Of a stretch of DNA of 64,000 nucleotides, positions 1 through 64,000 are shown in pieces. Source of the DNA: a virus; IMG/VR virus record IMGVR_UViG_3300010396_000010, positions 8,350-72,349 of that record. One strand, written 5' to 3'. A model generated the notes under the pieces. It was not told where the DNA came from. It did not search any database and saw nothing but the letters and a program-made list of their open reading frames with translations. The number at the start of each line of letters is the position of its first letter. Within the stretch, counting starts at the first letter, position 1. Both the position numbers and the translations under genes were made by a program.

Positions 1-50
1 GGCAGTTCTTCGAGACACGCCGACTGAAAGCCGCATAGGAGGGTACGCCA

Positions 51-941
51 ATGGCCGCGCAACGCGACGACGATCTGTATGAGGATATGCCTGATGATGA
101 GGCGATGCCTGATGCGCAGATGGGTGATGACGTACAAGCGTATCTCTTGGAAATCGGGCGTTATCCGCTGCTGACCGACGCAGAAGAATTGGCGCTGGCA
201 CAGCGCATCGCGCAAGGCGACGCCGATGCTAAGCGGATCTTCATCGAGTGCAACCTGCGATTGGTGGTCAGCATTGCCAAACGATTTGTGCGTTACACGC
301 ACTCGCTGCCGCTGCTCGATCTCATCCAAGAGGGGAACATTGGCCTGATACGGGCCGTGGAGAAGTTCGACTGGCGGCGAGGGAATCGGTTCAGCACGCA
401 TGCGACGTGGTGGATTCGCCAGGACATTACACGTGGCATCATGAGTAAGGGGCGTGCCATTCGTCTGCCTGAGCATGTGGCGATAGCCCTGAATCGCCTC
501 AAGCGTCTGCGCAACGCCCTCATGCGTGACACGGGCGTGTTGCCCACCTACGAGGAGATCGCCGCCAAGGCGGAGATGCCGACCCGGCGCGTGAGGGAAC
601 TGTTCGGATTCGATGATGGCCCCCTGTCGCTCGATGCCGCAGAGTACGGCGACGACCACGACACGCCGTTGGCTGACATCCTGCCGGACACCACCAGCGC
701 CGCGCCAGATGCTATCGCCACCTTGGCGGATATTAGCGCATTGGATGATGCATTGGAACGGCTCTCGCCCCGCGAACGTGAGGTGTTGCGACTGCGCAAG
801 GGCGTGGTCGATGGGCATGAATGGACGCTGGCCGAGATCGGTCAGAAATTTGGGCGCACCCGCGAGTGCATCCGCCAGATCGAAACCAGGGCGCTGCGCA
901 AACTCCGCGCACCCGCCATGATGCATGCCCTCGTTGACTAA
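51..941 (+). CDS. RpoD/SigA-like sigma-70 factor (no region 1.1)
   Basis: Region 1.2 [12 protein letters not shown], region 2 [40 protein letters not shown], region 4 [20 protein letters not shown]; SD GGAGGG upstream. Confidence 0.95.
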
Positions 942-993
942 TTTTAGGCAACAGTGCTATACTACAGAGTGAAAAGCTGCTACGGAGGAAATC

Positions 994-1365
994 ATGATCA
1001 CGCCCAGCGTCCCCTATCGCCTCCACGTCCGTACCCTGGACCGCGCCGGATGCCCTGATCTGCATCCGGCCTTCGTGCGCCTGTTGGACCAGTCGCCGCG
1101 CCGATCCTTGGGCTGGTGGGAGTTCGCTCCGATTGCTGACGCGCTGCGCCAGCAGGGGTATGGCAAGGGGCTGGACGTGATCGCGCTGCTGCGTGGCACC
1201 CCCTCCGTGAGCATCGAGAGCATGTGCAAGATCCTGACCATCAGTGCTTCGACCGCCAAGAAGCGATTCAAGGAAACGTGGAACGCGGCGTATGACCAAT
1301 ACCAGGAACACTACCCCGGCAAGATCCGGACGCCGTTCTACGCGGAATTGTGGGGCCAACAGTGA
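994..1365 (+). CDS. hypothetical protein, possible C-terminal HTH
   Basis: GGAGG SD; SIESMCKILTISASTAKKR resembles an HTH. Confidence 0.6.
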   Translation: MITPSVPYRLHVRTLDRAGCPDLHPAFVRLLDQSPRRSLGWWEFAPIADALRQQGYGKGLDVIALLRGTPSVSIESMCKILTISASTAKKRFKETWNAAYDQYQEHYPGKIRTPFYAELWGQQ

Positions 1366-1757
1366 TCGTGGAGATATCCTCTGAGGTCGAAGACTATTTG
1401 CTCTATGACATCCGCGAAGTCAACGGCCATCCGTTTCACCACGCGAACGAACATAGCCGTCTGTTCCATCAGCAGTTGTGGGAGTTGGACTGGCGCGACG
1501 AGGAGGGCAAGCCCCTCATCGACAAAATGACTGTCACCCGCGAGACACGCTGGGTGGGCGACCGCAACTATGACCTGTTGATCTTCACGATGCAGCGCCA
1601 GGGCTACCAGCCGAAAGAAATTTGTGTTCGTGCCAGCGATGTGCAGGATCGCCATCCACTGACCAATGATTTGCTGTTTCGCGGCCATCGTACCATCGAA
1701 GAATTGCTCTTGCCCGCTGCGCGGAGCGGCTGGGCGAAAGAGGCCCAAGGCCAATGA
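1362..1757 (+). CDS. hypothetical phage protein
   Basis: GTGA/ATGA coupling to both neighbouring ORFs. Confidence 0.6.
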   Translation: MIVEISSEVEDYLLYDIREVNGHPFHHANEHSRLFHQQLWELDWRDEEGKPLIDKMTVTRETRWVGDRNYDLLIFTMQRQGYQPKEICVRASDVQDRHPLTNDLLFRGHRTIEELLLPAARSGWAKEAQGQ

Positions 1758-2407
1758 GTATTACCATCATCTCGTTCTCGCCGGGAACCACGATCAAGAG
1801 TGCGGATGTCACGAGCGATGTTACGGCGATCACCAATGCATTATCCGGTGTCGTGGCGAACCAGTTTACGTTTCTGGCGACAGCGACCACCAACCCCGCA
1901 CTGATAACCCAACTTCCCTCTACGCCAGGTAGCGATCAAGATGCCGTCCGCGCTGGAGTCCCTGGCGACTCTTCGCCGCGCATCGGTTTCTATTTGCGCT
2001 CTGATGGGTCTGGCGGCATTCGTGGCGGGTTTGGCAGTGGCATCGGCGCAGTCCTCTATGCGCAAACCGGCTTGTGGCAGACGCCCGATCAATTCTGGAT
2101 CACGCAAACCATCGGCACCGGCAACAAACTCTTTTACCGCATCGATACGACGGATCGCAAGAGCTTTGGTATCGCCTACAATAAGTTCAGCGATGCGCCG
2201 TATTGGTTCAACTACACGGACAGCATCTACATGACCGAACTTGGTCATGACGGCAGCATGTATGTCGGCACCGGGACCGCAACGCCTGGCAACTACTACC
2301 CGCAACTTGCCAGTGCTGGCGGTGGTGCGGCGGGCAAGAAGATTTGGGTTGGCACGACTGATCCGGGCGGCGCGGCTTCTGAGGGCGATTTTTGGCTCAA
2401 CGGCTGA
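1754..2407 (+). CDS. minor tail / tail-fibre protein
   Basis: N-terminal FSPGTTIKSADV anchor-like segment; G/T/S-rich; ends with IWVGTTDP...EGDFWL fibre-type motif. Confidence 0.7.
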   Translation: MSITIISFSPGTTIKSADVTSDVTAITNALSGVVANQFTFLATATTNPALITQLPSTPGSDQDAVRAGVPGDSSPRIGFYLRSDGSGGIRGGFGSGIGAVLYAQTGLWQTPDQFWITQTIGTGNKLFYRIDTTDRKSFGIAYNKFSDAPYWFNYTDSIYMTELGHDGSMYVGTGTATPGNYYPQLASAGGGAAGKKIWVGTTDPGGAASEGDFWLNG

Positions 2408-2427
2408 GTGCTTTGTGAGGGAATGAG

Positions 2428-2931
2428 ATGCCATCGACAGGGATTTACACGGTTACAAGCCCAACTAGCGGCACGCAGTATAACGCGCCCGCTGCCTATT
2501 GGGTTGTCCCGACCAATGGCACCAGCATTAGTTGTGAGGTCAAGAGCTACAATGCATCCAGTGTCCTCACAACGGTTGCTAACCTCACCGTGTATATTCG
2601 CAACGTCTCATCCGCAGTCAACTTGGCGAGCTTCAACGGCGGCACAGCGAACACAACGGACATTGGGCCGGACAGCGACGCGACGATCAACGGAACCAAT
2701 GTCTTCACCGTTGGCGCGAGCGTGGGCGGCACCATCGATCATATCGCCATGCAGGTGACGAACTACACCGGCAGTGCCTACAGTGGCGGCGGCGGTGGCA
2801 CAGGCAATGATAAGGTCCGGCGCAGTGGTGCATGGGGCGCTGCGGTGACGATCAAGGTCCGGCGCTCTGGCGCGTGGACCAGTGTATCCGGTTACGTGCG
2901 CCGGTCGAATGCATGGAGCCAAGTAGCATAA
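2428..2931 (+). CDS. minor tail protein
   Basis: S/T/G-rich beta protein with three VRRSGAW-like C-terminal repeats typical of fibre-associated proteins. Confidence 0.65.
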   Translation: MPSTGIYTVTSPTSGTQYNAPAAYWVVPTNGTSISCEVKSYNASSVLTTVANLTVYIRNVSSAVNLASFNGGTANTTDIGPDSDATINGTNVFTVGASVGGTIDHIAMQVTNYTGSAYSGGGGGTGNDKVRRSGAWGAAVTIKVRRSGAWTSVSGYVRRSNAWSQVA

Positions 2932-2943
2932 AGGAGCAAAACA

Positions 2944-3444
2944 ATGCAAATCCCTGTTCAAGCCCTGGTTGAAGCCCCGCACAGCATCACACTTACCCTT
3001 CAAGGCAACCAACTCATCGACGTGATGAGCCGCCTCTCGACTGAGGATCTGTGCGCGGCACTCAAAGCGGCTGTCGCCAACCTCGAAGCGCAGATCGCCG
3101 CGCAGCACGTGACGGATGAAGCGCAGCCGAAAGAGAATGCGTCACAAAACAAGACAATGCCCATCAATAGCATGCAACTCACACAAATACAAAAGTTGTG
3201 CGCGGCGGTTGGCACCCCCATGCCAGATACATCTCATATGACCCAAGACGAGGCACAGGAATTTTTGAATAATTTCCAATCCGTCGAACTGCCGCCACTG
3301 GACGTTGCCCCCGGCCAGAGCGCCACGCAGACGGTGACGCAGACCTTGCCCGATGGCACCACCCTCAACATCACGCACACGCACACCAACACGGGCGAGG
3401 CAGAAACGGAGGATGCAGCCCCCGAAGGGACAGATGGGGCATGA
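2944..3444 (+). CDS. hypothetical protein
   Basis: AAGGAG SD, operon continuity. Confidence 0.6.
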   Translation: MQIPVQALVEAPHSITLTLQGNQLIDVMSRLSTEDLCAALKAAVANLEAQIAAQHVTDEAQPKENASQNKTMPINSMQLTQIQKLCAAVGTPMPDTSHMTQDEAQEFLNNFQSVELPPLDVAPGQSATQTVTQTLPDGTTLNITHTHTNTGEAETEDAAPEGTDGA

Positions 3445-3860
3445 GAAACAATCCGTCCCTGACGCTCGCCGATATCCAAGCCGTCTTAACGAACACGATC
3501 AAAGCTGCCGTCGATCCACTTTCATCGCAGATGAGCAAACTCACTGAAAAGGTGGACACCCTCACCGCCGATCATGTTAAACAGATAGACATGCAAGATC
3601 TGCGACGCGAGATGCAACAAGGATTCGCGGGACTGGAAACCAAATACCTGATCCGCGAAATGGCGGAACAGCAACGCAAAGAACTGGTGAACGGGCAAGA
3701 GGATATCCGAAAAGAATTGAAAGATATGAAGGATGCGGCAGCGAGTAGCGGACTCAAGCAATGGCAAATGCTGAGTATTGTTGCAAGCATCATCTTTACG
3801 TTCTTGGGATTCCTCATCTCGCTCTACGCTAATGTCCTTGTCCACCTGAGCTATAAATAA
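3441..3860 (+). CDS. coiled-coil protein with C-terminal TM helix (lysis-associated)
   Basis: Heptad-rich N-terminus, TM MLSIVASIIFTFLGFLISL; upstream of the lysin. Confidence 0.6.
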   Translation: MRNNPSLTLADIQAVLTNTIKAAVDPLSSQMSKLTEKVDTLTADHVKQIDMQDLRREMQQGFAGLETKYLIREMAEQQRKELVNGQEDIRKELKDMKDAAASSGLKQWQMLSIVASIIFTFLGFLISLYANVLVHLSYK

Positions 3861-3879
3861 TCCCTAGAAAGGAGGAACC

Positions 3880-4359
3880 ATGCTCAAATATATCGCGCCC
3901 TTACAAGAGCAATTGCGCCACCTGCCCACACCGCATCTCTTTCGCGCTCATGATGCCAGCGACAAGACCAAAGGCCAGCGCGTCGCGGAGATCGCCGCGT
4001 CTCGCATCGGTTCCTGGCCGTTCCTCATCGGGCAGAGCGTCGTGCTAGCGGCGTGGATTATCTTCAATAGCGTTGCCGTGTTTCCCCACTTCGATAACCC
4101 GCCGTACATTTTGCTCAATCTCATGCTCAGCTTCCAGGCTGCTTTTACCGGGCCAGTCCTGTTGATTGCGGCGAACGTCGGGGCGATGCGCGACCATAAG
4201 CAATATGACCGCATGGAACAGATGGAAACACGCATCATTGATGAATTGACCGCGACACGCAATGAACTGGCTGAGGCCCGCGTCGAGAATGCAGAACTGC
4301 GGCAGATGATCGCCGTTGTCTGCGAGCATTTTGCATTGGAGTTGACTCATGCTTCCTAG
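3880..4359 (+). CDS. DUF1003-like membrane protein
   Basis: IGSWPF...WIIFN...FDNPPYILLNLMLSFQAAFTGPVLLI signature. Confidence 0.8.
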   Translation: MLKYIAPLQEQLRHLPTPHLFRAHDASDKTKGQRVAEIAASRIGSWPFLIGQSVVLAAWIIFNSVAVFPHFDNPPYILLNLMLSFQAAFTGPVLLIAANVGAMRDHKQYDRMEQMETRIIDELTATRNELAEARVENAELRQMIAVVCEHFALELTHAS

Positions 4360-5500
4360 TGGATGGTCCGATAACGGCCTGGCGCTCATCCCGCCCAAAG
4401 CGCCGGATGGCAAGCAATATTTCTTTTCTGACGCCTCCGGCATGCGCGAACTGGCGCTACACCTGCTGGCGGAAAACGTCATCAGTGGCGACGACACGGC
4501 TATCGAGAACGCCGCGCAGGTGTCGCCGGATCGCGTCGAGCAATGCACGCAATATGGCTGTCTGGTCATTCAGCGTGACAGCAAGGATGATCCGTGGACC
4601 GGCTTCCGTAGCAACCTCGGCGCGGAACACCTGAAGAACAGCGGGCGCACGCCGAAGGCATCGCCCATCCCACAGCCACCCACACCAGCCGATCCCAACA
4701 AGGTCAAACTGGCACGCACGCAGAAGGCGCTTGGCACCGACACGTTAGGCGTCTACTTCGGCACGTGGACCTATGGCAAGCCAGCAGTGGCCTTCACACC
4801 CTTTGCAAAACAGGCAAAAGGCATGGGATTCGACTATGTGATGGTCAAGTTTGGCGAGGATGGCACGCGCTGGTATCCTGACTCGCCCGCACAGATTGCC
4901 AAAGTCTTTGCTGACAATGGTTTGAAGATGGTCCCCTTCTGGTATTGCCGCCCGAATTACTGGCAACAGGACGCCGATCATTGCGCCCAACTGGCGCAGG
5001 AGTTTGGGGTCATCGATCTCGACATCGAAGAAGTGTTCTTGAATATCCAGGGCAAGCAGATCGTCGGCAGCTATGGAACACAACTCGCAGCACTGGTAAA
5101 CCGCATCCGCAACGCCGCACCAGAAGCCTTGATCATCGCTGACGGCTATGGCGACCCCATGACCGCTTTCGCTGGGACGTTCCCCTATTGGGCCATCACT
5201 GAGGCGGACTGCTATCAGCCGCAGTGGTACGAGTCGTTCTATGGGGCGCGCACCTGGGATGAGTGGCGCAACGGACTGGCGCGGCACGACGCCGAATGCG
5301 GCGAAGTGTTCCAGCAAGCGAAACTTGGCTTGTCGTTCCCCATCCGCCCCTGTGTCTCATCGTTCGCCGTCACGCCAGATGTCGCCTACGATATCGGCCA
5401 TTACCTCAGTAGCTTCCACACTGGCCTCATGCTGTGGGAGTTCACGCAATGTGCCGCTGATGTGGCCCGCGCCTTCAAGAGCGGGCTGCACGCGAAATAG
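4349..5500 (+). CDS. putative endolysin, GH25-like TIM-barrel glycoside hydrolase
   Basis: GFDYVMVK, VPFWY, IDLDIEE (DxE) motifs; Pro-rich linker; flanked by membrane proteins. Confidence 0.65.
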   Translation: MLPSGWSDNGLALIPPKAPDGKQYFFSDASGMRELALHLLAENVISGDDTAIENAAQVSPDRVEQCTQYGCLVIQRDSKDDPWTGFRSNLGAEHLKNSGRTPKASPIPQPPTPADPNKVKLARTQKALGTDTLGVYFGTWTYGKPAVAFTPFAKQAKGMGFDYVMVKFGEDGTRWYPDSPAQIAKVFADNGLKMVPFWYCRPNYWQQDADHCAQLAQEFGVIDLDIEEVFLNIQGKQIVGSYGTQLAALVNRIRNAAPEALIIADGYGDPMTAFAGTFPYWAITEADCYQPQWYESFYGARTWDEWRNGLARHDAECGEVFQQAKLGLSFPIRPCVSSFAVTPDVAYDIGHYLSSFHTGLMLWEFTQCAADVARAFKSGLHAK

Positions 5501-5513
5501 AAAGGAACCTTTG

Positions 5514-5966
5514 ATGAACCTCTTTGAACGCGCCCAGCAGGGCATGAACCTCACCGCCGCCGAGCGCGGCATCTACCAGTTCGCGCAACTGATGTTGAAA
5601 TCCCTTGGTCCCTTGGGCGCGCTGCCCTTCGTGGCCGATCTGCTCAAAGCCGTCAACGTGTGGCTGTCCACCGGCACCTGGCACACCTTCGACTACCTGG
5701 GCGATCTGCGCGTGCTGCTGGCTGCTGTCGTTGCCTCCGCCATCGCCGCATGGCAGCACTGGCAGAGTGCGCAGGGCGATGCACCGCTGCTGTCCTCTGC
5801 TAATGCCGAAAGCGATGCGGTCACGTTCACGCCCCGCGATCCCGCCGCGTCCAAGGCGGGCGAAACGCTCACCCTCGCTAAGCCTCCCGTCGTCGAGGAT
5901 GCGCCAGTAGTGGCCTCTGCTGACAGCACGCCCGCACCAACGCCTGAGCCTGTAGTCACCGCGTAA
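5514..5966 (+). CDS. putative holin
   Basis: Two hydrophobic helices plus P/A-rich tail, directly after the lysin; ATG 5514 with SD. Confidence 0.55.
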   Translation: MNLFERAQQGMNLTAAERGIYQFAQLMLKSLGPLGALPFVADLLKAVNVWLSTGTWHTFDYLGDLRVLLAAVVASAIAAWQHWQSAQGDAPLLSSANAESDAVTFTPRDPAASKAGETLTLAKPPVVEDAPVVASADSTPAPTPEPVVTA

Positions 5967-5987
5967 TTACCGATCCCTCACCTTATG

Positions 5988-6022
5988 CCCCTGTATCACA
6001 CAAATACAGGGGTTTTTCTTTT
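5988..6022 (+). terminator. intrinsic terminator
   Basis: CCCCTGTAT...ATACAGGGG followed by TTTTTCTTTT. Confidence 0.85.
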
Positions 6023-6083
6023 CTTCACATCCGCCTATTTCCTGAGTAGAATGGTTGTTTTTCTTCACCATCTTACCTACTGA

Positions 6084-6112
6084 TTGACAATCCGTAGAGG
6101 ATAGCATATGGT
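6084..6112 (+). promoter_or_regulatory. sigma-70-type promoter of the kinase operon
   Basis: TTGACA-17-TATGGT. Confidence 0.6.
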
Positions 6113-6214
6113 GGGTGCATCAACTACGCGCAAGTGTTGGATACGGGCCGCACCGTGCCGCTCAGTCGCATTTTCGTGTTGACGGTAATCTTCCGAGGAC
6201 GTGGAGGAAAAACA

Positions 6215-7120
6215 ATGCAGCAACCATCAGAGCCGATGGACGACGAAGTGACACAGATTATTCGGCCCAAAGCGGGAATGCGTTTTGCGGAATTTGTGTT
6301 TGATCGCCAGATCGGTGAGGGCGCGGCAAGTGAAGTGTGGTTAGCCCATGACTTCTTTGGCGAGCGAGCAGCCATTAAGATTGTGACGCGCAGCGAGGAC
6401 CGGCAGTTCGAGGATCGTCATTATGCGCGGCGCTTGCTGATTGAGGGGGAAACGATGCTGAACCTGCATCACCCCAACATCCTGCATGTAAAGCGTACCG
6501 GGATGGATATCCATTGGTACTACATGATCATGGCGTATGTCACAGGCGGGACCGTCGCAAGCGCATTGGAGCGCAAGGGGCGCATGCCACTACATCAGGC
6601 GCTTGCCGTCACCAACAATGTGCTGCATGCTCTGGAATATGCCCATGCACGCGGCATCGTCCATCGGGACATCAAGCCGCAGAACATTCTGCTGGACCCG
6701 CCAGCAGGGCGCGTGCTGCTGGCGGACTTCGGCATCCTCTACCGCCAGCGTAAGGCTAGCGACCGCATGACGCTTCCCGGCAAGGTGCTAGGAACTGCCG
6801 CGTATATGGCCCCGGAACAGGTACGTGGCCGCGACCTCGATGCCCGCACTGATCTCTATGCAGTCGGCTGCATGCTGTACGAAATGCTCTATGGGCAACC
6901 GCCATTTGGCAAGAAGTACGGCGACGATCTCGCCATTGCGCGACGCCAGGTGAGCGAGCCGGTGGTCTTCCCCGCGACGCCGGCCCTGTCGCATCAACTG
7001 CAAGCAGTGATCGGGCGCGTACTGGAAAAGGAACCCGCCAAACGCTATCAGCATGCCGCAGCGTTCCGTCGCGCCCTCGCGCCGTTCTACACGGTGTTCC
7101 CACAGAAAGGCGACCGCTGA
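6215..7120 (+). CDS. Hanks-type Ser/Thr protein kinase (PknB-like catalytic domain only)
   Basis: IGEGAASEV, AAIK, HRDIKPQN, DFG, GTAAYMAPEQ, DLYAVG motifs; GGAGG SD before ATG 6215. Confidence 0.95.
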   Translation: MQQPSEPMDDEVTQIIRPKAGMRFAEFVFDRQIGEGAASEVWLAHDFFGERAAIKIVTRSEDRQFEDRHYARRLLIEGETMLNLHHPNILHVKRTGMDIHWYYMIMAYVTGGTVASALERKGRMPLHQALAVTNNVLHALEYAHARGIVHRDIKPQNILLDPPAGRVLLADFGILYRQRKASDRMTLPGKVLGTAAYMAPEQVRGRDLDARTDLYAVGCMLYEMLYGQPPFGKKYGDDLAIARRQVSEPVVFPATPALSHQLQAVIGRVLEKEPAKRYQHAAAFRRALAPFYTVFPQKGDR

Positions 7121-7527
7121 TGGCTCTCTATCGCGGATATGGCGCACCGACCCCGATGCCACGCCCCGTCATTCCAGAGCAACCACAGTTGCCAAGGATT
7201 CATCCCAAGACGGTTCCCTATCGTCAATTCGCGCAAGCTGCCAAACTTGCGCAGTCACGCACACGTCTCGGCGTCTGGCGACTGAACGCCTATATTGTGC
7301 AGGATGCCTATCTCGTGGGCGATAGACGCCGGGGCTATTACTATGGTGTGGTAGGAAAACAGATCTTCGAGGGGAAGCGACTGCGCGATGTGTACAACCA
7401 CATGGTGCAATATTGCCTCGACACCCAGAGAGCCAAACTGAATCATGACTCGTGGGCGTTCGCCATCGCGCCACGCTGGGAACTGGCGGCGTTCCGTAAG
7501 ACGATCATGATGGATGCGTTGGAGTAG
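7120..7527 (+). CDS. hypothetical protein coupled to the kinase
   Basis: TGATG overlap with the kinase stop. Confidence 0.65.
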   Translation: MALYRGYGAPTPMPRPVIPEQPQLPRIHPKTVPYRQFAQAAKLAQSRTRLGVWRLNAYIVQDAYLVGDRRRGYYYGVVGKQIFEGKRLRDVYNHMVQYCLDTQRAKLNHDSWAFAIAPRWELAAFRKTIMMDALE

Positions 7528-7723
7528 CGTCACGTGGGGGCTTGCGCCACGTGACCTCAAGCCCCTGCGCCTCAGCCAGTAGGCCCACTTCGATGAGATG
7601 CACCCCCGCACTGGCTATTGATCGCCGCTGCGCCTGGATATAGGCGAAAAAGATCTCCGCGATATCCGGTGGCAGCGGCACCGTGATTTTATTCTGCGTC
7701 GTTCGTTTGCGTGGCACGCCCAT
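7505..7723 (-). CDS. ribbon-helix-helix (Arc/CopG-like) regulator
   Basis: KITVPLPPDIAE...AQRRSIASAGVHLIEVGL pattern; divergent from the repressor-like gene. Confidence 0.65.
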   Translation of the reverse strand: MGVPRKRTTQNKITVPLPPDIAEIFFAYIQAQRRSIASAGVHLIEVGLLAEAQGLEVTWRKPPRDATPTHPS

Positions 7724-7879
7724 CAGTTTTTTCCTTTACGCATGGTTCTCTTTGTAGTATAGCGCCCTGCCTACGCAATAGGCAATTTGCGTGATTCTGT
7801 TGTTTTTTTCCTCATTGGTCGCGTATACTGGTGACAGAGGTACGACAGAAGTACCAAAGCGGGACCAAGGGGAGCTATC

Positions 7880-8599
7880 ATGGATTCATCAATGCCTATT
7901 TATCGTCAATATGTCGAGGTTCCACCGCCACAGCGGTTTCTGCAAACCATCGACGCCTATTTGGATTTGCTACGAGAAACGGATGGCACGTGGTCAGGGC
8001 GTCGCCTGGCGCGGGAGTCCGGACTGTCGCATAATTATTTCTCCGCATTCAAAGCCAGATTGAAAGATTTGCCCGACTATAGCCCCGGCGTCAATACCAT
8101 CGACCCCATCATTGCCGCGCTGAACCGGCACTTGCCCGGAGAGCAACGCTGGCCGCGTCTGGAAGCCCTGGAAGCCGCGAACGTCAAACCCGCCGACATC
8201 GAAGCCCAGCAAGTGCATATCCACGCCGAGCGCAGCAAGCCCGTAGCGCCACCCACTAACATCGACGTGTTGCCACCGCTCCCCGCGCAGATCGCGCTTC
8301 CTGTGCTGTCAGGCAGCATCATGGAGGCCAAGGGCATGGCTGCTGCGGTGGATACCCGCGCCGTGTTCCAGGTCAAGAGCAACATGGCGCTGGTGCAAGA
8401 TCCCCTTCCAGGGTATACGCCGCAGCGCGAGGGGGATTGGGCGCTGATTCAGTCGCCCGACGCGCCGACCCCGCAAGGAGTTCAGCCTTGGGCGCTGGTC
8501 CGCGAGGGGCAACACCTGCGGGCCGTCCCCTATGGCACGGCGAAGAGGCAGCAGATCGTGGCGTGGATCTTGGGGACACTCTGCCTCGATCCCGACTGA
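7880..8599 (+). CDS. CI-like repressor (XRE HTH plus degenerate S24-like C-terminal domain)
   Basis: WSGRRLARESGLSHNYFS HTH; LPVL..FQVKSNM..EGDWALI resembles an S24 fold. Confidence 0.55.
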   Translation: MDSSMPIYRQYVEVPPPQRFLQTIDAYLDLLRETDGTWSGRRLARESGLSHNYFSAFKARLKDLPDYSPGVNTIDPIIAALNRHLPGEQRWPRLEALEAANVKPADIEAQQVHIHAERSKPVAPPTNIDVLPPLPAQIALPVLSGSIMEAKGMAAAVDTRAVFQVKSNMALVQDPLPGYTPQREGDWALIQSPDAPTPQGVQPWALVREGQHLRAVPYGTAKRQQIVAWILGTLCLDPD

Positions 8600-8848
8600 T
8601 CCTCTGCTGATCCAATTCTGATCCAACGCCGATCTTTTTGCTGCGTTTTCCTGCATGATCAGCGGTATTCCTTGCGACAAGAAACGTGGAAAAATGCGCT
8701 CTTGCACTATGCAGCAGGATGCGCTATGATAATCCTGAGTTATCTAACCACTTTTGTGTATGCAGAAATTTTTCCCTGGATAGATGCGAAGTGCAGCCTG
8801 GCGAGGGCTGCACCGTTTGGGGGATTTGATCCAATTCTGATCCAGTTG
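8587..8848. repeat. attP-like region with TGATCC arm-type repeats
   Basis: (T/C)GATC(C) at 8587, 8597, 8608, 8619, 8630 and 8827, 8838; TGATCCAATTCTGATCCA present twice; downstream of the integrase. Confidence 0.55.
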
Positions 8849-8889
8849 GCCGTAGCTAACGGAAATTTCCGGGTTCAGCTACACCTTCC

Positions 8890-9159
8890 TTAGTTCTGCG
8901 ATGGATCGCTATCTTCTGGTGGTGTGTCCAACTTTTCGTCAAGGGGCTGAACGCCATCTAGAATGTTATCGAGGGCTTGTCCTGATTCCACCATCAACTG
9001 CGCCATTTGGTTTACAAAGACTGCGAACCCTTCTGTAAAAACCATACTGAACGACTCAGCAAGGCTTTGTACCGCCCTTTCCAGTTCGTTGAACATTTCT
9101 TCTATTGCGTCCATTCCATCGTTTACGCTCACGTATTTACCTCCTTCTATCAACTCCAA
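8890..9159 (-). CDS. acidic hypothetical protein
   Basis: ORF in the integrase transcription unit; start uncertain. Confidence 0.5.
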   Translation of the reverse strand: MELIEGGKYVSVNDGMDAIEEMFNELERAVQSLAESFSMVFTEGFAVFVNQMAQLMVESGQALDNILDGVQPLDEKLDTPPEDSDPSQN

Positions 9160-9794
9160 GGACCGAGATTAACGATGTACTCCAGTGCTTCTGCGTTGCC
9201 GATCACCTTGTAAGCATGATCGCCGCAATCCCAGCAATCAAAGCGCGCTAGCCATTTCTTTGTTTTCCATCCTGTGTGCTGCTTGGCTTGATCTCCTGTG
9301 AGATCCAGTTTGGGATTGTAGTAAAACAACGTCACTGTGTTATCTGTTGTTTCTTTACAATCCCAGCAGAAATGCCCTGCCCTTTCTTTGGCAGTCCAAG
9401 CATCCCCGTTTTGCAGTAACTTCATGTGTTCTTTCGCACTTGCAAAAGTTTTTGGCCTTCTTTTCGTGTTTTGTTCCTGCCTATCCAGACGGCCATGCTC
9501 AGGAAATAGCAGCCCCAATGCATCTGCATTGGGGAGCATACCTAGATGATAATCTTCACTTTCGTTGTAGCGTGCCGCTCCATCAAGTGCATCATCAAGG
9601 ACGTAGAAAACGCCGTTCATGATACGACCAAGGACACGATCAAAAACGACATAGCCGTTACTGATTGGCAATACGGCATGACGCGCCTTTAAGAAGTTTG
9701 GTGTACCAGCGTTCTCTTGTGCTGGTTTCCATCCGGTCATCCTTAGTACCGTCTCTGCTATCTGCAAGGATTTTGAATTGACTTGCTGTGTCAT
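9150..9794 (-). CDS. hypothetical protein with CxxC...CxxC zinc finger
   Basis: ATGA overlap with the integrase stop; CWDC motif twice. Confidence 0.6.
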   Translation of the reverse strand: MTQQVNSKSLQIAETVLRMTGWKPAQENAGTPNFLKARHAVLPISNGYVVFDRVLGRIMNGVFYVLDDALDGAARYNESEDYHLGMLPNADALGLLFPEHGRLDRQEQNTKRRPKTFASAKEHMKLLQNGDAWTAKERAGHFCWDCKETTDNTVTLFYYNPKLDLTGDQAKQHTGWKTKKWLARFDCWDCGDHAYKVIGNAEALEYIVNLGPWS

Positions 9795-11137
9795 GCTTCG
9801 TTCCCTTCTCTGAGATAAAGTGTTGCCTGGTTTTCGCCCTCTTGCGTCCACCGCTGCCAGAAGGTGTGCCAATCCTGCTGCATCAGTGCCGCGACGATGG
9901 CGTGGCAGTCAGCCTCAGAATCAGCATAGATGGCGATGGCACGCCTCAGTACTTCCCATTGCTTCTCGGTGAGCGAGGGGCAAGAAGCGGCAATGGCGAG
10001 GGGCGGCATCTCGCCACTAAGGATCTGCTGCATCACCACTGTTGCCGCCTGGTGCATGGCGGGCGTCGCGTGCGAGTAGAGGTCGAGCGTGACGGCGATA
10101 CTACTGTGTCCTAACATCTCGCTCACCAGTTTGGGGTGCATCCCCGCTTCGAGCAAGAGCGTGGCGGCAGTGTGGCGCATGTCGTGAAAGCGAATCTCCG
10201 GTATGCCCGCCCGCTTAATAGCAGGCTTGAAGTACCGGGTGGTTGCGCTTTCCGGGCCAACGGGCGTTCCTAGCGTCGTCGTGAAGACTAAGCCATGCTC
10301 GTTATGCCAGCGGTCGCCCATCGCCTCGGCTTCCTCTTGCTGCCGCTCACAATGGCGTTGTAAGGCGTCAATCGCCAACGAGGTCAGACAAACGGTATGC
10401 GTGGACGCATGCGTCTTGGGCTGCTTCATCGTGAGCTTGCCCTTGATGCGCTGCAAGTTGCCCCGCACTTGAATCCATCCCCGTTCCAAATCGACGGTTG
10501 ACCAGCGTAGACCAAAAAGTTCCCCTTCGCGCATGCCGGTTGAGAGTGCGAGAACAAACAAGGCTTCGTAACGGTCGCCCTTGATGACATCAAGAAACCG
10601 CCGCGCCTCATTGACGCTCCACGTTGTATGTTCCTTGCGGTCCTTGCGGGGTGCCTCAATCATGTCGGCGGGATTGCGTAGGAGCACGCCCTGCTTTACC
10701 GCTGCTTCAAGGGCGATGTGCAGGATGCGGTGAATATGATTCACTGTTGTTCCTGACAGCCCCTCTTTGAATCGCTGTGCATAGAGCTTTTGCAGATGCG
10801 CAGCGGTGAGTTTGCTTGGGGCAATGTCCATCAGTTCTTGGAAGTAGAGGCGAACACATTTGCGGTAGTTTTCCGCTGTTTTTCCTGGTCGGCTCTGTTC
10901 CTTGTTCGCCAGCCATACCTCAAAGAACTGCCGCAACGTGGTGAAGTCGTTACCGGGCATCATGCCCCGCTGGTGTTCCGCCTCAGCCAGCAGCGCCTTG
11001 ATCTTGGCCTGGACGCCAGCGCGTGTGTCATCCCGAACGGTTCTGCGTTTGCCGTCTGGCATCGACACGCGCCCCATCCAACGCCCATCGGGTTGTTTCG
11101 TGTAGGTGCCTTCGTTGTTGCCTCTGCGACCGGCCAT
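9791..11137 (-). CDS. int: tyrosine integrase
   Basis: N-terminal RRGNNEGT arm domain, TGMREGEL, RFHDMRH, LGHS, DLYSH. Confidence 0.97.
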   Translation of the reverse strand: MAGRRGNNEGTYTKQPDGRWMGRVSMPDGKRRTVRDDTRAGVQAKIKALLAEAEHQRGMMPGNDFTTLRQFFEVWLANKEQSRPGKTAENYRKCVRLYFQELMDIAPSKLTAAHLQKLYAQRFKEGLSGTTVNHIHRILHIALEAAVKQGVLLRNPADMIEAPRKDRKEHTTWSVNEARRFLDVIKGDRYEALFVLALSTGMREGELFGLRWSTVDLERGWIQVRGNLQRIKGKLTMKQPKTHASTHTVCLTSLAIDALQRHCERQQEEAEAMGDRWHNEHGLVFTTTLGTPVGPESATTRYFKPAIKRAGIPEIRFHDMRHTAATLLLEAGMHPKLVSEMLGHSSIAVTLDLYSHATPAMHQAATVVMQQILSGEMPPLAIAASCPSLTEKQWEVLRRAIAIYADSEADCHAIVAALMQQDWHTFWQRWTQEGENQATLYLREGNEA

Positions 11138-11349
11138 TAGAAGTCGCCCCCGGCGAGGCGGTCCAGTTCCTTTTGCGAGATGCGGCGCACACGCGGGCTG
11201 ATTTGCTTGGCGCGAATGATGCCAATGGTGATCATGCGGCGCACCGTGTCTTGGCTGACTTTCAGGATAGTTGCCGCCTCTTTGACGGTGTAGAACTGCT
11301 CTTTACGTGCAGGTGGCAGCATAGCGATGCTTTGAAGTGCTGGTTGCAT
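11137..11349 (-). CDS. xis: excisionase (HTH_17)
   Basis: FYTVKEAATILKVSQDTVRRMI; stop overlaps the int start. Confidence 0.85.
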   Translation of the reverse strand: MQPALQSIAMLPPARKEQFYTVKEAATILKVSQDTVRRMITIGIIRAKQISPRVRRISQKELDRLAGGDF

Positions 11350-11396
11350 GGGTTTTTGTCCTTTCTGTTACGCTGTAATCACGTTGACCTGGCTAC

Positions 11397-11448
11397 AGTA
11401 TGCCATAACGACTAATACTTGTCAATAGGACATGATATATGGTATGGT
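11397..11448. promoter_or_regulatory. overlapping divergent promoters (xis-int versus J-domain operon)
   Basis: minus: TTGACA-17-CATACT; plus: ACTAATAC-TTGTCA-18-TATGGT. Confidence 0.55.
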
Positions 11449-11469
11449 GTAGGCAGAAAGGATCAGGAC

Positions 11470-12036
11470 ATGCTCTTAACAAGGCTTGAAGCGGCTGCGG
11501 GTAAGCAGGGCGGATGGATCATCGAATGTGACAACCCTATGTGGCTTGCGCGATTCCTGCGATCATTGCCGCCTACCGATGCACGCCCTTTTAGCTTCGG
11601 TGGCGTGTGGTGGGTATCTGATGAGACGCTGGAAATGTTTGAATTTCGCTGCGATAACTTTGCGACGATGTGCCGCAGTGTTGGGCGCGAACCATCAGTG
11701 CGCCAGAAAGAGCGAGAGCGCAACCGCCAGTATTGGCAGGAGCGTAGGCGTGATCAGCAAGAGCGTGAAGAACACGAACGCCAGCAGCGCGAAGCAGAAG
11801 AACGGATACGCCAGCAGAAGCGCGAACGCCAGCAGCGCAAGCCCGCGCCACCTCCGCCACGCGGCGTGATGAATCCCTATAGACTGCTGGGCATCAAGTC
11901 AGGGGCGACGCTACCGGAAATCAAGAAAGCCTATCGCGCCCTCGCCCTAAAGCATCATCCCGATCATGGGGGCGACATTGAACTGATGAAGCGAATCAAC
12001 CTGGCCTACGAGAAACTGACGAAAGGACGAAGATGA
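11470..12036 (+). CDS. J-domain (DnaJ-type) protein
   Basis: C-terminal NPYRLLGI...IKKAYRALALKHHPDHGG with the HPD motif. Confidence 0.9.
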   Translation: MLLTRLEAAAGKQGGWIIECDNPMWLARFLRSLPPTDARPFSFGGVWWVSDETLEMFEFRCDNFATMCRSVGREPSVRQKERERNRQYWQERRRDQQEREEHERQQREAEERIRQQKRERQQRKPAPPPPRGVMNPYRLLGIKSGATLPEIKKAYRALALKHHPDHGGDIELMKRINLAYEKLTKGRR

Positions 12037-12281
12037 AAGACAACCAATTTGCCCATGCGAATGTAGGGTGGGCGCTCTGCCCCAAGTGCGGCGGTCGTAA
12101 ACGGTTTATCCACCACAAGGACTGTCGTTGCCCTACGTGCCAGCGAGAGTATACGTGGCAAGAAGTGATGCGAGATGGCCCACAGGGCAAACTTGCCTGT
12201 GGGCATGATTGGGGGGCGCTGCACCTCGAAAGCGAAGTGGTGTTTTGTCCTGAGTGTGGCGGAACGGGGTTACGAGGATGA
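12033..12281 (+). CDS. zinc-finger protein
   Basis: CPKCGG, CPTC, CPECGGTG. Confidence 0.6.
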   Translation: MKDNQFAHANVGWALCPKCGGRKRFIHHKDCRCPTCQREYTWQEVMRDGPQGKLACGHDWGALHLESEVVFCPECGGTGLRG

Positions 12282-12296
12282 AGGAGAACAATAGTC

Positions 12297-12560
12297 ATGA
12301 CGCCTGATCCTCGACAAACTCTTATTGAGCAAATCGCCCATTCCCGCGCCATCGACAACGACGCAGGATGGTGGGAATGCATGCACTGCGAAATGGACGG
12401 ACCGCGCATCGAAGTCTTGGTCCAGTTCACGCCTTTGTCCCCTGCGAGGTTTCGTGGACGCCCCACCCATAACCTCAACTGCCCTGTCATACAATGCCGC
12501 TTGCTTCTAGGGTGGGATCTGGAAAAGGCGATGCGGTATGATTGGGAACACGACGACTAA
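12297..12560 (+). CDS. hypothetical Cys/His protein
   Basis: AAGGAG SD; CMHC...HNLNCP. Confidence 0.6.
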   Translation: MTPDPRQTLIEQIAHSRAIDNDAGWWECMHCEMDGPRIEVLVQFTPLSPARFRGRPTHNLNCPVIQCRLLLGWDLEKAMRYDWEHDD

Positions 12561-12796
12561 CCCCCAACCGTCGCGCCCTAGTGAGGCAAGGACGCCTTCG
12601 CCATGTCGAGTAGACTCATTGTCCATCGTGATCCAGAATCGTGCCTACAGCGCGTTACACGACTGCCCGTCCGTGTGCTGTGTAGGCAATATGCAGGAAT
12701 TACCCCAAAACGCTGTTGACAGTAGCCAACGAAAAGTGGTAAGATGTGTCTAAGAAACATTAGTAATCTTTGCATAAACGGCGCGAAAGGAGGCTA

Positions 12797-13774
12797 GTGG
12801 TGGATAGTGAACTGACAACTCATTCGCTTGATGACATGATCGAGCAATGGGTTAGGGCAAAGTTCCAAATAACCAAAAGCGAAAGAACGGCAAAGGCATA
12901 TATCGAAACACTGATACGGTTTCGCTCTTGGCTGCAACGCCATGATCTTGATTTGGATAGTCCAGCACAAGTTATTGTGCCAAAGGCTCTTGAATGGCTA
13001 GCGCAGTCACGGCATCCAAGTAAGAAGGAAGTTACCGCAGGTACATTCAATCAGCGTCGAGCCATTCTTTCCAGTTTCTACACCTACGCCATTCGTCAAG
13101 GCTACGCCATTGAAGTGAATCCAATGCTGCGCATCGATCCCATGCGTGGTGCTGCCCGTCGAGGAACGCAAGGTGTTTCAATTGAAACCGTCAGGCAAAA
13201 TCTTCTTGCCATCAATCAGTCAACATTGGTGGGTTTGCGTGACTTTGCCCTTATAGAATTTGCAGCTATGACGGGCAAACGCGCACATGAGTTGATCGCA
13301 CTCAACTTGGGCGATCTTCACGTTCAAAATGACGGCGTTCTCATTGCATGGGAAACACTGAAAGGTGGAGATAAGCAGGAGCGGTTATATGAGTACCCGC
13401 ACGCGGCTAACCTCCTGCGCTATCTCATGGTACAGTATGGCCCCGAATGGCCCTCGCTCCCGAAGGGTACTCCGGTTTGGTCGTCACAATCCTTCAATAC
13501 AGGAAAAGACGGCAAGCGCCTAACTCGCAATGGGTTGGCGTATATCTACGAACGCCGCATTGGAACGACGAAGGTTCATGACACGCGCCGCATATTCGCA
13601 CAAACAGCGTTTCGTGTGGGCGCATCAGCACCACAGGTTCAGCAGCTTATGGGGCATCGCACTCTTGCGGCAACACAACGCTATGCAGAGGCAGAACAAA
13701 CAGCCATCAACCCATTTGCTAACAAAATGGGAAAATTGCTCGGCTTAACTGCCGACGAACAGAAAGAGGATTAG
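12797..13774 (+). CDS. second tyrosine recombinase (XerC/D-like, no arm-binding domain)
   Basis: GKRAHEL, LKGG, HDTR, LMGH, TQRY catalytic set; AAGGAGG SD before GTG 12797; TTGACA-17-TAAGAT-like promoter near 12716. Confidence 0.9.
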   Translation: MVDSELTTHSLDDMIEQWVRAKFQITKSERTAKAYIETLIRFRSWLQRHDLDLDSPAQVIVPKALEWLAQSRHPSKKEVTAGTFNQRRAILSSFYTYAIRQGYAIEVNPMLRIDPMRGAARRGTQGVSIETVRQNLLAINQSTLVGLRDFALIEFAAMTGKRAHELIALNLGDLHVQNDGVLIAWETLKGGDKQERLYEYPHAANLLRYLMVQYGPEWPSLPKGTPVWSSQSFNTGKDGKRLTRNGLAYIYERRIGTTKVHDTRRIFAQTAFRVGASAPQVQQLMGHRTLAATQRYAEAEQTAINPFANKMGKLLGLTADEQKED

Positions 13775-13777
13775 GAC

Positions 13778-14623
13778 ATGAAAGTTATCAAATCGGGACT
13801 CATCGACTCTGAGGACACGCTTGTTCGACTTGGCATTATTGACTTCGGGCGTAACAATGATAAGTTATTTGATGGACCCCACAATGCGATTCGCTTGGTC
13901 AGCCTGTTTTGTGTGCAAACTATGTCATATACCGTGCTTGAACAAGACCTCGAACAATATGAAGCGCAACCGGGAATGCCAGATTGGCATCATGTAGGCG
14001 TTCATGAGGGTATCGGTCGCAGGTATTGGAATATGTTCAAGACTCATTTCCCTTCCAGCATTCTCAAATTTCATGATTCACCTGACTTCTCAGGAGAGTT
14101 GCGCGAACCTCATATGGATGTCGATTTTGCGGGAGATATAGGTACTGTTTCAGCAAGCGCATTTTTGGATAGTATCAGGCGAATGCTGCCCGGCGATCTA
14201 TGGATTTCCGTAGGCGACAAGACGCAAGTGATCTTGGAGGCGCATTTATCTCACCCACTGCTATCTCGAAGGTATTCAACCAATTTTCTTGCTGAAAATG
14301 ATCCCTTTCCTAATATGGCTAAGTCATGGAAGGATTTTGTCAATGACTATGGATACGATGTGAATTGGGGTGAGGAGGAATACGGGAAGATAAAGGATGC
14401 TTATCTTTCCCAAAGAGCGGATTTACGCAAGCGCATGAGAGCAGAAAACACCGATCCGTTTGCCATTCAAGCGGCAGATTTTGGGTTTTACTGGACGTTT
14501 ATGCGCCGACTAAAAGAAAACAGTGTGCAAGCTGCCGCCCCGAATAATCCGCTGCGTAGCGAACTCCAACAACTTCGCGCACGTATGGCAGAAATTGAAC
14601 GCCAACTAGCAGAGAAGGGCTAG
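13778..14623 (+). CDS. hypothetical protein
   Basis: 281-aa ORF with SD, lower GC than its surroundings. Confidence 0.65.
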   Translation: MKVIKSGLIDSEDTLVRLGIIDFGRNNDKLFDGPHNAIRLVSLFCVQTMSYTVLEQDLEQYEAQPGMPDWHHVGVHEGIGRRYWNMFKTHFPSSILKFHDSPDFSGELREPHMDVDFAGDIGTVSASAFLDSIRRMLPGDLWISVGDKTQVILEAHLSHPLLSRRYSTNFLAENDPFPNMAKSWKDFVNDYGYDVNWGEEEYGKIKDAYLSQRADLRKRMRAENTDPFAIQAADFGFYWTFMRRLKENSVQAAAPNNPLRSELQQLRARMAEIERQLAEKG

Positions 14624-14727
14624 GGCATTTTTCCAAGATTAGGGAATAGTGGGTGCTATGTCGGATACTTGACATAGCACCCTTTCCTTTGGCGGTGCGC
14701 GAAAAAGATAACGTGAAGGAGATGTAC

Positions 14728-14943
14728 ATGCAAAAGTGGGAATACCTCGTTATGACCGTTGGCCCGAACGATAAGTTGAATGTTCGGGCTATGGGTGAAA
14801 TGGGGGCTGATGGATGGGAACTCGCAGGGATAATGCCTAACGTGAAACCATTTCAACAATCAGCCGGAACGATCAGTATCGGATCTCAACTTGGCACTGA
14901 AAACAAACTGATCTTTAAGCGTCCGGTTCAAGAAGGGGAATAA
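14728..14943 (+). CDS. DUF4177-like protein
   Basis: MQKWEY...GADGWEL...LIFKRP signature. Confidence 0.8.
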   Translation: MQKWEYLVMTVGPNDKLNVRAMGEMGADGWELAGIMPNVKPFQQSAGTISIGSQLGTENKLIFKRPVQEGE

Positions 14944-14947
14944 ACAC

Positions 14948-14988
14948 AAAAGCGGAGGGCGGGATCAGGTGATCCCGCCCTCCGCTTT
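14948..14988. terminator. bidirectional intrinsic terminator
   Basis: AAAA-GCGGAGGGCGGGATCA-GG-TGATCCCGCCCTCCGC-TTT. Confidence 0.9.
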
Positions 14989-15104
14989 GCCGAGGCTCCA
15001 ACACACCCCACCTGCGCATGGTGGTTGCCTCTGCCGTGTGTCGGCGGCGCTGGCGCACCACACCTAGCTTATGCGATGCTCAACCGATGGGTGAATGGTA
15101 CCGG

Positions 15105-15178
15105 CGGGGCCAGTCGGACTTGCACCTACTCTATCACTCGTGGAAAAGCGACGTGCTACTCTTACACTATCTAGCCCC
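15105..15178 (-). tRNA. atypical tRNA-like element (UCC/Gly-like anticodon)
   Basis: GGGGCTA/TGGCCCC acceptor, GTGT/GCAC D-stem, TCGCT/AGTGA anticodon stem, GTAGG-TGCAAGT-CCGAC T-arm; several irregularities. Confidence 0.55.
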
Positions 15179-15334
15179 ATGTATGCCCCAGGCGCTATGT
15201 ACTCCCCTTCGCTGGCTTGTCACTATTCGCTAGTGCAACAACCGGTAGTCGCGTTCGGACTGCATGCCGGTCCTCGGAGAGCCGTTCGTCATCACCAGAA
15301 GGGCATACGTTCCAGTGATGCAGTAGGCACTTCC

Positions 15335-15363
15335 ATCATAGCATATCGCCTACATGTTGTCAA
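15335..15363 (-). promoter_or_regulatory. promoter of the ~380-nt RNA
   Basis: TTGACA-17-TATGAT with GATATG/extended -10. Confidence 0.75.
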
Positions 15364-15374
15364 CAACCTACACG

Positions 15375-15461
15375 AAAACGCCCACCCGCTCAACGTCTGC
15401 GCAGACCGGAGCGGATGGGCGTCTATCACAAGATGCAGCGGGAGACAAAACCTACTGCACG
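15375..15461 (-). ncRNA. predicted trans-acting antisense sRNA (~87 nt)
   Basis: Promoter, 5' hairpin with a UUUUGUCU loop, single-stranded UCUUGUGAUAG, 14-bp terminator stem plus UUUU; seeds complementary to five distant leaders. Confidence 0.75.
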
Positions 15462-15466
15462 TGTTC

Positions 15467-15495
15467 AGTGTCGCATAGACCAGCGCGTGCGTCAA
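15467..15495 (-). promoter_or_regulatory. promoter of the antisense sRNA
   Basis: TTGACG-17-GACACT with TG extension. Confidence 0.6.
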
Positions 15496-15513
15496 GCGCC
15501 ATAGACAGAATGC

Positions 15514-16818
15514 CTAGTTAAATTGGCTGGCGGCATATTGCAGCGCGAGGTCCAGCAGGAACCGATCCTGTGAAGGCTGCAAGATAGCGAGCTCCAGTTG
15601 CACGCTATCGAACTGGTAGGTGAGTCCGGCGATAGTGACGGTCTGATTGATCTGCGCCCCCGGCGAGGCGTCCCACACGTCCACATCCCATACCGCCTGA
15701 TCCCAAAGCGTATTTCCGGCATTGTGGTTGGGGTTCTCGATGCGGCAGGTTTGCCCCACCTGGATCGTTTCGATGTCGTAGCCCAGCCCGGAGGTGTCGC
15801 CCCGATTATCGACAATGGTGATCGTGCTGCGATATTGCACCACATCTTGCTCGGCCAGGGTGGCTTGCGCGTAGCGTGTGGCCGTCGCGGCGTCGATCAG
15901 GCGTGGCTCCACGATGACCAGCGTGCGCCGACCATAGATGCTCACATCCGCCGAGGTTGCCCGCGCCGTCACGCCCGTTCCCACCACATAGATATCATTC
16001 TTTAAGGTGGTGTAATCCTTCTCATATTGGGGCTGGTTGATGTGCTTGCCGACGATGAAGGTGTGCGTCGGTGTCGTCGCGGCCTGGGCGAAGGTGACGG
16101 TCTTGGTGGCGTGGTTGGTGCGCCAGAACCAATTTTGTGGCGCGATGGTGCGTACTGCCTCGAAGAACTCCGCGAGGCTTTGGTTGTGAAACTGCAACTG
16201 ATAGGTTGCGCCACTGCTGGACGGGTTGGCGGGATCGAGGGTAAGCGGATTGGGATACGGGTTTCCTGTCACGGGATCGTTATTGCCGAAGGGCCAGTTA
16301 AACATGGTCACTGGATCAACATAGGTGCCAGGGCTGCCCGCCGTGCCGAAGTTCTGCGTGCCGATGAATTTGACATCGCCCAACACGGTATCGAAGGGCG
16401 TGAGGGTGATCTGGATCGTCTCGGTGTTGGATTCATCAATGGAGGGCATGTATTTGTCGATATAGCCCTGGTAGACCAGCCGCCCCGCCGTGAGGGTGGC
16501 GTTGTCATAGATCCAGAACTGCACCACGTTCCCGGCTTGCACGGTGCCGCGCCCTCGGTCGTCCCCAGCCTCATCGAAGTTATCAAAGGCGCGGGGCAGG
16601 GTGACGGTGATCTGATTGGTGACGGCATTGACGGCGAACTTGGGGGCGGAGGTGCCGCTACTATTGCTCTGATCGCCCAAGAGCGATGCGTCGCGCCACA
16701 CATCGAGAAATTGCCCCGCCGCGTTATAGACCTTCACCACCTGCTGCTTGACGATCAAGCGTGGCGCAGGTGGCGTGGGAATCGTGACGAGGGGATAGAC
16801 CCCTAAGAGAATCGACAT
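15514..16818 (-). CDS. minor tail / baseplate hub (Tal-like) protein
   Basis: Follows Dit; LKNDIYVVG, SIYGRR, WDQAVWD motifs. Confidence 0.8.
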   Translation of the reverse strand: MSILLGVYPLVTIPTPPAPRLIVKQQVVKVYNAAGQFLDVWRDASLLGDQSNSSGTSAPKFAVNAVTNQITVTLPRAFDNFDEAGDDRGRGTVQAGNVVQFWIYDNATLTAGRLVYQGYIDKYMPSIDESNTETIQITLTPFDTVLGDVKFIGTQNFGTAGSPGTYVDPVTMFNWPFGNNDPVTGNPYPNPLTLDPANPSSSGATYQLQFHNQSLAEFFEAVRTIAPQNWFWRTNHATKTVTFAQAATTPTHTFIVGKHINQPQYEKDYTTLKNDIYVVGTGVTARATSADVSIYGRRTLVIVEPRLIDAATATRYAQATLAEQDVVQYRSTITIVDNRGDTSGLGYDIETIQVGQTCRIENPNHNAGNTLWDQAVWDVDVWDASPGAQINQTVTIAGLTYQFDSVQLELAILQPSQDRFLLDLALQYAASQFN

Positions 16819-16822
16819 CAGC

Positions 16823-17632
16823 TCACCCTAAATACCGATTGGTCCAGGACCAGTTCATCGTGACCAGTGGCGCGGATGCGGCGTTGCCCTGCAACTGCCA
16901 GGTCGAGGTTCCCGTATCTAGCACCGGAAAGACGCCGGAGAAATCATAGAGGGTCGCCGTCGAGCCATTCTTGTAGATCAGATAGCCGTTATTGGTGGAG
17001 AGCAGCGGATCGCAGACAATGGTCACGTAGTCCCCAGCGTTGAGCGTCAGGGCTGTAATCGACAGCACGGTATTATCCGTCTGATTGGTCAGCACGAGAT
17101 TGGAGATCGCAGGAGTGCCAACATTGGTAATGGTGATGGTCGGGCGACTAAAGACCGTGCCGCCCCCGGTCACGGCAGTGGTGAAGGTGTACGGGTTGCT
17201 GCCCAAGCCAAAGAGCGTGGCGCTAGAACTGCTCGGCGCGGGCGCATACGCAAACGGCTGCTGACACTCGAAGTCGAGTTCCATTGCAACATACGACGGG
17301 TGGTTAATCACGCGCTTGCTGCTGACGCAATCGGCCACGAAATAGCGCCCATCGCCATGCAGCACCAGCGGTTGTTGTCGCTGGTAGAGGGCGAGGTCCA
17401 GCGTATCCAGCGCGGCTTCCAGCGCGGCGCGTGTCCCCGCCAGCGGCATCACGGCAACGGTGAGCTTGACCTTGCGATCATCCTGACTCTCGCCCGATTT
17501 CTTCATGCCTTCCATGCGGGCGATCTTGGTCATCACCTGCGTGATGTCCACCCAGGACAGATCCACCGCCTCCATGAAGAAGGTGAGGTTATCATGTAGC
17601 AGGAAGCCGCCATAGCTATAGGGGATCGTCAT
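16823..17632 (-). CDS. distal tail protein (Dit)
   Basis: Directly after the tape measure gene; LDFECQQPFAY, PTITI, FPVL motifs. Confidence 0.85.
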   Translation of the reverse strand: MTIPYSYGGFLLHDNLTFFMEAVDLSWVDITQVMTKIARMEGMKKSGESQDDRKVKLTVAVMPLAGTRAALEAALDTLDLALYQRQQPLVLHGDGRYFVADCVSSKRVINHPSYVAMELDFECQQPFAYAPAPSSSSATLFGLGSNPYTFTTAVTGGGTVFSRPTITITNVGTPAISNLVLTNQTDNTVLSITALTLNAGDYVTIVCDPLLSTNNGYLIYKNGSTATLYDFSGVFPVLDTGTSTWQLQGNAASAPLVTMNWSWTNRYLG

Positions 17633-20600
17633 TAGTACGCCTTCCCTCCGCGTGCGCCATGCTCTTGGATGCGCCCCGCTGTCTTATTCAGTTCGCGGTA
17701 GATCCCGGCGACATTTTGCACCCCATGCACATGCACCGGCCCGGTGATGATGATGGGGCGCATCGCGCCGCTCCGTTCACGGCCCGCGCCAGCACCAACG
17801 CCTCCCATCAACGCTTCTCGAATCTGGCGGTTACTCACCACTGCGCCGGGATGGGACGAGAAGAACAACTCCGGCCCCTGCTCACCCACGATGCTGATCG
17901 CATTGCCAGGGTAGTGACCGCCTTGGGCGAAACCGAGTGCGCCATGCACCGGTCCTTGGAGTGGTCCGGGCAAGACCGTATTGACCAAGTTATCAATGAT
18001 ATTCTTGATCGTGACGAGGATCGCCCCCCACAAGCCTTTCAGTTTATCGGGAACGGTTTTCGTGAAAAAGTTGCCGACGCCATCGCCAAAGTCCGTCAGC
18101 TTCTTCATCATTTCCATGAGGGCGTTGACGATCCAAGCGACCAGCCGGGTACGCAGATCATTCAATTTGCCGCTGATGTTGCCCCATATGCCGCCCACAT
18201 ACTTGCCGAAGTCCTCGGCCATCTCAATGACGTGGCCGATCACGCCCATTTTCATCAAGTCGGCGTGGTGCTTCGCCTCCGCCGCCAGTTCCTTCATGTG
18301 GGCAATGACTTTGAGCTTTTGCTCTTGCGCCTTTTTGATGGTCTGTTCCGCAGTGGCCTCAGCAGCGGTGATTTGCGCGATCTGCATTTCCAGCGCATGC
18401 CGTTTGACGGGATCTTTGGTTTCCGCCAACTCGCGGATCAGTCCCTCTTTCTGCATCCGCATATGCAGGATCACGCCCTCTGCCGACTTCTGCGCCGCGT
18501 TGATCTGATGCAGTTTCATTTCGTCGGCATGCATGCCCGCAGCAAGCGCGGCCTTCTTCGTGTCACCGGAGATGATGCCCAACAGCGCATGAAAGCCCTT
18601 GCCCACCGATTGCACCAGATGCACCACTGCCATAATCATGGCGAACTCTAAGGACAGGATGGCATGCAAAATGCTCGTGGGCAGTGTCCACAGAAAGAAC
18701 TTTGCCACGTTGCCTAACAGGCTGAGTAGTGGCCCGGTGATGAGATTCCACAGACCAGCAAAAAAGCCGAGCAGGATGCCGCCCAGCATTTGCAGCAGTC
18801 CCTTCAAAATTTGCAGAATGCCGTCCCACACGCCGTGCAGCAGTTTACCGAGATCCTTCCATGCCAGCCCCCACTTGCCCCCCAAGAGATCCAGGCCGAT
18901 CAGGATGATGCCAGAGACAATTGACCAGGCAACCTTAATGACGCCAGCGATCACATTCCAGACGCCCTTAAAGACCAACTCGATCCCAGGCCACATTGCC
19001 GCCCACAGATGGGCGAACAACATGATGCCGTTGTAGACCAGTGATCCCGGACCAAATGCCGGACCCAGGCGGGATTCGACCTGATGCACAAAATCATTGA
19101 TCGCTTTTTCGGCTTGCTTCAACTGCCCCCCGAAAAAGTTCATCAGCATATGGATGAAGGGCATGATCTTGTCTTTGTTCATCACCAGGACGGCGATCAG
19201 TCCTGCGATGGCCCCCACCAGCAAGAGGATGGGGCCAGCCGCAGCCGCGATGCCCAGGAGGGCCGGGCCCATACCCGCCAGCATTGGGCCGATGCCTGCC
19301 ACCAGCATGCCCATGATGCCGCCGCCACCACCCGCTGCTCCTGCTGCGCCACCGGCAGCGGCACCACCACCACCCAAGAGTTGTGTAAGCATGGTGCTGA
19401 TGCCACCACCACCTGCCCCGCCGCCGCCGCCGAATAGTCCCCCCAACATGCCTGTGCTGCCACTACCCGCCGCTGATCCGCCCCCCAATACACTGGATGG
19501 GAACCAGTTAAAGACACTGCTATAGGGGTTGTTGCCGCGCAACATAGTCGGGCTTGTTCCTGATCCACCACCAAGGAGTGTTTGTGGAAGGAGCGTTCGC
19601 AAGAGGGTCGGATATTGCAGTGTCCGCAAGAGGGTTCCCGATCCGCGTATCGCGGTAAGATCCTCTAATCCCGCGCCCGCATTGCCCCCATTTAAGAGCG
19701 TGTTTGGTAACAGCGTGCGCAACCATGTTGCCGGTTGAAAGGTTCGTAAGAGTGTATTCGGCAACAGCGATTGTGCTTCGTCCTCCACACCACCCGCTGC
19801 GCCACGTAACATCGTTCCCGGCAAGAGGGTACGGAGCCATGTAGGCGTAAGAAGGGTGCGTAGTGCAGTGGGTGTACCGCCTAACGTTGTGGGTGTCCCA
19901 AAGGCCGCGAAGGGACTGGTCCCAAAAGGATACGCTACGCCTGTTGGGGGACGGGGATAGAATGCCGTGTTCGGGAGATAGGGCGTGCCACCTGCTGCGC
20001 CACCACCCAGGATTTGCGTAAGCATGGTGCTGATGCCACCGCCACCAGCGCCACCACCAAAGAATCCCCCACCACCTGCGCCTCCGAAGGGGGGCGGGGG
20101 TGCGCCAGCGGGACCACCGCCGTAAGGACTACCACCACCCGCCCAAGGAAATGGCGGCATCCAGGGGCCACCCGCGCCACCTGCGCCGGGTGCGCCATGC
20201 CCTAGCGGGCCAAACAGATTCCATAAATTGCCAAGCAGCCCCATCCCGCCGCGTCCCGCCGCACCTAATCCCCCCGCATAGGCGTTATATGCACCGCCGA
20301 GCAATGGCCCCGCCAACGCGCCGGGGGTCAGTGCGCCGTGATGCTGTAGCGCCCAATTCCAGAAGGCGTTTTGTCCCGCTTGTGCCGGGCCTTGCAGCAT
20401 GCCGCCAATCATGCCCAGCGGACCACCGGACAGGAATCCCCGACCAACGCCCATCACGCCGCCTGCGAGGCCACCCAGCAGTTTGCCACCGACCTGTGCG
20501 CCAATCACGGCCAGCAGGATATGCAAGATGTCTTTGTGCTGGCCCAGCCAATGCAGCGCGTCGCCGATCTCGTGGAAGCCCTTGCCGATGTCATGGAGAA

Positions 20601-22368
20601 TCGCCCTCGCCTGTGACCCTTGCAGCCACGTGATGAAGCCGTTGAACTTGCCCAGCAGCCATTCCGCAACGGTTTTCCCAAAGGCAATGATCTGATCGCG
20701 GTGTGATTCGATATAGCCGATCAGGCGATTCAGCGCGTCCATGAACTTGCTGATCATCGACGTGGGATCAGCGGCATTGCCGACAATGGCGGTAACAACA
20801 CTGGTCCAGAAATCATGCATGCGTGTGGCGGCACCCTGCGGCGTGAGCATGGATTGCTTCTCGCCCTGCCCTGCGAAGGCGGGAGATAGGCCGATTTGCT
20901 CCAAGGCATTGAGGACCGCGCCGGGGTTCTCAATGGTTTTGCCGCCGCGCCCGCCAAACTTGACACCGTACTTTTGGAGCAGTTGCGGGCTGATGCCCAG
21001 CGCCGCCAACTGCCGTTCCAGGCCAACGGTGTTGCCCGATTCGGCTTTCTCGAAGATGCTGAGGATGCTGTTATACGCAGCGGTGGGATCTTTGCCATTG
21101 ATCAACTGCGCATTGACCATGAGGTTGCTGATCACATCGAGTAGGTTGCCGCCGCCGAGGTTCTTCGTGGGGTCTTGCCCATAGGCCATGCCCTGCGTGA
21201 TCACGCCCCACAACTGCTGAATGGTCATCTGGCTATTGGGCGCGTAGCCCTGGCCGAAGTTCACGCCGTCATAGGTGCCGCCGGTCAACCACGCCTGTAG
21301 CGCGTTCTCGCCTTCAATCGCGCCTTTCGCCGTGTTCGGATCGATGCCAAGTTTCTTGAAGAGCGCAATGATCTGATCAGTTGGTGGTGAGCCATACGGC
21401 GCTGCTCCACCCGATCCGCCGCCCGTCGAGATGAGATGTGACCGCTCCTCGTTGATGCGCTGCACCTGCTCGGCGTATTGCTGATCCTCTTTGGCAAGAT
21501 GCGCTTTGAGCTTGGCTTCTTCTTCTTTGTAGTGGCGTTCGAGGTTCGATTCTTCTTCGTCATAATGCTTTTTGAGATAGGCGAGTTGCTCTTTATATTG
21601 CGCTTGCTCTTTGGTCAACCGATCTTGGAGGCGCTGCAAGGCGAGTTGATGACTGTCGTACCCCTTCTTGTCGAGGTACTGATACATCGGTTCAATGGTG
21701 TTCTGGATATATTTCTGATAGGACGCATTCTCTGCCGTCAGTTGATTTTCCAGGGACTTGGCTTGATCGGCATGCCCGGTGGAAACCAGTGCGTCGATCT
21801 GTTGTTCCAGCGCCGTTGTTAACTGCTGATGCTGCATAGCGCGAGGATCGCCCAGCGCGACCAGGCGCTTATCAATCTGATCCTCATACGATGCGGTCAG
21901 TTGTTGCTCTTGGTCCTGGATCTGCTGCATCGCATACTGATGGCTCTCCACCAGCTTTTGCAGCGATTCATCATAACTCTCGGTGCGCTGCGCGATGGAC
22001 TCTTTGGTGTTCTCGGTCAGATCGGCTTCCTGTTGCTTGATCTGCGCCACCATGTCCGCGTGCGCCCGCGCCGCGTCCTGCGCCCGTTCCCCTAACTGCT
22101 GCAACTGATAGGCAAGGTTACTGGCCGATGAACCCGCCGCGCCCATTGATGAACTGCTATCGTCCATCGTGCCGGAGAGTGCGCCGAAGTTCTGGATGAG
22201 CGATCCGAGTCCTGCTGTCATGGTGGCCCATTGCGACGCGATGCTGGCGAAGCTGGAAACCACGCTGGATGCCGCGCTTTCCAGTTCCCCGAACGCCGCC
22301 ATCATGGCATCGACGCCCGCGACGACACCAGCCACCTGGGCATCAAAGGAAAAGACCACATTGGACAT
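17632..22368 (-). CDS. tape measure protein
   Basis: ~1580 aa, coiled coils, W/F-periodic repeats, FAQGG..VGEQGPELF C-terminus. Confidence 0.92.
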   Translation of the reverse strand: MSNVVFSFDAQVAGVVAGVDAMMAAFGELESAASSVVSSFASIASQWATMTAGLGSLIQNFGALSGTMDDSSSSMGAAGSSASNLAYQLQQLGERAQDAARAHADMVAQIKQQEADLTENTKESIAQRTESYDESLQKLVESHQYAMQQIQDQEQQLTASYEDQIDKRLVALGDPRAMQHQQLTTALEQQIDALVSTGHADQAKSLENQLTAENASYQKYIQNTIEPMYQYLDKKGYDSHQLALQRLQDRLTKEQAQYKEQLAYLKKHYDEEESNLERHYKEEEAKLKAHLAKEDQQYAEQVQRINEERSHLISTGGGSGGAAPYGSPPTDQIIALFKKLGIDPNTAKGAIEGENALQAWLTGGTYDGVNFGQGYAPNSQMTIQQLWGVITQGMAYGQDPTKNLGGGNLLDVISNLMVNAQLINGKDPTAAYNSILSIFEKAESGNTVGLERQLAALGISPQLLQKYGVKFGGRGGKTIENPGAVLNALEQIGLSPAFAGQGEKQSMLTPQGAATRMHDFWTSVVTAIVGNAADPTSMISKFMDALNRLIGYIESHRDQIIAFGKTVAEWLLGKFNGFITWLQGSQARAILHDIGKGFHEIGDALHWLGQHKDILHILLAVIGAQVGGKLLGGLAGGVMGVGRGFLSGGPLGMIGGMLQGPAQAGQNAFWNWALQHHGALTPGALAGPLLGGAYNAYAGGLGAAGRGGMGLLGNLWNLFGPLGHGAPGAGGAGGPWMPPFPWAGGGSPYGGGPAGAPPPPFGGAGGGGFFGGGAGGGGISTMLTQILGGGAAGGTPYLPNTAFYPRPPTGVAYPFGTSPFAAFGTPTTLGGTPTALRTLLTPTWLRTLLPGTMLRGAAGGVEDEAQSLLPNTLLRTFQPATWLRTLLPNTLLNGGNAGAGLEDLTAIRGSGTLLRTLQYPTLLRTLLPQTLLGGGSGTSPTMLRGNNPYSSVFNWFPSSVLGGGSAAGSGSTGMLGGLFGGGGGAGGGGISTMLTQLLGGGGAAAGGAAGAAGGGGGIMGMLVAGIGPMLAGMGPALLGIAAAAGPILLLVGAIAGLIAVLVMNKDKIMPFIHMLMNFFGGQLKQAEKAINDFVHQVESRLGPAFGPGSLVYNGIMLFAHLWAAMWPGIELVFKGVWNVIAGVIKVAWSIVSGIILIGLDLLGGKWGLAWKDLGKLLHGVWDGILQILKGLLQMLGGILLGFFAGLWNLITGPLLSLLGNVAKFFLWTLPTSILHAILSLEFAMIMAVVHLVQSVGKGFHALLGIISGDTKKAALAAGMHADEMKLHQINAAQKSAEGVILHMRMQKEGLIRELAETKDPVKRHALEMQIAQITAAEATAEQTIKKAQEQKLKVIAHMKELAAEAKHHADLMKMGVIGHVIEMAEDFGKYVGGIWGNISGKLNDLRTRLVAWIVNALMEMMKKLTDFGDGVGNFFTKTVPDKLKGLWGAILVTIKNIIDNLVNTVLPGPLQGPVHGALGFAQGGHYPGNAISIVGEQGPELFFSSHPGAVVSNRQIREALMGGVGAGAGRERSGAMRPIIITGPVHVHGVQNVAGIYRELNKTAGRIQEHGARGGKAY

Positions 22369-22385
22369 AGGACGCCTCATAGCAG

Positions 22386-22421
22386 AAAACGCCCGCACCC
22401 CCTGAACAGAGATGCGGGCGT
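22386..22421 (-). terminator. intra-operon terminator upstream of the tape measure gene
   Basis: ACGCCCGCA...TGCGGGCGT followed by a short T-tract on the minus strand. Confidence 0.6.
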
Positions 22422-22437
22422 GAGCGTGAAGTGGGGG

Positions 22438-22782
22438 CTACTCTTCGTGGGTGAAGATGTGGCCGCTGGCAATTAGCGAATCAATGATGGGGTCCAGTTC
22501 CCGCGTCACCAGGAACCGTTCGCCCCGTTTAATGCGCAGCAGGAGTGTATCGCTTGGTCCGTCATACGTCACCACCGTATGCTTCGTGCAAGCAACAGGA
22601 GGTTCGGCGGTAACAGGTTCCGCAGCCGCAGTAGGTTCCGCCTCCGGTGTGATGGCGGGCGCAGGGACCGGGACCGGGGGCGGTTCATCCATCGGTGCCG
22701 ATAACGGGTTCATCGGAGCCGTTTCCGCCTCCGCCCCCTCCGGCGTCGCTTCCGGCTGCGTTAGCAGTTCTTCGTCGTTCAT
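22438..22782 (-). CDS. P/E/A-rich hypothetical protein
   Basis: MNDEELL start; overlaps the end of the chaperone T ORF. Confidence 0.5.
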   Translation of the reverse strand: MNDEELLTQPEATPEGAEAETAPMNPLSAPMDEPPPVPVPAPAITPEAEPTAAAEPVTAEPPVACTKHTVVTYDGPSDTLLLRIKRGERFLVTRELDPIIDSLIASGHIFTHEE

Positions 22783-23137
22783 GGAATCTTCTTTCAAGGG
22801 ACCGTTTGAGTTCGTGGAGATCGCGCTTGGGGAGGACGCTGGTGAGTCCGGCAACATCGGTGACGGCGTTGGGGTTTCTGATCCACGCGGCGTCGCTATC
22901 GTCGTCTTCTTGGGCATCGCTGAGTTCCCCCACCATCTGATCGTAGAGTTCCATCCCCTTTTCGGGATCGTTGAACAACACCCCGGAGAGCATCGCCGCT
23001 TGCAGTTGCAGCCGCGCATTGAGGCGCGTCCGCGTGAGCTCATCGCGGGCATGCACTTCCAGGGCGTAGTTCATCCAATACGGGGAATGGTTGAGGCATT
23101 CATGCTCTGCGTAGCCATAGGTGCGCAGATCCGCCAT
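22685..23137 (-). CDS. tail assembly chaperone T portion (-1 frameshift product)
   Basis: Lies in the -1 frame and stays open back to the slippery site at 23230-23236. Confidence 0.7.
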   Translation of the reverse strand: MADLRTYGYAEHECLNHSPYWMNYALEVHARDELTRTRLNARLQLQAAMLSGVLFNDPEKGMELYDQMVGELSDAQEDDDSDAAWIRNPNAVTDVAGLTSVLPKRDLHELKRSLERRFHERRRTANAAGSDAGGGGGGNGSDEPVIGTDG

Positions 23138-23145
23138 CTGGCGCT

Positions 23146-23742
23146 CTAGTTGCTCGTAGAATCCAAGGTCGTGGAGGTTTCGGCTGGCGCTGGTTCTTGC
23201 ATACGGTAGATAGTCGCCAGCCGTTGCAAGTTTTTTGCGAGGCTTGGCAAGTGATTGGATTGCAGGAAATAGGTCAACGCTTCAATCAGCCAGTCCAGGG
23301 CGAAATGCTTGCGCACGAAATCGAGGGTGATGCGGGTATCCGTGTCCCGATCCAGGATCAGACGCGCCACATCTTCAATCTGGCGCTCGGAAAGGGTGCT
23401 GAGGACATCCAGCACGATCCCCATTTGATCGGTGCCATAGCCTGATTCATCGGCAAGTTGCGTCATGCGGATCTGCATGACCTGCGCTTCTTCGAGATCG
23501 GCGGCACTGATGCCCAACTGCTGCGCTAACCCCTCGCGGAACGTCAGATCCTCGGCGTCGCGTTTGGCGTGCATCGTGATCTCGGCGTTGCGCTGCGCAG
23601 CCCGCACGCGCCACCCCAGCAGGATATCTACCACGAGGTTCTTGGCGCAAAACAACTGATGCACGGTGACGGGGCCAATGGGGAACTCTTTGCCGCCCAC
23701 AACCACGCGGGGCAGGGCGGCAGTTTCGGCAGTCTTTGCCAT
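23146..23742 (-). CDS. tail assembly chaperone G
   Basis: Between major tail and tape measure genes; in-frame A AAA AAC near its end. Confidence 0.8.
   Translation of the reverse strand: MAKTAETAALPRVVVGGKEFPIGPVTVHQLFCAKNLVVDILLGWRVRAAQRNAEITMHAKRDAEDLTFREGLAQQLGISAADLEEAQVMQIRMTQLADESGYGTDQMGIVLDVLSTLSERQIEDVARLILDRDTDTRITLDFVRKHFALDWLIEALTYFLQSNHLPSLAKNLQRLATIYRMQEPAPAETSTTLDSTSN
23230..23236 (-). other. programmed -1 frameshift slippery heptamer A AAA AAC
   Basis: gcA AAA AAC ttg; the -1 frame reads without a stop into MADLRTYG. Confidence 0.8.
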
Positions 23743-23763
23743 GACGACTCTTTCTAGCAGCCT

Positions 23764-24288
23764 CTAATACTGCTCGTACACATAACCCAACTGCTGACCG
23801 GCAGCCTGGGAGGGATCAGCGAGACAATCAAACTCGACCTTGTATTCAGTGTCCTTGTCGCGGGCGAAGTTCAGCGACGCGCCCTTGGACGAGTAGACCT
23901 TGTTGAGATGCACCACAACATTGTTGGTGGTATTGTCGTTTTTCGGCACCGTCGCGTCGAAGGTGAAGATCGGCGTGTAGACACGGCCACCGAAGGTGAA
24001 CTGGTCTTTGTTGGGGGAACCGCCTGTGGTGGTCACGTCGCCCAGCCCAAAGACGCCATACGCCGCTGAAACGAGTGCCATCTGCACCTGATAGATGGTG
24101 GTTTCGATGCTGCATTCTTCCTCAGATTTGAATGCCGCAACGGGCGCAAGCGCCTGGTCGCATTTGAGCGCCATGTACTTCGGGTTGTATTTGAGGATCA
24201 TGCCGCCTTTCGATGCCCCCAGGTCTTGCGACCCCAAGAGCATTTGCGACGCGGCCCCCATGCGGAGTTTCGCGGGTGCAATAGCCAT
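23764..24288 (-). CDS. major tail tube protein
   Basis: DLGASKGG, YKVEFDCLAD; position upstream of the chaperones. Confidence 0.8.
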   Translation of the reverse strand: MAIAPAKLRMGAASQMLLGSQDLGASKGGMILKYNPKYMALKCDQALAPVAAFKSEEECSIETTIYQVQMALVSAAYGVFGLGDVTTTGGSPNKDQFTFGGRVYTPIFTFDATVPKNDNTTNNVVVHLNKVYSSKGASLNFARDKDTEYKVEFDCLADPSQAAGQQLGYVYEQY

Positions 24289-24300
24289 GAGTGTTTCTCC

Positions 24301-24732
24301 TTACCTTGGCCCGTTGCGGAGCCATTCTTCATCAGACATGTTCGCCAGAGACGGATCGTGCGCTTCGGGCAAGTCACTTTCGCGCAGCCCCAAGGTATTG
24401 AGGCGGTCGCCGCGTATGCCCTTGATCCAGTCATGGTAGGGCAGATCGGTTCTCGTGGGGCTGTAGGCATCGTAGGCCGTTGCTAGCCACTGGCCCTGGT
24501 CGATGCCCCCTTGCAGAAATTCCGTCGCCTCTTGCGCCTCCAAGAGTGTGTGGCAGCGCACGACACACCCATTGCTGGTCACGCGCTCCCAATGCTGCGG
24601 AATCTCCCGCGCAATGAGGCCAGCGGGGGTACGCAGTGCGCGAGTGGGGAGCAGCACCAAGAGGCAATAGGCGTTGGTCTTGGTGATTGGCGCGGCTTGC
24701 ACCCGCGCCGGGAGGATGAGCAGCGATCCCAT
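24301..24732 (-). CDS. hypothetical protein
   Basis: SD and operon continuity. Confidence 0.6.
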   Translation of the reverse strand: MGSLLILPARVQAAPITKTNAYCLLVLLPTRALRTPAGLIAREIPQHWERVTSNGCVVRCHTLLEAQEATEFLQGGIDQGQWLATAYDAYSPTRTDLPYHDWIKGIRGDRLNTLGLRESDLPEAHDPSLANMSDEEWLRNGPR

Positions 24733-24745
24733 CAGTGGTCCCCTT

Positions 24746-26872
24746 CTAGGCCGCGATCACCCGGACGGGTTTCAGGCGGAATTTCACGATGTCGGCGTTG
24801 GTCGCGCTGCCGGTGGTGACGGCGATGCTTTGGATGGAGGCGACATTCGGCCCCGGATTGGGTGTGGGAGTCAGCACCGTGTTGACGGTTGTCCCGCTGG
24901 GAACCGCGACGGTGAAGGTCTGCCCGGCCACGCCCAGGTTATTGGTGTAGGTGACGGTGATGGTATAGGTCGATGCGCCGATAGTGCCACCGGCATACGC
25001 TTCGACCGTGCCGCCCCCCGGTGCGGTAATGCCACCAGACTTGACGGCGAGGGACGCCGTTCCTGCCGTCAGGTTGCCGGTGCTGGCTCCGGTCGCTGTC
25101 CACACGTTGAGTGTGTCCACATTCGCGTGGGTGAAGATTTGGGCGCTGGGGATCGGCGCGGGAACGGATGTGCCGTAGCGCCGTGCGAACGCGCCGGATG
25201 CGACGTTGAGGCAGAACTGATTGAAGGCATCCGCAAAATACTGATCAACCACCAGCGTATTGTTCAATAGGTAGTTCGCCAGTCCAGTGTTTGCGGAAAC
25301 CTGACTGCATACGAAGTCCAGCGCATCCAGAATAAAGCCGGGCCCCTTTTGCAGCAACGTAGTATAGGTGATGGTCGAAAGCCAGGTAATGAGATTGCCA
25401 CTCGCCAAATTGGCTAAGGCGCTGGTACGCTGTTCAATCGTGTAGGCGGATTCCAGCACACTTTGCGCCAGGGAATCGGTGAATGACTGGATGCGCGTGA
25501 CTTCGGTGGCATAGTCGGTGTTGATGCCGGTAATGTTCGCTGGCAGCAGCGCCAGGGCATCGGTGATGGTCTGGGCAATGTTGTCACACATCGTGTTGCA
25601 TTGCGTGGTGGTAAATGTCGCCATGCTTGCTACTCCTGCGAGGTACTGATTTTTCGCCGCAACGACGGCCAGCAGCGCCGTGTCGGTGGTGTTGAGTGCG
25701 CCAACGGTGGGGTCCGTCTGCGTAATACCGGCGTCGATGCCGAAATTCACATCGGGAAATCCGGGGTTGTCATAGTTCCACAGCAATGCGCCGCCATAAT
25801 GCTGCAAACTATTGGTGGGGAAGATCTGCGTGAATAGGTCGCTAAAGAAGGCGCTACGCGGGTAGAATGGCACACCCTGGTTGGTGAGGGTGTTGCGTTT
25901 ATCGATGCCGATTTCCCCGACTACCAATGGCTTGCCCATCGTTTGCGCCCATCCCAGGTATTGCTTCAATTGCGCCTGATAGGCGGCAGCGGAGGGCCAG
26001 ATGAGCGTGCAATCCGCTACGCCATGTCCAGAACTGTTATAGCCGTTGGCGGCGTACAGGTGGAAGTCGGCGTAGTCGATGGTGGCGATGCTGTGCTGTG
26101 TCAGGAAATCCTCGCCATAGTACGTGCCATTGTGGACCGGATCAGTGTTGATATAGTCATACGCCTGATTGATGCTGCCGGTACCAAGGAGGTGGTTGCT
26201 ATCAATCCCCTTGATGAAGGCGCTGATCGTGGTCCACCAGCTCGTCATGGTCGCCAGGCGCGTAGAACTCAGCGTATTGGGGTTCGTATCGGTGCCCGCA
26301 TTGTTGTTCTGTGTGTAGCGGAACTCGTTACCAACCTCCCAGGCAAAGATCGTGGGATCGTTCTTGTAGGCGATGCCCGACACCGTGTTCGTGCGATTGA
26401 GGATCTTGGTCAGGAACGCCTCGAACAAGGTGATGATGCCCGCCGTGTCGTGGAAATTGTCGCCAAAGGTGGTGTCTAAGCTGGTCGAGTTGGCATGGTT
26501 CCAGTATTTGACATAGGTAGGCTTGCCGCCGAAATCGTCATAGTTGTTGCACAGCGTCAGGATCAGCTTCATGCCGATGCTGGCGGCGTTGGCAATCGCA
26601 TTGTCCAGAAAGACAAAGGCCGACTCGTTCCACGATCCGCCATTCAAGCCATATTGCATCAGCCCTGCTTGTGGGCTGGCGTTGAAAGCGTTGCCATAGG
26701 CCCAGGTGCGAACGACGGTTGCGCCATATCGCTGCATCTCTTGGAGGCGCGAGAGTTGCAGCGAGGAACTATTGGTTCCGGTCACGCCCAGATCATAGGC
26801 GTTGAAGCCGATAAACGGGAAACGCTGACTATTCAGCCAAAATTGGCCGTTGATGGCGCGAACGAATGCCAT
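24746..26872 (-). CDS. GH5 beta-mannanase-like domain fused to a putative virion domain
   Basis: GFNAY, VVRTWAY, YKNDPTIFAWEVGNE (acid/base), DFHLY, KPLVVGEIG (nucleophile); ~290-aa C-terminal T/A/G-rich domain. Confidence 0.88.
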   Translation of the reverse strand: MAFVRAINGQFWLNSQRFPFIGFNAYDLGVTGTNSSSLQLSRLQEMQRYGATVVRTWAYGNAFNASPQAGLMQYGLNGGSWNESAFVFLDNAIANAASIGMKLILTLCNNYDDFGGKPTYVKYWNHANSTSLDTTFGDNFHDTAGIITLFEAFLTKILNRTNTVSGIAYKNDPTIFAWEVGNEFRYTQNNNAGTDTNPNTLSSTRLATMTSWWTTISAFIKGIDSNHLLGTGSINQAYDYINTDPVHNGTYYGEDFLTQHSIATIDYADFHLYAANGYNSSGHGVADCTLIWPSAAAYQAQLKQYLGWAQTMGKPLVVGEIGIDKRNTLTNQGVPFYPRSAFFSDLFTQIFPTNSLQHYGGALLWNYDNPGFPDVNFGIDAGITQTDPTVGALNTTDTALLAVVAAKNQYLAGVASMATFTTTQCNTMCDNIAQTITDALALLPANITGINTDYATEVTRIQSFTDSLAQSVLESAYTIEQRTSALANLASGNLITWLSTITYTTLLQKGPGFILDALDFVCSQVSANTGLANYLLNNTLVVDQYFADAFNQFCLNVASGAFARRYGTSVPAPIPSAQIFTHANVDTLNVWTATGASTGNLTAGTASLAVKSGGITAPGGGTVEAYAGGTIGASTYTITVTYTNNLGVAGQTFTVAVPSGTTVNTVLTPTPNPGPNVASIQSIAVTTGSATNADIVKFRLKPVRVIAA

Positions 26873-26879
26873 AGGAACC

Positions 26880-27428
26880 TCACGAACGCAATTCTTTGGT
26901 GTACACCACAAAGATCGCGTGATAGGGAATGACGACGCTCGGCAACTGCATCCCTGGCATGAGCGTTTTGGCGAAGGCGACGGTGGACGCGCCGACTGCG
27001 CGCGGGATGCCGCCGAAGATATACTGGTTGCGCTCGATGAGTTTCTTGGCTGCCGCCATTAGTCGCCCGGTGGTCATTTCCGCATCTTCGGGCAACTTGG
27101 CATTGCCAAAGATGCTGAGGCCGATCTGATGCTGGCCGCTCACGAAATCGAACTCCTGGTCCTTTTCGGGATACTCCGAGGTCAGATGATAGACATACGC
27201 GACCGGGTAGGTGCCACCCGGTTTGCGCGGTGGTTCGCTCATCTCCACCCGTTTGAACGGTTCCAGCACCAGGGGATGATCGAGTTTGAGTGGCGTCACC
27301 ACGCCGTTGAGATCCTTGGCATTGACCATGACGCCAGAGCGAAAATCTTGCTCATAGGCGTCCAGTTCCGCCTTCATGGCGGGGGACAGCAGCAGGTTCT
27401 TGGTGATTTCGATGATTTGCGTATACAT
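26880..27428 (-). CDS. putative tail terminator
   Basis: Position; TYPVAYV motif. Confidence 0.5.
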   Translation of the reverse strand: MYTQIIEITKNLLLSPAMKAELDAYEQDFRSGVMVNAKDLNGVVTPLKLDHPLVLEPFKRVEMSEPPRKPGGTYPVAYVYHLTSEYPEKDQEFDFVSGQHQIGLSIFGNAKLPEDAEMTTGRLMAAAKKLIERNQYIFGGIPRAVGASTVAFAKTLMPGMQLPSVVIPYHAIFVVYTKELRS

Positions 27429-27952
27429 TAGGACACCGTTCCTACGCCGACTGCGGCAGTCATGCCATAGGCGGCGGAATTGATGAGCGGAGCCACCTGC
27501 GCCAAGATCTCATCCAGGGCTTCTTGTTCCCAAGGATTCGCCACCTGCCCGCGCACCGAGGTAAAAGCGTAGCGTCCGCCTGGGCCTTGGGGGAGTGGTC
27601 CCTTGCGCCAGCGATCCGCGCCAAAGACCAGGGCGCGGGCGTTGATGGGATAGATGCGCCCGGTGCCATTGCTGGCCGTGCCTTCGCGCAAGAAGATCAG
27701 CACGGCCTCATCTTCGGGGCGCGTGACGACAGCAAAGCCAACCTCGGAACCAAATTCTTCCAGGTGCAGCCCCGCCGCGAAGTCCCCGCTATCTTTGGGC
27801 GCATGTTCCTGAGCGATCAGTACAGCGGTATGCCCCGCCTGGAGCATAATACCGGCAGCACGCAGTAGTGCAATGGGATCATCCCAGCGGGCGAACTGCC
27901 CTAGGAAGTTGCGCAACTGTGAGACATCAACGGTAAACGATATGCCACTCAT
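27428..27952 (-). CDS. HK97 gp10-like tail completion protein
   Basis: APKDSGDF, FLREGT, IYPINARALVF, SVRGQVANPW. Confidence 0.75.
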   Translation of the reverse strand: MSGISFTVDVSQLRNFLGQFARWDDPIALLRAAGIMLQAGHTAVLIAQEHAPKDSGDFAAGLHLEEFGSEVGFAVVTRPEDEAVLIFLREGTASNGTGRIYPINARALVFGADRWRKGPLPQGPGGRYAFTSVRGQVANPWEQEALDEILAQVAPLINSAAYGMTAAVGVGTVS

Positions 27953-28158
27953 TAGCCGTTCACCCAGCCGCGCACGCCGACACCGGAAATGCTGCCGATA
28001 GACGTGCCGCCCTTCTTGGTTTCCGTCTTGACACCCTTGGACATCTTGATTTTCTTGCGATGGGCATTGTGTGCCGCCGTCTTGTTCTTATTGCCATAGG
28101 CAGACTTGCCCCATCCCGTCTCGCCGGGTTTACGCCGCATGTGTCGCCTCCTAGTCAA
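27952..28158 (-). CDS. small basic protein
   Basis: K/R-rich; overlaps both neighbours. Confidence 0.5.
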   Translation of the reverse strand: MTRRRHMRRKPGETGWGKSAYGNKNKTAAHNAHRKKIKMSKGVKTETKKGGTSIGSISGVGVRGWVNG

Positions 28159-29737
28159 TCACGATGTACGTGAATCCATAGACGGTGTTGCCCTGACTCG
28201 CCGTAGGCGCGGTCTGGCAGGACACGGTAAAGTCGGTAGTGGTGGTGAGCGAGGGGTTCAGGTAGATCCCCAAGGCAATCGTTGCGCCGGTTGCCTCGTG
28301 GATCACGACTTTGGGCGCAGCGGTGAAGGCGTGGGCAAAGGTGATCTTGATCAGTGCTGCCGCTGATGGGCTGGTGCCAGTGCCAAAGGTGACGAATCCC
28401 CGCATGGATGATCCGGTCAGCACCGCAGCGGGCGGGCTGGTCCCCGCGCCCGTTTGCATCGCCGCCGAGCAGTTCGCGGTTTCCTGATGCCGCACACGCC
28501 CCCATGCATCCACAATGAAACCGGGATTATCACTGCTATCATGGGCTTCAATGAGGTTATTGGTTTGCCCGCCGAAGTAGCCCCTGGTGGTCAGCGGCAC
28601 TTGATCCGCTGGCGGCACGACATTGACCTTGCCGACGAACTGATAGCGCGAGTTCGCACTTGGCCCCGCGTCGGCATGCTCGAAGTAGGCCAAGCGATTG
28701 AATCCGCTCGGCGTGCCGCCGATGCCGGTAGGCGACGTGGAGCGATAATTATGAATCTCCACATCGTTGTTGTCGCCCGCGTTCGTATAGTCGATGGCGA
28801 ATCCACTAAAGCCATCGCACCGAGCGCGGATGCGACAGGAGGTGGTGCCGTCACTGGCAAGACCCAGGACGATGCCACTGGATGCCACGCCCGCGCCGAA
28901 AAACCAGCAATCATCAATCTGGACGAAGCCCGCACGAATCAGGCATTGCGCGATGGTCGCGCCCTCGCCGAGGCAGCCGACCATCTTTACGGTGGTGTTG
29001 CAGTAATACTGGTAGCCTACCGCTCCGCCCCAACAGTGTGTGCCGACGATGATAAGCCCCGTTGCCGCAGCGCCAGCGGCATAGATGCCATAGTTCGCGT
29101 TGGTCGTGCCATTGAGGAAGACCTGGCCGTTGACCATGACGCTATCATGGGGGCCATTCCAGTTGATCCCATGCCCGCCGCAGTCATGTATTTTAAAATT
29201 ATTGACATGCGCTTCCATCGAGTCAACGCCAGGACTGCTGCTCGACGTGGACCACTCCGAATAGATGCCATGTGAGGCCATATTGCGAATGCGCAGGTTT
29301 TCCAACAAGAAGCCATAGCCATAGATGCTCATGCCGCGCCCGCTGGTATTGCCCGCTTTATTGCCGTCCAGCGTCAGATCGCGGATGGCGAAGTTCGACA
29401 CGCCACCAGTGGTGTTGCCCCCAACCAACGTGTCAAAGTTATTGCTTTTAATCATGTCGCAATTGCTGCCAGATTTCAGTTTGATGACCGTATTGCCATA
29501 GCCTGTCCCCGCCAGTTCCACATTGTTATATTTGGGCAGGGAGGCGCTAGTGATATAGGGGGTGGTTTGCCCGCGCCCTGGCACCAGCACACGCCCGCCC
29601 CCTGCGGCATTGGCCGCACTGAGTGCATTGAGAAACGGCGTCGTATCATCATGGCTGCCATCGCCCTGCGCCTGGAAGTCGCGCACATTGTAATCGCGCT
29701 GGGAGACTTGTTGTACCAGCAGTCCGGTGTTGGGCAT
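28151..29737 (-). CDS. pectate-lyase-like beta-helix spike / depolymerase
   Basis: NVRDFQAQGDGSHDDT..GGGRVLVP, IRDLTLDGNK, repeated HGI beta-helix rungs. Confidence 0.85.
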   Translation of the reverse strand: MPNTGLLVQQVSQRDYNVRDFQAQGDGSHDDTTPFLNALSAANAAGGGRVLVPGRGQTTPYITSASLPKYNNVELAGTGYGNTVIKLKSGSNCDMIKSNNFDTLVGGNTTGGVSNFAIRDLTLDGNKAGNTSGRGMSIYGYGFLLENLRIRNMASHGIYSEWSTSSSSPGVDSMEAHVNNFKIHDCGGHGINWNGPHDSVMVNGQVFLNGTTNANYGIYAAGAAATGLIIVGTHCWGGAVGYQYYCNTTVKMVGCLGEGATIAQCLIRAGFVQIDDCWFFGAGVASSGIVLGLASDGTTSCRIRARCDGFSGFAIDYTNAGDNNDVEIHNYRSTSPTGIGGTPSGFNRLAYFEHADAGPSANSRYQFVGKVNVVPPADQVPLTTRGYFGGQTNNLIEAHDSSDNPGFIVDAWGRVRHQETANCSAAMQTGAGTSPPAAVLTGSSMRGFVTFGTGTSPSAAALIKITFAHAFTAAPKVVIHEATGATIALGIYLNPSLTTTTDFTVSCQTAPTASQGNTVYGFTYIVID

Positions 29738-29738
29738 C

Positions 29739-30203
29739 TTACACTCTCCCGATCAAGACAATCGGCGTCGCGCCAGTATTGACATTCTGTGCGGCAACCG
29801 TAAAGAGATGCACCACTGTCACCGGCCAGTCCCACCACACCTGAGCGCCGGGGACCAGCAGAAAGGTGCTGGCGCTGGCGGCAGCATCAAGGTTGTAAAA
29901 GACATTCGCGCCGGTGTTGTTCTGGATCGTCCAATGGTTGACGGTCGCGCCAAAGGTTGCCGAGGTGTCGGTGTTTGCCACCGTCACATTGCTTGGCACC
30001 GTGACGGTGGTATTCGCCCCAGCGGTGATGTTCGTCTGTTGCACCAGCATTGGCGCGACGGGTTGCCCCGCGTTGCTGACCACCGTTCCGGCCTGGAACG
30101 CCACGAACTGCTGCCCCGCCACGTCGAACAGCCCTTGAAAGGCAACTGTCTGCCCATTACCATTACCCAGCGGCAGCGGCGCGGTATACGTGTTTGTTGT
30201 CAT
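29739..30203 (-). CDS. virion-associated beta-rich protein
   Basis: T/V/N-rich; WTIQNNTGANVF. Confidence 0.55.
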   Translation of the reverse strand: MTTNTYTAPLPLGNGNGQTVAFQGLFDVAGQQFVAFQAGTVVSNAGQPVAPMLVQQTNITAGANTTVTVPSNVTVANTDTSATFGATVNHWTIQNNTGANVFYNLDAAASASTFLLVPGAQVWWDWPVTVVHLFTVAAQNVNTGATPIVLIGRV

Positions 30204-30213
30204 ACGTCCATCC

Positions 30214-30738
30214 TTACCACTGCTGCTTGTTCATCTGAAACTGCGCCTGTTTCGGTTTGCCATCACTATTGGGGAGCAAGTTACCGGATGCATAATAAGC
30301 AACGCGATTGACGGTGGTAGCCCATCCCGCCGAGATACACCCCATTGCCACGAGGTTAATGTCCCCGCGTTCGAGCATGCCCATCATCGCATCGTAGCTG
30401 TTTTGCAATGCCGCCGAGCGTTTGCCCAGATCTTCTTCACCCGACTCGAACCGCGTGTGTTCCACGAACGCTGCCGCGCCGAGGGCGCACGTCTCTTGCA
30501 GGAGCGGCATGATCGCCGCCCCGGCTGGCGGAGGCACTATCACACCCGCTTTGAGCAACACGGCGTCAATTTCCCGGCTGATATAGACGAGGAATTGATG
30601 CACCTGGCGCATGTTCACCGCGTCATCGGCTTCAATCCGCATCGACACGAAGTGGGATTGCACCGCCTGGATGTCCGCGTAGACACCGTTGTTGGGCGAC
30701 GTAAAGATCGTGTCGCTCACGCTATAGGGATAGGACAT
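30214..30738 (-). CDS. head-tail adaptor (Mu gp36-like)
   Basis: YADIQAV, ISREIDAVL..G.IVP, LLQETCA. Confidence 0.65.
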   Translation of the reverse strand: MSYPYSVSDTIFTSPNNGVYADIQAVQSHFVSMRIEADDAVNMRQVHQFLVYISREIDAVLLKAGVIVPPPAGAAIMPLLQETCALGAAAFVEHTRFESGEEDLGKRSAALQNSYDAMMGMLERGDINLVAMGCISAGWATTVNRVAYYASGNLLPNSDGKPKQAQFQMNKQQW

Positions 30739-30747
30739 GGGTGCCTC

Positions 30748-31095
30748 CTAGTAGACGCAGCGCACGATGAAGAAGCGCGAGAGGGTTTGGAATGGGGCTG
30801 AGGGGGCGCTATTCCAGGTGATGGTGACGCGATAGCCATAGCCCACCGTGAAGGCATGTAAGGTGATGGTCAGGATGTTGCCCGCAAGGGACGGCGTTCC
30901 ACTGACGGTTGTGCTGGTGAGGTCCGTCCACAGATCCTCGCAGTCCAGCGGCCCGCCCATGACCTTGATCACCTGGCCGTTGATGCTGCCCCCGGCAAGA
31001 TAACTGGTCAGATCGACGGTCTGGATCACCTGCATGGCGCTATTGGCCTCGATGGCCGAGAAGGGCAGTTCGAGCAGTGAACGAGTCCAAGGCAT
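30748..31095 (-). CDS. hypothetical virion protein
   Basis: Beta-rich ORF within the operon. Confidence 0.55.
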   Translation of the reverse strand: MPWTRSLLELPFSAIEANSAMQVIQTVDLTSYLAGGSINGQVIKVMGGPLDCEDLWTDLTSTTVSGTPSLAGNILTITLHAFTVGYGYRVTITWNSAPSAPFQTLSRFFIVRCVY

Positions 31096-31544
31096 TACTG
31101 ACTCCTCAGCACGACACCAACCGTGATCAGACCACTTGTCGGCTGAACCGTGAATGCCACGCGGAAACTGACGTAGGGATAGGCGTGCTGGAGATTGGCA
31201 AGAGTGCTAAACGTTGTCCAGTTCTTCGTGAGCGTATTGACCGACTGCCCCGCGCCCTGTGACTGCATATCGGAGGTGAGTCCCGTAAAACTTGCCAGCA
31301 TCGTGACCGTTGCGGTCTGATCGGTTTGGTTATTGACATAGAGCAGCTTGGGACCGGAGAATTGCCGACAGTCCACCAGAATAAAGTTCGCTGCATCCGT
31401 TGACGGATCGTGGTTGGCTGTGTCTCGAATTGCCACGCCCGCTGGAGGGGTGATGTAGAATGGAGCGGCCAGTGTTGATGCAATGGCGGCTAAATCGTTC
31501 GGTGGCGCGTATCGCGTGTCCAGTGGGTTTGCGAGGGTAATCAT
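31095..31544 (-). CDS. hypothetical virion protein
   Basis: Resembles 31554-31976 (YVSFRV...PTSG.IT versus YLSVRV...PSSG.VT). Confidence 0.6.
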   Translation of the reverse strand: MITLANPLDTRYAPPNDLAAIASTLAAPFYITPPAGVAIRDTANHDPSTDAANFILVDCRQFSGPKLLYVNNQTDQTATVTMLASFTGLTSDMQSQGAGQSVNTLTKNWTTFSTLANLQHAYPYVSFRVAFTVQPTSGLITVGVVLRSQ

Positions 31545-31553
31545 GATGAACTC

Positions 31554-31976
31554 CTAGCAGCTTCGCGCCGTAATATAGGTGGTGACGCTGCCGCTGGATG
31601 GGGTACTCTGTGCGATCACCCGCACACTGAGGTAGCCCAACGGGTCCATCAACTGCGGCCACGTCTGCGGATCGATGATCTGCGTGGTGGCAGCCTTGAC
31701 GAGCATCGGTGGGCCAAAGGCTACCGGATCAATCGTGGTGAGTGGCGTTCCCATCAACTGTATGCTGATGTCGGCATTCAAGCCATTGACGACAAAGACG
31801 AGGCGATAGCCACCTAGCAGCGTGCAGTTCGCAACCGCGACGCCCGCATTGGAGGTGGGGTCATAGGTGGCGGTGTCGCGGATCGCCAGTGCAGCGATCA
31901 CCTGCTGCACCACCACTTTGGCCTGAGAGACATCGCCGGGATCGGTGCCGACGAGGATGGTTCCAAGGATGGACAT
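31554..31976 (-). CDS. hypothetical virion protein
   Basis: GGAGG SD; probable paralog of its neighbour. Confidence 0.6.
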   Translation of the reverse strand: MSILGTILVGTDPGDVSQAKVVVQQVIAALAIRDTATYDPTSNAGVAVANCTLLGGYRLVFVVNGLNADISIQLMGTPLTTIDPVAFGPPMLVKAATTQIIDPQTWPQLMDPLGYLSVRVIAQSTPSSGSVTTYITARSC

Positions 31977-31997
31977 AGCGACCTCCTAGCGACGCGG

Positions 31998-32408
31998 CTA
32001 GGCGTCGTCCCCTTCTTCGTCCGTAGGCTGGGGATCATCCACTGGACCTGTGTGTTCCTCGGCCTCAGCGATGTTCGCCAGGCGTGCCGCTTCGGCGGTA
32101 TCCTGGGTGCGGGCCTCGTGCGCTTCCAGGCGTGCGCGTTGCTCTGGCGTCAGGTTCAGGAACCGCTTCCAGATGTCCGACATTTCGGTTTTTGTGAGGC
32201 CGCGCATGCCCAACTGGCGTTGCGCATATGCCTGTTGTTCGAGGATTTCCTGCGCATCCGGGCCTTCGAGCCAACCGCCCTTGCGCAGTTCTTTGATTTG
32301 TTCGTCGCTGACTTCTGGGCCAAAGGTGATGCTATCGCCCTTCTGGTAGAGTTGATGATTGAGGTTGATGGGCTGCACCACCAGATGTGTGCGCTTGATA
32401 CGAGCCAT
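31998..32408 (-). CDS. hypothetical protein
   Basis: N-terminus typical of small proteins encoded after capsid genes. Confidence 0.6.
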   Translation of the reverse strand: MARIKRTHLVVQPINLNHQLYQKGDSITFGPEVSDEQIKELRKGGWLEGPDAQEILEQQAYAQRQLGMRGLTKTEMSDIWKRFLNLTPEQRARLEAHEARTQDTAEAARLANIAEAEEHTGPVDDPQPTDEEGDDA

Positions 32409-32422
32409 AGCGGAGTTCCTTT

Positions 32423-32743
32423 CTAGTGGCCGAGGGTGATATTGGCCGTGCGGCTCGCCGCGTCGGCTTTGAGATAGATATTCGTCGCATCCGGCGCAGC
32501 CGATTGCTGAATATTCCCTGCCGAGGTCATGACAATGCCATAGATGACGGGGGTATAGGTCAGTCCGTGCGCCACTGCGACCTGAACGGTGCCGATTGCC
32601 CCGCTGGCAAGCAGTGTGTGCAATGGCGCTGGGGTCGGCACCGCGCCGCCAAAGGTGGGCGCGGTTTGCCCTGTCGCCGCTTCCAGGGCTTCAAAGCGGC
32701 GTTCCAGGTAGGATGGCTCACTATTCGCCTGAGTATTCGGCAT
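32423..32743 (-). CDS. putative head fibre/decoration protein
   Basis: VAHGLTYTP..DATNIY fibre-like motif. Confidence 0.55.
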   Translation of the reverse strand: MPNTQANSEPSYLERRFEALEAATGQTAPTFGGAVPTPAPLHTLLASGAIGTVQVAVAHGLTYTPVIYGIVMTSAGNIQQSAAPDATNIYLKADAASRTANITLGH

Positions 32744-32755
32744 GGGGTGTTCCTC

Positions 32756-33700
32756 CTACGCGATACAGGTGCCAAAGAGGTAGCCGCTCAGGGGGGCAAC
32801 CGTCTTAATGACGTAGGTGATGCTGACCTCAACGTAGGTGCCTTTGCGTTCTTCGCTGCGATAGGTGCGCGTCGCAAAGCCCGTCGCGCCCGTTGTGCTA
32901 TCGGGTGCCGCGAACATATAGGCCAGCGAAACACTTTTGAGGGTGGGCGTCGGGTTCAGGTACATCACAATCGCGTTCTTGCCCCAAATGGAGGCACCAG
33001 AGAAGGCGCGACCTTCGACGGCGCTATCGTAGACGGAACTCGGTTCAATGACGCGCAAGCCCCGCACGATACCCGGCAAGCCGCTCTCATTCAAGCTCTT
33101 CGGGTCGGTGTACTTGATGAGATCCTTGATCTGCGGATGGTCCGCCAGCACCAGGGACACATCGTAGGGCGAGACAAAGGTGTTGGCGCGTTTCATCACG
33201 CCGAAGCGCACGCCGACCTTGGCGGCTTTCAGGTTGGTGAGCGGCGTCGAGTTGGCGTAGTCACTCCACTGCGCCGTTCCCGCCAGCGCCGTGTTCTGCG
33301 TCAGGTTGGCGGTGTTGGTGACGTAGGTGGCGATCTCATATTCAATCGCGGCTTGGATGTTATCGGTGATCATCTGCGTGGCGTCGATCTGCTCGTTGAG
33401 GGGCGCGTCCTGCTCCATCTCGTTATCATCGAGGATCAGGTGGCGCTCGGTGCGCTCTTGGGCCATGAACGAGCTCGTGGTCAGCGTATAGTTGAAATCG
33501 TTCGCAAGGCCACTCGGCATGCGGCGCAGATCGCGGTAGCGGAAGTTTTCTTTCCCGTACACGAACCACACGTCGCTGCGCTTTTTGACGGGGACCATCG
33601 GCACGACCTGATTTCCCACGTACTCCTCGTTCAGGAACGCTTGGGAGAAATTGGTCAATGCCTGGTCGATATGGATCTGTGTTGCCTGGGGTGACGGCAT
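32756..33700 (-). CDS. major capsid protein
   Basis: HIDQALTNFS..YVGNQVVP.VPV, QWSD, IWGKNA, GYLF; follows protease and decoration genes. Confidence 0.9.
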   Translation of the reverse strand: MPSPQATQIHIDQALTNFSQAFLNEEYVGNQVVPMVPVKKRSDVWFVYGKENFRYRDLRRMPSGLANDFNYTLTTSSFMAQERTERHLILDDNEMEQDAPLNEQIDATQMITDNIQAAIEYEIATYVTNTANLTQNTALAGTAQWSDYANSTPLTNLKAAKVGVRFGVMKRANTFVSPYDVSLVLADHPQIKDLIKYTDPKSLNESGLPGIVRGLRVIEPSSVYDSAVEGRAFSGASIWGKNAIVMYLNPTPTLKSVSLAYMFAAPDSTTGATGFATRTYRSEERKGTYVEVSITYVIKTVAPLSGYLFGTCIA

Positions 33701-33718
33701 GGGTCACGCTCCTTTCCG

Positions 33719-34198
33719 TTAGTAGGACACGCCAGGGGTGAGGCGCACATAGACGATATCGCCATCCGCCGACGACTCGGTGACGGCAAAGCCCACGATG
33801 GGGAAGGGCTGCGATCCCGCCGCCGTTTGCGTGGAGGCTTGCACCGTATAGACGGTAATAGCTGCGGAATAGCCCGCTGGGGTGATGCTGATGGTGGGAC
33901 CGCACTTGACGGCGTTCCCGGCGTGGATCGTGCCTTTGGCGTAGCAGCGTGCAACGCCATATTCCTGCACGCCCATGACGGTGATGTTCGCCGCTTCGGC
34001 CTCACTGCTGGGTACCGAGGGGCCAGCATCCACCTCAGCGATGCCGACAATGACATCCGCCGCTGTGCCAGCGGGATTGGTCACCATGTAGGGGTTGCCC
34101 GATCCTTTGAGGACCACCGGAGCGCCCTGGTAGGCGGTGACAGTAGTATCCCAATAGTAGCTATTGGGCGGCAGAGGGGTATAGTTGGATGCAGCCAT
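33719..34198 (-). CDS. capsid cement/decoration protein
   Basis: IVGIA, GTIHAGNAV, VGFAVTESSADGDIVYVRL. Confidence 0.75.
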   Translation of the reverse strand: MAASNYTPLPPNSYYWDTTVTAYQGAPVVLKGSGNPYMVTNPAGTAADVIVGIAEVDAGPSVPSSEAEAANITVMGVQEYGVARCYAKGTIHAGNAVKCGPTISITPAGYSAAITVYTVQASTQTAAGSQPFPIVGFAVTESSADGDIVYVRLTPGVSY

Positions 34199-35613
34199 TA
34201 GGCGCGTCCTCCTTTGAGTTCTTTTTCCGCCATCAACAGGGCGTCACGATGCGGCACTTTTTTTTCGCCCTTGATTTTCTCCGCCAGTTCCACCAACTGG
34301 ACATCGTAGCGCACGCCATTGACGCTGCCCTGTTCGCCCGAAGTTGCGCCCGATCCGACTTCGCCCAGCGACACCGACTTGGGGCGGCTCGGAATCTCGC
34401 TCAACAGATATTCGCGGACAGGCTGTGCCATCGTTGGCACCTTTTTCTCGTAGTCTTCGCGCTGCGCCGGGGTAATGCGCCCGTCGCGGGTCGCCTTTTC
34501 CAGCATGTCGCTGAATTGCAACAGCAACCGTGTTTCGCGCTCGATGCCGATCTGCTTCGTCGCCTCAGATAGTTGTGTTTCGAGGGCGGCACTCTTGGTT
34601 TCTGCGGCAGTCAATTTTTCACTCAGCTCGGTTTTTGCCACTTCCGCCGCCTCTGCCTTTTTGACGAGTTCGCTCAGTTGGGTTTGCATGGCTTCTTGTT
34701 TTGCCGCCATTTCGGCCAACTGCACTTCGGGGGTCTTGTCCGGCACGTTCGTACTCCTTGGGTCAGAATGGGGTTCGCTCATTGAGGATTTGCCGAGGTC
34801 ACGCCAGGATTTCTCTTGAATATGGATGCCAAAGCGCCGCGCCGCGCTCTTGAGTCGCGCCCATGCCGCGTCGCGTTCGGTGTCCGAGACACCTTGCACC
34901 TGCATGAAGCGTCCCAACGCCGCTTTGACGTTGCCGGGGCGCGAGAGGATGATTTTGCGCTGCGCGGTAAAGGCAAACGCCGAGGTCGGCATGCGATCCC
35001 GCACGCTTTGCGGGGTCGTATGCTCGTGTTCCGCCATCAGCAGCGCGGCGATCTCGGCATCGGTGAAGGTTTGCCAGTCATCCATCCCCACAAAGTCGCT
35101 GAGCGCGGCTGGCAGGGCGTTGGGCTGGCTGTCGAGGGGTTCCACTTGCGGTTCCGCGCAGGAAATCGCTTGCATATCCTTGATGCGGGGGAAATTGGTC
35201 AAGGTGATGCCGCTCAGCACATTCTTATGGACCTGGCCGCTCTCCGGGTCTTCCCATTCGCGGTAGAGTTCCGCCGAAATGTACTTCCACGCGCCCTCAT
35301 TGACTTCCCGTTCGCCGGAATCGGTGTATTTCGGTGTCGCGTAGATCGCTTCACCATCATCGGAGAGGGCAAGGTCTGTTGCCCATCCCGCAGCGCCATA
35401 CTGCGGCAGGTGTTCGCGGGTAATAGGGGTGTCCTGACGCCGCACACGCGCCTTGTGGTTGGCGACGAACTCTTTCAAGTCGTCTTTGGTGACGACCAGT
35501 CGGCCAATGTCCTTGAAATTCCACGTGCCGGTGCGCAACACCTGCACTGGCTTTCCTGCTTCGCCCAGCGCAAAGGGCGCGACTAGCCCCCACCGCCCTT
35601 TGATATCGGGCAT
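34198..35613 (-). CDS. Mu I-like prohead protease/scaffold with an internal DUF6582-like domain
   Basis: PITREH, AAGW, WKYISAE, ITLTNFP; coiled-coil scaffold ending DGRITPAQRE. Confidence 0.88.
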   Translation of the reverse strand: MPDIKGRWGLVAPFALGEAGKPVQVLRTGTWNFKDIGRLVVTKDDLKEFVANHKARVRRQDTPITREHLPQYGAAGWATDLALSDDGEAIYATPKYTDSGEREVNEGAWKYISAELYREWEDPESGQVHKNVLSGITLTNFPRIKDMQAISCAEPQVEPLDSQPNALPAALSDFVGMDDWQTFTDAEIAALLMAEHEHTTPQSVRDRMPTSAFAFTAQRKIILSRPGNVKAALGRFMQVQGVSDTERDAAWARLKSAARRFGIHIQEKSWRDLGKSSMSEPHSDPRSTNVPDKTPEVQLAEMAAKQEAMQTQLSELVKKAEAAEVAKTELSEKLTAAETKSAALETQLSEATKQIGIERETRLLLQFSDMLEKATRDGRITPAQREDYEKKVPTMAQPVREYLLSEIPSRPKSVSLGEVGSGATSGEQGSVNGVRYDVQLVELAEKIKGEKKVPHRDALLMAEKELKGGRA

Positions 35614-35622
35614 GGCATGCTC

Positions 35623-35940
35623 CTAAGATGAATAGTCAACCGGGGGATATGAAGCGTTCCACGTGGTCAATTGCTCAATACTCGTTTCATCGAGTTGATG
35701 CATGTGCCAGTCTTCATAGCGACGGTGATCGTCTTTATTGCAGTAGAGATGTGGCACCATGACGCCCGGATTGCGTTGACCAGGCCAGACAATCATGGCA
35801 GGGTGCATGGTTTCTTGGTCGCCATCGACAAAAACCGATGCTATTTGATGTCCGGTTCGGTCAATGCGATCAACCACGACCGTCATGTTTCCCACGTGTA
35901 GGGTAAACATTTCTTTTGTCAAGCGTTCAAAAAGAGTCAT
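35623..35940 (-). CDS. hypothetical protein
   Basis: ATGA-coupled to the portal gene. Confidence 0.55.
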   Translation of the reverse strand: MTLFERLTKEMFTLHVGNMTVVVDRIDRTGHQIASVFVDGDQETMHPAMIVWPGQRNPGVMVPHLYCNKDDHRRYEDWHMHQLDETSIEQLTTWNASYPPVDYSS

Positions 35941-37652
35941 GATGCGCTCCGAATCTCATAGGGGCGTCGTTGACGCGCCGCTTTGTCCGATGGCCGCTCT
36001 GGGTGCCAGTTGAGAGCCGTGTTCTTCATGGCCTCAATTTCGCTCATGAAGGTCACATACGCCCGTTCGCGGTCCTTCTCACTCATATTGGCAACCGAAT
36101 TGGCCCCCACTGCCGCGCCCCCCACGCTCTTGTTGCGCATCTTGGGACGGGGAGCGACCGCCCGTTGCACCTGACTGCCCTTGCCGCCACTGGCAGCACC
36201 CTTGGCCTTGGCGGATTGTGGCTGTTGGCTGTCATCCGGTGTGCTATTCGGCTTCGTGGTATTCAACAAGGTATCGTTAGCAGCCTGGGCGGTCGCTTCC
36301 AGGGCGTCCATTGCGACTTGCTGGTGATAGTCCTCGTCGCGCTCTGGTAGGTCCATGATGGCGCGTAGCACGTTCTCCGTGCGGGGGTCGGGACTGAGGA
36401 ACCCGTACTGCGCGAAGGCGTTGAGCGCCATCGCCATGTTGTTCAATGCCCGTTGGCCGATGTCACCGTGCGCCAGGCGCGGCATCTTCGAGCGGTCCAC
36501 GTTGGGGAAGTTATGTTCAAGCAACTGCATAGTCGCCTGTAAGTGAAACTCCGACGCCACGTAGTTTGCTTCGCCATTCAGGGCATCGAGGAACATTTGC
36601 GATTGCGCCTCGGATAACGCATACGAGCCGGTGGTGCCGCTACTGCGCGTCCCCAGGTTCACGAACTGCGCTAGGCCGCTCTTGATGATCTGTTCGTCGT
36701 GGTGTTCAATCGCCAACTGCAAGGCTTCCGCGTTAAACTTGCCGTCCAGAAAACCGATCTCGACCTCGTTGCCATCGAACGCCACATATGCCTGATCATC
36801 AATGCGCAGGTTGGTGAGCATGCTTTTCACGTACTCGATGGTCGCGGGAGCGACATCCATCAAATACCGTGCATACGGCACACCCACTGCTGCTCGTTCC
36901 AGACCGATCCCCTGAATTTTATAGAGGATATCCTTGATCAACCAATGCTTATAGGTGGGACGTAAGAGGCTGATGCCGTCGAGGTTATCGCCCTCTTTGT
37001 TGTGACTGAACACTACCAACTTCGCAGCGGGGATATCCGTCATGTGGTAATCGGGCGGAGCGAGCTGGGTCATGCTCGTAAAGCGGCGATGAATCACGCC
37101 ACCGGGGCCACGCACCGGATCGAAGTTCCAGCGCCAGCGCGTGTTTTGGTAGCGATAGGCGAACTTGAACCAGCCCAGTTTGCCCTCCCACTCGCCCTCC
37201 ATCCAGTCGAAGACCTTCTCAAACACCGAGAACCCAAAGGGCAGATAGTTGAATGCCTCTCGCGCAAAGCCATCAAATGTCTGATCGCCATAACTCCATA
37301 GGTTGTCATGCAGAAAGTCTGCCATGCGGATGCTAGCGGGTGAATCATCGAATGGCTGGATATACCACTTACTCGACCGGAGCGGCATGCAGTACGAAGC
37401 AATGAGTGCTGCCACCGTCGCATCGGATCGGCGCATCTGGTCATAGACAATCGGGGCTTGATAGGCGCTTAGTGCGGGAAGATACTCATCACTGATGATG
37501 CCAGAAAAGTTCTTGGTGCCAGAAACGCCACTCTCGGACAGCATTTGCGAGATGGGTTTGCCGCCCACATCCTGGCGCGGCTTCGGCGTGGATGCCCGAC
37601 TGGCTCGGCGCTTCGGCTTGGCCGGTGCCGCGTCGTCTATCGCTATTGCCAT
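35937..37652 (-). CDS. portal protein (Mu gp29/DUF935-like)
   Basis: YDQMRRSD, PFGFSVFEKV, GISLLRP, GLERAAVGVP, GSYAL. Confidence 0.92.
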   Translation of the reverse strand: MAIAIDDAAPAKPKRRASRASTPKPRQDVGGKPISQMLSESGVSGTKNFSGIISDEYLPALSAYQAPIVYDQMRRSDATVAALIASYCMPLRSSKWYIQPFDDSPASIRMADFLHDNLWSYGDQTFDGFAREAFNYLPFGFSVFEKVFDWMEGEWEGKLGWFKFAYRYQNTRWRWNFDPVRGPGGVIHRRFTSMTQLAPPDYHMTDIPAAKLVVFSHNKEGDNLDGISLLRPTYKHWLIKDILYKIQGIGLERAAVGVPYARYLMDVAPATIEYVKSMLTNLRIDDQAYVAFDGNEVEIGFLDGKFNAEALQLAIEHHDEQIIKSGLAQFVNLGTRSSGTTGSYALSEAQSQMFLDALNGEANYVASEFHLQATMQLLEHNFPNVDRSKMPRLAHGDIGQRALNNMAMALNAFAQYGFLSPDPRTENVLRAIMDLPERDEDYHQQVAMDALEATAQAANDTLLNTTKPNSTPDDSQQPQSAKAKGAASGGKGSQVQRAVAPRPKMRNKSVGGAAVGANSVANMSEKDRERAYVTFMSEIEAMKNTALNWHPERPSDKAARQRRPYEIRSAS

Positions 37653-37654
37653 GC

Positions 37655-37891
37655 CTACACCTCATCCAGTTCGACCACGTGATGCTTGAAGGCGTAGACC
37701 ATCAGCCCCACGCGGTTGCGCACGCCTACTTTGCTCAGCAGCACACCAATATAATTCTTGACGGTTTTTCCGGCTAATCCCATATCTTTGCCGATCTCAT
37801 CCTGGTTCTTCCCTTGCGCTAACCCCAGGATGATATGGATGTCCGTCGCGTTCAGCGCCTTTAATCGCTCACGACACTGCGCACAATGCAT
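37655..37891 (-). CDS. LuxR-type HTH protein
   Basis: LAQGKNQDEIG..GKTVKNYI..LLSKVGVRNR. Confidence 0.8.
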   Translation of the reverse strand: MHCAQCRERLKALNATDIHIILGLAQGKNQDEIGKDMGLAGKTVKNYIGVLLSKVGVRNRVGLMVYAFKHHVVELDEV

Positions 37892-37904
37892 AGCGATCCA
37901 CTTT

Positions 37905-39419
37905 CTACCAGTTCGCGGTGTGGAATACGCGGGTATCCTGATGGTCTTTCACCAACGCTAGCCGTTTTTCCAGACTGAGGAACGCCGCGCGTCCCGCCAT
38001 CGCCGTGATCGCGTCACCCACGCCGTCAGCCTGATCATCATGCCGACCATTGGGAATTTGAATCAGTTCGGTTTCATAGTCATAGATCCAGGGAGCGCCA
38101 CGCCGATGGTAGACGGACTTTGCCCGATAGTGCGCCGCCGTTGTTGCCTGGCGACTCTCTTTATCCCCATGCCGCTCTAGTTCGATGATGGGCAGTCCTA
38201 ACCGCCGCGCATACTGGATGAGGGTAAGCTGGTAGGCGACCTTCTCAATGCCCACCGCGTAAGGATGCCATCGCGTATATGCTGTGTTGATCTCGTCCGG
38301 TTGTTCAGGACCAGGGAGTTTCTTGCGAACGATATCCACCACGAAGAAGCGGCCTTGGTGTGAGGCCACCGTCGCAATGACGAAATAGTCCGCCTTGGTC
38401 TTGACACTTGCCGCAGGGTCCACCGCCTGAAACCAGCGACAGGCACGGAAACTGACCGTCTCCTCAACGCCACTACTGTTCGTGAAGGTGATGCATTCGC
38501 GCTGCTCATCGACTTCGGCATACTGGAACCACTCCCGCTTGAAGGTGTTGCCTTCTTCGCTGCCGGGGTTGCCCTGGTAGAGACAGAGGAAATCAATGGG
38601 GTCCAGATCCTTCCGAATCTCGCGCAGCGCGTCAATGCCCCACACATCCGGCCAGTAGGATTCTTCGTTATCCGCCTCGCCCGTAATGGCGGGGAACGTC
38701 ACGAGGTCAAATCCCATCTTTGCTAGTCGCGGCACCGCATCATCATAGTGCCAGCGGTTGCAGACAAAGATGATGCGCCCACCGGGTTTGAGGCGACTCT
38801 TGATCACGGTCATAAAACGCCGGATAAACCGCGCCCGCCACGTCGGACTCTCAATCTCGTTCGGGTCAAACGGGTCGTCCAGAATAATCAGGTCGGCGCG
38901 ACGCCCAAGAGCGCCACCCATGAAGCCCATGCTGGAATACTGCGGGTCTTTCGCGCCCTGGTGACTCCACCCATCCTTGTCAACTATCGGCCATTTGCCG
39001 CTATGATCCCGCCACTTGAAGTACAAGCCCCGACTGGACCAGCCACGTTCTTTGTCCGGCATCACATCAGGAAAGATTTCCTCATGCCGCCCGTTTTGCT
39101 CATACACCTGCTGCAACGCCGTCAAGTAGGCGACAGCTTTATCATCGTTGGCGTGCAGGTGTAGCACAATCCAGTCAGGGTGATTGCCAATAATCCACGC
39201 TGGGGCGATCTCCGAGATCCACGTGCTTTTGCCGCTGCCGGGTGGACATACCACCACCGATCCCTTATTCCACTCCCTTGGCGCGACGGCATTGATAATG
39301 CCCTGATGGTGTGGCGCTGGTCGCAGCCCACGTGTCAGGACGCCATAGATGGCAAGAGATTCCCTCCCCCGGAGGATTTCGAGGGGTTTGAGTGCAGTGG
39401 GATCATCCATGTATTTCAC
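37905..39419 (-). CDS. terL: terminase large subunit
   Basis: PPGSGKST, GRRADLIILDDP, RWHYDD, VDPA, HDDQAD. Confidence 0.95.
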   Translation of the reverse strand: MKYMDDPTALKPLEILRGRESLAIYGVLTRGLRPAPHHQGIINAVAPREWNKGSVVVCPPGSGKSTWISEIAPAWIIGNHPDWIVLHLHANDDKAVAYLTALQQVYEQNGRHEEIFPDVMPDKERGWSSRGLYFKWRDHSGKWPIVDKDGWSHQGAKDPQYSSMGFMGGALGRRADLIILDDPFDPNEIESPTWRARFIRRFMTVIKSRLKPGGRIIFVCNRWHYDDAVPRLAKMGFDLVTFPAITGEADNEESYWPDVWGIDALREIRKDLDPIDFLCLYQGNPGSEEGNTFKREWFQYAEVDEQRECITFTNSSGVEETVSFRACRWFQAVDPAASVKTKADYFVIATVASHQGRFFVVDIVRKKLPGPEQPDEINTAYTRWHPYAVGIEKVAYQLTLIQYARRLGLPIIELERHGDKESRQATTAAHYRAKSVYHRRGAPWIYDYETELIQIPNGRHDDQADGVGDAITAMAGRAAFLSLEKRLALVKDHQDTRVFHTANW

Positions 39420-39645
39420 CTAATACTTGTCATTAATCCCACATAGGCTTCGTCGCCACTTTCCCGCATTCCCAATCCGCAGTTCCCCAATCCAGATACG
39501 ACATACCATGCACACCACTCTGTTGCAGCGTGTGCTTCACGGCATGCCGGAACTGCTTATGAGCATGCCGCTTATGCCGTTTCCTGCTGCCGTTATGGCA
39601 GTGCTGACACGAACAGGACTTGTACTCCCGGAACTTGTTCATTGC

Positions 39646-39864
39646 TTACGCCTCTTTCGGCGCTTCCCGCTTATTTGCTCGGATAATCAAGGTCTTTGGT
39701 AGTCCTCTCGCTGTCAATAGTTCGCGCAATTCATCATACGAAAACACTCTCGCCCCTTCGGGAATGGTGCATATCTCGCAGAGTGGCGATGGCATCATAA
39801 AACCACCACGGATATCATGTGCAACCATATCCGCAATCGCCTCTTGATATTCATCATTCGTCAT
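39646..39864 (-). CDS. hypothetical protein
   Basis: ATGA-coupled ORF. Confidence 0.5.
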   Translation of the reverse strand: MTNDEYQEAIADMVAHDIRGGFMMPSPLCEICTIPEGARVFSYDELRELLTARGLPKTLIIRANKREAPKEA

Positions 39865-40163
39865 GGCTTCTCATTCCTGGCTATAGCCGCATTCGCCCAC
39901 ATGACCGCTTCTTCCAATGCTGTCAACGCCAAACTCCGCTCTCGTGACTCCGGGGCCAGTTCGAGAAAGAGTAGCGCCAACGCTTTCCCCGCATCCCGTA
40001 GTTGCCCATACCGCACCACCTGCGTTCCCTGTGGTGCATGATAGGTGAAGTTATGGATCACCCGATCCCGATTAACGGGCGTCACCTTTGACTTCTTGGC
40101 TGCCACTGGCTTTCCCTTTAGTTGTGTTGCAGGGATGAATAACTCTTTGTCGTCACTAGCCAT
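39861..40163 (-). CDS. Acb2/Tad1-like hairpin protein (candidate immune-signal sponge)
   Basis: FTYHAP...SRERSLALTALEEAVMWANAAIAR. Confidence 0.65.
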   Translation of the reverse strand: MASDDKELFIPATQLKGKPVAAKKSKVTPVNRDRVIHNFTYHAPQGTQVVRYGQLRDAGKALALLFLELAPESRERSLALTALEEAVMWANAAIARNEKP

Positions 40164-40166
40164 TGC

Positions 40167-40502
40167 TTATTCCTCACCCATCATGGCACGAAACACGATC
40201 TCATATTGGCGCGTGAACTCTCGGTCCGCCTCGCGCATCACGTTATAGATCCGTCCTGCTTCTTCCCGCCAGTGCTGCTGCATCTGCCGCTCGGCCTCAT
40301 CACCGAAATCATCATGCAATCCTGCTACGATGCGCTCTATTTCCCGTAGCGTCTCTTCACTTATCACTGCCTGCCCCTTCGTCTGCTCCAATGAAATTTC
40401 TTTGTAGAATTTAGCGCGGTGCTTAGCCTTATCCACCGCGCCCCTTGTGCAATCATCGGCCCCTATGCAGTTACACAGCCGCCCCTCGGTGACACGTGAC
40501 AC
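40167..40502 (-). CDS. hypothetical protein
   Basis: ORF upstream in the same unit; start uncertain. Confidence 0.45.
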   Translation of the reverse strand: MSRVTEGRLCNCIGADDCTRGAVDKAKHRAKFYKEISLEQTKGQAVISEETLREIERIVAGLHDDFGDEAERQMQQHWREEAGRIYNVMREADREFTRQYEIVFRAMMGEE

Positions 40503-40677
40503 GGCGCATGCTGCGGCGAAGACATCTTATCAGCGATGGGCGACGGCACCACATGACGGCGCTCACAGCGCGTCACGGCATGCACCTCGCAGGTATGGCG
40601 TCTATACGCGCATGCGCCTACGCACACACGGATATCGAACGGTAGGCGCATAATGGATATGACTATTGGCAGTATAT

Positions 40678-40706
40678 TTGACATGGATACTCAGATGTGT
40701 GATACT
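40678..40706 (+). promoter_or_regulatory. promoter of the RNA-rich small-gene operon
   Basis: TTGACA-17-GATACT with GATGTG extension. Confidence 0.7.
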
Positions 40707-40712
40707 GAATCA

Positions 40713-41020
40713 ACAACTGAATACCACCTGATGAGCGAAGGGGACACGCGGGACCACGAACACCGTTACCAAGACTGGTCCATCTTGGTTACTTGAACAA
40801 TTGAATCAGCAGAGACGTATTAGAGCGGACCTATCCGATCTTATGAGTAGCGTGCAGTGTGAATGCATGCCGAGATCTCAGAGTAGGGGGACGATCCTCA
40901 ACCTGTGAGAGCCGGGACTCTGATATGCATAGCGGCAAGCAAAACCAGTGTTTGGTAGGACTCATAATCCTGCCTGTGCAGATGCGACTTCTGCGCTTGT
41001 CGCCCGGCTCAGATGAGCCT
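40713..41020 (+). ncRNA. predicted structured leader RNA with several pseudoknots
   Basis: About ten helices, including GGACCA/TGGTCC, TTATGAG/CTCATAA and GAGCCGG/CCGGCTC long-range pairs. Confidence 0.6.
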
Positions 41021-41049
41021 ATCACAAGAAAAGAAACGAGACAACGACC

Positions 41050-41220
41050 ATGTCAAAGGAACAACTGCTCAAGATCATTGCTCATGCACAAGCACAAATC
41101 GATGAGATGGAAGCAGAGGAATCACTGTACGAGTATGAGTACCGCGAAGAGCGCGCTTTGGATATGCGTATGGAAGCATACGCCTATTATAGCGGACTCA
41201 ATGACGACTACGATTATTAG
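41050..41220 (+). CDS. 56-aa acidic, Tyr-rich protein (not in the ORF track)
   Basis: MSKEQLLKIIAHAQAQIDEMEAEESLYEYEYREERALDMRMEAYAYYSGLNDDYDY, after motif copy 1. Confidence 0.75.
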   Translation: MSKEQLLKIIAHAQAQIDEMEAEESLYEYEYREERALDMRMEAYAYYSGLNDDYDY

Positions 41221-41284
41221 GCCGAAACCTAGGGGACTATACATCCCTGATGGTCTGCTGGTTATGCCAGCACTGAGGATGGCC
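41220..41284 (+). ncRNA. type II hammerhead ribozyme
   Basis: GGCC-GAAAC..GGUC^-UGCUGG/CCAGCA-CUGAGGA-U-GGCC; predicted cleavage after 41255. Confidence 0.85.
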
Positions 41285-41330
41285 GCTCTCACTGAGAGCT
41301 AGTATCGCAAGAAAAAAAAAGAGACAAACC

Positions 41331-41594
41331 ATGAACGTCTATCAGCAGACCTTGTACGACCGTGCAGCAGATGGCACTTTCCAACCCAGCGTAACGGAAT
41401 CCGGTGTCGCCTGTCAGTCGTGCGTACAAGACTGGATCAATGGCAGCAGTCAACAGCGTCGGCAAGATGATGGATCGCTCGTCTTGGTTGAGTGGCATCA
41501 TTACAATCTGATCTCCATCATCATCATCAACCAGCCAAACCAATACCTTGACGCATGCGAGACGTTGCACACTGCATCATGCGTGTGCTGCTAA
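41331..41594 (+). CDS. small Cys-containing hypothetical protein
   Basis: Follows motif copy 2. Confidence 0.65.
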   Translation: MNVYQQTLYDRAADGTFQPSVTESGVACQSCVQDWINGSSQQRRQDDGSLVLVEWHHYNLISIIIINQPNQYLDACETLHTASCVCC

Positions 41595-41633
41595 GACAGC
41601 ACACATCACAAGAAAGAAAAGAGACAAACCACC

Positions 41634-41843
41634 ATGAAAACCATCATGCTGCTGATCGTATCCATCATCCTGTTGTGCGCCATTGGCACCGCACACATGC
41701 ACACAGCAACCTACCCCAGCAACGTGTGTGCCAGCAATCAGCACATTGCCTCGTATGCACAGCCAACCACCGTGCGGGTACTGGTGCCAGGCAGCACCGA
41801 TCCCCAAGTGGTCGATATCCAGCAGTGCGTAGCCAACCACTAG
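41634..41843 (+). CDS. small secreted/membrane protein
   Basis: MKTIMLLIVSIILLCAIG signal-like N-terminus; follows motif copy 3. Confidence 0.65.
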   Translation: MKTIMLLIVSIILLCAIGTAHMHTATYPSNVCASNQHIASYAQPTTVRVLVPGSTDPQVVDIQQCVANH

Positions 41844-41940
41844 CCATAGCGCATGCCGGTACAGCCGTAGCCTTCGATGGCAGCATGCGTACCGATCCTC
41901 AGAGCGAGGATCTATCACAAGAGAAACGAGACAAGAAACA

Positions 41941-42231
41941 ATGATGCAAGCAAACAAGGCGTACCACTTCATCACGAGCGCGGGCGAAATGGGCATATAC
42001 AGTACCCGCAATCGTAACACGGCCATCATCCATGCCATCGTGCGCGATACTACCGCATATGACGATCTGGCTCGGTATGCATCGAGCGATTATCCAGTTT
42101 TCGCTCGCTGCGTGCGGGGGTACATCAACGATTTCCACGAGTCGCTATCCCCGATCTTGTATCAGCTTGCAACGATCCCCAATCTCTGCTGGCTGTATGA
42201 CATGCTCCGGCAGATGGCCGATATCGGATAG
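41941..42231 (+). CDS. hypothetical protein
   Basis: Follows motif copy 4. Confidence 0.65.
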   Translation: MMQANKAYHFITSAGEMGIYSTRNRNTAIIHAIVRDTTAYDDLARYASSDYPVFARCVRGYINDFHESLSPILYQLATIPNLCWLYDMLRQMADIG

Positions 42232-42239
42232 GGTGAGGA

Positions 42240-42299
42240 TGGGGGATATACTTCTCTAGAGAGGATATATATATCCTCTCTAGAGAAGTATATCCCCCA
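42240..42299. repeat. perfect 60-bp palindrome
   Basis: TGGGGGATATACTTCTCTAGAGAGGATATA|TATATCCTCTCTAGAGAAGTATATCCCCCA equals its own reverse complement. Confidence 0.97.
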
Positions 42300-42392
42300 G
42301 ATCTGCCGCATTGCAAGGCAATGCGAAAGTTTCACCACGAACTGCATAACATTGCATGAGAGTACCGCAAAAACACCGCACAATGCGGAACA

Positions 42393-42902
42393 TTATGCCT
42401 CATCATCGGATGGCGTGATCTGGCGTGGTGCTTCACTGCGAGACTGGATGATCTGCGCGTCGATCATGGCGATCTGATCGTCACTGATGATCCCGGCGCG
42501 TTGTGCTTCGGCGAGGATGTGGACGTGCAGGTGTTGCTGTGGCTGTGGTGGTGTCTGGTCCTGGGGACGTTGCTTGGCATAGGACTCAGGATGGCGGCGC
42601 TCTAAGAGCCACGCTGCGGCTTTCCAATCGGTGTCGGCTGCGGCTGTGACTTTGACCAGTAGGGCATGAGCGCCAAGGGCTTGCGCACGTTGGAGAGACG
42701 CAACTAATGCAACATATGGTTGCTCTCCTGACTCACCTTTCCGTAGCCATTGCCGTAGCGTCTCATGCGAGATACCGCAAGCCTCAGCAGCAAGGTGGTA
42801 CGTCATGCCGTCAGCAATGAGCGCGACCAGTTGCACCATGAGGCTATCGGTGAGTTTGGTAGGTCGCCCTCCAGCGTAGCGCGTGATATCGCTCTCACTC
42901 AT
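42393..42902 (-). CDS. terS: putative terminase small subunit
   Basis: GRPTKLT, HTH AAEACGISHETLRQW, DWKAAAWLLERR. Confidence 0.75.
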   Translation of the reverse strand: MSESDITRYAGGRPTKLTDSLMVQLVALIADGMTYHLAAEACGISHETLRQWLRKGESGEQPYVALVASLQRAQALGAHALLVKVTAAADTDWKAAAWLLERRHPESYAKQRPQDQTPPQPQQHLHVHILAEAQRAGIISDDQIAMIDAQIIQSRSEAPRQITPSDDEA

Positions 42903-42917
42903 GGTACTATCCTTTTG

Positions 42918-42954
42918 ACTAATACTTGACATGAGTAGCAGGATATGCGAGAAT
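42918..42954 (+). promoter_or_regulatory. phage promoter family member
   Basis: ACTAATAC-TTGACA-17(GATATG)-GAGAAT. Confidence 0.7.
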
Positions 42955-42986
42955 GAAGTATCACAAGTGAATCGAGACAAGAGACA

Positions 42987-43628
42987 ATGCAAGTTACTGT
43001 TACCGTGCAAGTGCCTGACAAGCACCGCACACGTGTTCGTCTGTTGCGCATGCAGGTGCGACCCGGCGCAGTGGCGCTAGGGAAGGCGCACAGCCGGGCA
43101 TTGCCAGCAACGCAAGAGATGCCGGTTATCGCGTCACCACTGGACGATCCTAATTTCATGGGCGGAGTGATGGCGTTACTGTATACGCCAGATCCCACAC
43201 CCGGTCCCAAGCCACGTAAGGCATCGTGTGATATTGATGCGAAGCTCCTGGTTGAACTGTGCGATTTCCGTGAGACAGCGCAACGCAACGCCGATCAAGA
43301 GCAACAATTTGCCCAGGATCGCGCCGATGAACGCAGCACAGAAAACAAACTTCGGCAACGTCACGGCAAGGAATTGATTCCCGCTGATCCGGAAATGGAG
43401 CAAGAATCGGCTGGTAAGATTGCCGGATACTTGCTCGTTGCGGATGCGATGCAAGAAGTTATCACGGCATGTAAACGCGGTTTCGATGATTATCTCGCAT
43501 GCTTACCAGCGCAAGTGGAATATCTAGAAAGCAACATGACCAATCAGAACGACCCTTTTAGCAGCATGCGCGACAAAATTATTGCCGCCGAAGTCTCTGA
43601 AATCACGCGCCGATGGATGGGGGAATAA
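42987..43628 (+). CDS. hypothetical protein
   Basis: Follows motif copy 5; first gene of the parB-like unit. Confidence 0.7.
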   Translation: MQVTVTVQVPDKHRTRVRLLRMQVRPGAVALGKAHSRALPATQEMPVIASPLDDPNFMGGVMALLYTPDPTPGPKPRKASCDIDAKLLVELCDFRETAQRNADQEQQFAQDRADERSTENKLRQRHGKELIPADPEMEQESAGKIAGYLLVADAMQEVITACKRGFDDYLACLPAQVEYLESNMTNQNDPFSSMRDKIIAAEVSEITRRWMGE

Positions 43629-43632
43629 GACG

Positions 43633-44619
43633 ATGGCAACGCCAGTTACCTACGATCTCCGTGTTGTCGATATCGCCCTTGTGGATGACAACCCGTTTCA
43701 GCCGCGCAAGAGTTACGACGAAAAGTATATCTCTGAATTAGGTGCTTCATTCCGAGAAGAAGCAGCAGCACAAGGGCAAGACGATCCCGGCTATGGCGTG
43801 AAACAACCGCCTCCGGCCCGCGAAGTCGATGGTCGTTACCAGTTGGCAGCGGGCCACTGCCGGAAGCGCGGTGTGCTGAAAGCAGATGGTAAAGTGTTCC
43901 GGCTGATTGTTGAGGATCTCTCCGATGCCGATATGCGCCGTATCGCTATGATTGAAAACATGCAGCGTCAGGACATGAGCCATTCCGATACCGCAACCGG
44001 CATTATGGATTATCTCAGAAGTCAAGGCTGGAAAAAGGGTGGTATTGAACCAACAAATGAACGCGCCATCAAAAAGACGGCTAAGGATCTTGGCAAGCCA
44101 TGCAGTGAGATTCGCGATTATATCGCGTTCTCTGCCTTGCCAGGCATGGTGCAAGGCATGGTCGATGCCGGACATCTCTCATTCCGACTGGTGGGCGATC
44201 TGGCAAAACTGCCGTTCGCTCAGAGAATGAAAACCTTGCGCATGATCACCACTGGCGGTAAAACAGTGGCAGAAGCAGAAGTTTTGATTAAAGCGGCGAT
44301 CAAGGAAATGGACCGGCAAGAGCAGATGCAACGCTTGGGCATGGCGGGCGATCAAGGCGCACTATTCGATGTGCCTGAGACGACGCCAGAGACGCGCCAG
44401 GCACAGGCAAAGTATGCCGCCGATATGCAGATGGTCGCAACCATCCTTGCCAAGTATGGCGATGCTGAGGGGGATGCGCTCACAGCCGCCATGCCGCTCT
44501 TAAACTTAGACATCGAACGGGAACGCATCAGGATTATCATTGCCACCGCGAAGCGGATGGACAGCACGCTCATGGCCGCGCAGTCACAACGCGATATCGC
44601 AACCATCATGGGAAAGTGA
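43633..44619 (+). CDS. ParB/Spo0J-like protein
   Basis: NPFQPRK, YQLAAGHCRKRG, MIENMQRQDM, HTH. Confidence 0.9.
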   Translation: MATPVTYDLRVVDIALVDDNPFQPRKSYDEKYISELGASFREEAAAQGQDDPGYGVKQPPPAREVDGRYQLAAGHCRKRGVLKADGKVFRLIVEDLSDADMRRIAMIENMQRQDMSHSDTATGIMDYLRSQGWKKGGIEPTNERAIKKTAKDLGKPCSEIRDYIAFSALPGMVQGMVDAGHLSFRLVGDLAKLPFAQRMKTLRMITTGGKTVAEAEVLIKAAIKEMDRQEQMQRLGMAGDQGALFDVPETTPETRQAQAKYAADMQMVATILAKYGDAEGDALTAAMPLLNLDIERERIRIIIATAKRMDSTLMAAQSQRDIATIMGK

Positions 44620-44620
44620 T

Positions 44621-44657
44621 ACTAATAGTTGACAGTGATGGCAGGATGTGACACGCT
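44621..44657 (+). promoter_or_regulatory. phage promoter family member (weak -10)
   Basis: ACTAATAG-TTGACA-17(GATGTG)-CACGCT. Confidence 0.5.
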
Positions 44658-46016
44658 AGCATTGTCAAGAGCGAACGAGAAAGGAAATGACATCGTGTTA
44701 TCTTTACATCAAATCATTAGGCTGCGCTGGATGCGCTCACTCGGCTATCAGATCCCGCCATTCGATTCGATGACACCGTTTGCTGCTGATCTGTGGATCG
44801 ACAAGGGCGAACGGGAAACGGGTGGACTGGAAAAGGCGTATCGCCAACAGATCATTAATCGGGTATTCAACACCAGCGTATATGCTCTGCATATCGCGCG
44901 GAATGCTGAGAGTATCGACATTTCACAGGAGTTGATTGAAAGGATTCGGTATATTGCAGAAACGCGCGAGATGCGATATTACACGCTAATTCGTGCGTGG
45001 TCATGAAAGTCAGGAAGTCGCCAGGATTGTAGGAAAGTAGAAAGGAAACGAGACGATGAGCCTTGCATGGCAAAAGGCAAAAGCCATCATTGGGTATTAC
45101 ACCACGAAGTTGACCATGCGCCACACTGATCCCGACTTCCAAGAAACCGTAGTCAAAGACATTGCGGCTATTGAGAAGTTGGCAGAACTGGATCCAGGGG
45201 AATTACAAAACTTGCTCCGCACCTACGCGGAGCAACTACGCCAGAACTATTTGAAAGTCAGGTGAACACCATGCGCGTGAAATTCTTTCGCAATCCGGTT
45301 GTGCGCCTGACGATGAAAGCGATCATCCTCAGCGCCATTGCCAAGAAGAAGAAAACCACGAAGCGCAAGTAACAACGTCAGGCAGGGACGCCACTCACAG
45401 CCCATTGTGTCAAATATTGACACAATCCGTCTGGTACACTATCAGCAGCAAGAAATATCCCGACTGAGGGATTGGTCACAGCGGCCAATATATTCAACAA
45501 CAAGGAGAATAGAACTATGACACTCCAAGAAGCGTATCAAATCATCAACGACGTTGACGAGGGAACCCGAACAGATCGCTACTATCGGCAACTCGCCCAA
45601 ACATCGCCCATTCCGTTTCACTCTGCTGAGGAGTTGGAAGAGGCATGGCGGATCGTCAACGAAGACACGGAAAAACGGATACAGGCAGAACAGGACGCCA
45701 TGCGGGAGCGGGGATTTGTTGAGGTTGATGGTCAATGGATGAAAATAGAGGGCGAAGGGAAGTAACAGAAAGGAACACAACCATGATCGACCAGGAAAAG
45801 CTCTTTCAGGAGATCGTGCGAGAGATCGAGGGACTCATTGCAGAGCAAACAAGATTGCTTGGATCTCCATTACCAACCGCCGTCATCATCCATGACAAGG
45901 TTCAGCAAAACTGGTATTCGATTAATAATCGACCTGAATTTGTAGCGCGACTACGCGAGCATTTCGGGGTAACTGGCGCGGATATCAGCGGATATATCAA
46001 TCTACCGCGCCTGTGA
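44629..46016 (+). other. cluster of small hypothetical genes (~44695-45006, 45056-45265, 45271-45372, 45517-45765, 45783-46016)
   Basis: Consecutive ORFs with purine-rich SD-like leaders. Confidence 0.55.
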
Positions 46017-46205
46017 AAGAACATGTGCGCTGCTCCCGAACAGATCAGCGCACATCAGCAGAAACGACACAGCAGACAACGACGACAGCCACAGACAGAG
46101 AACCTTGCCACCAGCAGTATACCCAAGCCTAGTACAGAAAAGCAAGACTCCCCCAAGAAACCACCGCGAACTGCTGAGAATTGCAGCGATTCGCGGTGGT
46201 TTTCC

Positions 46206-46472
46206 TTATGCAAACGCATACTGAGGCCACGCGGGAAGATACCGCTGCTGCTGCTCGAAGTAATAGCGGTCGGCGCGATGCAGCAACGCCACCTGCGCGT
46301 CAATCAGCGCGGCGAGTTGGTCTCCTGATAATCCCTGCCAGCGGTTCACCACCAGCACCACATGACGGCCCAGCTTCACATCGACCAACGGCGCTTTCCT
46401 CGATGCCACAAACCGGACCCTGACCCCGCGCATCCGCGCATCATCCACTGCTGTTGCAAGCCCTGTAGCCAT
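46206..46472 (-). CDS. small protein, possibly a degenerate ImmA/IrrE-like fold
   Basis: GVRVRFV...VLVVN...LAALI pattern but no HEXXH; divergent from the XRE gene. Confidence 0.4.
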   Translation of the reverse strand: MATGLATAVDDARMRGVRVRFVASRKAPLVDVKLGRHVVLVVNRWQGLSGDQLAALIDAQVALLHRADRYYFEQQQRYLPAWPQYAFA

Positions 46473-46691
46473 ATGGACTACTCCCCCTTCATCGGAATCC
46501 CGAATCAATTTTGCTACTAATGCCAATCAAACTCGCAATCGTTCTGCTCCTATTATGCCAGCAACATTATCATTTGTCAAGTATATGATACCAAAGACGC
46601 TACTAACTCACTGTAAAGGCAGGTCTTGAATTGTGGTATACTATGAGCGGAACACACAAACGACACGGCAGCAGCAACGAAAGAGGACCAT

Positions 46692-46940
46692 ATGACGCTC
46701 AAAGAACTGCGCGAGATCCGAGGGTACGCCCAGCGCGAAGTAGCAGATCGTCTGGGGATTAAGACGCCGAACACGATTAGTAATTGGGAGCGTGGGGCCA
46801 CTCAGCCCGTCCTACCGATGCGTCGCCTATTAGCGGAGTTGTACGGCGTGAGCATCGTGGAAATTAACCAGGCGATTGATGAGACAGCGGCATCGCGCAC
46901 CGGCACGACTACGCAGATAGACGCCATACAGGATCAATGA
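46692..46940 (+). CDS. XRE/Cro-like HTH regulator
   Basis: LKELREIRGYAQREVADRLGI..NTISNWERG..P. Confidence 0.92.
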   Translation: MTLKELREIRGYAQREVADRLGIKTPNTISNWERGATQPVLPMRRLLAELYGVSIVEINQAIDETAASRTGTTTQIDAIQDQ

Positions 46941-46942
46941 AC

Positions 46943-46977
46943 GCAGGGGCGATCTCCCCGAACGAGATCGCCCCTGC
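46943..46977. terminator. hairpin between convergent genes
   Basis: GCAGGGGCGATCTC/GAGATCGCCCCTGC. Confidence 0.7.
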
Positions 46978-46989
46978 TGGTATTCACTC

Positions 46990-47936
46990 TTATTCGCGGG
47001 GCATCGTGACCTCATGCTGATGCCCGTTGGCGCACTCCCACACCTCAATGCCGGGATACGTCTCAATGGTATGGATAATGCGCTCCATCGCACCGCAGCG
47101 GGCGCAGGTGGACACGTCAATGATCGTTCCACGCTGGAGGTTGGGCGCGAGTGTCTCCACACTGGCACGCTCAATGAGCGCAGCTTGCACCTGCGCGATG
47201 TGGTGCTGGCACGCGAAATTGCCCAACAGTGACCCGCCCACTTGAATCAACACCGTAGCCAGTTGAAAGCATCGCACCGATCCAGCGAGTTCACAGCGAA
47301 AATCGTGCGTTCCTGTGATCGGCGTGCGAACAATTTGATAGATGCGTCCGTTGTGTTCCACCGACTGTTCTTGCTCTTGCATCTGCTTCACTCCTTATGC
47401 CCTTGCCAGAATGGCCTGTGTTTGTTGTTGCACCTGATCGAGGAAGGACTTGTAGCGCACCATGAATGAGACGATACACTGAAACGTTTCTGCTGATTCC
47501 GACAGCGCCAACAGTCCCTCTGCCTCATTCCTGAAATGGCACACTTCCCGCAGCACGCTTTCGGCGTATGCGCGAAACGCGCTGAACTGTGGACCTGCTG
47601 ACCCATTGACTATCGCCCGCTGCTGCATCTCCATCTGGTCCATGCTCTGAACCATTATTCGCAGTTGCGCCTGTACCATTGCATAGGGTGGCATCGTTTG
47701 TTCTCCTATCCTTGTGGTTCCACTAAGCGTCGTTCGCCGTTCTCCGACACCAATTCCACATGCGTCTTGTCGCCAAACTTCGCCCACCAGTTGACGGCCA
47801 GCGCCATCGCGTAATGCTCGTCACCGTCATAGGTTGACCAGTCCAAGAGGTTCCCCTTCTCATCCAGCACGCGCAACGTTTTCGTGTTGGTAGGGGGATC
47901 AGGAATGGGATCGTTAGCTACCGTTACACTTGCCAT
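46990..47936 (-). other. three small hypothetical genes (46990-47391, 47395-47694, 47706-47936)
   Basis: Consecutive ORFs with AGGAG SD; the first is Cys-rich. Confidence 0.55.
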
Positions 47937-48009
47937 GTCGTTTCTCCTTAGAAATACCGTGTGCTTGCTCTAGGTTGCGATTTGTCAACCTCTAGAAGTG
48001 CGGTTTGCT

Positions 48010-49467
48010 TTAGGCTTCCTGTCGGTTATCTTCGCCCTTGTCGTCGCCTTGGCCTTTGCTTTGCTGGCGCGAGAACCAGTCTAAGAGCGACGGATGCAGT
48101 TTGCCCAGCGAACCTAGGGACTGGATAACGGCGCGGGCTGGCGCGGCGTACATCGTGCCAAACTTGTACCCCTGGCCTTGGCTAGATATAGTGGAGGACA
48201 CGTAATCATCCGGCAATGTCCCGTCACTGAGCTTGGCTACGTCCTCTGTCGTCACCCAGATACCCCGCGCCTTGGTGGTGAGTTTTTCGCCGCTAGGCGC
48301 TTTCTTCCACAGATCCTTGACACGCTCAGGATCAACACTTAACGCAGCCAAGAGTGCGCCAAGTTCGTCTCTAGGCTTTCTCTGGACCCCTGGCAAACCC
48401 TGGCTAGCACTAGGTTTGCGCGATCCCTTGAACATTTTAGCCATATCCATTCCTGCGAGTTCAGGAAACTCTAGCGTCACCCATTCCGGCCACTCGCCGG
48501 TTCCTAGCACCGCTAAAATGGCAGCAGGAACTTTCCTTGCCGACTCCGCTTGCTGTTGCTGGATCTGGCGTTGGATGCGCTCTATCTCGTCTCTAGCTTC
48601 TCGCTTGGCGTTCTCTACCTCTTGCCGTGCCATGCTCTCAACGGCTCCTGGCATCACGGCATTGATACGCTGCATCAGAATATCGTCTGATTGCTTGTCT
48701 TTGTCGGTATAGCCGCCTAAGAGATGTCCAAAGAGCGGGTAAAGGACGGGCAAGTCTTTCAAGCCAAGTTGTCCAAGGCGGATATTTTGAAAAATGGTTT
48801 TCATTGCCCCGCCGACTTCTACCGCCAAGGATGTTTTCATTTCATCCTTGGTTGGCACCCGTTCGCCCGTCATGGACAGGTCAATCGCTACAACGGGCGC
48901 AGCAGCAGCGCGAAAGATCACCATGAGCCATGCGCCAAGATCGTGCGGATGTTCCTGGTTTGCCAACATCATCCCAAACGTGATACCCTCGATGGCTCCG
49001 ATAAAGAGGACATAGAACGCATCGCCCACGCACTCGCCAAATGGTTTGTTGAGGCTACTCTTGTCGCGCCACGAGAAGGCATGCTTGATCATGACGATAT
49101 CCATACCGAAGATCAAGGCTAGGATGATAAAGGTTTGAAACACCGAGACGGGATCGAGTGCGCCGATGCCATGCAGTTGATACGTGCGAACATCAGCCCT
49201 GATCGCGTTCCCGGCAAGCTGCATCAATGCGCCGAAGCTGAACAGAAACATGAGTGGCAACGAAAGAGCGCGGGCAACCTTGCGCACCCACGCACCATGA
49301 TCGGTGACGCCTAATTCCTCTTGCTTCTCGCCAAAGAGAAACACGCGCAAACCGCCGATGAGGCCATGTCGCAGTTTTGGTGGTGGCGTGCGATTCTGTT
49401 GTCCCTCCCCCTGACCGTGTTGATCAGGGGGAGAAACGGTGCGAACGATTGTCGGTTGCGCGGCCAT
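48010..49467 (-). CDS. 4-TM membrane protein with coiled coil
   Basis: Four hydrophobic segments followed by a Q/E/R heptad region. Confidence 0.75.
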   Translation of the reverse strand: MAAQPTIVRTVSPPDQHGQGEGQQNRTPPPKLRHGLIGGLRVFLFGEKQEELGVTDHGAWVRKVARALSLPLMFLFSFGALMQLAGNAIRADVRTYQLHGIGALDPVSVFQTFIILALIFGMDIVMIKHAFSWRDKSSLNKPFGECVGDAFYVLFIGAIEGITFGMMLANQEHPHDLGAWLMVIFRAAAAPVVAIDLSMTGERVPTKDEMKTSLAVEVGGAMKTIFQNIRLGQLGLKDLPVLYPLFGHLLGGYTDKDKQSDDILMQRINAVMPGAVESMARQEVENAKREARDEIERIQRQIQQQQAESARKVPAAILAVLGTGEWPEWVTLEFPELAGMDMAKMFKGSRKPSASQGLPGVQRKPRDELGALLAALSVDPERVKDLWKKAPSGEKLTTKARGIWVTTEDVAKLSDGTLPDDYVSSTISSQGQGYKFGTMYAAPARAVIQSLGSLGKLHPSLLDWFSRQQSKGQGDDKGEDNRQEA

Positions 49468-49469
49468 TG

Positions 49470-51081
49470 CTATACCTCCGTCGCCACGCGACCACGAATC
49501 CGCTGCAACAGTTCCTCCCTTGTCGGTGCAGGGGGAATGTCTCGATACAGTGCCAGTTGCGATTGCGCCGAAACCATTTCACGCTGCACCACCGCAAGGT
49601 CGTCCTGAATCTGCTGCATCTGCGCATCGGTGAGCGGTTCACCATTAAACCTATTCAGCATCCAGTTACCACCAGCGCCGCTCAGTGCCTCTATGCCGCT
49701 TAGTCCTGAATGCATCAACGCATGAACGGCATCACTGAGTGGCCTGGCATAGTCAGCGGCTTCTTTTGCCCATGCGGCAAGGGCGGACTCCTGATGACCG
49801 CCCTGCGCCAACAGATCCAACGTCTGCTGTTCAATGCGTGCAAAAGCAGCGGTGATCTGCGTGGCATCGGCCAGCAGAGGAAAGACGTTTTGGCAGATGA
49901 AATCTGCCTGGGTTTCTTGGAGTGTTGGCATCGTTATTTTCCTGCGCCTTGCGCTTCAACGCTGGTGGCGAGTGCTACGATCTTTTGCCGCGCACTCTCT
50001 GCACGTTGCGCAGCGGTTTCCAGCGTAGTTGCATCGACTTGCCCAGCCTGATAGGCTTGCGCGGCGCGGCCATAGGCTTCACAGGCGTCGGCGTGTTCAT
50101 CGAGCAGCGTTTGCAATGCCGCTTCAAATGGTTGTTGGGGCATTAGAAATGCCCTCCTTCCAACTCGGCAGGATCTTTGTCGCAATAGGCGCAGTGGTTG
50201 ACCACGTCATGAATGCGGCGATGGGCGCGTGCCTGGTAGCCTGGGCCGTATGTGGTGGCATCATCACGGTCATACTGCGCATGAAGTTCAATATGAAATC
50301 GGATGTCGCGCTCTTGATCGCCGCGCCGGACAATCACATGCCATTCGCCGTCACCCATGAAGTAGCAACTGGCTATGCTCCATCGCTTCTCAATCAACGC
50401 CTGCACGATCCGAGTATCGGTGTCCCAAATGTTCCACGTGCCGCGCGGCCCGGCTGACTGATAGGCGTACACGTCCTCACCAACGAGCGCACGCTGGCGA
50501 TAGAGGGCGCGTTCATAGTTGCTAATAAACTGCGCCGGGATGAGGTCGATGGATTCCGCATTCGTGGGCTTGTGGTAACGCTGGAATAATCTATTCATGG
50601 TGCATCACTTCCTCAGCACGTAATCCGTTGCAGTGCTGACACACGACGCAAGGACGGTGATCTGTTCATCGGAGATGACGCCTTGCAGCACATGGGGCAG
50701 CATAGTAACCAGATTATCAACAATGGTCACGCTTCCATTGCCATAAGCGTTGAAGGCGTTGATCTCGAACCCATCTTCATCGACATACTGCGCGTCAACA
50801 CCCCACATGGCAGCAGCTTCATTGACACGTAACGGCGATTGATAATCACGCCGACCAAAACGGAACAACAGATCGACGTGCGTGATGATACTGTGCGTTT
50901 CCTTCACGGACAGGCGTGGCGTGCTATCGGGCCAGCGCACGCGCCCCAACACACACACATAGGGATACTCAGGGGTAATGCGATGCAAAGTCATAAGGCG
51001 ACGCACCGCGCCGATGATAGCTTGGCGCACGACCTCCGAGCGATCTTGCTGATCAACAACGATAGGTGGTAAACTGGACAT
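49470..51081 (-). other. four hypothetical genes (49470-49931, 49934-50143, 50143-50598, 50605-51081)
   Basis: Tightly coupled ORFs. Confidence 0.6.
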
Positions 51082-51165
51082 GACAACTCCTTTCCAGAGT
51101 GAATCACTGGATGGGATGAGTGGAGAGCGCCCAGACTCTTGACGGGGGACGGGGCGCTTCTTTCA

Positions 51166-51660
51166 TTACGCTGCGGTTTTCATCATCCGCAAGGCTTTTT
51201 CGATGGCCTTCACGCCTTTTTCGAGCGAGGTCTTCTTGCCTTTGAGCGCCTTCGCTTGCGCGGAAAGACCAGCTTCCGCGAGTTTGGCACGCATACCGGC
51301 GACGAGCTGGATCGCATCATCGACGTTCAGCGCCTTGGTGTTGATGATCAGTGGCGCATCTTTGATGTTCGCGCCACTGATCTCATTGTTCACTGCTTTG
51401 TTGAACGTCGTTTTGCTTTGCTTCAATTCGCGTTCGCACTCCACCAGCGCATCCACCAGCGCGTTATAGGCGTCGAGCGGGCCTTCCAGTGCGCGAAAGA
51501 CGCCGTTGGCGGCGATGTCCAACGTCACTGGGAGATTGATCGCCTGACCACGTTTCCCTTTCTTCGCCTCGGGTGCTGCGGGCGCACTCTGTACAGCAGA
51601 CTTTGCCGCTTCTTCCGCTTCCATTTCCCGCAAGATCTCGTCGTCGGTTTTCTCTGCCAT
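51166..51660 (-). CDS. A/K/E-rich helical protein
   Basis: AAGGAG SD; divergent from the HTH-like gene. Confidence 0.65.
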   Translation of the reverse strand: MAEKTDDEILREMEAEEAAKSAVQSAPAAPEAKKGKRGQAINLPVTLDIAANGVFRALEGPLDAYNALVDALVECERELKQSKTTFNKAVNNEISGANIKDAPLIINTKALNVDDAIQLVAGMRAKLAEAGLSAQAKALKGKKTSLEKGVKAIEKALRMMKTAA

Positions 51661-51811
51661 TGTCGTTGCTCCTTATCATGTTCCTGTTGGCAATCTTGCC
51701 GTTCTCGCAAATCTGTGGCATACTCAAAGAGTAGCTTAGTAGCATTGTACCGAACAATGCCTACGTTGTCAAGGGGTAACTTCTACAAATTGACTACAGG
51801 AGGACAGACGC

Positions 51812-52042
51812 ATGGGAGATGAGCAAATGGAAGTCATACGCAAGGGCAGTGAGATCAAGGTCGATGGCAACGTTTTCATCTCGGTCAACCAAGTGGCACG
51901 CAATCCCCTCTACACCACAGACGGCCTCGATGACCTGGTGAAGTCCGGAAAAGTGCGGGCATTCCAGGCGCACGGCAAGGTGTACTACAGCAAAGACGAC
52001 CTCGACAAAGCGTTCCCTATCGGTTTCGTGCAACCCGAATAA
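51812..52042 (+). CDS. small excisionase-like DNA-binding protein
   Basis: ISVNQVA...LVKSGKVRAF..GKVYYSKDDLD; hairpin terminator at 52047-52080. Confidence 0.55.
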   Translation: MGDEQMEVIRKGSEIKVDGNVFISVNQVARNPLYTTDGLDDLVKSGKVRAFQAHGKVYYSKDDLDKAFPIGFVQPE

Positions 52043-52090
52043 CCCCATAGCCCGACAAGCGCATGTCGGGCTATTCCTTTAGCCCATATT

Positions 52091-52127
52091 ACTAATAGTT
52101 GACATGAAGATGCTGATATGCTAGAAT
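52091..52127 (+). promoter_or_regulatory. phage promoter family member
   Basis: ACTAATAG-TTGACA-17(GATATG)-TAGAAT. Confidence 0.8.
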
Positions 52128-52582
52128 GCCTATATCACCTGTAGGCACAGGGATTTTACAAATTGGTTGGAGGACGACATGGACACCATTCAGGAAAAGT
52201 ACAGCAAGAACAAGGCTTTTCGCCTGGCGAAACAGGACTTGTACGGCGACTGCGCGAAGTGTCGCAAAGAGTTCGCGCAAGGCGAAATGGCTTACAAGGA
52301 TGTCATGACGGGCAAGGCTTCACACGTCACGTGCAGGGCGAAGGGGAAATAGCATGACGGAACAAACACCAGAGGAACAAATACGTATCCTCACGAGCAA
52401 CCTCAATCGGGAAATAGCCGAGAATAATAGGTTACGCCGCAGGAAGAACGCATTGATCATAGAAAACTGCGAACTGCACTTGCGGCTCATCGCACTGTCA
52501 CCAATAGCAGGGATACGCCGCGTGGCAGCGCGGATCAAGTCCCAACGCGCTAAGAAAGACTAGCAGAAAGCAGGAACCAGTA

Positions 52583-53233
52583 ATGTACGTAGGGTGGGAT
52601 AACCAGGAACACGAAGATCTGGAAATGGAAAACATGCTGCGCGATGTCGCTGAGGAACGGCGCGAACGACTGCGCGGCCCACAAAGCCTTGATGACATCT
52701 ACGCCTACGCGCTCATCGTGTTTGACTTAGATGGGGTGTTAGTGAAACCCATCGTCGGCGACAAGCGCACCGGACACTTCCGCGCCCATGCCCATGACTG
52801 GAAGCTACTCCCTGGACACTATGACGCCATCCGCGCACTGCATGAGCAGGTCCAGATCGCCATCGCCACAAACCAGGGCAGCGCGGCATTCAACATCATG
52901 CACCCCAACGACATCAAGCGCGCCGTCGATGATGCGGCGTACCTCTTGGGCATCTACCTCGTCTACATCTGCTTCGACCACCCGAAAGGCACCAATCCCA
53001 AATGGGCGCATGAAACCTACATGCGCAAGCCTGGTCCGGGTATGTTGCAGCGGGCGATGTTCGATGCAAACACCGAACCAGAGCGCACATTGTTTGTCGG
53101 CGACCGCGAGGAAGATGCTCAGGCAGCGCACAACGCCGGTTGCGCCTTCATGCGGGCTGACCAGTTCTTCGCACTGCTAACGGGCGCGTCACCAGCAGTG
53201 GCAGCAGTACCAGCAGAAGATTATCCATTCTGA
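52583..53233 (+). CDS. HAD-IIIA phosphatase (GmhB/PNKP-like)
   Basis: FDLDG, ATNQ, RKPGPGM, VGDREED. Confidence 0.9.
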   Translation: MYVGWDNQEHEDLEMENMLRDVAEERRERLRGPQSLDDIYAYALIVFDLDGVLVKPIVGDKRTGHFRAHAHDWKLLPGHYDAIRALHEQVQIAIATNQGSAAFNIMHPNDIKRAVDDAAYLLGIYLVYICFDHPKGTNPKWAHETYMRKPGPGMLQRAMFDANTEPERTLFVGDREEDAQAAHNAGCAFMRADQFFALLTGASPAVAAVPAEDYPF

Positions 53234-53249
53234 GAAAGGCACCGACACG

Positions 53250-55711
53250 ATGGCAAACACCAACCTAGAATCAGTCATTGCTGAGACGGAACGAGATTTA
53301 CATGGCGTGCGTTCCCGCCTGAAAGTGGCGATGAGTCACCTGGCCGAAGAACTGGAATATTATGCCAGAGCTTTAGGTGAGGGAGGCTACGAAGTTAGCA
53401 AACAAGGCATCATACGAGACAAAGGCACTGAGATTGATACACTCTGCGCCCGCTATTTCACACTGAAAGAAACGGTGGAGCGGTTGCAGTGGCTAAAGAG
53501 CAAGGAAGAAGGGAAGTAGCGGCGATGCGACCACCTTGCGAATGCTGCGGCGAAACGATGGATGATGATTATTGCCGCACCTGCGAACCACACATTGAAT
53601 CGCGCCCGCATCCCCAAAGCCAATCGGGGGCGCACCTACCCTACTGCACCAAGCACAATCGCTGGCTGGCAGAGCCAACACTCAGCGACATGAAAGATTG
53701 GAAGACAACGACAATGGCGAAACCCAAGCAGTACAAAGCCTGTGGGCAGAACGTGGACCGTGCGACATTCCGCAGCCTCTTGATTCAGTCACAGGCGAAA
53801 CGTCTCTTGGAGGAATTTGAGGAAGATAATCCCAAGTCTCGCAAGGGATCGACGTACAAAGAAGATGCGATGTGGAACAGCATCTTAGAAATGCGCAAGG
53901 TGGTGAAGGAGATGGCTGAACGCCTTCGCGCCTGGGCCAAACAGGAAAAGGACGTAGATCTCGCAGATTATTGGAAAGAGGACTAGCCATGACACAGCCG
54001 ACGAAACCAACAGACATCATCGTGCCTGAACTGATCCGCGACGCCAGTAGCTACTTCGAGACGACCGGCGAGATGCCCGTCATCACCGCTGAGCAAGATC
54101 CCCTCCTCAACGATGTGGTCGCGCACATCGAGGGATGCGCGACTTGTCGGAGTGGCGTGGCGTGTCCGACATACGATGCCTTCTTTTATAAAGTCACCTT
54201 CATGGAGATTGGGGGGAACAATGACACGCAAGACACAACTAGCCAAGAACATTGAAGAGGCGGGATGGGGTAAGTCGCCAGCATCGCAGAAGTGGCACTA
54301 CTTCCCTGCCCAAGAAACAACATCTCTGTGCAGTCGCATCGGCTTCTTCTTCGGGGAGCGCGAGACGGGGAACGATGAATCATCCAGCAATTGCGCGGCA
54401 TGCAAGAAGAAACTGGCAGCACAGCAGAAACGCGAAGCGAAGAAAGTGAAGGCAACTCATGAATAAGGAACACCGCAAGCGCAAGATGGCTAAGGTCCGC
54501 CTGTATATCCAAGAGCGGTCGCACAAACTTGGAGAGAACATCGGCGTGTTTCTGGTAATCATGGTCATTTTCGCAGTGGCCTACACCATTTGCTATGCCG
54601 CCATCGGGGCGTTCACACACTGGCTGCACTTTGGCAGTGATGATGGGAATCAGATTGTCAGCTTCATCGCTGGCATCATCTTGGGTGTCTGGCTGATAGC
54701 CAACCTAAAGTACCTGATAACCTTCATCGAGTGGTGGCAGGAACCAGAAGAAGATGATGTGCCACGCACACCTGTCACCACGCCGCGCCCTGTCACGGCT
54801 ACGTTTACCGGCGACGTGATGACGGGCGAAGGTCACACATGGCTGGAAGTGCCAATCTCCACGATGGACGGCGGGGATCGCATCTATTACGTGCGCCTCC
54901 ACACGGACAGCGACCTTTGCGCAATGGTGCTGCGCAAAAGCGAGGGCAAGGAACTGAGAGTCGGCGGTTCGGTGTTCATGCCGGACGACGACGAGCGCGA
55001 CGAATACGATCTGCTCATGGTGGTAACGGATGTCAGTACCGTGAGCGAACAGAACGCGAAAGAGGAAGTAAAGGCATGAGCTGGGGAAAAGCCAGGCGCG
55101 TAGACACGCCAGATGGGTTTATGTTCCTCACACCGCCCCGATGGTTCAATGCACTGCATCTATTGGGCAAGAAGAAACAACGAGGCTACGCTGGTTTGGC
55201 ATATATCGCCTACTGGATGCAGCACGAGCCATCACGTCTATCCTTCGGGAAGAAACCTCTGACCTGGTTGCTGGTGAACTATTATCCGATTTACTGGCTG
55301 ATCGTCAGCCTCCGAACGCTGGGCAAGCGCCTGTTGGGAGTGGCGATCCTCCTTGCCGTCCTGGGCGTGCCGTTCATGCTTGGCTACCTTGTCGGAGCCA
55401 TCCACCACATCAGCATCACTATCAAGTAGTTACACAAGTACGATTTCCCGCTGTGGCGGGCGAGAGGAAAAACGACGATGGCAGAACAAGAACAGCCAAA
55501 AGAAAACTTCGGTCCCTGGGAGTTTCAGCAGTACATCAACAACGCCATCAACGAGGCGATTATGATGTATGAGCGCGACTGTCCCCATAGTGTCGCAAAA
55601 GTGAATTGGAATTTTACGTTCACCGACCGCGAATACTTGGAACGCAAGAAAAATAAGGGCAAGAAACCAGCAGCGAACGGCGGATTGTTCGCGGGAAGTG
55701 AGGGTAAGTGA
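53250..55711 (+). other. cluster of small early genes (53250-53519, 53525-53986, 53989-54255, 54221-54466, 54459-55079, 55076-55429, 55478-55711)
   Basis: Coupled ORFs; several Cys-rich or TM-containing. Confidence 0.6.
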
Positions 55712-56586
55712 TGGCAGACAAGACCGGCATACAATGGACTGCAACCGTTCTTCCCGATGGCACCAGCATTCCAGGGGCGACATTCAATCCCTGGATTGGC
55801 TGTGCGCGTGTCAGCCCAGGATGCGCCCACTGTTACGCAGAGGAGTTGGCACGCACGCGCATGAAGCTGGACGTGTGGGATGGGAAGACGGCGAAGTATC
55901 GCCATATCACCAGCGACAACTATTGGAAGACGCCCCTCCGCTGGAATCGCCAAGCGGCAGAGAGCGGCATCCGGCGCAAGGTGTTCTGTGCGTCGATGGC
56001 AGACGTGTTTGAGGACCGACCAGCAGTGGCGTGGCATCGAGAGCGTCTATGGGCGTTGATATGGGCCACACCGCATCTCGACTGGCTATTGCTGACGAAG
56101 CGCATAGAGAACGTGCCGGATATGGTTCCTGATGAATGGATGGAGGAAGGCTTTCCGAAGAATGTCTGGATGGGAACGAGTTGCGAGAATCAATATTGGT
56201 TCCAGTGGCGCATCCCCAAACTGATGCGCTTGCCAGTGCAGGTGCGATTCCTCTCATGTGAACCCTTGTTGGGGCCAATCGACATGCGGGCGTGGCTGGT
56301 GAGAGATCCTGATGATGAGCCAGTCTATTGGGCGACACACCACCCGCAGTACGAAGGGCCAAAGCAACCACTTTCCTGGGTGATCGCGGGCGGAGAGAGC
56401 GGAGCAAAGCATCGCCCCATGAAAGCGGATTGGGCGCGAGACTTACGCGATCAATGCCTTGCTGCTGATGTCCCCTTCTTCTTCAAGCAATGGGGTGGGC
56501 GTACCTCAAAATCTGGCGGCGATCTCCTCGACGGCCAGCAGTATCATCAATTCCCTGCACATTGCCTACAGCCCTCACGCCCTTAG
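55708..56586 (+). CDS. phage Gp37/Gp68 (DUF5131) family protein
   Basis: TFNPWIGCARVSPGCAHCYAE, VFCASMADVF, LLTKR, FLSCEPLLGP, WVIAGGESG, FFFKQWGG. Confidence 0.95.
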   Translation: MMADKTGIQWTATVLPDGTSIPGATFNPWIGCARVSPGCAHCYAEELARTRMKLDVWDGKTAKYRHITSDNYWKTPLRWNRQAAESGIRRKVFCASMADVFEDRPAVAWHRERLWALIWATPHLDWLLLTKRIENVPDMVPDEWMEEGFPKNVWMGTSCENQYWFQWRIPKLMRLPVQVRFLSCEPLLGPIDMRAWLVRDPDDEPVYWATHHPQYEGPKQPLSWVIAGGESGAKHRPMKADWARDLRDQCLAADVPFFFKQWGGRTSKSGGDLLDGQQYHQFPAHCLQPSRP

Positions 56587-56633
56587 CACCACCATTCGGG
56601 GATAGTTCCTATGCTATCCCCGTACTATCCGCA

Positions 56634-56668
56634 TAATAGTTGACATCAGAATCAAGATATGTTACACT
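56634..56668 (+). promoter_or_regulatory. phage promoter family member
   Basis: TAATAG-TTGACA-17(GATATG)-TACACT. Confidence 0.75.
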
Positions 56669-56815
56669 GCCTACAGAAAGGAAACGGCCATGCAGAACAC
56701 GAACAAGCCAAACATCGGAGCCATCATCGTGACCGGCATTGCATTCACCCTTGGCTGCCTCTATTGGGCAGCACTATTCATAGCGGTATTCATCCGCCAC
56801 TAAAGGAGCAGCGAC

Positions 56816-57124
56816 ATGGCAACAGCACCACTAGCAACGAAACCCCCTGTGACCTTCGTTGCCGCGCACACCAACCTCAGCACACGCGCATCGCTGTGGC
56901 AGATGCAGCAAGGCACCAAGCGCCACATGATCGTGCGCAACCCCATCTGGAAGTGCAGTTGTGGCGGTCACTTCTGCGACGCAGTGGTCGCCGTGTTCCG
57001 CATGCTGAACCCTGATGCAGAGGCACAACGCGCAGCCCTGCATGCCGCGCAGGATGCCGCCGACCGCGAACGCGCAGCCGCCATTCCCTTGCGCATGGAC
57101 ACCGGACCAAGAATCTATCGCTAA
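56816..57124 (+). CDS. SWIM-like zinc-finger protein
   Basis: WKCSCGGHFCDAVVAV. Confidence 0.5.
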   Translation: MATAPLATKPPVTFVAAHTNLSTRASLWQMQQGTKRHMIVRNPIWKCSCGGHFCDAVVAVFRMLNPDAEAQRAALHAAQDAADRERAAAIPLRMDTGPRIYR

Positions 57125-57156
57125 GCAAGCAGCAGCAACAGAAAGAGAGAACGACA

Positions 57157-57738
57157 ATGGAAGCGATCAAAATCGAGGAAACAACCTACCACGAAACGCA
57201 CGTGATTAATTCCTGCTTCAGCTATGGTGATGCGAGTGTAACGACCTTCACTATGGGCAAAATCCGCGAACACAACGAACGACGGGAATATGCAACGCTG
57301 CGCATTTACACCGAAGACGGCGCGCGAACCATTCAGCTTGAAGCTGATCAAATGGATGAAGTTTCTCGCCTCTGGCAAGGCGAGAAAGAGTCACACGGCC
57401 TCTCCGAACTGCGCGAGATGTATGACGCATTGGTTGCTGAGCATCAAAGCCTGATACAGTCACATGACAACCTTGGCATATCCTTTGGTGTGCTTGCCGA
57501 GGATTACGAAAGCAAGTCCACTGATCTTGCCAAGCACTACAACATCAACAATCAGGCGTTGCTCGATGAAAACGAGGCGTTAAAAAAGCGCATCGAGCAG
57601 TTACAAAACGTGGCCATTCAAGCGTACTTGGACATCGAGAGCGGTCATGCACAGAGGTCATACGACGCACTGGTGGCAATGCATCCCGACGAAAACGATC
57701 CCTATGGCCTGAATGAAGTCGCCAGCACCACAGCATAA
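57157..57738 (+). CDS. coiled-coil hypothetical protein
   Basis: ORF with purine-rich leader. Confidence 0.6.
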   Translation: MEAIKIEETTYHETHVINSCFSYGDASVTTFTMGKIREHNERREYATLRIYTEDGARTIQLEADQMDEVSRLWQGEKESHGLSELREMYDALVAEHQSLIQSHDNLGISFGVLAEDYESKSTDLAKHYNINNQALLDENEALKKRIEQLQNVAIQAYLDIESGHAQRSYDALVAMHPDENDPYGLNEVASTTA

Positions 57739-57802
57739 CCCCCCATTCCTCCAACACCGGGCGCGTCCGGCGAGATGCGCCCCACACATGAAAGGACCAG
57801 CC

Positions 57803-58657
57803 GTGACAGAAGAAACCTTATCACCATCCCTCATTCGCCAGTTGATGCGCCCCGGCGCACTGGCTGAGGACACTGCGCCACCCAACCTGGACGACGCGCA
57901 ACAACGCGCCCTACACACTGCCCTTGCCGCACTCGATGCGCAGGATCGGGAGATCCTCCAACTGCGCTACGATGCGAATTGCACCATTGAGGAGATCGCC
58001 GCGCATCTCCTGACCAGCCCGCAGATCGTGGAGCATCGAGAACAGGACGCCCTCCACCAGTTGCGGCAATATCTACCGCCAACGCGAGAGGACATCGCAG
58101 CATCACCCACGCGGCGCTATGTGCCAGCACCAGCACAGAAGAAACCCGTTCCACCAACCACAGGCAAAGGAAGGGCAATCAGTGAGAAACAATTTGCTGC
58201 GTATATGGCGGCAAACCCTGATGCCACCATACGGGGAACCTCTGAGGATCTCGGTATTTCTTCTGCTACCGTGACCGTGTATCGCAAGGCATGGCATGAA
58301 CACCAAGCGCGACACGTTCCCGCTGCACCAGCACCACAACCCGTTCCGTTGCCACCTGCGCCCGCGCCTGTGCCAGCACCACCAAGCCAACCGGAACCGG
58401 AGCCGCCCACGCCCACCAATGCAGCCTACACGCGCACGCTCTACGAGGAACAAGTCTATCAAGCGCGACTGTGGATGGAAATGCTGGAACGCCAGTGGCG
58501 CGAGGCAAAGGAAAACGCAGAGGAGGCAGTCGAATACGCCGATACCGTGCAACAGCGGTATCTCCAAGCCAAAGCCAACTACGAACGCGCACAGAAGATC
58601 GCCCGCGCTCACTATGCGATGTTGCACGGCCAAGTTGTTGAAGAATTGGAGGGATAA
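57803..58657 (+). CDS. sigma-70 region-4-like HTH protein with second HTH and coiled coil
   Basis: ALAALDAQDREILQLRY...TIEEIAAHL; ATIRGTSEDLGISSATV. Confidence 0.75.
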   Translation: MTEETLSPSLIRQLMRPGALAEDTAPPNLDDAQQRALHTALAALDAQDREILQLRYDANCTIEEIAAHLLTSPQIVEHREQDALHQLRQYLPPTREDIAASPTRRYVPAPAQKKPVPPTTGKGRAISEKQFAAYMAANPDATIRGTSEDLGISSATVTVYRKAWHEHQARHVPAAPAPQPVPLPPAPAPVPAPPSQPEPEPPTPTNAAYTRTLYEEQVYQARLWMEMLERQWREAKENAEEAVEYADTVQQRYLQAKANYERAQKIARAHYAMLHGQVVEELEG

Positions 58658-58659
58658 AA

Positions 58660-61550
58660 ATGCTGCTACTCGCACCACCGAAAACGCTTGACTGTGGATG
58701 CCTCATGCCCTACGGCACGGCTGAACTACTCCACAATCCCTGTCTCGTCTGCTGGTGCTGCACCGACCACTGCACCTGCACACGGCCAGGTCGCGCCGAG
58801 ATCTTCATGGGCTTGGGCGAACTGGAACGCCTCATCGGCTGCCCCAAAGGCATCTCCACATTGAGTGTGCGCTATGACGCTGAGCGAGAAGCCATCGCCA
58901 TCGAACTGATCGGCCAAGGCTTGCCGCCCTGCGCCGAGGGAGAACGCCCGCAGCGCGTGCAACGCATCTTTTCCGCGATGCTTGACGGATCGCAAACAGT
59001 GAGCTATGCGTGGGGCGAGGCGGTGCAGCATGAATAGTGTGGTCGTTCTCGCCGCCGCCGTCATCTTCCTACTAATGGCTGGCTTGCTCATGCGGTCGCT
59101 GTATTTCCACAGCGTCGAGAAGATGGACGCGCTGGGCAAGGAGATGGAGGCCAACCTATTGCTGCTGACATCGGATGCCATCGCCGCAAGTGGTGAGGCG
59201 GAGCAGAAGAAAACCGAACTGCGCATGATGCAGATGCAGGTCCAGATGCAAGGGCGGTCCCGTCGCCCTATCGTTCTCATTCCCATCGCTGGACAATCCG
59301 AACAACTGCTGGTCGGACCAACACCAGCGGCAGATATGAACTAAGGAGCAACTCACATGCAACCCGATCCGCAAGTCGTCGCACGCCTGAAACTGGACGC
59401 AGCACGAAAGCGCCTCCTCGATGCCGTAAAATCCTTCCGCTCGGACCTATTTCGGTGGCGCATGGAACAATTTCGGTGTGAAGATACGGCGCAGTCGCCA
59501 GCAGCGTATCACGAGGCAGAGGCAAGAGCCGAAGCCCTGACAACGATCATCCGCATGCTTGCGGAATATCCTGGCACGCCTGTCAGCATCCACGCATTCA
59601 CCACCGGACATACCATGATTCGTCGGATGAAGGCCCAGATGGAGTACACGCTGGGACTGCTCGATAAATTTCATCGGATGTTGGTGGAGGCACAAGGCGA
59701 TGCGGAGTTACCAGAGTGATAGGCTCAAAGAACCTTTACATCTCCGTACCGATCTCTTAGGTAATTTTAGAAAGGGAACACAGACATGGCGAGCGATATC
59801 ATGAGAGGCCAGTTAAAGATCGATCAGCGCGTCCGGCACATTGAGACTGGCCGGACGGGGACAATCAGGGAAATGCGCGCAAGTTTTAACCGACGCGGTG
59901 ATCCTTGCCAATCAATCCGTGTTTTCTGGGATGACCGGAAACCTTCTCAACGCAGACTAACCACATGGATCGCTGACTACAATCTCATTGATGCTGGCTT
60001 GTGAGTGAGCGCGGCGAGTGACGTACCGTAGCCCCTCTCTTAGCGAGGGGGGCATAGAAGAATTTTTGGAGGTCGAGGTGAAGCGCGTGGCGAACAAGCG
60101 TATCCGCAAAAAGCAGTCAACTGATACGGGCTGGTTCCGTAAGGCGAGCAAGGCGATGGATACTCTCATGCGGCCCAAATATCCGTATCGAGGTCGCTTG
60201 TACACCCATAACCTCCAACGCAACAAGCTCGCGTATTTCACCATCGTGCAGAAAACCTTGCGTGATGAAGGTGAGTCGAGCAATGCAGCAGCGGTGCGCG
60301 CTTGGCAGCTACAAAACCACTCCCTCTGAATAGGGGGGGCATAGAGAAGATTGAAGGGACCAACGAACATGACAGACAATCAAAACACCCCGATTCCCGC
60401 TCATACAAACACGCCAGAAGTTCAAGCTCACTTGTATGAGTGCAACGCCGATGAACTTTGTTTCGTGTGTGGTGGATTGGGTCAGGTGCGCGTACCAAAC
60501 AGCGGCTTATTTACCCATACCTATCATTGGGAACCGTGTGAGACGTGCGGCGGCTTTGGATATGAGCGATTGTAGCGAAGACATGCCGTTCCCCCTACAT
60601 CACTGATGTTGGGGGGCATAGTTGAATCTTGAAAGGAACACGCGATGGGCAAAATAACGATGACCAAGTTAACGACAGAGACCATTTTTGCAAGCGCATT
60701 TGTTCTCGGAAAAGTCGCATCACTGCTAGATCGCGGACTTATTGATACGGCAGATGGCGGCATTAGCGATTTTTCGCCAGAAATACAGGTTGAGATGCAT
60801 GAAGCTGCGAAACGGCTTCGCCGTGAATTAGGCGAGCGACATGCAAACTTAGATCATGCCCTAAAAATGCTCACGGCACAAGAAAAATGAGCAGCAGCGA
60901 GCGCGTCCGTCTCCCCCTTCCCAAGCGTAGAGAGGGGGGGCATAGCTCCATTCTCCTAGCGTTCAACCTCTGCATGGTAAACTGCCAAGAAACCATGCAG
61001 AGGTTCTTCTATGTCGAAAACAGTTGGCATTATCACTGCGGCCATCCTCTTGCTCATGGGTTGCTGCATTCTGAGTGTGGTGGCGATACGCAGCAGTGCC
61101 ACTTCCACCACAACCACCTCGGCGCGTGTCGCTACCGTTCCCGCGACCAGCACATCACGCCCACCCATCCCAACACCTGTGCCGACCATGACAGCGCAGC
61201 AGCGCACCGACGCGCAGATCGTCGCCCTCATCAAGCCGGACGGCCAGCAGTTCAGCATCGCACACCAGAAGGGCGACATCATCATCTATGATGTGTGGGT
61301 AAATGGGGTAGCGAACGATCAAGTAGGGCTGGCATTCGCTAAAATCGAAATCTACGGGGTGATGAAGGCCATGTATACGCAGTGGCATGGATCGTTGACG
61401 GAGATTGATGTCGTCATTCAGGGACCGGATAGAATCGGCAACCTCGCTGCGGCTTACCTCTTTGCCGACACCGCTGCACATTTCGACTGGCCGCACCTCG
61501 TCCCCGCAACGGCATGGCAGCAATACGACTACGCCGAATCCAGCCTATGA
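58660..61550 (+). other. cluster of small genes (58660-59037, 59030-59344, 59357-59719, 59786-60004, ~60076-60329, 60369-60575, 60645-60890, 61011-61550)
   Basis: Consecutive ORFs; the last has an N-terminal TM helix and T/P linker. Confidence 0.55.
60006..60945 (+). repeat. four C-rich/G6-7 hairpin-CATAG repeats between small genes
   Basis: Copies end at 60057, 60344, 60621 and 60945. Confidence 0.8.
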
Positions 61551-61776
61551 AGCATGCGACCTGTTGGATCGTTTGGTATCCTGAGAGGGTAGGGGGCGTG
61601 CAACTAGACGCAAGCCACCTACCCTGTTCGTTCGTGTAGTGACTCAGGAGGCAACGATGGTTCGCATTATGTTCGTCGTCGCGCTGGCATGGGGCTTTCT
61701 CGAAGTCGTGTCGGGGAACTTGGCTGTGGCGCGATTCGCCCATCCCCCTCTGAGGTTATTGCCCCGTAGATAGCAG

Positions 61777-61811
61777 TGGCCCCCTCGTCGCATGAGGGGG
61801 CCATTTTCTTT
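61777..61811 (+). terminator. intrinsic terminator
   Basis: TGGCCCCCTC/GAGGGGGCCA followed by TTTTCTTT. Confidence 0.8.
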
Positions 61812-61840
61812 CGTGCGTCTACAATTCCAACTGTGGAATC

Positions 61841-62557
61841 CTACGGATAGACAAACCACACACCGCTGTCCATCCACACATAGCGGTAGTTGACGCGCCC
61901 GAAGCCGCCACCGTTAAACTCGTCGTTCATCTCCGAGATCAAGATCCAGTTGCCACGCATAGCAATGACCTCGCCGCCCCAATGGCCGATGCTCGATGCG
62001 CCTTGCTCCCCAGGATTAAACCATACCGCTGCACCGATGCGTGGGGCGCGATGCTTGGGCAAGGTCCAGATATTCCAGCTTGGGTGCAATTCTTCGGGCC
62101 ACCAGTTGCACCAGCCCTGACCGGGGCGATAGGGATAGGCGCGAGGATTCGGGTAGTAGATGTTCGCATAACAGCCCACCGGCACTTCCCACAGATAGAC
62201 GTTGCCAGCGGGCCAGTAGGTTGCACTATGGCAGAACTCCATCGCAGAGACGCCGCCACCAGTGGGGGCGGGTGACGGCGCGGGAGCAGGGGATGCGTGA
62301 TTCGGGCAGACATTCAACACTTGCCCTGGATGTATCTGATTGGGATTGCTCCCAATGATGCGCTCATTCAGCGCGTACAACTGCTGCCAGGTGAGGCGAT
62401 AACGAGCCGCGATCTTGGAAAGCCAGTCACCCGACTGCACGACATAGGAACACGGCGCGATGGCCGAAGCGGGGACGAGGGGCGCAGCCTGGGCCGGAGT
62501 GGGCAACAATGAAACCACACCGAGCATCAGGGCCAACGCCAAAACACAACTACGCAT
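61841..62557 (-). CDS. secreted LysM + CHAP-like peptidoglycan hydrolase
   Basis: Signal peptide, YVVQSGDWLSKIA..NPNQIHPGQVL, GWCNWW, GHWG, ISEMN. Confidence 0.88.
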   Translation of the reverse strand: MRSCVLALALMLGVVSLLPTPAQAAPLVPASAIAPCSYVVQSGDWLSKIAARYRLTWQQLYALNERIIGSNPNQIHPGQVLNVCPNHASPAPAPSPAPTGGGVSAMEFCHSATYWPAGNVYLWEVPVGCYANIYYPNPRAYPYRPGQGWCNWWPEELHPSWNIWTLPKHRAPRIGAAVWFNPGEQGASSIGHWGGEVIAMRGNWILISEMNDEFNGGGFGRVNYRYVWMDSGVWFVYP

Positions 62558-62653
62558 AGTACCTCCATAGACCGCTCGGCTAAGAACGGTTGTTCTCAGC
62601 ATACCCGATATGCCTACAGAGTGCCAAATATCTAGGCATATTTATTACGACTA

Positions 62654-62683
62654 TTGACAAATATTATGCAATGAGGATATACT
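62654..62683 (+). promoter_or_regulatory. promoter upstream of the omegaRNA/iscB element
   Basis: TTGACA-18-TATACT. Confidence 0.65.
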
Positions 62684-62719
62684 AGAGCAGTCAAACACGA
62701 CACGAAAGGAGGACTACGG

Positions 62720-62960
62720 CTCAGATACCCCATAGCTAAAAGCTAGGGGCTTGTGAAAGCGAGCCTGGATCTGACCAGTCTCAGTCCTGAAAGGGGCTAT
62801 GTTAGGGGCGAATACAACGATAGGCACCGTTGGGTGGCACCTCAGCCTGACGCTCTGCGGCCAACAGTTAAACAGATAGACGGGGTGCGAGTCAGTGCTG
62901 GTGGCAAACAAACCGCCTCATAACCTTGACGAGGGGAACCTTACCTGGGCAACCAGAGAT
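62720..62960 (+). ncRNA. omegaRNA scaffold (HEARO-like)
   Basis: TCAGATACCCC..CTAAAAGCTAGGGGCTTG..GACCAG.CTCAG..ATAGGCACC..CTCTGCGG..GTTAAACAG..GACGAGGGGAAC directly upstream of iscB. Confidence 0.88.
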
Positions 62961-62975
62961 TCTTAGGAGTTGGCA

Positions 62976-64000
62976 ATGTCATTCGTATTCGTAGTCGATC
63001 AGGACCGCAAGCCGCTTGAGCCGGTGCATCCAGGGCGAGCGCGGTTTCTGCTCAGTGCGGGACACGCCGCCGTTTTGCGGCGCTATCCCTTCACGATCAT
63101 CCTGAAAGAAGTCAATCCCGATGCCGAGCCGCAGCCGTTGCGCGTGAAACTTGATCCGGGCAGCAAAACGACCGGTGTAGCAGTGGTCAATGACGACACT
63201 GGGCAAGTCGTGTGGGCCGCGGAGATTACCCATCGCGGACAGCAGGTGAAGGCCAGCCTGGACAGCCGACGGGCGCAAAGGCATGGGCGACGGTCACGCC
63301 ATACCCGCTATCGTCAGCCGCGATTTGATAACCGCACCCGCCCTGCTGGATGGCTACCACCCTCGATGGAAAGCCGATTAGCGAATACCCTGACATGGGT
63401 AGCACGCCTGATGAAATGGTGTCCCATCGACGCGATCAGCATGGAACTGGTGAAGTTCGATACCCATCTCATGCAGAACGCCGAAATCAGCGGGGTGGAA
63501 TATCAGCAGGGCGAATTGCAGGGCTACGAAGTGCGGGAATATCTGTTAGAGAAGTGGCATCGAGCCTGTGCGTACTGTGGGGCTAAGGATGTCCCCTTGC
63601 AAGTGGAACATATCATCCCGCGCAAACGGCAGGGTTCAGACAGAATCAGCAATCTCACCCTGGCTTGTGAGTCGTGCAACCAGCGCAAGGGGACACAGAC
63701 CGCCGCAGAGTTTGGTTTTCCTGATATCCAAGCCCAGGCCAAACAGCCATTACGGGATTCCGCAGCGGTGAATACAACGCGCTGGGCGCTGTACGAACGC
63801 TTACAAGGGCTGGGGTTGCATGTTGAGGTGGGAACGGGTGGACGAACCAAGTGGAACCGCACCCAACGTGGCTTGCCGAAAACACATTGGCTTGACGCGG
63901 CATGCGTGGGGGCGTCCACGCCCGCTACCTTGCATGTGGGACAGATCGTTCCTCTGGCGGTCACGGCGATGGGGCGGCATAGTCGGCAGATGTGCCGAAC
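62976..64000 (+). CDS. iscB: RNA-guided endonuclease IscB (3' truncated; absent from the ORF track)
   Basis: MSFVFVVDQDRKPLEP (PLMP-like), LDPGSKTTG RuvC-I, Arg-rich bridge helix, GWLPPS, ELVKFD, HNH CAYCG..EHIIPR..SNLTLACESCN, THWLDAACVG. Confidence 0.96.
   Translation, partial: MSFVFVVDQDRKPLEPVHPGRARFLLSAGHAAVLRRYPFTIILKEVNPDAEPQPLRVKLDPGSKTTGVAVVNDDTGQVVWAAEITHRGQQVKASLDSRRAQRHGRRSRHTRYRQPRFDNRTRPAGWLPPSMESRLANTLTWVARLMKWCPIDAISMELVKFDTHLMQNAEISGVEYQQGELQGYEVREYLLEKWHRACAYCGAKDVPLQVEHIIPRKRQGSDRISNLTLACESCNQRKGTQTAAEFGFPDIQAQAKQPLRDSAAVNTTRWALYERLQGLGLHVEVGTGGRTKWNRTQRGLPKTHWLDAACVGASTPATLHVGQIVPLAVTAMGRHSRQMCR

What the first reader, a model, noticed from the sequence alone, without database searches (positions are those of the whole stretch)
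15375..15461. Candidate two-seed antisense sRNA controlling five distant phage genes
Seen: minus-strand unit TTGACG-17-GACACT, then UGCAG-uagguuuugucucccg-CUGCA-UCUUGUGAUAG, then a 14-bp stem and UUUU. Seed a' (UUGUCUC, largely in the loop) and seed b' (CUUGUGAU, unpaired) are 9 nt apart. They are the reverse complement of ATCACAAG-N6-9-GAGACAA just before ATGs at 41050, 41331, 41634, 41941 and 42987. The single variant target base (ATCGCAAG) keeps a GU pair, and two targets extend to GAGACAAACC against GGUUUUGUCUC. The leader of 45056 (GAGACGATG) could pair with seed a' alone. Known analogues are the bipartite P1/P7 C4 and P4 CI immunity RNAs, but I recognise no sequence similarity and those act on nearby targets. 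Inference: an RNA-based immunity or multi-target antitoxin system silencing early/toxic genes and the parB-like unit.
Basis: partly seen in the sequence, partly recalled or inferred. Interest (0 to 1): 0.9.

Follow-up and report, generated by a model that had tools for sequence, protein, structure and literature searches.

The report
Phage antisense RNA matching six gene leaders
A soil phage, probably of Ktedonobacteria, appears to encode a small RNA just after its tail genes whose two exposed segments are complementary to a leader shared by six phage genes, so one RNA could silence them together.

Summary
ATC[A/G]CAAG-N6-9-GAGACAA occurs 7 times in the 72,349-bp phage genome, all on the + strand (chance expectation 7.5e-4; 0 matches in 300 simulated genomes). 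Six copies end 3-6 nt before an ATG, where other genes carry a Shine-Dalgarno. One of these lies outside the window and heads the replication module.

The seventh copy (15425-15448) has no start codon. It sits in a minus-strand unit directly after the tail-gene stop:
- promoter TTGACG-14-TGc-GACACT;
- hairpin presenting UUUUGUCU in its loop;
- unpaired UCUUGUGAUAG;
- long terminator hairpin plus UUUU.

A Ktedonobacterales MAG phage (tail protein 74-76% identical) keeps the same unit at the same place. It has an 11/12 promoter, both seeds identical, 3 of 6 outer stem pairs changed compensatorily and an unrelated terminator. It also has at least four such leaders.

An accessibility-aware cofold ranks the six leaders 1, 2, 3, 4, 5 and 7 of 609 candidate start regions.

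Best reading (about 0.6): a trans-acting, two-seed antisense sRNA that blocks translation initiation, working like P1 c4 but not a family member. No expression data exist, the seeds never vary, and an "immunity" or "antitoxin" role is not shown.

The parts
15467..15495 (-). Predicted promoter of the sRNA: TTGACG (15495-15490), 17-nt spacer ending in TGc, GACACT (15472-15467). It starts about 20 nt after the tail-gene stop (15514-15516).
   Evidence: Read. Not reported by the consensus scan because the -10 matches only 3 of 6. The homologous position in L157 is TTGACA-18-TACAAT, 11 of 12. -35 and -10 align.
15433..15460 (-). Hairpin 1: 6-7 bp outer stem, 2-bp GG/CC inner stem, 8-nt apical loop UUUUGUCU. 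Seed a' UUGUCUC is 15448-15442.
   Evidence: MFE and centroid folds agree. The same architecture appears in L157. 3 of 6 outer pairs are compensatory, 1 is changed on one side, and 16 of 16 cells are paired.
15423..15432 (-). Linker carrying seed b' (CUUGUGAU, 15432-15425; UCUUGUGAUAG with flanks). The MFE fold leaves its first part (CUUGU) unpaired and pairs GA with the terminator base.
   Evidence: UCUUGUGAU is identical in L157.
15375..15422 (-). Intrinsic-terminator-like composite hairpin (14-bp arms plus an inner 4-bp stem) followed by UUUU. It would also end read-through from the late (tail) operon.
   Evidence: Not listed by the terminator scan, whose loop limit is 8 nt. L157 has an unrelated hairpin plus UUUU at the same place.
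15514..16818 (-). Last gene of the late operon (434-aa tail protein). No terminator lies between its stop and the sRNA, so late transcripts would carry the sRNA as a 3' UTR.
   Evidence: Weak Pfam hit Prophage_tail, below the curated cut-off. Relatives found.
41021..41052 (+). Target leader 1: 5-bp hairpin, CTATCACAAGA, A-rich spacer, GAGACAA, 5 nt, ATG 41050 (56-aa ORFan).
   Evidence: cofold ddG -12.8, rank 5 of 609.
41304..41333 (+). Target leader 2: 6-bp hairpin, TATCGCAAGA (G-U variant), A9 spacer, GAGACAAA, ATG 41331 (87-aa ORFan).
   Evidence: ddG -12.0, rank 7 of 609.
41605..41636 (+). Target leader 3: 8-bp hairpin, ATCACAAGA, spacer, GAGACAAA, ATG 41634 (69 aa, hydrophobic N-terminus).
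   Evidence: ddG -14.5, tied for ranks 2-3 of 609 with the out-of-window leader.
41914..41943 (+). Target leader 4: 7-bp hairpin, TCTATCACAAGA, spacer, GAGACAAGA, ATG 41941 (96-aa ORFan).
   Evidence: ddG -15.9, rank 1 of 609.
42926..42989 (+). Promoter TTGACA-17-GAGAAT (42926-42954), then target leader 5 at the predicted 5' end of the mRNA: TATCACAAG, spacer, GAGACAAGAGACA, ATG 42987. The 213-aa ORFan is followed by a ParB-like gene (43582-44619).
   Evidence: ddG -13.3, rank 4 of 609. The homologous gene in the MAG has the same leader.
40678..40706 (+). Promoter-like site TTGACA-17-GATACT (TG-extended) that would drive the four small target genes 41050-42231.

Best explanation
A roughly 87-nt RNA is transcribed from the minus strand (about 15461 to 15375), from its own promoter just after the last tail gene. 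It is probably also present as the 3' end of late-operon transcripts, because no terminator lies in between.

The RNA presents two short antisense segments. Seed a' sits in the 8-nt loop of a 5' hairpin. Seed b' sits in the linker before the terminator hairpin; the fold leaves its first part unpaired.

The two seeds pair with a shared leader cassette: (hairpin)-[CT]ATCACAAGA - purine-rich spacer - GAGACAA - 3-6 nt - ATG. The cassette precedes six phage genes in at least three transcription units:
- four small ORFans at 41050-42231;
- the first gene of the ParB-like operon at 42987;
- the small ORF that heads the replication module (O-like initiator, DnaC-like loader), outside the window.

Box a occupies the place of the Shine-Dalgarno sequence. 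Pairing should therefore clamp the leader and block 30S binding, giving translational repression, possibly followed by decay of the mRNA.

Shown here: the non-chance complementarity, the anatomy, and its conservation in one relative. Inferred: that the RNA is made, that it pairs in vivo, that the effect is repression, and when it acts (prophage immunity versus late shut-off of early genes).
For: 1. Motif counts: 7 on the + strand, 0 on the - strand, chance expectation 7.5e-4, 0 matches in 300 simulated genomes.

2. Six copies end 3-6 nt before an ATG. Late genes carry AGGAGG-type Shine-Dalgarno sequences at that position.

3. The seventh copy is different. No start codon follows it, its spacer is GC-rich and forms half of a hairpin, no + strand promoter was found in 14400-15700, and the only promoter-like site reported there is on the minus strand.

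4. The fold exposes the seeds. Seed a' is in the loop. The first part of seed b' (CUUGU) is unpaired, and GA pairs with the terminator base. MFE -47.5, z -5.7.

5. Relative L157 is a Ktedonobacterales MAG with a tail protein 74-76% identical. At the same place after the tail-gene stop it has TTGACA-18-TACAAT (11/12). It also has hairpin GCGGGG-cAGGUUUUGUCUCCCa-CCCCGC, then UCUUGUGAU, then an unrelated terminator. All 23 seed and loop positions are identical against a diverged background. 3 of 6 outer stem pairs are compensatory, 1 is changed on one side, 16 of 16 cells are paired, and there are 0 compensatory pairs in six slid controls.

6. The same MAG holds 4 CACAAG-N4-10-GAGACAA leaders before ATGs (control pattern 0). 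One precedes the homologue of the 42987 gene. The scan turned up a fifth, variant leader.

7. Cofold ddG of the sRNA against 609 candidate start regions: the six leaders rank 1, 2, 3, 4, 5 and 7 (-12.0 to -15.9; mean -3.3, sd 2.4). In the MAG loci the motif leaders score -13.6 to -15.2 among 166 start regions (mean -4.8, sd 3.2).

8. The seeds are absent from the 16S rRNA of 3 Ktedonobacteria genomes, even as 6-mers, so the leader is not an rRNA-pairing enhancer.

9. The leader is not a general host motif. There were 28 matches in 26 of 169 class genomes against 15 control matches, almost all in unrelated contexts.
Against: - There is no transcript evidence. No listed run holding the stretch is on record as RNA, and no contig of the two other runs covers the sRNA.
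- The window's -10 (GACACT) matches 3 of 6 positions and fails the scan's rule. The U-tract is only 4 U. The L157 terminator is weak.
- Only two genomes carry the unit, and in both the seeds and target boxes are the same. There is therefore no seed-target covariation.
- Stem covariation is strand-neutral. With two sequences, 60 of 500 shuffles reach the observed values.
- In L157, hairpin 1 read on the opposite strand is itself terminator-like. That could explain why the stem is maintained.
- A hybridisation scan that ignores accessibility did not single out the leaders. After the perfect self-antisense, GC-rich windows at -37 to -42 kcal/mol filled the printed top of the list.
- More distant tail-protein relatives (40-64% identical: L116, L165, L166, G033) lack both the unit and the motif.
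Confidence: 0.6

Rival explanations
1. The leader cassette is recognised by a protein, either an RNA-binding translational regulator or a DNA-binding operator protein. On this reading the seventh copy at 15425 is one more binding site (decoy, titration site or roadblock) and not the template of an antisense RNA.
For: All seven copies are the same + strand sequence. The 42960 copy lies immediately downstream of a -10 box, a classical operator position. Three of four MAG leaders lie downstream of -10-like boxes. The phage encodes HTH and ParB-like proteins next to target 5.
Against: - The motif is asymmetric, strictly strand-specific (7:0), and fixed 3-6 nt from the ATG. That fits an RNA-level signal, not a dsDNA operator.
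- Five of the seven copies are intercistronic or far from any predicted promoter.
- The seventh copy alone has its spacer built into a hairpin, kept by compensatory changes, and is flanked by a minus-strand promoter and terminator in both phages.
- No + strand promoter feeds it.
Confidence: 0.15
2. The element is only the structured 3' UTR and terminator of the late operon. The antisense segments act, if at all, only as part of late mRNAs, to shut off early genes late in infection. There would be no independent sRNA promoter and no role in a prophage.
For: The unit starts about 20 nt after the tail-gene stop with no terminator in between, in both phages. The window's -10 is weak.
Against: L157 has an 11/12 sigma-70-type promoter at the aligned position. 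The window version has a 5/6 -35 box, a 17-nt spacer and a TGn-extended -10. This rival is a variant of the main explanation rather than an alternative: the pairing mechanism is the same.
Confidence: 0.15
3. The seventh copy is a non-functional relic of a duplicated or recombined leader cassette that happens to lie between a stop codon and a terminator.
For: The leader cassette has clearly been duplicated many times in this phage.
Against: A relic would not keep 23 of 23 seed and loop positions while neighbouring positions diverge, the stem changes compensatorily and the terminator is replaced. Nor would it sit at the same place with a promoter in a phage whose tail protein is only about 75% identical.
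Confidence: 0.07

Closest known systems
c4 antisense RNA of phages P1 and P7 (immI)
   Same: It is a small phage RNA whose short complementary segments, presented in loops, pair with boxes in the target mRNA around the ribosome-binding site and block translation. I saw review passages on this in PMC12197685. The two-box a'/b' detail is recalled from Citron and Schuster 1990, which I did not see here.
   Different: c4 is encoded in the same operon just upstream of its single target (icd/ant) and is processed from that transcript (recalled). Here the RNA has its own predicted promoter. It lies 25.6-27.5 kb from five targets and about 19.5 kb from the sixth, on the other strand, and matches six leaders in at least three transcription units. 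There is no Rfam hit to any family at the site, even at E<=10 and none in L157 at E<=1. No antirepressor-like target was recognised.
sar RNA of phage P22
   Same: It is a phage antisense RNA that pairs with the translation initiation region of a regulatory gene (ant) and lowers its synthesis. I saw review passages in PMC12197685.
   Different: As I recall, sar is transcribed opposite to its own target region and is fully complementary to it, although the review's table lists it as 'trans'. It has a single target. The present RNA has two short seeds and distant, multiple targets.
CI RNA of satellite phage P4, and the related RNAs of N15-type phages
   Same: It is an RNA-based immunity factor with short complementary boxes (seqB against seqA/seqC). 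This is recalled and was not seen here.
   Different: The P4 RNA acts on the nascent leader of the operon that encodes it and causes premature transcription termination. It is cut out of that transcript. Here the boxes flank the start codon of distant genes, which points to control of translation.
Trans-acting phage sRNAs such as VpdS of vibriophage VP882
   Same: It is a phage-encoded sRNA that changes the levels of several phage and host mRNAs in trans. I saw review passages in PMC12197685.
   Different: VpdS is Hfq-dependent and acts in a proteobacterium, and no shared leader cassette is described in the passages I saw. Here the regulon is defined by a repeated, portable leader, and the host is probably a Chloroflexota member in which no sRNA chaperone is known to me.
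3'UTR-derived sRNAs, for example CisR acting on CTX-phi cep mRNA
   Same: The sRNA lies directly after a stop codon and shares the mRNA's terminator. For PMC13250501 I saw only the search listing and the start of the abstract.
   Different: CisR is a host 3'UTR RNA acting on a phage gene. Here the phage's own late operon would deliver the RNA, and an internal promoter is also predicted.

Membership tests
C4 antisense RNA family (P1/P7 c4, as curated in Rfam) | Sequence and structure match to the curated covariance model | tested here: not met
   Rfam found nothing at the site, either at gathering score over the whole window or at E<=10 in 14400-15700. There was also none in L157 at E<=1.
C4 antisense RNA family (P1/P7 c4, as curated in Rfam) | Two short antisense segments that pair with two boxes of the target, one at the ribosome-binding site | tested here: met
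   Box b pairs over 9-12 bp. Box a pairs over 7-10 bp and ends 3-6 nt before the ATG, in six leaders.
C4 antisense RNA family (P1/P7 c4, as curated in Rfam) | Encoded in and processed from the same transcript as its target (icd/ant), directly upstream of it. This definition is recalled. | tested here: not met
   The targets lie 19-27 kb away on the opposite strand. A separate promoter is predicted. No Ant- or KilA-like target was found.
Trans-encoded base-pairing sRNA (generic class) | Own promoter and intrinsic terminator bounding a short non-coding unit | tested here: inconclusive
   The promoter is predicted only: weak in the window and 11/12 in L157. A terminator-like hairpin plus UUUU is present. 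No ORF fits the 87 nt. There are no RNA data.
Trans-encoded base-pairing sRNA (generic class) | Conserved accessible seed, with variable but structure-preserving stems | tested here: met
   This rests on two genomes only. The loop GGUUUUGUCUCC and UCUUGUGAU are identical, and 3 of 6 outer stem pairs are compensatory.
Trans-encoded base-pairing sRNA (generic class) | Demonstrated expression and target regulation | not testable with these tools
   No listed run holding the stretch is on record as RNA, and the host is not cultured to my knowledge.
Type I toxin-antitoxin system | A small hydrophobic toxin peptide with an antisense RNA encoded overlapping or next to it | tested here: not met
   The RNA is not adjacent to any target. 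Only 1 of 6 target proteins has a hydrophobic N-terminus, and it is 69 aa with a long polar tail. There were no family hits.
3'UTR-derived sRNA | Lies between a stop codon and the mRNA's own terminator | tested here: met
   The stop is at 15514-15516 and the terminator at 15422-15375, with no terminator in between. Processing was not testable.

The most novel reading that the evidence does not exclude
The phage runs a post-transcriptional regulon through a portable leader cassette. One two-seed RNA is delivered both from its own promoter and as the tail of every late transcript. It is the master switch that silences replication, the ParB-like operon and a block of accessory genes. On this reading it provides RNA-only immunity and/or the early-to-late switch in a Chloroflexota phage for which no CI-type repressor was recognised among the proteins I scanned. 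The adjacent promoter-driven RNA of about 380 nt could be its partner or sponge.
Probability: 0.25. Interest if true: 0.8.

Novelty: new variant of a known kind. Interest (0 to 1): 0.62.

Why it matters
Phage antisense regulators known in detail (c4, sar, OOP, P4 CI) each control one neighbouring gene or operon. Here a single RNA would control six dispersed genes, including the heads of the replication and ParB-like modules, through a repeated leader. That is a regulon design known from bacterial sRNAs but not, to my knowledge, described as a phage's own developmental control.

It would also be a first worked example of sRNA regulation in a phage of Ktedonobacteria (Chloroflexota). A full-text search for 'Ktedonobacteria' plus 'phage' returned 34 papers, and none of the 10 listed concerns phage RNAs (listing only).

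The system is compact and easy to test with reporters and compensatory mutations.

Tried and rejected
- RNA evidence. The look-up of sequencing runs listed 3 runs, and no holder is on record as RNA. Read laying on 14600-16600 showed the following. X1 is the likely source assembly. X2's two near-identical 151-nt pieces lie in the tail gene only. X3 has a roughly 90% relative over 15161-15353 but nothing on the sRNA. This says nothing about expression.
- Leader pattern in IMG/VR. At least 115 loci had one match each, so these are chance hits and gave no relatives.
- sRNA pattern in IMG/VR. The 3 hits fall in one family of 37%-GC contigs in what look like coding regions, so I treat them as chance. 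A relaxed pattern gave 5 hits, about as many as my own rough estimate for chance. L214 and L215 have a hairpin with the same UUUUGUCU loop and a terminator, but in an unrelated context. I left these as a note.
- Searches for relatives:
  - 213-aa target-5 protein and ParB-like protein in IMG/VR: none.
  - Portal protein: only relatives of at most 32% identity.
  - 213-aa protein in 169 class genomes: only G001.
  - Tail protein in 169 class genomes: G001 and G033.
  - Metagenome scan with the tail alignment: 5 loci at 40-51% identity, none with the unit or motif.
  - The G033 contig (63 kb, 66% GC) has neither the motif nor the anti-motif.
- Exact-seed sRNA pattern in 169 class genomes: only G001.
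- RNAduplex-type scan without accessibility: uninformative, because GC-rich spurious hybrids dominate.
- Idea that the leader pairs with 16S rRNA: rejected.
- Idea that the neighbouring 380-nt RNA is a sponge. A 9-nt complementarity exists, but the cofold ddG of the 5' window is only -4.4 and the best window is -9.0. Not significant.
- blastn of the region against the phage and plasmid collections: no match. DNA search of 14940-15470 in 169 class genomes: one 35-nt hit at E 5e-4.
- A covariance model was not built. MAFFT put the gap inside the 3' stem arm, and the hairpin alone is too short for a genome-scale search.
- My by-eye label 'DUF4177-like' for the gene at 14728-14943 was not confirmed by Pfam and is dropped.
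- Supplementary Table S1 of the review PMC12197685 lists 38 phage sRNAs without a described function. I could not see it, and it might hold similar cases.

Full report
What the record is.
The window is bases 8350-72349 of a single 72,349-bp contig, flagged as a virus record, with 56% G+C.
- It carries a long minus-strand late operon from about 40502 down to 15514. This includes a Mu-type portal, a large terminase and a tail protein.
- It has two tyrosine recombinases, a ParB-like gene, a protein with sigma-70 region 4, and a replication module outside the window.
- The closest relative I found is an 11-kb contig binned in a Ktedonobacterales MAG (L157; tail protein 74-76% identical). The host is therefore probably a member of the Ktedonobacteria. 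This is an inference from one binned contig.

The observation.
Read on the minus strand, the tail gene stops at 15514-15516. After it come, in order:
- TTGACG (15495-15490), a 17-nt spacer ending in TGc, and GACACT (15472-15467);
- GUGCAG-ua-GG-UUUUGUCU-CC-cg-CUGCAU (15460-15433);
- CUUGUGAUAG;
- a composite hairpin with 14-bp arms (15422-15378), and UUUU to 15375.

ViennaRNA folds the 90 nt into exactly this shape (MFE equals centroid, -47.5 kcal/mol, z -5.7).

A whole-genome regular-expression scan adds a sixth at genome 4241-4262, outside the window, with its ATG at 4267.

The motif ATC[A/G]CAAG-N6-9-GAGACAA occurs 7 times on the + strand and never on the minus strand. It occurred 0 times in 300 first-order Markov genomes, and the analytic expectation is 7.5e-4. 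The 'antisense' locus is therefore formally a seventh + strand copy of the leader. The real question is which strand of that copy is used.

Why the seventh copy is different.
- The six leaders end 3-6 nt before an ATG and have purine-rich, unstructured spacers. Four of the six are preceded by a short hairpin.
- Late genes carry AGGAGG-type Shine-Dalgarno sequences 6-9 nt before their starts, so box a (GAGACAA) sits at the Shine-Dalgarno position.
- The seventh copy is followed by no start codon, and its spacer is GC-rich and forms the 3' arm of hairpin 1.
- No + strand promoter-like site was found in 14400-15700. It lies between a minus-strand promoter-like site and a minus-strand terminator.
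- A soil-metagenome relative of the neighbouring 15161-15353 stretch carries two separate 1-nt indels. This argues against the 127-aa + strand ORF 15095-15478 that would cover the site.

Comparative evidence.
In L157, oriented with the tail gene on +, the tail-gene stop is followed by:
- TTGACA-18-TACAAT (11 of 12);
- GCGGGG-ca-GG-UUUUGUCU-CC-ca-CCCCGC;
- guuUCUUGUGAUgaa;
- an unrelated hairpin with UUUU.

The alignment shows conserved -35 and -10 boxes and 14 of 14 loop positions plus 9 of 9 box b' positions. Nothing after that is conserved.

On the gap-free hairpin alignment, 3 of 6 outer pairs are changed on both sides, 1 on one side, and 2 are unchanged. All 16 of 16 cells pair, and the six slid controls give 0 compensatory pairs. 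With only two rows, however, 60 of 500 shuffles reach the same values.

The same MAG has 4 exact CACAAG-N4-12-GAGACAA sites (reversed-pattern control 0). Each lies just before an ATG. Three follow a -10-like box and a 5' hairpin, and one precedes the homologue of the 42987 gene. The scan turned up a fifth, variant leader.

So the pair 'sRNA unit plus multi-copy leader' is kept in two phages that have diverged by about 25% at the protein level.

Limits of this evidence:
- The seeds and boxes are unchanged between the two phages, so there is no seed-target covariation.
- Stem covariation cannot tell the strand.
- Hairpin 1 of L157 read on the other strand looks like a terminator for the convergent integrase gene.
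- More distant relatives lack both the unit and the motif (L116, L165, L166, G033:C643).
- The exact-seed pattern occurs in 1 of 169 genomes of the class.

Interaction scan.
A plain duplex scan without accessibility was uninformative, because GC-rich windows outscore everything except the self-antisense.

I then computed a cofold ddG (dimer MFE minus the two monomer MFEs) of the 87-nt RNA against the -45 to +12 region of 609 candidate ORF starts, covering all six frames and ORFs of at least 45 aa. The six leaders rank 1, 2, 3, 4, 5 and 7, at -12.0 to -15.9 kcal/mol against a mean of -3.3 and sd of 2.4. The 45056 leader, which matches seed a' only, scores -10.2 and ranks 13.

The same calculation in the MAG loci puts the motif leaders at -13.6 to -15.2 among 166 starts (mean -4.8, sd 3.2).

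These ranks partly restate the motif finding. They do show that the seeds remain favourable once intramolecular structure is paid for.

Alternatives examined.
- rRNA-pairing enhancer: rejected. The 16S rRNAs of three Ktedonobacteria genomes, including the MAG, have a canonical anti-Shine-Dalgarno tail and contain none of the seeds, even as 6-mers.
- General host motif: rejected. There were 28 matches against 15 control matches over 169 genomes, in unrelated contexts.
- dsDNA operator or RNA-binding protein site: not excluded. It fits poorly with the strict strand bias, the fixed distance to the ATG, the intercistronic positions, and the special structure and flanks of the seventh copy.
- Relic copy: fits poorly with the conservation pattern.
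- Pure 3' UTR of the late operon: compatible with the same pairing mechanism, and it may coexist with the internal promoter.

Mechanism proposed.
The RNA is made from its own promoter. Because no terminator precedes it, it is also carried at the 3' end of late transcripts. The loop of hairpin 1 (a') would contact GAGACAA at the ribosome-binding site. The linker (b') would pair with [CT]ATCACAAGA 6-9 nt upstream. Together they clamp the purine-rich leader and exclude the 30S subunit.

The targets are:
- four ORFans in a block with its own promoter (40678-40706);
- the first gene of the ParB-like operon, whose leader starts at the predicted +1 of promoter 42926-42954;
- the 79-aa ORF that overlaps the start of the O-like replication initiator.

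None of the six proteins matches a Pfam or PHROG family. Whether the RNA serves prophage immunity or late shut-off of early genes cannot be decided from sequence.

Comparison with what is known.
By function it is closest to c4 of P1/P7. I saw review passages on c4 in PMC12197685. The a'/b' detail is recalled. It is not a member of that family:
- there is no Rfam hit at the site, even at E<=10;
- it is not encoded in its target operon;
- there are six distant targets;
- no antirepressor-like target was recognised.

The features of P22 sar and lambda OOP come from the review passages, and those of P4 CI are recalled. As far as those sources go, each controls a single gene or operon close to where the RNA is encoded. 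VpdS of VP882 is a trans-acting phage sRNA with several targets, but it has no shared leader cassette in the passages I saw.

I therefore rate this a new variant of a known kind. It is well supported as a sequence feature and unproven as an expressed regulator.

Noticed in passing
window 14949-15363 (-): Directly after the sRNA terminator lies a near-consensus promoter (TTGACA-17-TGc-TATGAT, 11/12). It is followed by about 340-380 nt without a convincing ORF, ending at an 18-bp terminator shared with the convergent + strand gene. Fold z is -3.25. There is no Rfam family; the only hit is a sub-threshold tRNA-like match at 15107-15176 (18.5 bits). A soil contig is about 90% identical over 15161-15353 with two 1-nt indels, which suggests it is non-coding. 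The unit is absent from L157 and its function is unknown.
   Followed up: partly
window 15451-15459 (-) and 15315-15323 (-): The 5' arm of sRNA hairpin 1 (UGCAGUAGG) is complementary to the first bases of the neighbouring long RNA (CCUACUGCA). The cofold gain is small (-4.4), so this may be chance. A degenerate leader-like site (GUGACAAG-N9-GGGAGUAC) inside that RNA gives -9.0.
   Followed up: partly
window 62720-62944 (+) and 62970-63998 (+): A HEARO RNA (Rfam RF02033, 117 bits against a gathering score of 83) lies upstream of an HNH-endonuclease ORF (phrog_2214, E 2e-112) that runs off the window end. I recall this as the IscB-type pairing of guide RNA and nuclease, here inside a phage genome.
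   Followed up: no
window 42241-42298: A 58-nt near-perfect palindrome (GGGGGATATACTTCTCTAGAGAGGATATA / TATATCCTCTCTAGAGAAGTATATCCCCC) lies between the four small target genes and the convergent HTH gene. It could be a bidirectional terminator or a protein-binding site.
   Followed up: no
window 42393-42902 (-): An HTH protein matches small terminase subunits (phrog_4102, E 3e-26). It is separated from the large terminase (37905-39419) by the oppositely oriented block of four small target genes, as if that block had been inserted into the packaging region.
   Followed up: no
window 9791-11137 (-) and 12770-13774 (+): Two tyrosine recombinase genes lie within 4 kb, next to a DnaJ-domain protein (11419-12036).
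   Followed up: no
window 57713-58657 (+): A 314-aa protein has sigma-70 region 4 (Pfam E 6e-10). It is a candidate phage sigma factor for late transcription.
   Followed up: no
L214 2110-2215 (-) and L215 (IMG/VR contigs, about 51% GC): An element with the same GG-UUUUGUCU-CC hairpin loop, a different downstream single-stranded segment (UUGUUCUGUUGUG) and a good terminator sits after a small gene of an unrelated phage. It is either chance or a distant cousin with a changed second seed. No targets are visible on the 4.4-kb contigs.
   Followed up: partly
L158, L160, L161 (MAG G001 contigs C374, C731): In the MAG phage three leaders share a nearly identical 5' module. It consists of a -10-like box and hairpin GAGUGUC-gaaa-GACACUC directly before the CACAAG box, suggesting a mobile promoter-leader cassette.
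   Followed up: partly

Follow-up and report, generated by a model that had tools for sequence, protein, structure and literature searches.

The window, that is, the whole stretch of DNA analysed here, covers 64 kb of an IMG/VR virus record of 72,349 bp that carries terminal repeats and represents a complete phage from a soil metagenome. Between its minus-strand late genes and a group of small plus-strand ORFs (e1–e4, 41050–42231) lies a gap for which a preliminary description had proposed a leader RNA of about 300 nt, rich in pseudoknots and possibly a new motif or a ribozyme. This raises the question of what kind of element fills the gap, and which of its parts are likely to have a function. 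The reading that we prefer, at a probability of about 0.5, is that the region 40713–41049 would act as a Nus-factor (rrn-type) antitermination leader for an early cassette, e1–e4, driven by a sigma70-type promoter. The features on which this reading and its alternatives are based are collected in Table 1.

Table 1. Features of the leader and of the neighbouring genes (positions refer to the window; z values and fractions of shuffles refer to folding stability).
Feature	Position	Strand	Description
TerL	37905-39419	minus	
Acb2/Tad1 protein	39861-40163	minus	
111-aa ORF	40167-40502	minus	grouped with the late genes (Acb2, TerL)
Sigma70-type early promoter	40678-40706	plus	TTGACA, 17 nt, TGtGATACT; 10/12 matches plus extended -10 (TG)
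Weak second boxA-like half-site	40707-40721	plus	GAATCAACAACTGAA; at the predicted RNA 5' end; second-best site of the phage, 10.4 bits (a score level not significant alone)
Hairpin, boxB-like by position	40765-40792	plus	GUUACCAAGA / UCUUGGUUAC, 8-nt loop; directly before boxA
Putative rrn-type boxA	40788-40805	plus	GUUACUUGAACAAUUGAA; directly after the hairpin 40765-40792
Hairpin GCGUGCA / UGCAUGC	40850-40870	plus	pairing probability 0.82; 40835-40880 z -2.08
Cloverleaf, four-way junction	40932-41003	plus	9-bp closing stem and three arms; -31.5 kcal/mol, z -3.5, 0/200 shuffles as stable
Hairpin GGCUC AGAU GAGCC	41006-41019	plus	pairing probability 0.995; one nt before the ATCACAAG box; first element of the module
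Translation-start module of e1	41021-41052	plus	ATCACAAG, A-rich spacer, GAGACAA, N, ATG
e1	41050-41220	plus	56-aa acidic ORF, first of the e1-e4 cassette; codon-position GC 0.60/0.25/0.51, coding-like
TerS	42393-43025	minus	phrog_4102, E 5.6e-26

Apart from the genes listed in Table 1, the phage encodes a portal protein, two tyrosine integrases, two sigma-like proteins, a Ser/Thr kinase and an IscB protein, the latter together with its HEARO RNA (62720–62944; Rfam, gathering score). On account of this gene content, the two tyrosine integrases included, the virus is a temperate phage. The cassette e1–e4 is counter-oriented, lies between terS and terL, and terminates at an 84-nt perfect palindrome (42228–42311). 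No match to a Pfam or PHROG family was obtained for e1, none of the small early ORFs could be assigned to a family, and no N-like protein was recognised among them.

The only close relative of the phage is L030, a 5.9-kb contig of a Ktedonobacterales metagenome-assembled genome (MAG), whose TerL is 73% identical. Searches with TerL identified 13 further loci in IMG/VR (all at most 37% identical) and 14 loci in metagenomes (at most 32% identical), while among 169 genomes of the class TerL was found in three, of which G001 alone was close. Since the closest relative sits on a contig of this MAG, the host is probably a member of the Ktedonobacteria (Chloroflexota), a placement that reaches class level at most and for which the bin assignment of so short a contig is weak evidence. 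The factors that an rrn-type site would need are common in this class: NusB was found in 41 of 41 sampled genomes and Rho in 39 of the 41 (above curated cut-offs).

L030 is laid out like the phage: terS is followed by a palindrome, an early cassette in counter-orientation, a divergent control region, the late genes and TerL, and a TTGACA-17-TATAAT promoter was identified at the equivalent place. Its early leader comprises just ~55 nt, made up of a hairpin at its very 5' end and a start module of the same type, and ~280 nt of the phage leader are absent from it. No homology was observed between its early genes and those of the phage. An origin of the leader by decay of early genes like those of the relative was considered and rejected, as tblastn found nothing.

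Homologues of the leader were searched for in several collections. No match was found by blastn in the phage collection, the 169 genomes of the class gave 0 matches, and the genome that carries the relative gave only chance matches of 15–25 nt (E>1). Two exact 21-nt words of the leader were likewise searched in IMG/VR (0 and 0 matches), and no relatives were found via e1. As no leader homologue was found, no covariation could be obtained. A scan for a 14-nt motif of the late side returned chance matches only. An origin of the segment by insertion with target-site duplication was also discarded, the direct repeat CTCAGATG (8 nt) being at chance level.

The proposal of a leader RNA itself is borne out by what surrounds and fills the gap. 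A sigma70-type promoter lies just upstream and ends 6–7 nt before 40713, so that the position chosen as the start in the preliminary description coincides with the transcription start predicted from this promoter (near 40712–40714). From there to e1 the leader (40713–41049) measures ~337 nt and is non-coding, as the distribution of GC over codon positions that marks the adjacent genes e1–e4 is absent from all of its frames. Three ORFs (40653–40796, 40831–41025 on the minus strand and 40859–41302) were rejected as hidden protein genes on account of their unprotein-like translations and the lack of a coding GC pattern. No C-rich, rut-like stretch was evident, with C/G values of 0.7–1.1 across the leader, which is a point against the antitermination reading.

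Of the elements that had been listed for this RNA, the “boxA-like string” (40787–40805) turned out to be the most meaningful, as it matches the boxes found in rrn leaders of the class. As a reference, rrn leaders of the Ktedonobacteria, the class of the MAG, were used (13 leaders, 13 genomes). The box ACCTTGACAAYTGAAGAGTGG was common to all 13 leaders and located 119–224 nt upstream of 16S, the conserved block in these leaders reads ACCTTGACAAYTGAAGAGTGGAAAGCAGA, and in each of them a predicted hairpin ended 0–13 nt before the box. The phage boxA is identical to each of the 13 boxes at 12–16 of 18 positions; it lies on the sense strand, ~78 nt past the predicted start, and the hairpin comes first, as in rrn leaders. 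The box of the class is similar to the published boxA consensus of E. coli (UGCUCUUUAACA) and B. subtilis (AUGAUCUUUGAAA) given in the available part of PMC13753749, where the B. subtilis rrn box is described as “immediately downstream” of a small hairpin. The gammaproteobacterial consensus GYTCTTTAANA, as it appears in the available part of PMC5725501, is matched by the phage at seven of its ten specified positions by eye, the host phylum being a different one.

On a matrix of 15 rrn-boxA columns, which were picked after the match was seen, the phage boxA scored 22.3 bits and was the best site in the phage on both strands (next 10.4 bits). This score was reached in none of 40 random genomes, and the best site in 1.56 Mb of unrelated loci stayed below it, at 20.0 bits. 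With a matrix restricted to 10 core columns the boxA was still the top site of the phage but at chance level, with 1.0 such site expected per random genome, and with 26 columns it ranked third; an 80-column rrn model again returned it as the top match (nhmmer, E = 0.59). As the box overlaps a -35-like TTGAC(A), the matrix partly rewards promoter-like words. The similarity to rrn leaders ends after ~18 nt, the 3' half of their conserved block being absent from the phage. The hairpin directly upstream showed a z of -1.96 (8 of 200 shuffles as stable), and its stem ACCAAGA/UCUUGGU reached a moderate pairing probability of 0.36 in the full leader.

In sequence, in position, in the hairpin that precedes it and in the presence of the host factors, the element is that of an rrn-type boxA site, at which binding of NusB-S10 is predicted. 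Conservation in related phages was not observed: the leader of the one relative (n = 1) is without boxA, its best site scoring 10.6 bits. The absence of boxA in a relative with a short leader fits a signal that is needed only where the leader is long. Beyond boxA, the rest of the leader is lineage-specific.

The antitermination reading has as its predicted steps the transcription start, the binding of Nus factors, an anti-Rho role and possibly processing of the RNA. Host RNA polymerase (sigma70) would start at ~40713, and the hairpin and boxA would emerge ~55–95 nt into the transcript. As at rrn operons and the nut sites of lambda, NusB-S10 would bind boxA in the growing transcript, and with NusA and NusG the polymerase may turn termination-resistant. 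The modified polymerase would then withstand Rho along the lengthy untranslated leader as well as in the hairpin-rich cassette; since a search for intrinsic terminators on the plus strand of 39500–42500 found none, a role against Rho is something that we can only infer. The cloverleaf and the adjoining 5-bp hairpin would most likely contribute to RNA processing or stability, and may set a hairpin-capped 5' end of the e1 message, like that of the short leaders of the relative.

Among known systems, the antitermination site of rrn leaders, which comprises a hairpin (boxB), boxA and boxC and involves NusB-S10, NusA, NusG and SuhB, is the one that the phage resembles in its layout, as it likewise presents a hairpin followed by boxA, tens of nt after a sigma70 promoter and in untranslated RNA. 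The rrn region of B. subtilis, in which a boxA-like sequence follows a small hairpin, has the same layout (available part of PMC13753749). The phage differs from rrn leaders in that its likeness to their conserved block is limited to the initial ~18 nt, the AGAGTGGAAAGCAGA part being missing, and in that its downstream RNA is an mRNA for small proteins and not rRNA, with factor binding being predicted. The control of non-rRNA transcripts by boxA, for which the suhB 5' UTR is an example of a site outside rRNA, has been established in E. coli and Salmonella, according to the available parts of PMC5725501 and PMC2800207.

There is also a proposed likeness to nutL and nutR of lambda, in that an early phage leader would borrow the boxA of the host for processive early transcription. 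In lambda nut sites boxA is followed by boxB, whereas the phage has the hairpin first and then boxA, which is the rrn order. Furthermore, no N-like protein was identified among the early ORFs, although N proteins are small and diverse and one may have escaped recognition, and the host phylum is different. With its order reversed and no N protein found, the leader is not a lambda-type nut site. The put RNAs of phage HK022 are cis-acting stem-loops that modify RNA polymerase, and boxA is not known to be part of put. The phage likewise has folded RNA just past an early promoter and no identified N-like protein; no match to put RNA was obtained in the Rfam scans of the region.

If the boxA works, phages of Chloroflexota would hijack the ribosomal antitermination machinery of their host as lambda does in E. 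coli, with the rrn layout and perhaps without an N protein. An old paradigm would in that case reach a phylum in which phages and transcription control are almost unstudied. In a literature search for “Ktedonobacteria” and “phage”, no such phage was the subject of any of the matches listed, as judged by titles and the starts of abstracts. Since the boxA of the phage takes the form that is specific to the class, this box may also be helpful as a bioinformatic host marker.

The same comparison with L030 lends itself to a different interpretation, in which the leader has no function of its own. The ~280 nt may have been acquired via illegitimate recombination in a mosaic early region, perhaps together with a fragment of an rrn leader from the host, and would represent a lineage-specific spacer or recombination scar with incidental folds. 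The segment is missing from the sole relative, which otherwise has a similar promoter and start module, its early genes are unrelated to those of the phage, and no homologue was found in any collection searched; in addition, as described below, the overall fold is not above shuffles and the long-range pairs are at chance. An accidental spacer would leave unexplained, however, a boxA match that is far above chance and has the right strand, place and hairpin context. The rrn similarity that stops after ~18 nt resembles a retained core and not recent scrap, and the cloverleaf with its hairpin is more stable than 200 of 200 shuffles. We therefore regard a functionless segment as somewhat unlikely, and an alternative to be taken seriously.

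In the preliminary description the leader was seen as an unusually structured RNA of ~300 nt, held together by several pseudoknots. The nine pairs of complementary strings quoted there are all present where they had been placed (9/9), but the leader as a whole folds no better than dinucleotide shuffles: the minimum free energy of 40713–41052 is -100 kcal/mol, with z = -1.07 and 18 of 100 shuffles equally stable. For the minus strand z was +1.04, and for the 5' third of the leader (40713–40835) +1.37. Perfect Watson-Crick helices of at least 6 nt in 40713–41020 numbered 8 against 8.0 expected from 500 shuffles. For helices of at least 7 nt, 4 were observed and 1.9 expected, a number that 13% of the 500 shuffles reach, and for those of at least 8 nt 2 were observed and 0.47 expected (reached by 7%). 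As perfect complementary runs match chance, the long-range “pseudoknot” pairs carry no weight, and the multi-pseudoknot architecture is not upheld. In the Boltzmann ensemble of the full leader, the pairing probabilities of GAUCU/AGAUC and UCAGAGU/ACUCUGA were 0.002 and 0.003, respectively.

It had further been suggested that the helix GAGCCGG/CCGGCUC competes with the hairpin GGCUC/GAGCC as a switch next to the first target of a small RNA (sRNA). The probability of this helix is 0.001, versus 0.995 for the competing hairpin. Moreover, a hairpin stands directly before the start module in each of e1, e2, e3 and e4; since such hairpins precede all four modules of the cassette, GGCUC/GAGCC is considered part of a repeated unit and not a switch specific to the leader. 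A candidate phage sRNA complementary to the start module was identified at ~15372–15465 on the minus strand. Binding of the sRNA inside the leader was also considered and rejected, the duplex energies not being above the genome background.

These results bear on the idea of a multi-pseudoknot regulatory RNA, acting either as a self-cleaving ribozyme or as a switch that controls access to the first sRNA target. Its basis consists of complementary strings that do exist, including the two 8-nt perfect long-range pairs, and of a plausible sRNA; the pairs are not significant, though, the switch helix is outcompeted by the hairpin, and no conservation was found within the limits of the data, which comprise one relative that lacks the segment. 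Matches to ribozyme or riboswitch families were not obtained either. A comparison with Rfam had been put forward as a check, and four scans returned nothing in the region. At the gathering score, the HEARO RNA was the only match in the whole window. At E<=1 there were 7 matches in the whole window, with no ribozyme among them, and at E<=10 there were 10 matches over 39500–42500, none of which lay within 40713–41020. The hammerheads near which the motif had been placed were absent from the window in these scans. With no Rfam match in the region, no homologue, and a segment that is absent from one relative, nothing speaks for a ribozyme or a new conserved motif. We consider this explanation extremely improbable: the leader is not a ribozyme, nor is it a switch built on pseudoknots, and both claims can be abandoned.

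The complementary strings could alternatively act at the level of DNA, as inverted repeats that form operator, packaging or replication sites by the terminase genes. The region does lie between terS and terL, and 14 inverted-repeat pairs are present in 40400–41100. Such repeat counts are at chance, however, and the fold is strand-specific (z -1.07 for the plus strand versus +1.04 for the minus strand), while the integrases are 27–31 kb away. A cluster of GCATGC words was rejected as an operator, since its density is not above that of the rest of the phage. A DNA-level element is therefore very improbable.

Stability above chance is confined to the 3' part of the leader. The region 40930–41005 reached a z of -3.5 and the region 40930–41022, which takes in the adjoining hairpin, a z of -4.3, with 0 of 200 shuffles as stable in both cases; the latter ranks 76 among 14452 windows of 93 nt in the phage on both strands. 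The stem that had been described as enclosing three small hairpins is hence real and stable. It closes a cloverleaf with pairing probabilities of 0.97 for the closing stem and 0.71, 0.98 and 0.99 for the three arms. The middle arm ends in a 7-nt loop, CUCAUAA, which is similar to an anticodon loop (U, then CAU, then A), and the third arm, with 5 bp and the 7-nt loop UGCGACU, has the geometry of a T-arm.

The mitochondrial mode of ARAGORN annotated an mtRNA-Met at 40933–41005 and was the sole mode to call the cloverleaf. This mode yields 12 calls in the 72-kb phage, and the probability of such a call inside 340 nt by chance is thus ~3–6%; the cloverleaf has the lowest z among the 12 (-3.10, versus +0.70 to -3.08 for the others). 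In bacterial mode ARAGORN found 0 genes in the window, also at 80% thresholds (-ps80), and the Rfam tRNA model gave no match at E<=10 on 141 nt. As both reject it, the cloverleaf is not considered a tRNA. It shares with tRNA-like processing signals the shape, the 7-nt loop with U-CAU-A and the 5-bp arm with a 7-nt loop, and it differs from tRNA in its closing stem of 9 bp, in its D-loop of 4 nt without GG and in its third loop, which reads UGCGA where the standard T-loop word is UUCRA. According to the predicted fold, the cloverleaf is tRNA-shaped but not recognisable as a tRNA.

Since the cloverleaf ends 2 nt upstream of the hairpin that opens the e1 module, cleavage at the cloverleaf would give a 5' end like the hairpin-plus-module end of the primary transcript of the relative, which suggests, by analogy, a role in processing. 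This makes the cloverleaf a testable candidate for tRNA-like punctuation of phage mRNA.

The same structure could also be the very purpose of the transcript. As a small RNA gene, the leader would be protected by boxA as an untranslated transcript, as is the case for rRNA, and RNase P together with a 3' tRNA-processing nuclease would excise the cloverleaf, either to punctuate the 5' end of e1 or to release a free tRNA-like RNA, for example a decoy with an initiator-type CAU loop. This would account for the highly probable CUCAUAA loop, T-arm-like arm and 9-bp closing stem, for the mitochondrial-mode tRNA-Met call with the lowest z of the 12, and for the position of the cloverleaf right before the module hairpin, whose equivalents in the relative are at the very 5' end of primary transcripts. 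It agrees poorly with the rejection by bacterial ARAGORN and Rfam, with a mitochondrial call of the kind expected by chance at a few percent, with the short D-loop and the non-standard T-loop word, and with the lack of any homologue from which covariation could be drawn; we hold it to be doubtful.

The boldest reading would combine both signals into a miniature unit in the style of an rRNA operon, with promoter, hairpin, boxA and a tRNA-shaped RNA that host tRNA-processing enzymes would excise, thereby creating the hairpin-capped 5' end of e1 and releasing a tRNA-like RNA with an initiator-type CAU loop that could target host factors, for example as a decoy for tRNA-targeting defences. This combination is rather unlikely in our view, and so is its corollary that the first sRNA-controlled start site would begin right after the cut.

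The start module that follows the cloverleaf and its hairpin is itself a repeated element of the early genes. It consists of ATCRCAAG, a mostly A-rich spacer of 6–9 nt, GAGACAA, 3–7 nt and ATG, and it is present six times in the phage, always on the plus strand and always preceding the start of an ORF. Four of these ORFs are e1–e4, the fifth is the 213-aa gene at 42987, and the sixth lies beyond the window. For the module motif, 3 matches were found versus 0.01 expected. In IMG/VR the module pattern gave 34 single matches, about the estimated chance number, and one that was inspected was located within a 796-aa ORF. The late genes use GGAGG-type sites and not the module. In L030 two such modules were identified, each of them closely preceded by a sigma70 promoter and a small hairpin.

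The early genes of the phage share a start module, in which two invariant boxes precede the ATG (coordinates of this and the other features are collected in the table below). The module is confined to early genes, while sites of the GGAGG type belong to the late genes, and a small hairpin usually stands 5′ of it. A candidate sRNA encoded elsewhere in the phage carries, within its stretch of ~95 nt, the string UUGUCUC followed after 9 nt by CUUGUGAU, which are the exact complements of both boxes; the 3′ end of this stretch forms a long GC hairpin with a U-rich tail. The raw duplex energies of the candidate are no higher than the genome background, and it is proposed here because the complementary pair (8+7 nt) is exact and in the correct order. 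The candidate sRNA could repress all six module-bearing early genes together.

Features of the phage and of its sole close relative (L030); window positions unless stated otherwise
Feature	Position	Strand	Remarks
Start module, ATCRCAAG-spacer-GAGACAA-N3-7-ATG	41021, 41304, 41605, 41914, 42960		Repeated before early genes
Start module, further phage copy	Genome position 4241		Beyond window
Start module in relative	L030, two sites		
Candidate phage sRNA	15372-15494	minus	Promoter-like TTGACG-17-GACACT, then ~95 nt
Strong sigma70-type promoter	15335-15363	minus	11/12 matches + TG; directly 3′ of the candidate sRNA's terminator
Terminator hairpin, 18-bp	14949-14988	minus	~350 nt downstream of the sigma70-type promoter
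Near-perfect palindrome, 84 nt	42228-42311		Separates e1-e4 cassette (small early ORFs) from terS
Non-coding block	40395-40465; L030 2425-2500		5′ of first late gene; kept in both phages
Phage sigma-like proteins	51-941; 57713-58657		
Acb2/Tad1-type anti-defence sponge gene	39861-40163	minus	Just upstream of terminase genes
HEARO RNA + IscB-like HNH protein	62720-63998		Right end of window

Beside the candidate sRNA, the sigma70-type promoter and the 18-bp terminator hairpin could be the bounds of one short predicted transcript. A weak, sub-threshold Rfam match to antisense_SR1 was reported at 14765-14988.

The palindrome between the small early ORFs and terS is the most stable structure of the phage on both strands, and the same place in L030 is also occupied by a palindrome, but a different one. 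It is probably a two-way terminator; alternatively, it could represent a protein-binding site. The non-coding block before the late genes contains CAATCATCGGCCCC, common to the phage and L030, and this block may be a late promoter read by one of the phage sigma-like proteins.

Finally, the rrn leaders of the Ktedonobacteria class (13 genomes, L195-L207) have a 30-nt block in common, which lies after a hairpin and opens with a boxA-like word.

Follow-up and report, generated by a model that had tools for sequence, protein, structure and literature searches.

Sequence comparison suggests that one RNA switches off a set of small phage genes together through a leader that these genes share. The window (the whole 64-kb stretch of DNA analysed) was found to be most of a complete 72-kb genome of a temperate-type soil phage, and the only relative found was represented by the phage contigs of a Ktedonobacterales-labelled MAG (G001, 4.9 Mb, incomplete). 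We hold with moderate confidence that an ~88-nt phage sRNA pairs with both conserved boxes of the leader and would thereby block translation of all leader-bearing genes. The features that bear on this reading are collected in Table 1.

Table 1. Leaders, leader-linked ORFs, candidate sRNA locus and neighbouring features. Positions are those of the window unless stated otherwise; arrows give the direction of reading on the minus strand.
Feature	Position	Strand	Description
Extra leader copy	4241-4262 (genome, outside window)	+	between VRR-NUC-like ORF and 79-aa ORF
Candidate anti-leader sRNA, ~88 nt	15462->15375 (approx.)	-	predicted from sequence and fold
sRNA promoter-like site	15467-15495	-	TTGACG 15495->15490, 17 nt, GACACT 15472->15467, TGC before -10
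Stem-loop 1	15460->15433	-	loop core AGGUUUUGUCUCCC 15453->15440, complement of box 2
Single-stranded linker CUUGUGAU	15432->15425	-	complement of box 1
GC-rich terminator hairpin and UUUU	15424->15376	-	
Extra leader copy	15425-15448	+	hairpin present, no ORF
terL	37905-39419	-	matches annotated large terminases
Promoter-like site	40678-40706	+	TTGACA-17-GATACT, TG before -10; 10/12 consensus matches
Leader 1	41006-41049	+	hairpin 41006-41019; box 1 ATCACAAG 41021-41028; spacer AAAAGAAAC
Leader 1 box 2 GAGACAA	41038-41044	+	CGACC between box 2 and ATG
ORF B	41050-41220	+	56 aa, acidic, pI 4.16, without family; codon score 0.44, top of 6 frames
Leader 2	41285-41330	+	hairpin 41285-41299; box 1 variant ATCGCAAG 41304-41311; A9 spacer; box 2 41321-41327
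ORF C	41331-41594	+	87 aa, without family; codon score 0.09, yet top of 6 frames
Leader 3	41583-41633	+	hairpin 41583-41604; box 1 41605-41612; box 2 41621-41627
ORF D	41634-41843	+	69 aa, N-terminus hydrophobic, without family; codon score 0.24
Leader 4	41894-41940	+	hairpin 41894-41912; box 1 41914-41921; box 2 41928-41934
ORF E	41941-42231	+	96 aa, ORFan; codon score 0.31
Perfect palindrome, 58 nt	42241-42298		between + operon end and terS end
terS	42393-42902	-	small terminase subunit phrog_4102, 3e-26
Promoter-like site	42926-42954	+	TTGACA-17-GAGAAT, 6 nt 5' of leader 5
Leader 5	42960-42980	+	box 1 42960-42967; box 2 42974-42980; overlapping second box 2 copy 42981-42987
ORF F	42987-43628	+	213 aa, first gene of rightward operon running into ParB-like gene

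The leader module was made up, in order, of a GC hairpin, ATCRCAAG (box 1), a purine spacer, GAGACAA (box 2) and ATG. Seven full copies were observed in the 72-kb genome, all on the plus strand; six precede genes (five in the window and one outside), ending 0-6 nt 5' of an ATG whose frame has the highest coding score, and the seventh is gene-less. Each box was unremarkable when counted singly (10 and 11 matches, each against 5.7 expected), while the reduced combined pattern CAAG-N6-9-GAGACAA gave 7 matches against 0.14 expected, a number reached in none of 100 shuffles. The full first box was present in all but one of these seven matches, the exception being the match at 53403. A profile of 11 leaders searched against the genome returned no additional copy.

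The initial annotation had described a four-gene operon lying antisense between terS and terL, each gene opened by a hairpin of unrelated sequence with the conserved motif close behind, and a fifth copy placed after a promoter. We recovered this arrangement in full. Both terminase ORFs lie on the minus strand, and the four hairpins are present with stems that are mutually unrelated in sequence (GGCTC/GAGCC, GCTCTC/GAGAGC, GTGTGCTG/CAGCACAC and GATCCTC/GAGGATC in leaders 1 to 4, with lengths of 5, 6, 8 and 7 bp). Box 1 begins 2-6 nt 3' of each hairpin, followed by a spacer of 6-9 nt, GAGACAA and a further 3-6 nt before the ATG, and the fifth copy stands after its promoter-like site with no hairpin. 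The 28 nt 5' of each box folded at -8.5, -8.4, -13.4 and -10.9 kcal/mol in leaders 1 to 4, respectively; 10.9% of random 28-nt genome windows (n=3000) reached -8 kcal/mol. ORF C ends within the leader 3 hairpin, with its stop codon in the loop. Downstream of the hairpins comes UAUCACAAG instead of a U-tract, and no plus-strand terminator-like site was called between 40000 and 47000. The four-gene operon likely starts at the promoter-like site at 40678-40706, ~340 nt 5' of the first ATG, with no other plus-strand promoter site called between 40706 and 41050. The palindrome beyond ORF E is probably a two-way transcription barrier, and the relative has a different palindrome at the same place.

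The four operon ORFs look coding but are ORFans, with ORF C giving the weakest coding signal among them. The initial annotation had inferred products for host takeover, anti-defence or toxicity; none of the six leader proteins matched Pfam or PHROGs. A search for ORF E homologues among 5.8 billion proteins returned only ORF E itself, the Atlas gave no usable match for it, and its AlphaFold model was poor (pLDDT 45). ORF F was the only leader gene with a leader-preceded orthologue in the relative.

The gene-less leader copy coincides with the candidate sRNA locus on the opposite strand, where the predicted stem-loop 1 exposes UUUUGUCUCC. The last gene in the virion block has its stop codon 19 nt before the promoter-like site of this locus; this site is weak by consensus and fell below the scan threshold, and was recognised by reading the sequence. 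The predicted fold had an energy of -47.5 kcal/mol (z -6.15), with none of 200 shuffles as stable, and no code-like ORF was found over the locus. Bacterial and phage sRNA families gave no match over 14900-15520 at E<=1 and none in the window at gathering score, and an Rfam search with the leaders, hairpins and sRNA yielded no family, only hairpin-type microRNA noise. The locus is predicted to carry the generic features of a Rho-independent sRNA gene, namely a promoter (sub-consensus), a stable fold, a GC hairpin with a U-tract, no ORF, and conservation in the relative; its promoter, its ends and the strand transcribed are all predicted from sequence.

Pairing between leaders and the candidate sRNA was evaluated as net hybridisation energy, i.e. 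cofolding after the unfolding cost had been paid; an earlier duplex scan was set aside because GC-rich windows scored high and discrimination was poor. Predicted net pairing ranged from -12.9 to -16.8 kcal/mol in all six leaders (-14.6, -12.9, -14.5, -15.1 and -14.2 kcal/mol for leaders 1 to 5), compared with 0.0 to -4.5 in 18 of 19 other start regions, the exception being the leaderless start of the ParB-like gene at -12.1 kcal/mol. Random windows (n=300) had a mean of -3.3 (sd 2.3), and 0.3% of them were at or below -12. Part of this complementarity is built in, since the locus is itself one of the motif copies, taken from the opposite strand. Four of the five leaders in the relative reached -10 or lower, compared with 1.7% of 299 random windows. 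Lineage-specific matching was not observed between the two phages, as the relative's leaders were predicted to pair at least as well with the sRNA of the window as with the relative's own sRNA.

A homologous candidate sRNA locus was found in the relative (contig C421) in the matching position, immediately 3' of the homologous gene's stop codon, with a promoter (TTGACA-18-TACAAT) matching 11 of 12 consensus positions (1 site observed versus 0.2 expected). The -35 element and parts of the promoter spacer are conserved between the two loci, and the two loci share AGGTTTTGTCTCCC, the 14-nt core, and TCTTGTGAT without a single mismatch, while the terminator sequence differs in the relative (fold z -5.2). 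When each RNA was folded separately and pairs were compared outward from the conserved loop, six of the seven compared pairs in the closing stem of stem-loop 1 had changed on both sides with pairing kept; this covariation amounts to one pairwise comparison, because only two genomes carry the system. RNAalifold on a MAFFT alignment of the two sRNAs misaligned the stems, did not recover the common stem and reported 0 compensatory pairs. Stem-loop 1 of the relative also scored as terminator-like on the opposite strand, and the locus could be merely a two-way terminator region. The suggestion of an RNA-level, sRNA-gated function made in the initial annotation is supported by the comparative sequence, with exact complements of both boxes present at a conserved locus.

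Searches beyond these two phages returned little. Blastn of the leader region and sRNA locus against phage records gave no match, and the best TerL matches in IMG/VR (single protein; 2-row alignment) had just 30-31% identity. The leader pattern gave more than 115 single chance matches in IMG/VR, with no multi-copy record among the 80 matches listed, and the sRNA core pattern gave 0 matches there. A single match of the core pattern in metagenome contigs fell inside an FtsX-like coding sequence and was taken as chance. Among 169 genomes of the MAG's class, a relaxed sRNA pattern was found in G001 and once in G070, where no surrounding stem was present and leader-pattern counts were at control level (7 versus 4); TerL was found in G001, with one weak match of 32% elsewhere. 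An attB-like match of the 385-nt ORF-less region was sought in the MAG, giving only weak ones (E>=0.01). Among the sequencing runs listed as containing the sequence there was one DNA run, which may be the source sample, and no RNA run. Hfq was not found in the phage or in the MAG, whose incompleteness leaves its absence unestablished.

The annotated lack of a canonical GGAGG in the start regions was confirmed. Using a confirmed 16S tail sequence, pairing of the six leader genes with the 16S 3' tail was just -2.9 to -5.1 kcal/mol. In 85 other code-like ORFs the median was -6.5 kcal/mol when the first start was taken and -8.1 kcal/mol when the best start was taken, and in random windows it was -2.8 kcal/mol. 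The region from -28 to +18 had an MFE of 0 to -3.8 in all six leaders (-2.5 for the leader 1 TIR) versus a median of -7.3 in 19 other genes, and 10% of random windows (n=1000) were at or above -4. The A content of the leaders was 46-61%, and no exact complement of either box occurs in the 16S rRNA of the MAG. We infer that initiation with weak Shine-Dalgarno pairing is possible, because the leader region is unstructured and A-rich. These same properties would suit a leader acting purely in cis, as a Shine-Dalgarno-independent translation enhancer with an insulating hairpin that doubles as a homology patch for ORFan cassettes, in which case the 15425 copy would be a decayed cassette end, now part of the virion-operon terminator region, and there would be no trans-acting RNA.

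Comparison of the leaders in the relative bears on this cis-acting account. The relative's phage contigs contained the leader five times. A strict leader pattern gave 4 matches in the 4.9-Mb MAG and 0 in the reversed control, and since all four were confined to contigs with phage homologues or phage-like cassettes, the leader appears to be a phage signal rather than a host-wide one. Four of the five leaders follow a near-consensus sigma-70 promoter and a related 5' hairpin, together forming ~85-nt repeated cassettes; promoters were found for three of three leaders on C731 (11-12/12) and, by eye, for one on C374, with none for the fifth. Within the window, one of the six leaders stands directly after a promoter and five have no promoter of their own. 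The initial annotation had proposed a comparison of cassette content across relatives, and we found leader-linked genes to differ at two conserved junctions: a 79-aa ORF here versus a cytosine-methylase-like ORF in the relative after the VRR-NUC-like gene, and the four ORFs here versus other ORFs in the relative between terS and terL, leaving only ORF F in common. The leader therefore also seems to be a recombination linker for newly acquired genes. Gene replacement of this kind, the promoter and hairpin cassettes, and the documented recombination between PeSL cassettes (PMC2839356) all agree with a leader acting in cis alone. We consider this explanation unlikely, however, as it leaves unexplained the conservation of two precise boxes in both phages despite a variable spacer, the letter-perfect boxes and compensatory stem changes of the ORF-less copy in both phages, and the promoter-like site on that copy's other strand; a decaying relic would be expected to lose its boxes first.

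The distance between the boxes was 6-9 nt in the window phage and 3-11 nt in the relative, which also has a duplicated box 2. Such variable spacing is easier to reconcile with RNA pairing that includes internal loops than with a protein site of rigid geometry. A protein-binding site could nonetheless be proposed, for either a RegA-like RNA-binding translational repressor or a stoperator-like DNA-binding repressor, with the 15425 copy as one more site or a decoy. T4 RegA represses translation by binding RNA at many different start regions, and the stoperators of Cluster A mycobacteriophages are asymmetric repressor sites spread through intergenic regions. The motif is likewise asymmetric, in a single orientation and placed in short intergenic spaces beside gene starts, and the relative's leaders lie ~20-50 nt downstream of strong promoters, a suitable position for an operator. 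The description of the Start-Associated Sequences (SAS) of mycobacteriophages, in the part that deals with possible factors, also leaves both RNA and protein open (PMC3203893). We regard a protein site as very improbable, since the spacing and the duplicated box 2 are awkward for a protein reading both boxes, the 15425 copy is in a region with transcription from the opposite strand, which stoperators would not lead one to expect, and no candidate regulator gene was noted among the ~30 scanned of roughly 100 ORFs. Nor does a protein site predict a structured RNA with seeds in a loop and a linker.

The position of the relative's hairpin at the predicted 5' end of primary transcripts suggests a role as a 5' stabiliser or insulator. 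The individually processed mRNAs proposed in the initial annotation are not favoured by our analysis. Under that proposal the hairpins would mark endonuclease sites at which the four-gene transcript is cut into monocistronic mRNAs, with cut 5' ends (AUCACAAG...) matching the promoter-proximal fifth copy, and it could coexist with sRNA control. A hairpin does directly precede all four internal leaders, transcription of copy 5 is predicted to start 6 nt past the -10, on the A of ATCACAAG or on a neighbouring base, and a cut just past the hairpins would give the same 5' end. In the relative, however, the promoter comes first and the hairpin is part of the transcript, so that the natural 5' end includes it. 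T7-type RNase III processing sites are long irregular hairpins of about 20 bp or more between cistrons, whereas the stems observed here (5-8 bp) are too short for an RNase III substrate. Processing at the hairpins thus seems a doubtful explanation.

Our preferred reading, sRNA control, would work as follows. The shared leader would serve both as the translation-initiation region and as the target of a phage-encoded antisense sRNA. Its parts would be a GC hairpin that insulates or stabilises the 5' side of the mRNA, box 1 ((U)AUCACAAG), an A/G-rich and structure-free spacer of 6-9 nt, and box 2 (GAGACAA) ending 0-6 nt 5' of the AUG. The sRNA would be transcribed from its own sigma-70-type promoter on the minus strand, and it probably doubles as the 3' end of the transcript of the late virion genes. 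The complement of box 2 would be presented in its first loop and that of box 1 in the linker before the terminator, and the duplexes formed, 9-12 bp long with box 1 and 7-10 bp long with box 2, would cover the ribosome landing site. Translation of six leader-bearing cistrons, mostly small ORFans in three transcription units, would then be shut off simultaneously, presumably by repression rather than activation, and either late in infection or in the lysogen.

The broader interpretation, in which a plug-in regulon is combined with RNA-based lysogen immunity and the same logic extends to Cluster K SAS, is put forward tentatively. If true, the shared RNA switch would extend without further change to any gene that recombines in via the portable leader, coupling the acquisition of ORFan cassettes to ready-made regulation, and the RNA switch of a lysogen would silence early ORFan genes of both the resident phage and incoming relatives. 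The sRNA control itself would be an initial case of post-transcriptional regulation in Ktedonobacteria (Chloroflexota) phages, for which a literature search found no studies, and the leader together with its sRNA could be of use as a tool, a translation switch both compact and orthogonal.

Among known systems, the promoter-early stem-loop (PeSL) cassettes of T4-type phages (PMC2839356, PMC4122927) are described as repeated intergenic cassettes of ~70-100 nt with a sigma-70 promoter, a stem-loop and a start region, which flank ORFans in plastic regions and through which closely related phages shuffle genes. This description suits the cassettes of the relative well, and ORFan flanking and gene replacement were both seen here (0/6 families; 2 junctions). 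According to these descriptions, PeSL stem-loops are terminators and the cassettes end in a normal Shine-Dalgarno sequence, whereas our hairpins have no U-tracts and the boxes take the place of the Shine-Dalgarno. Each PeSL cassette also has its own strong sigma-70 early promoter; five of the six leaders of this phage have none of their own, and four of the five in the relative follow one.

The SAS of Cluster K mycobacteriophages are short asymmetric repeats in one orientation, 3-9 bp before the ATG (PMC3203893), and papers from 2024 and 2025 still describe the role of start-associated repeats in mycobacteriophages as unknown. As SAS are described, both they and this leader precede non-structural, often unrelated genes in one orientation and are missing from the host genome, and each has one odd copy not linked to a gene start; about half of the SAS copies have an upstream inverted-repeat element holding a putative promoter, a further likeness. 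The features that define SAS/ESAS (many copies, one orientation, pre-ATG, host-absent) were shared by six of the seven leader copies. The sequences themselves differ, as SAS is a single 13-bp block with AGGAG, the core of the Shine-Dalgarno, inside it; this leader consists of two boxes around a variable spacer and shows only weak Shine-Dalgarno pairing. A search with the SAS consensus (GGGATAGGAGCCC, <=2 mismatches) gave one window match (2 mismatches, virion block) against 1.16 expected, compared with 17 against 0.75 expected in phage Anaya as a control. The passages on SAS in PMC3203893 report no partner RNA, while a candidate partner is present here. Anaya contains a single reverse-oriented SAS in a 385-nt gene-free gap, and a modelled sense transcript of this gap would expose the anti-SAS core in the 10-nt loop of a hairpin. 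An RNA partner of this kind may be the answer to a question on Cluster K SAS that has stood for 15 years, and it offers a testable idea for start-associated repeats.

The c4 antisense RNA of P1 and P7 pairs through two boxes, a' and b'. Such RNAs are established in immunity: c4 is described as needed for full repression of ant (PMC8198154), and the CI RNA of satellite phage P4 as an immunity RNA (PMC4825925). Like c4 and CI, the candidate would be a small structured RNA of a temperate phage that pairs in trans with short boxes at more than one target site and silences genes that must stay off, and its exposed seeds are predicted to match at least two mRNA sites covering the ribosome binding site. 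Both c4 and CI are processed from the transcript they control, each acting on one operon, whereas the candidate lies ~26 kb away from even its closest target, reads in the opposite direction behind a separate promoter-like site, and would have six targets in three transcription units. The hosts also belong to different phyla, and the locus had no Rfam match at E<=1 (C4 included if in the library). The phage antisense RNAs STnc6030 of BTP1, sar of P22 and OOP of lambda are described as pairing with phage mRNA, blocking translation or lowering stability, and in some cases giving superinfection immunity (PMC12197685). According to that description they are cis-encoded with one target each. Known phage antisense RNAs mostly control one neighbouring gene or operon; the candidate sRNA would be trans-encoded and act on a family of mRNAs via a portable leader. 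Antisense control in phages is already known, and a target family defined by a shared leader would be its new form.

The features that the initial annotation described for the four-gene operon between terS and terL, in which each gene follows a hairpin, an A-rich spacer and GAGACAA, were all present. The four hairpins had stems unrelated in sequence to one another and MFEs of -8.5, -8.4, -13.4 and -10.9 kcal/mol, while -8 kcal/mol was reached in only 10.9% of 3000 windows of 28 nt taken at random. Located 2-6 nt 3' of each hairpin was box 1 (ATCACAAG, or ATCGCAAG in one copy), followed by 6-9 purine-rich bases, GAGACAA (box 2) and, 3-6 nt further on, the ATG. A fifth copy had been placed downstream of a promoter, and a promoter-like site (42926-42954) does precede it; this copy had no hairpin. 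Each box taken singly was matched at close to chance frequency, and the joint two-box pattern gave 7 matches versus 0.14 expected, a count reached by none of 100 shuffles. The genome-wide scan added two full copies, one outside the window (genome 4241-4262) and one at 15425-15448. All copies were on the + strand, and a profile built from 11 leaders found no further ones in the genome.

We also observed two partial forms. A degenerate leader-like copy at 46029-46205 (+) has a hairpin (GTGCGCTG/CAGCGCAC), then ATCAGCAG...CAGACAA, with no ORF behind it; an A/C-rich stretch of about 100 nt follows, and a terminator-like hairpin ending in TTTT. A half-leader at 45029-45058 (+), GAAACGAGACG-ATG, stands before a 69-aa ORF at 45056, with one change in box 2 and box 1 absent. 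The four-gene operon apparently starts at a promoter-like site (40678-40706), leaving about 340 nt of untranslated RNA before the first leader; the stretch 40707-41005 (+) contains several hairpins, with no Rfam match and no counterpart in the relative.

The six leader-borne ORFs were all coding by codon score, the named frame being the best of six, with scores of 0.09-0.44; the 17 genes that have known homologues scored 0.12-0.41. By this measure the longer antisense ORFs of the same region were not coding. The leaders paired weakly with the 3' tail of the 16S rRNA (GGATCACCTCCTTTCTAG, from the 16S gene of G001, a Ktedonobacterales-labelled MAG), at -2.9 to -5.1 kcal/mol, compared to medians of -6.5 and -8.1 kcal/mol for 85 other ORFs and -2.8 kcal/mol for random windows. 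The MFE of the region from -28 to +18 was 0 to -3.8 in all six leaders, with a median of -7.3 for 19 other genes, and the A content of the leader start regions was 46-61%. Because 16S-tail pairing is weak and structure near-absent, the leader forms a start-region class of its own, open and SD-poor. Neither box had a complement in the MAG 16S rRNA.

The copy at 15425-15448, read on the + strand, had a hairpin and no ORF. The minus-strand locus begins 19 nt past the stop codon that closes the final gene of the virion block (15514-16818), and its elements describe a candidate sRNA of about 88 nt, with predicted ends near 15462-15459 and 15375 (see table). Exact complements of the two boxes are contained in it, that of box 2 in the loop and that of box 1 in the linker. 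A 91-nt stretch here folds at -47.5 kcal/mol (z -6.15), and neither a code-like ORF over the locus nor an Rfam family match was found. Next to this locus lies a strong promoter-like site, TTGACA-17-TATGAT with TG (15363->15335, -), and behind it about 385 nt without a code-like ORF, ending in an 18-bp terminator (14988->14949; fold z -3.25). This region (14940-15363, -) matched no Rfam family, gave a weak tRNA-like match (18.5 bits at 15107-15176), and may represent either another non-coding RNA, larger than the candidate sRNA, or a region related to attP.

Features of the candidate sRNA locus and of the phage genome (window coordinates)
Feature	Position	Strand	Details
sRNA locus, promoter-like site		-	TTGACG-17-GACACT, TGC ahead of -10
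sRNA locus, stem-loop 1		-	7-bp stem, loop with AGGUUUUGUCUCCC
sRNA locus, linker		-	eight unpaired bases CUUGUGAU
sRNA locus, terminator		-	16-bp GC-rich hairpin, then UUUU
terL, portal, protease, tape measure, tail proteins	terL 37905-39419	-	virion block
terS	42393-42902	-	
Integrase-family gene 1	9791-11137	-	
Integrase-family gene 2	12770-13774	+	
Sigma-factor-like gene	57713-58657	+	

The 72,349-bp virus record, of which the window is bases 8350-72349, is classed by IMG/VR as having direct terminal repeats, with a completeness of 100% (CheckV). Its virion block, terS, two integrase-family genes, sigma-factor-like gene and ParB-like gene mark the virus as a tailed phage that carries genes of the temperate type. 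No close relative was found among 50,697 phage records or in IMG/VR; the sole relative found consists of short contigs within G001 (TerL identity 73-74%), and the Ktedonobacterales host assignment has MAG binning as its only basis. Parts of the phage left arm (290-470 and 10031-10216, including the integrase gene) matched 5-6 different G001 contigs at 69-79% DNA identity; the matches resemble paralogous genes of recombinases or mobile elements, common to the phage and its putative host. Between terL and the leader operon, a 100-aa protein (39861-40163, -) matches the Acb2/Tad1 hairpin domain (Pfam PF24729, 2.4e-20), whose family members act as sponges that bind the signalling nucleotides of defence systems. 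At 62720-64000 (+) we observed a HEARO RNA (Rfam RF02033, 117 bits) and, behind it, an HNH-containing ORF that reaches the window end and is at least 343 aa long.

Five leader copies were found in G001, across three contigs. Four of these had a near-consensus promoter upstream (three scored 12, 11 and 11 of 12, with TG; the fourth was identified by eye) and, beginning near the expected transcription start, a short hairpin with the stem GAGTGTC...GACAC or a variant of it. The fifth lies between two co-directional genes, overlapping the end of a VRR-NUC-like gene; its counterpart here, the copy at genome 4241, is placed in the same way. The leader-borne genes mostly differ between the two phages, with only ORF F (42987-43628, +) in common, and the junctions are conserved. 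A strict leader pattern matched the 4.9-Mb MAG four times, always on these contigs, with no match in the reversed control. The leader is thus phage-specific and portable, as matches are confined to these contigs and mostly different genes occupy conserved junctions. For its hairpin, the simplest reading is a role in stabilising or insulating the 5' end.

The sRNA locus was also conserved. Directly 3' of the homologous virion gene in G001 (72-76% DNA identity) we found the same arrangement: a promoter, TTGACA-18-TACAAT (11 of 12; one site versus 0.2 expected), a stem around an identical 14-nt core, an identical TCTTGTGAT, and a terminator that differs in sequence and has a second UUGUCUC in its loop. 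When each RNA was folded separately and pairs were counted outward from the shared loop, six of the seven closing-stem pairs had changed on both sides with pairing kept, a count that depends on the chosen register. RNAalifold reported no compensatory pairs on a plain MAFFT alignment, in which the stems were misaligned. Both candidate RNAs were much more stable than shuffled sequences (z -5.0 and -5.2). Conserved unpaired seeds together with covarying stems mark a functional structured RNA.

Net pairing energy (sRNA and target together, minus each folded alone) was -12.9 to -16.8 kcal/mol for all six leaders. Of 19 other start regions, 18 lay between 0.0 and -4.5 kcal/mol, and that of the ParB-like gene was at -12.1. 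The mean for 300 random windows was -3.3 (sd 2.3), and 0.3% of them reached -12 or lower. In the relative, four of five leaders reached -10 or better versus 1.7% of 299 random windows. There was no sign of lineage-specific matching; either sRNA is predicted to pair about equally well with the other phage's leaders, and cross-immunity between the two phages would be expected from such cross-pairing. Since box 2 ends 0-6 nt before the AUG, the duplex would fall within the ribosome footprint, and the most likely outcome of the predicted pairing is repression.

In both phages the sRNA locus is the final feature of the virion block, adjoining the integrase region. The sRNA could build up late, forming the 3' end of the late transcript; alternatively, its own promoter may drive its synthesis in the lysogen. 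The initial annotation had proposed function at the RNA level, gated by an sRNA, and this reading gains support from a candidate sRNA that was located here and is conserved in the relative. With one relative for comparison, we lean slightly towards the full model, in which the predicted phage sRNA would pair with the leaders to block translation.

Among described elements, the SAS/ESAS repeats of Cluster K mycobacteriophages (PMC3203893), whose role is still called unknown, come closest. Next come the PeSL cassettes of T4-type phages (PMC2839356), and then the trans-acting immunity RNAs c4 of P1/P7 (PMC8198154) and CI of P4 (PMC4825925), with which we list the cis-antisense RNAs of a 2025 review (PMC12197685). 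By sequence, the elements here belong to none of these groups. Here a portable start-linked leader is joined to a candidate trans RNA with many targets, a combination for which no precedent was found in open-access text. In Mycobacterium phage Anaya, 17 SAS matches were observed in 20000-60835 of the record, 16 of them on the + strand. The sole reversed SAS (39845-39905 of the analysed stretch, about 59844-59904 of the record) falls within the 385 nt that separate genes 96 and 97. In the predicted fold of a rightward transcript (-26.7 kcal/mol, z -2.83, equalled by 4 of 200 shuffles), an apical loop of 10 nt would expose the anti-SAS core. This folding prediction is a lead to a possible antisense partner for SAS as well.

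Follow-up and report, generated by a model that had tools for sequence, protein, structure and literature searches.

A probable type II hammerhead ribozyme at a stop codon in the small-gene island of a temperate tailed phage

The window analysed here, a 64,000-nucleotide stretch of DNA, corresponds to positions 8350-72349 of a viral record that is 72,349 bp long and carries direct terminal repeats. PHROG matches, including two integrases, identify the record as the genome of a temperate tailed phage. Its main structural and packaging genes lie on the minus strand and were recognized by the same type of match:

17632-22398, minus strand: tape measure gene (PHROG match)
32756-33700, minus strand: major head protein gene (PHROG match)
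35937-37652, minus strand: portal gene (PHROG match)
37905-39419, minus strand: large terminase gene (PHROG match)

The same phage carries a serine/threonine kinase-like gene and two integrase-family genes (6134-7120, plus strand; 9791-11137, minus strand; 12770-13774, plus strand). Near the end of the window, two further features look like an IscB-type element within the phage:

62720-62944, plus strand: HEARO RNA, 117 bits, above the Rfam gathering score
62970-63998, plus strand, running off the window: HNH endonuclease ORF, 3' of the HEARO RNA (PHROG match at 2e-112)

Among GenBank phages, no close DNA relatives of this phage were found. Relatives of its large terminase occur in viral contigs at 13 loci, all with at most 37% identity. 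A search of genome contigs returned a terminase with 73% identity on a contig (L014) of a Ktedonobacterales metagenome-assembled genome (MAG), and on the basis of that identity the host may be a member of the Chloroflexota. The L014 contig does not contain the segment that spans 39.8-42.36 kb of the window: where the window (approximately 39800-42360) has about 2.5 kb, L014:1783-2519 has only about 740 nt. This size difference indicates that the small-gene island located in that segment is an accessory insertion in the packaging module.

The island consists of four small plus-strand ORFs (41050-42231), none of which has a family match, and it is flanked by a small-terminase-like gene (42393-43025, minus strand) on one side and by other minus-strand genes ending near 40684 on the other. 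A hammerhead motif of 65 bases (41220-41284, plus strand) directly follows the stop of the first of these genes, and its surroundings are arranged as follows:

40678-40706, plus strand: candidate sigma-70-like promoter (TTGACA, 17 nt, GATACT, with TG) upstream of the island, by consensus match only
41050-41220, plus strand: upstream 56-aa ORF, whose UAG stop (41218-41220) overlaps the ribozyme motif; no family match
41285-41299, plus strand: 6-bp hairpin directly 3' of stem II of the motif, without a U tract and not called as a terminator
41303-41330, plus strand: copy of a shared purine-rich leader, one of five that precede small genes
41331-41594, plus strand: downstream 87-aa ORF, with its AUG at 41331; no family match

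No relatives of the 87-aa protein were found in viral contigs; near-identical pieces of its ORF are present in other metagenome runs. The five leader copies all lie on the plus strand within 41020-42989, consist of TATCACAAG followed by a GAGACAA-type stretch, and end at the start codons at 41050, 41331, 41634, 41941, and 42987. A hairpin lies upstream of at least the first three, none contains an obvious Shine-Dalgarno-like motif, and the copy at 42959 sits just after a promoter-like site (42926-42954). The first-pass annotation had described the genes on both sides of the ribozyme as targeted by small RNAs, a claim that could not be upheld: neither an antisense copy of the shared leader nor a small RNA complementary to it was found within the window, and the sole match on the opposite strand (at 11352, with three mismatches) is within chance expectation.

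The candidate promoter at 40678-40706 is weak, since three sigma-70-like sites were found where 2.9 are expected in shuffled sequences. Between it and the end of the island no terminator-like site was found on the plus strand, so that a polycistronic transcript over the island is plausible. The part of the island that contains the motif also appears to be mobile in the sense of gain and loss. A related 151-nt soil-metagenome contig (run X3) joins position 41020 to position 41317 with 13 other letters in between, which implies a relative that lacks 41021-41316 as one unit comprising the leader, the 56-aa gene, the ribozyme motif, and the hairpin. Such a unit would come and go as a cassette, and the arrangement suggests that gain and loss occur through recombination between the repeated leaders. 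No close phage relative with the same locus is thus available, as L014 is without the region and the X3 contig skips 41021-41316.

The motif itself can be divided into the following elements (all on the plus strand), in which positions are numbered according to the hammerhead convention:

41219, plus strand: unpaired A immediately before stem II, where L2.4 lies when a 4-bp stem II is capped by a tetraloop; also the second base of the UAG stop
41220-41223, plus strand: stem II, 5' strand (positions 11.4-11.1), GGCC, pairing with GGCC at 41281-41284; all four pairs covary in the family described below
41224-41227, plus strand: core G12 A13 A14 and A15.1 (GAAA), invariant in 82 of 82 family members
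41227-41254, plus strand: stem-loop III, with three proximal pairs, then a UA/GAU internal loop, then five distal pairs beginning with a G-U, and a terminal loop of 7 nt
41255, plus strand: C17, with predicted cleavage 3' of this base (GUC at 41253-41255); C in 81 of 82 members
41256-41272, plus strand: stem-loop I, 6 bp (41256-41261 with 41267-41272) and a 5-nt loop (41262-41266); all six pairs covary
41273-41279, plus strand: core C3 U4 G5 A6 G7 G8 A9 (CUGAGGA), with the consensus base at every constrained position
41280, plus strand: extra unpaired U between A9 and stem II; the same insertion occurs in 5 of 82 distinct family rows, the candidate included
41281-41284, plus strand: stem II, 3' strand (positions 10.1-10.4), GGCC, pairing with 41220-41223

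In stem III, the proximal pairs join A41227, C41228, and C41229 to U41254, G41253, and G41252, the internal loop places U41230 and A41231 opposite G41249, A41250, and U41251, and distally 41232-41236 pair with 41244-41248 around the loop 41237-41243. The first base of loop I, U41262, corresponds to U1.7. The complete core of the hammerhead class is thus present (C3 U4 G5 A6 N7 G8 A9, G12 A13 A14, the pair A15.1-U16.1, and H17) together with three helices of 6, 4, and 3+5 bp that are backed by covariation in the family. The order of the elements (GAAA, stem-loop III, UH, stem-loop I, CUGANGA), with stem II open and stems I and III closed by loops, is that of the type II topology. As the stop codon occupies 41218-41220, its G is at the same time the first base of stem II. 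The other end of the ribozyme is separated from the next ORF by 46 nt. The structural description given in the first-pass annotation was confirmed throughout: the full core (CUGAnGA, GAAAC, GUC) with a 6-bp stem I, the GGCC/GGCC stem II and its additional U, the extended stem III, the start on the stop codon of the 56-aa gene, and the direct abutment on the next hairpin were all found.

A descriptor was formulated that requires CUGANGA, GAAA, and UH with a stem I of at least 5 bp, a stem II of at least 4 bp with an insertion of 0-1 nt, and a stem III of at least 3 bp. It was set just loose enough to accept the candidate and was applied in all three topologies and on both strands. In the 72,349-bp genome there is exactly one match, the candidate, and 300 dinucleotide shuffles gave seven matches, corresponding to 0.023 per genome. 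At this rate, many chance matches to the descriptor would accumulate over a scan of very many windows, and relatives of the motif were sought for that reason. The explanation to be weighed here is a chance hammerhead-like motif formed by ordinary intergenic hairpins that serve in termination or RNase processing. Folding calculations provide it with some support, because the minimum free energy structure (-24.6 kcal/mol, compared with -22.6 kcal/mol for the hammerhead fold) departs from the hammerhead fold in stem III. In the thermodynamic ensemble, stems I and II have pairing probabilities above 0.9 and stem III about 0.14, with an alternative hairpin competing with stem III.

The sub-threshold score obtained with Rfam points in the same direction. 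At gathering thresholds, only the HEARO RNA is found in the window; none of the hammerhead families in Rfam gives a match at E<=10 on 301 nt, and RF02276 (Hammerhead_II) gives none at E<=10 on the whole genome. With the laxest filters and an 81-nt slice, RF02276 is the best match, at full length and in the expected register, with 16.8 bits against a gathering cut-off of 37. The check that had been proposed for the candidate, namely its Hammerhead_II score, therefore fell short, as it does for other clear members of the family. No hammerhead at the Rfam gathering score was found in the first 18 loci that were fetched as relatives (see below) or in five of their records searched whole, where RF02276 scores no higher than 29.8 and 28.1 bits, in both cases on copies without the internal loop in stem III. 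The low score of the candidate can be attributed to the make-up of the RF02276 model, which expects two annotated stem II pairs in its consensus (four in the candidate), about 13 nt inside stem III (22 nt with the conserved UA/GAU loop in the candidate), a loop I of about 10 nt (5 nt in the candidate), and a conserved 3' tail.

None of the sequencing runs listed as containing the stretch is an RNA data set. A comparison of contigs from four sequencing runs with the stretch delivered two leads, X3 (described above) and X4. In a 1708-nt contig from run X4, 31 of 34 bases match 41222-41255, i.e., from GAAAC to the cleavage site, after which the sequence diverges into a different hairpin and a core-like heptamer, consistent with another member of the same family. 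A first, stricter pattern had no matches in viral contigs. A pattern prompted by the X4 lead, with 19 specified bases of 41222-41255 (the stem III region), fetched 18 viral loci. Fifteen of these (13 distinct sequences) show hammerhead features in the 3' half that the pattern did not specify: a hairpin of 6-7 bp right after the C, then a heptamer (CUGANGA in 13 and CCGANGA in 2), and finally a stretch of 3-4 nt that can pair with the bases preceding GAAA and, in four rows, follows an additional U. The remaining three (L015, L020, and L028) do not parse as hammerheads.

A covariance model (R1) was built from seven regular members, with the hammerhead structure supplied and the window left out. 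On 41220-41284, R1 scores 66.8 bits (rough E-value of 1.9e-18) over model positions 1-63 of 63, and this is its sole match in the window at E<=10. No match was obtained at E<=1 in 14 unrelated loci (L001-L014) and none in the 13 viral-contig loci with a related terminase. The similarity in stem III is given by construction, as the fetching pattern was derived from the candidate's own stem III, but the R1 score also draws on parts outside this pattern, namely stem I, the size of loop I, the core heptamer, the extra U, and stem II. With a second pattern, in which stem II was left free, 44 loci were obtained, and at E<=0.001 R1 finds 93 matches in 44 sources, 82 of them distinct and many fetched by neither pattern. 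In genomes of the class to which the Ktedonobacterales MAG belongs, the 34-nt stem III stretch has no match with up to three mismatches (169 genomes) and R1 has none either (151 genomes), although the latter result shows little because only 35 candidates per genome were scored. The score against a model built without the candidate, together with the agreement in parts that played no role in the fetching (stem I length, loop size, 4-bp stem II, extra U, the A preceding stem II, and the position at a stop codon), makes a motif that arose by chance very improbable; it is strongly disfavoured.

The 82 distinct members allow the proposed structure to be compared with the variation that has accumulated in it. 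Of 1368 cells in paired columns, 98.0% hold standard pairs, compared with 31-52% when the partners are slid, and 17 of the 18 pairs have changed on both sides (in 359 cells), while the pair A15.1-U16.1 is invariant. None of 500 shuffles reaches any of five covariation measures. The alignment used (A4) was fitted to the model structure and thereby favours pairing; given the slid controls and the many compensatory types, the covariation signal nevertheless appears robust. The catalytic core is nearly invariant: GAAA and U16.1 are found in 82 of 82 members, C17 in 81, A9 in 80, G5 in 78, C3 and A6 in 77 each, G8 in 73, and U4 in 71 (with C in 8), whereas N7 varies (U in 33, C in 29, A in 10, and G, as in the candidate, in 9). 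The UA/GAU internal loop of stem III is present in 40 of the 82 rows. It is on this membership at 66.8 bits, the covarying helices, and the near-invariant core that the type II hammerhead reading of the first-pass annotation stands, including the placement of C17 at 41255.

In 17 of the 82 rows, the CUGANGA core is non-canonical, which indicates that decay does occur in the family. Eight rows have C for U4 (CCGANGA; in L016, L022, and others) and two L016 copies have UUGAUAA; such cores could be either inactive copies or tolerated variants. The candidate might be a true member with weak or no catalytic activity, a relic that travels with the 56-aa cassette and now serves as a stable 3' structure (e.g., an exonuclease barrier or a spacer). 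It unites several minority features: N7 is G (as in 9 of 82 members), a U is inserted before the 3' strand of stem II (5 of 82), and the distal part of stem III starts with a G-U pair (4 of 82). It also occurs as a single copy in its phage and is without the pseudoknot that is discussed below. These minority features, however, leave the invariant residues of the family untouched, each position of the catalytic core has the consensus base, and the two residues of a possible tertiary contact, the A preceding stem II and U1.7, are both present, so that we regard a relic as improbable.

Most type II hammerheads are described as having a pseudoknot in which loop I pairs over at least 4 bp with the nucleotides that directly follow stem II (PMC3088659). 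In the candidate, the best complementarity between loop I and the 3' tail amounts to 3 bp. Across the first 23 members, the mean complementarity is 3.65 with the own tail and 3.57 with the tails of other members, and for the 58 of 82 members with a loop I of at most 6 nt these values are 2.76 and 2.69; a pseudoknot is seen only in the long-loop L016 copies. With the pseudoknot absent, activity at physiological Mg2+ would have to rest on an alternative contact. Such a contact is suggested by two other conserved bases. The base just 5' of stem II, A(-1), is A in 75 of 82 members (background A content 0.19), and this also holds for 26 of the 29 members without a nearby stop codon. Loop I opens with a U, seven nucleotides past the cleavage site, in 65 of 82 members, and 64 of 82 have both bases.

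In crystal structures of the Schistosoma and sTRSV hammerheads, a 4-bp stem II is closed by a tetraloop whose fourth nucleotide, an A, forms a Hoogsteen pair with the unpaired U1.7, a contact that one group has proposed to be sufficient for fast minimal ribozymes (PMC11875169). The candidate shares with these AL4:U1.7 hammerheads (sTRSV, Schistosoma, and an engineered minimal form) the 4-bp stem II, an A at the fourth loop II position, and an unpaired U seven nucleotides past the cleavage site. It differs in that stem II is open and the A is contributed by the 5' flank, usually by a stop codon, instead of by a tetraloop; the base 5' of position 11.4 would thus fill the place of the tetraloop A. 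From the conservation of A(-1) and U1.7 we infer, by analogy, that A41219 and U41262 could form a minimal AL4:U1.7 contact. These features together delineate a subgroup of type II hammerheads. Its members have an open 4-bp stem II and a bulged stem III that is conserved; loop I is short and forms no pseudoknot with the 3' tail, and A(-1) and U1.7 are conserved as well. The candidate falls within it by its full-length match to R1, A41219, U41262 after a 6-bp stem I, and a UAG stop within 0-7 nt. Going by the scores given above, this subgroup is poorly covered by Rfam.

The position of the ribozyme relative to genes is equally stereotyped. In 53 of 82 members, a frame of at least 40 codons ends 0-7 nt before the ribozyme, as opposed to 235 of 4100 random positions in the same loci (5.7%), and in 24 members the stop codon and the ribozyme overlap by one base, as they do in the window. 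The next ORF of at least 40 codons starts at a median distance of 23 nt. The intercistronic position noted for the candidate is therefore typical of the family, whose members are usually flanked by a stop codon on one side and the following start codon on the other. Some loci contain whole arrays on one strand, with nine copies in L045:9152-13226 and eight each in L047:6181-11521 and L059:404-4140. In the L045 and L059 arrays, one gene (67-258 aa) lies between successive copies, so that a hammerhead follows nearly every small gene; the genes in these arrays are without known function. The phage studied here has a single copy.

Type II hammerheads are common in bacteria, where clustered copies flank single prophage genes, and three tandem arrangements were found to cleave in vitro (PMC3088659). 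A type II hammerhead between phage genes is thus a known kind of element and is not itself surprising. The candidate and the RF02276 type II ribozymes of Perreault et al. 2011 (PMC3088659) share the canonical core, the open stem II, and the capped stems I and III, as well as the intergenic location in phage or prophage operons flanking single genes and the predicted processing of polycistronic RNA. Unlike most of the hammerheads described there, the candidate is without the pseudoknot between loop I and the 3' tail. In the prophage clusters of Agrobacterium tumefaciens, Azorhizobium caulinodans, and Clostridium scindens reported in the same study, ribozymes likewise lie between small accessory genes, comparable to the arrays of 8-9 copies that are formed by relatives of the candidate. 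The candidate phage differs in having one copy, for which cleavage is predicted, whereas the published arrays cleaved themselves in vitro. Cleavage by three type II hammerheads was also detected in total RNA of Desulfovibrio vulgaris (PMC8782182).

Taken together, 41220-41284 (plus strand) is very probably a functional type II hammerhead in the mRNA of the small accessory-gene island of this phage. In the nascent RNA, stems I, II, and III would assemble around the canonical core, and the RNA would cut itself 3' of C41255. The mRNA of the 56-aa gene would then terminate with hairpin III and carry a 2',3'-cyclic phosphate. The mRNA of the 87-aa gene would open with hairpin I, at whose base the 5'-OH would lie, followed by the hairpin at 41285-41299, the leader, and the AUG at 41331. 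The two products should separate, because they are bridged only by the four pairs of stem II and the three proximal pairs of stem III, and the two cistrons could then differ in stability or translation rate. The processing of polycistronic phage RNA into single-gene mRNAs has already been suggested for elements of this type (PMC3088659, PMC6765202), and the small plus-strand island is probably processed in this manner.

An active ribozyme could also serve a purpose beyond the simple separation of mRNAs, for example cleavage that is regulated by translation termination or a role in tagging mobile gene cassettes. Stem II and the conserved A share bases with the stop codon, the X3 contig lacks exactly 41021-41316 (i.e., a cassette-like unit), and regulated cleavage as well as ligation or circularization are listed as open possibilities by the authors of PMC3088659. 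On the other hand, tight gene packing alone could account for the position at the stop codon, and spliced or circular products are mentioned in PMC3088659 as not detected; we consider a purpose of this kind possible, if on the unlikely side. Since a ribosome at the stop codon would cover stem II and the conserved A, termination and folding of the ribozyme may compete with each other. In a more specific and rather doubtful form of this idea, the upstream stop codon would contribute functionally to the ribozyme, with the A of UAG contacting U1.7 as AL4 and the G providing the first pair of stem II. A ribosome or release factor at this site would block the fold, and cleavage would be gated by termination. 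This might then be a general rule for the pseudoknot-free subgroup missed by Rfam, which would punctuate arrays of small accessory genes in high-GC phages.

For what phage hammerheads do, "additional work is needed" according to a 2019 review (PMC6765202). A motif first recognized by eye can now be annotated, with good support, as a ribozyme whose cleavage site is predicted, and two pattern scans have delivered at least 82 distinct viral hammerheads of the subgroup. The position at the stop codon, A(-1), and U1.7 offer a testable handle on the role of hammerheads in phages. In the literature searched, no description of stop-codon anchoring of phage hammerheads was found; the supplementary alignments of PMC3088659 may already hold the subgroup.

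Two smaller observations concern sequences that resemble parts of a hammerhead. A CTGATGA at approximately 40729 in the window was found not to belong to a hammerhead. The element at L028:2289-2360 (minus strand), one of the three fetched loci that did not parse, has a stem III domain near-identical to that of the family, without stem I or CUGANGA. With its score of 30.3 bits, it could represent a hammerhead that has decayed or been split.
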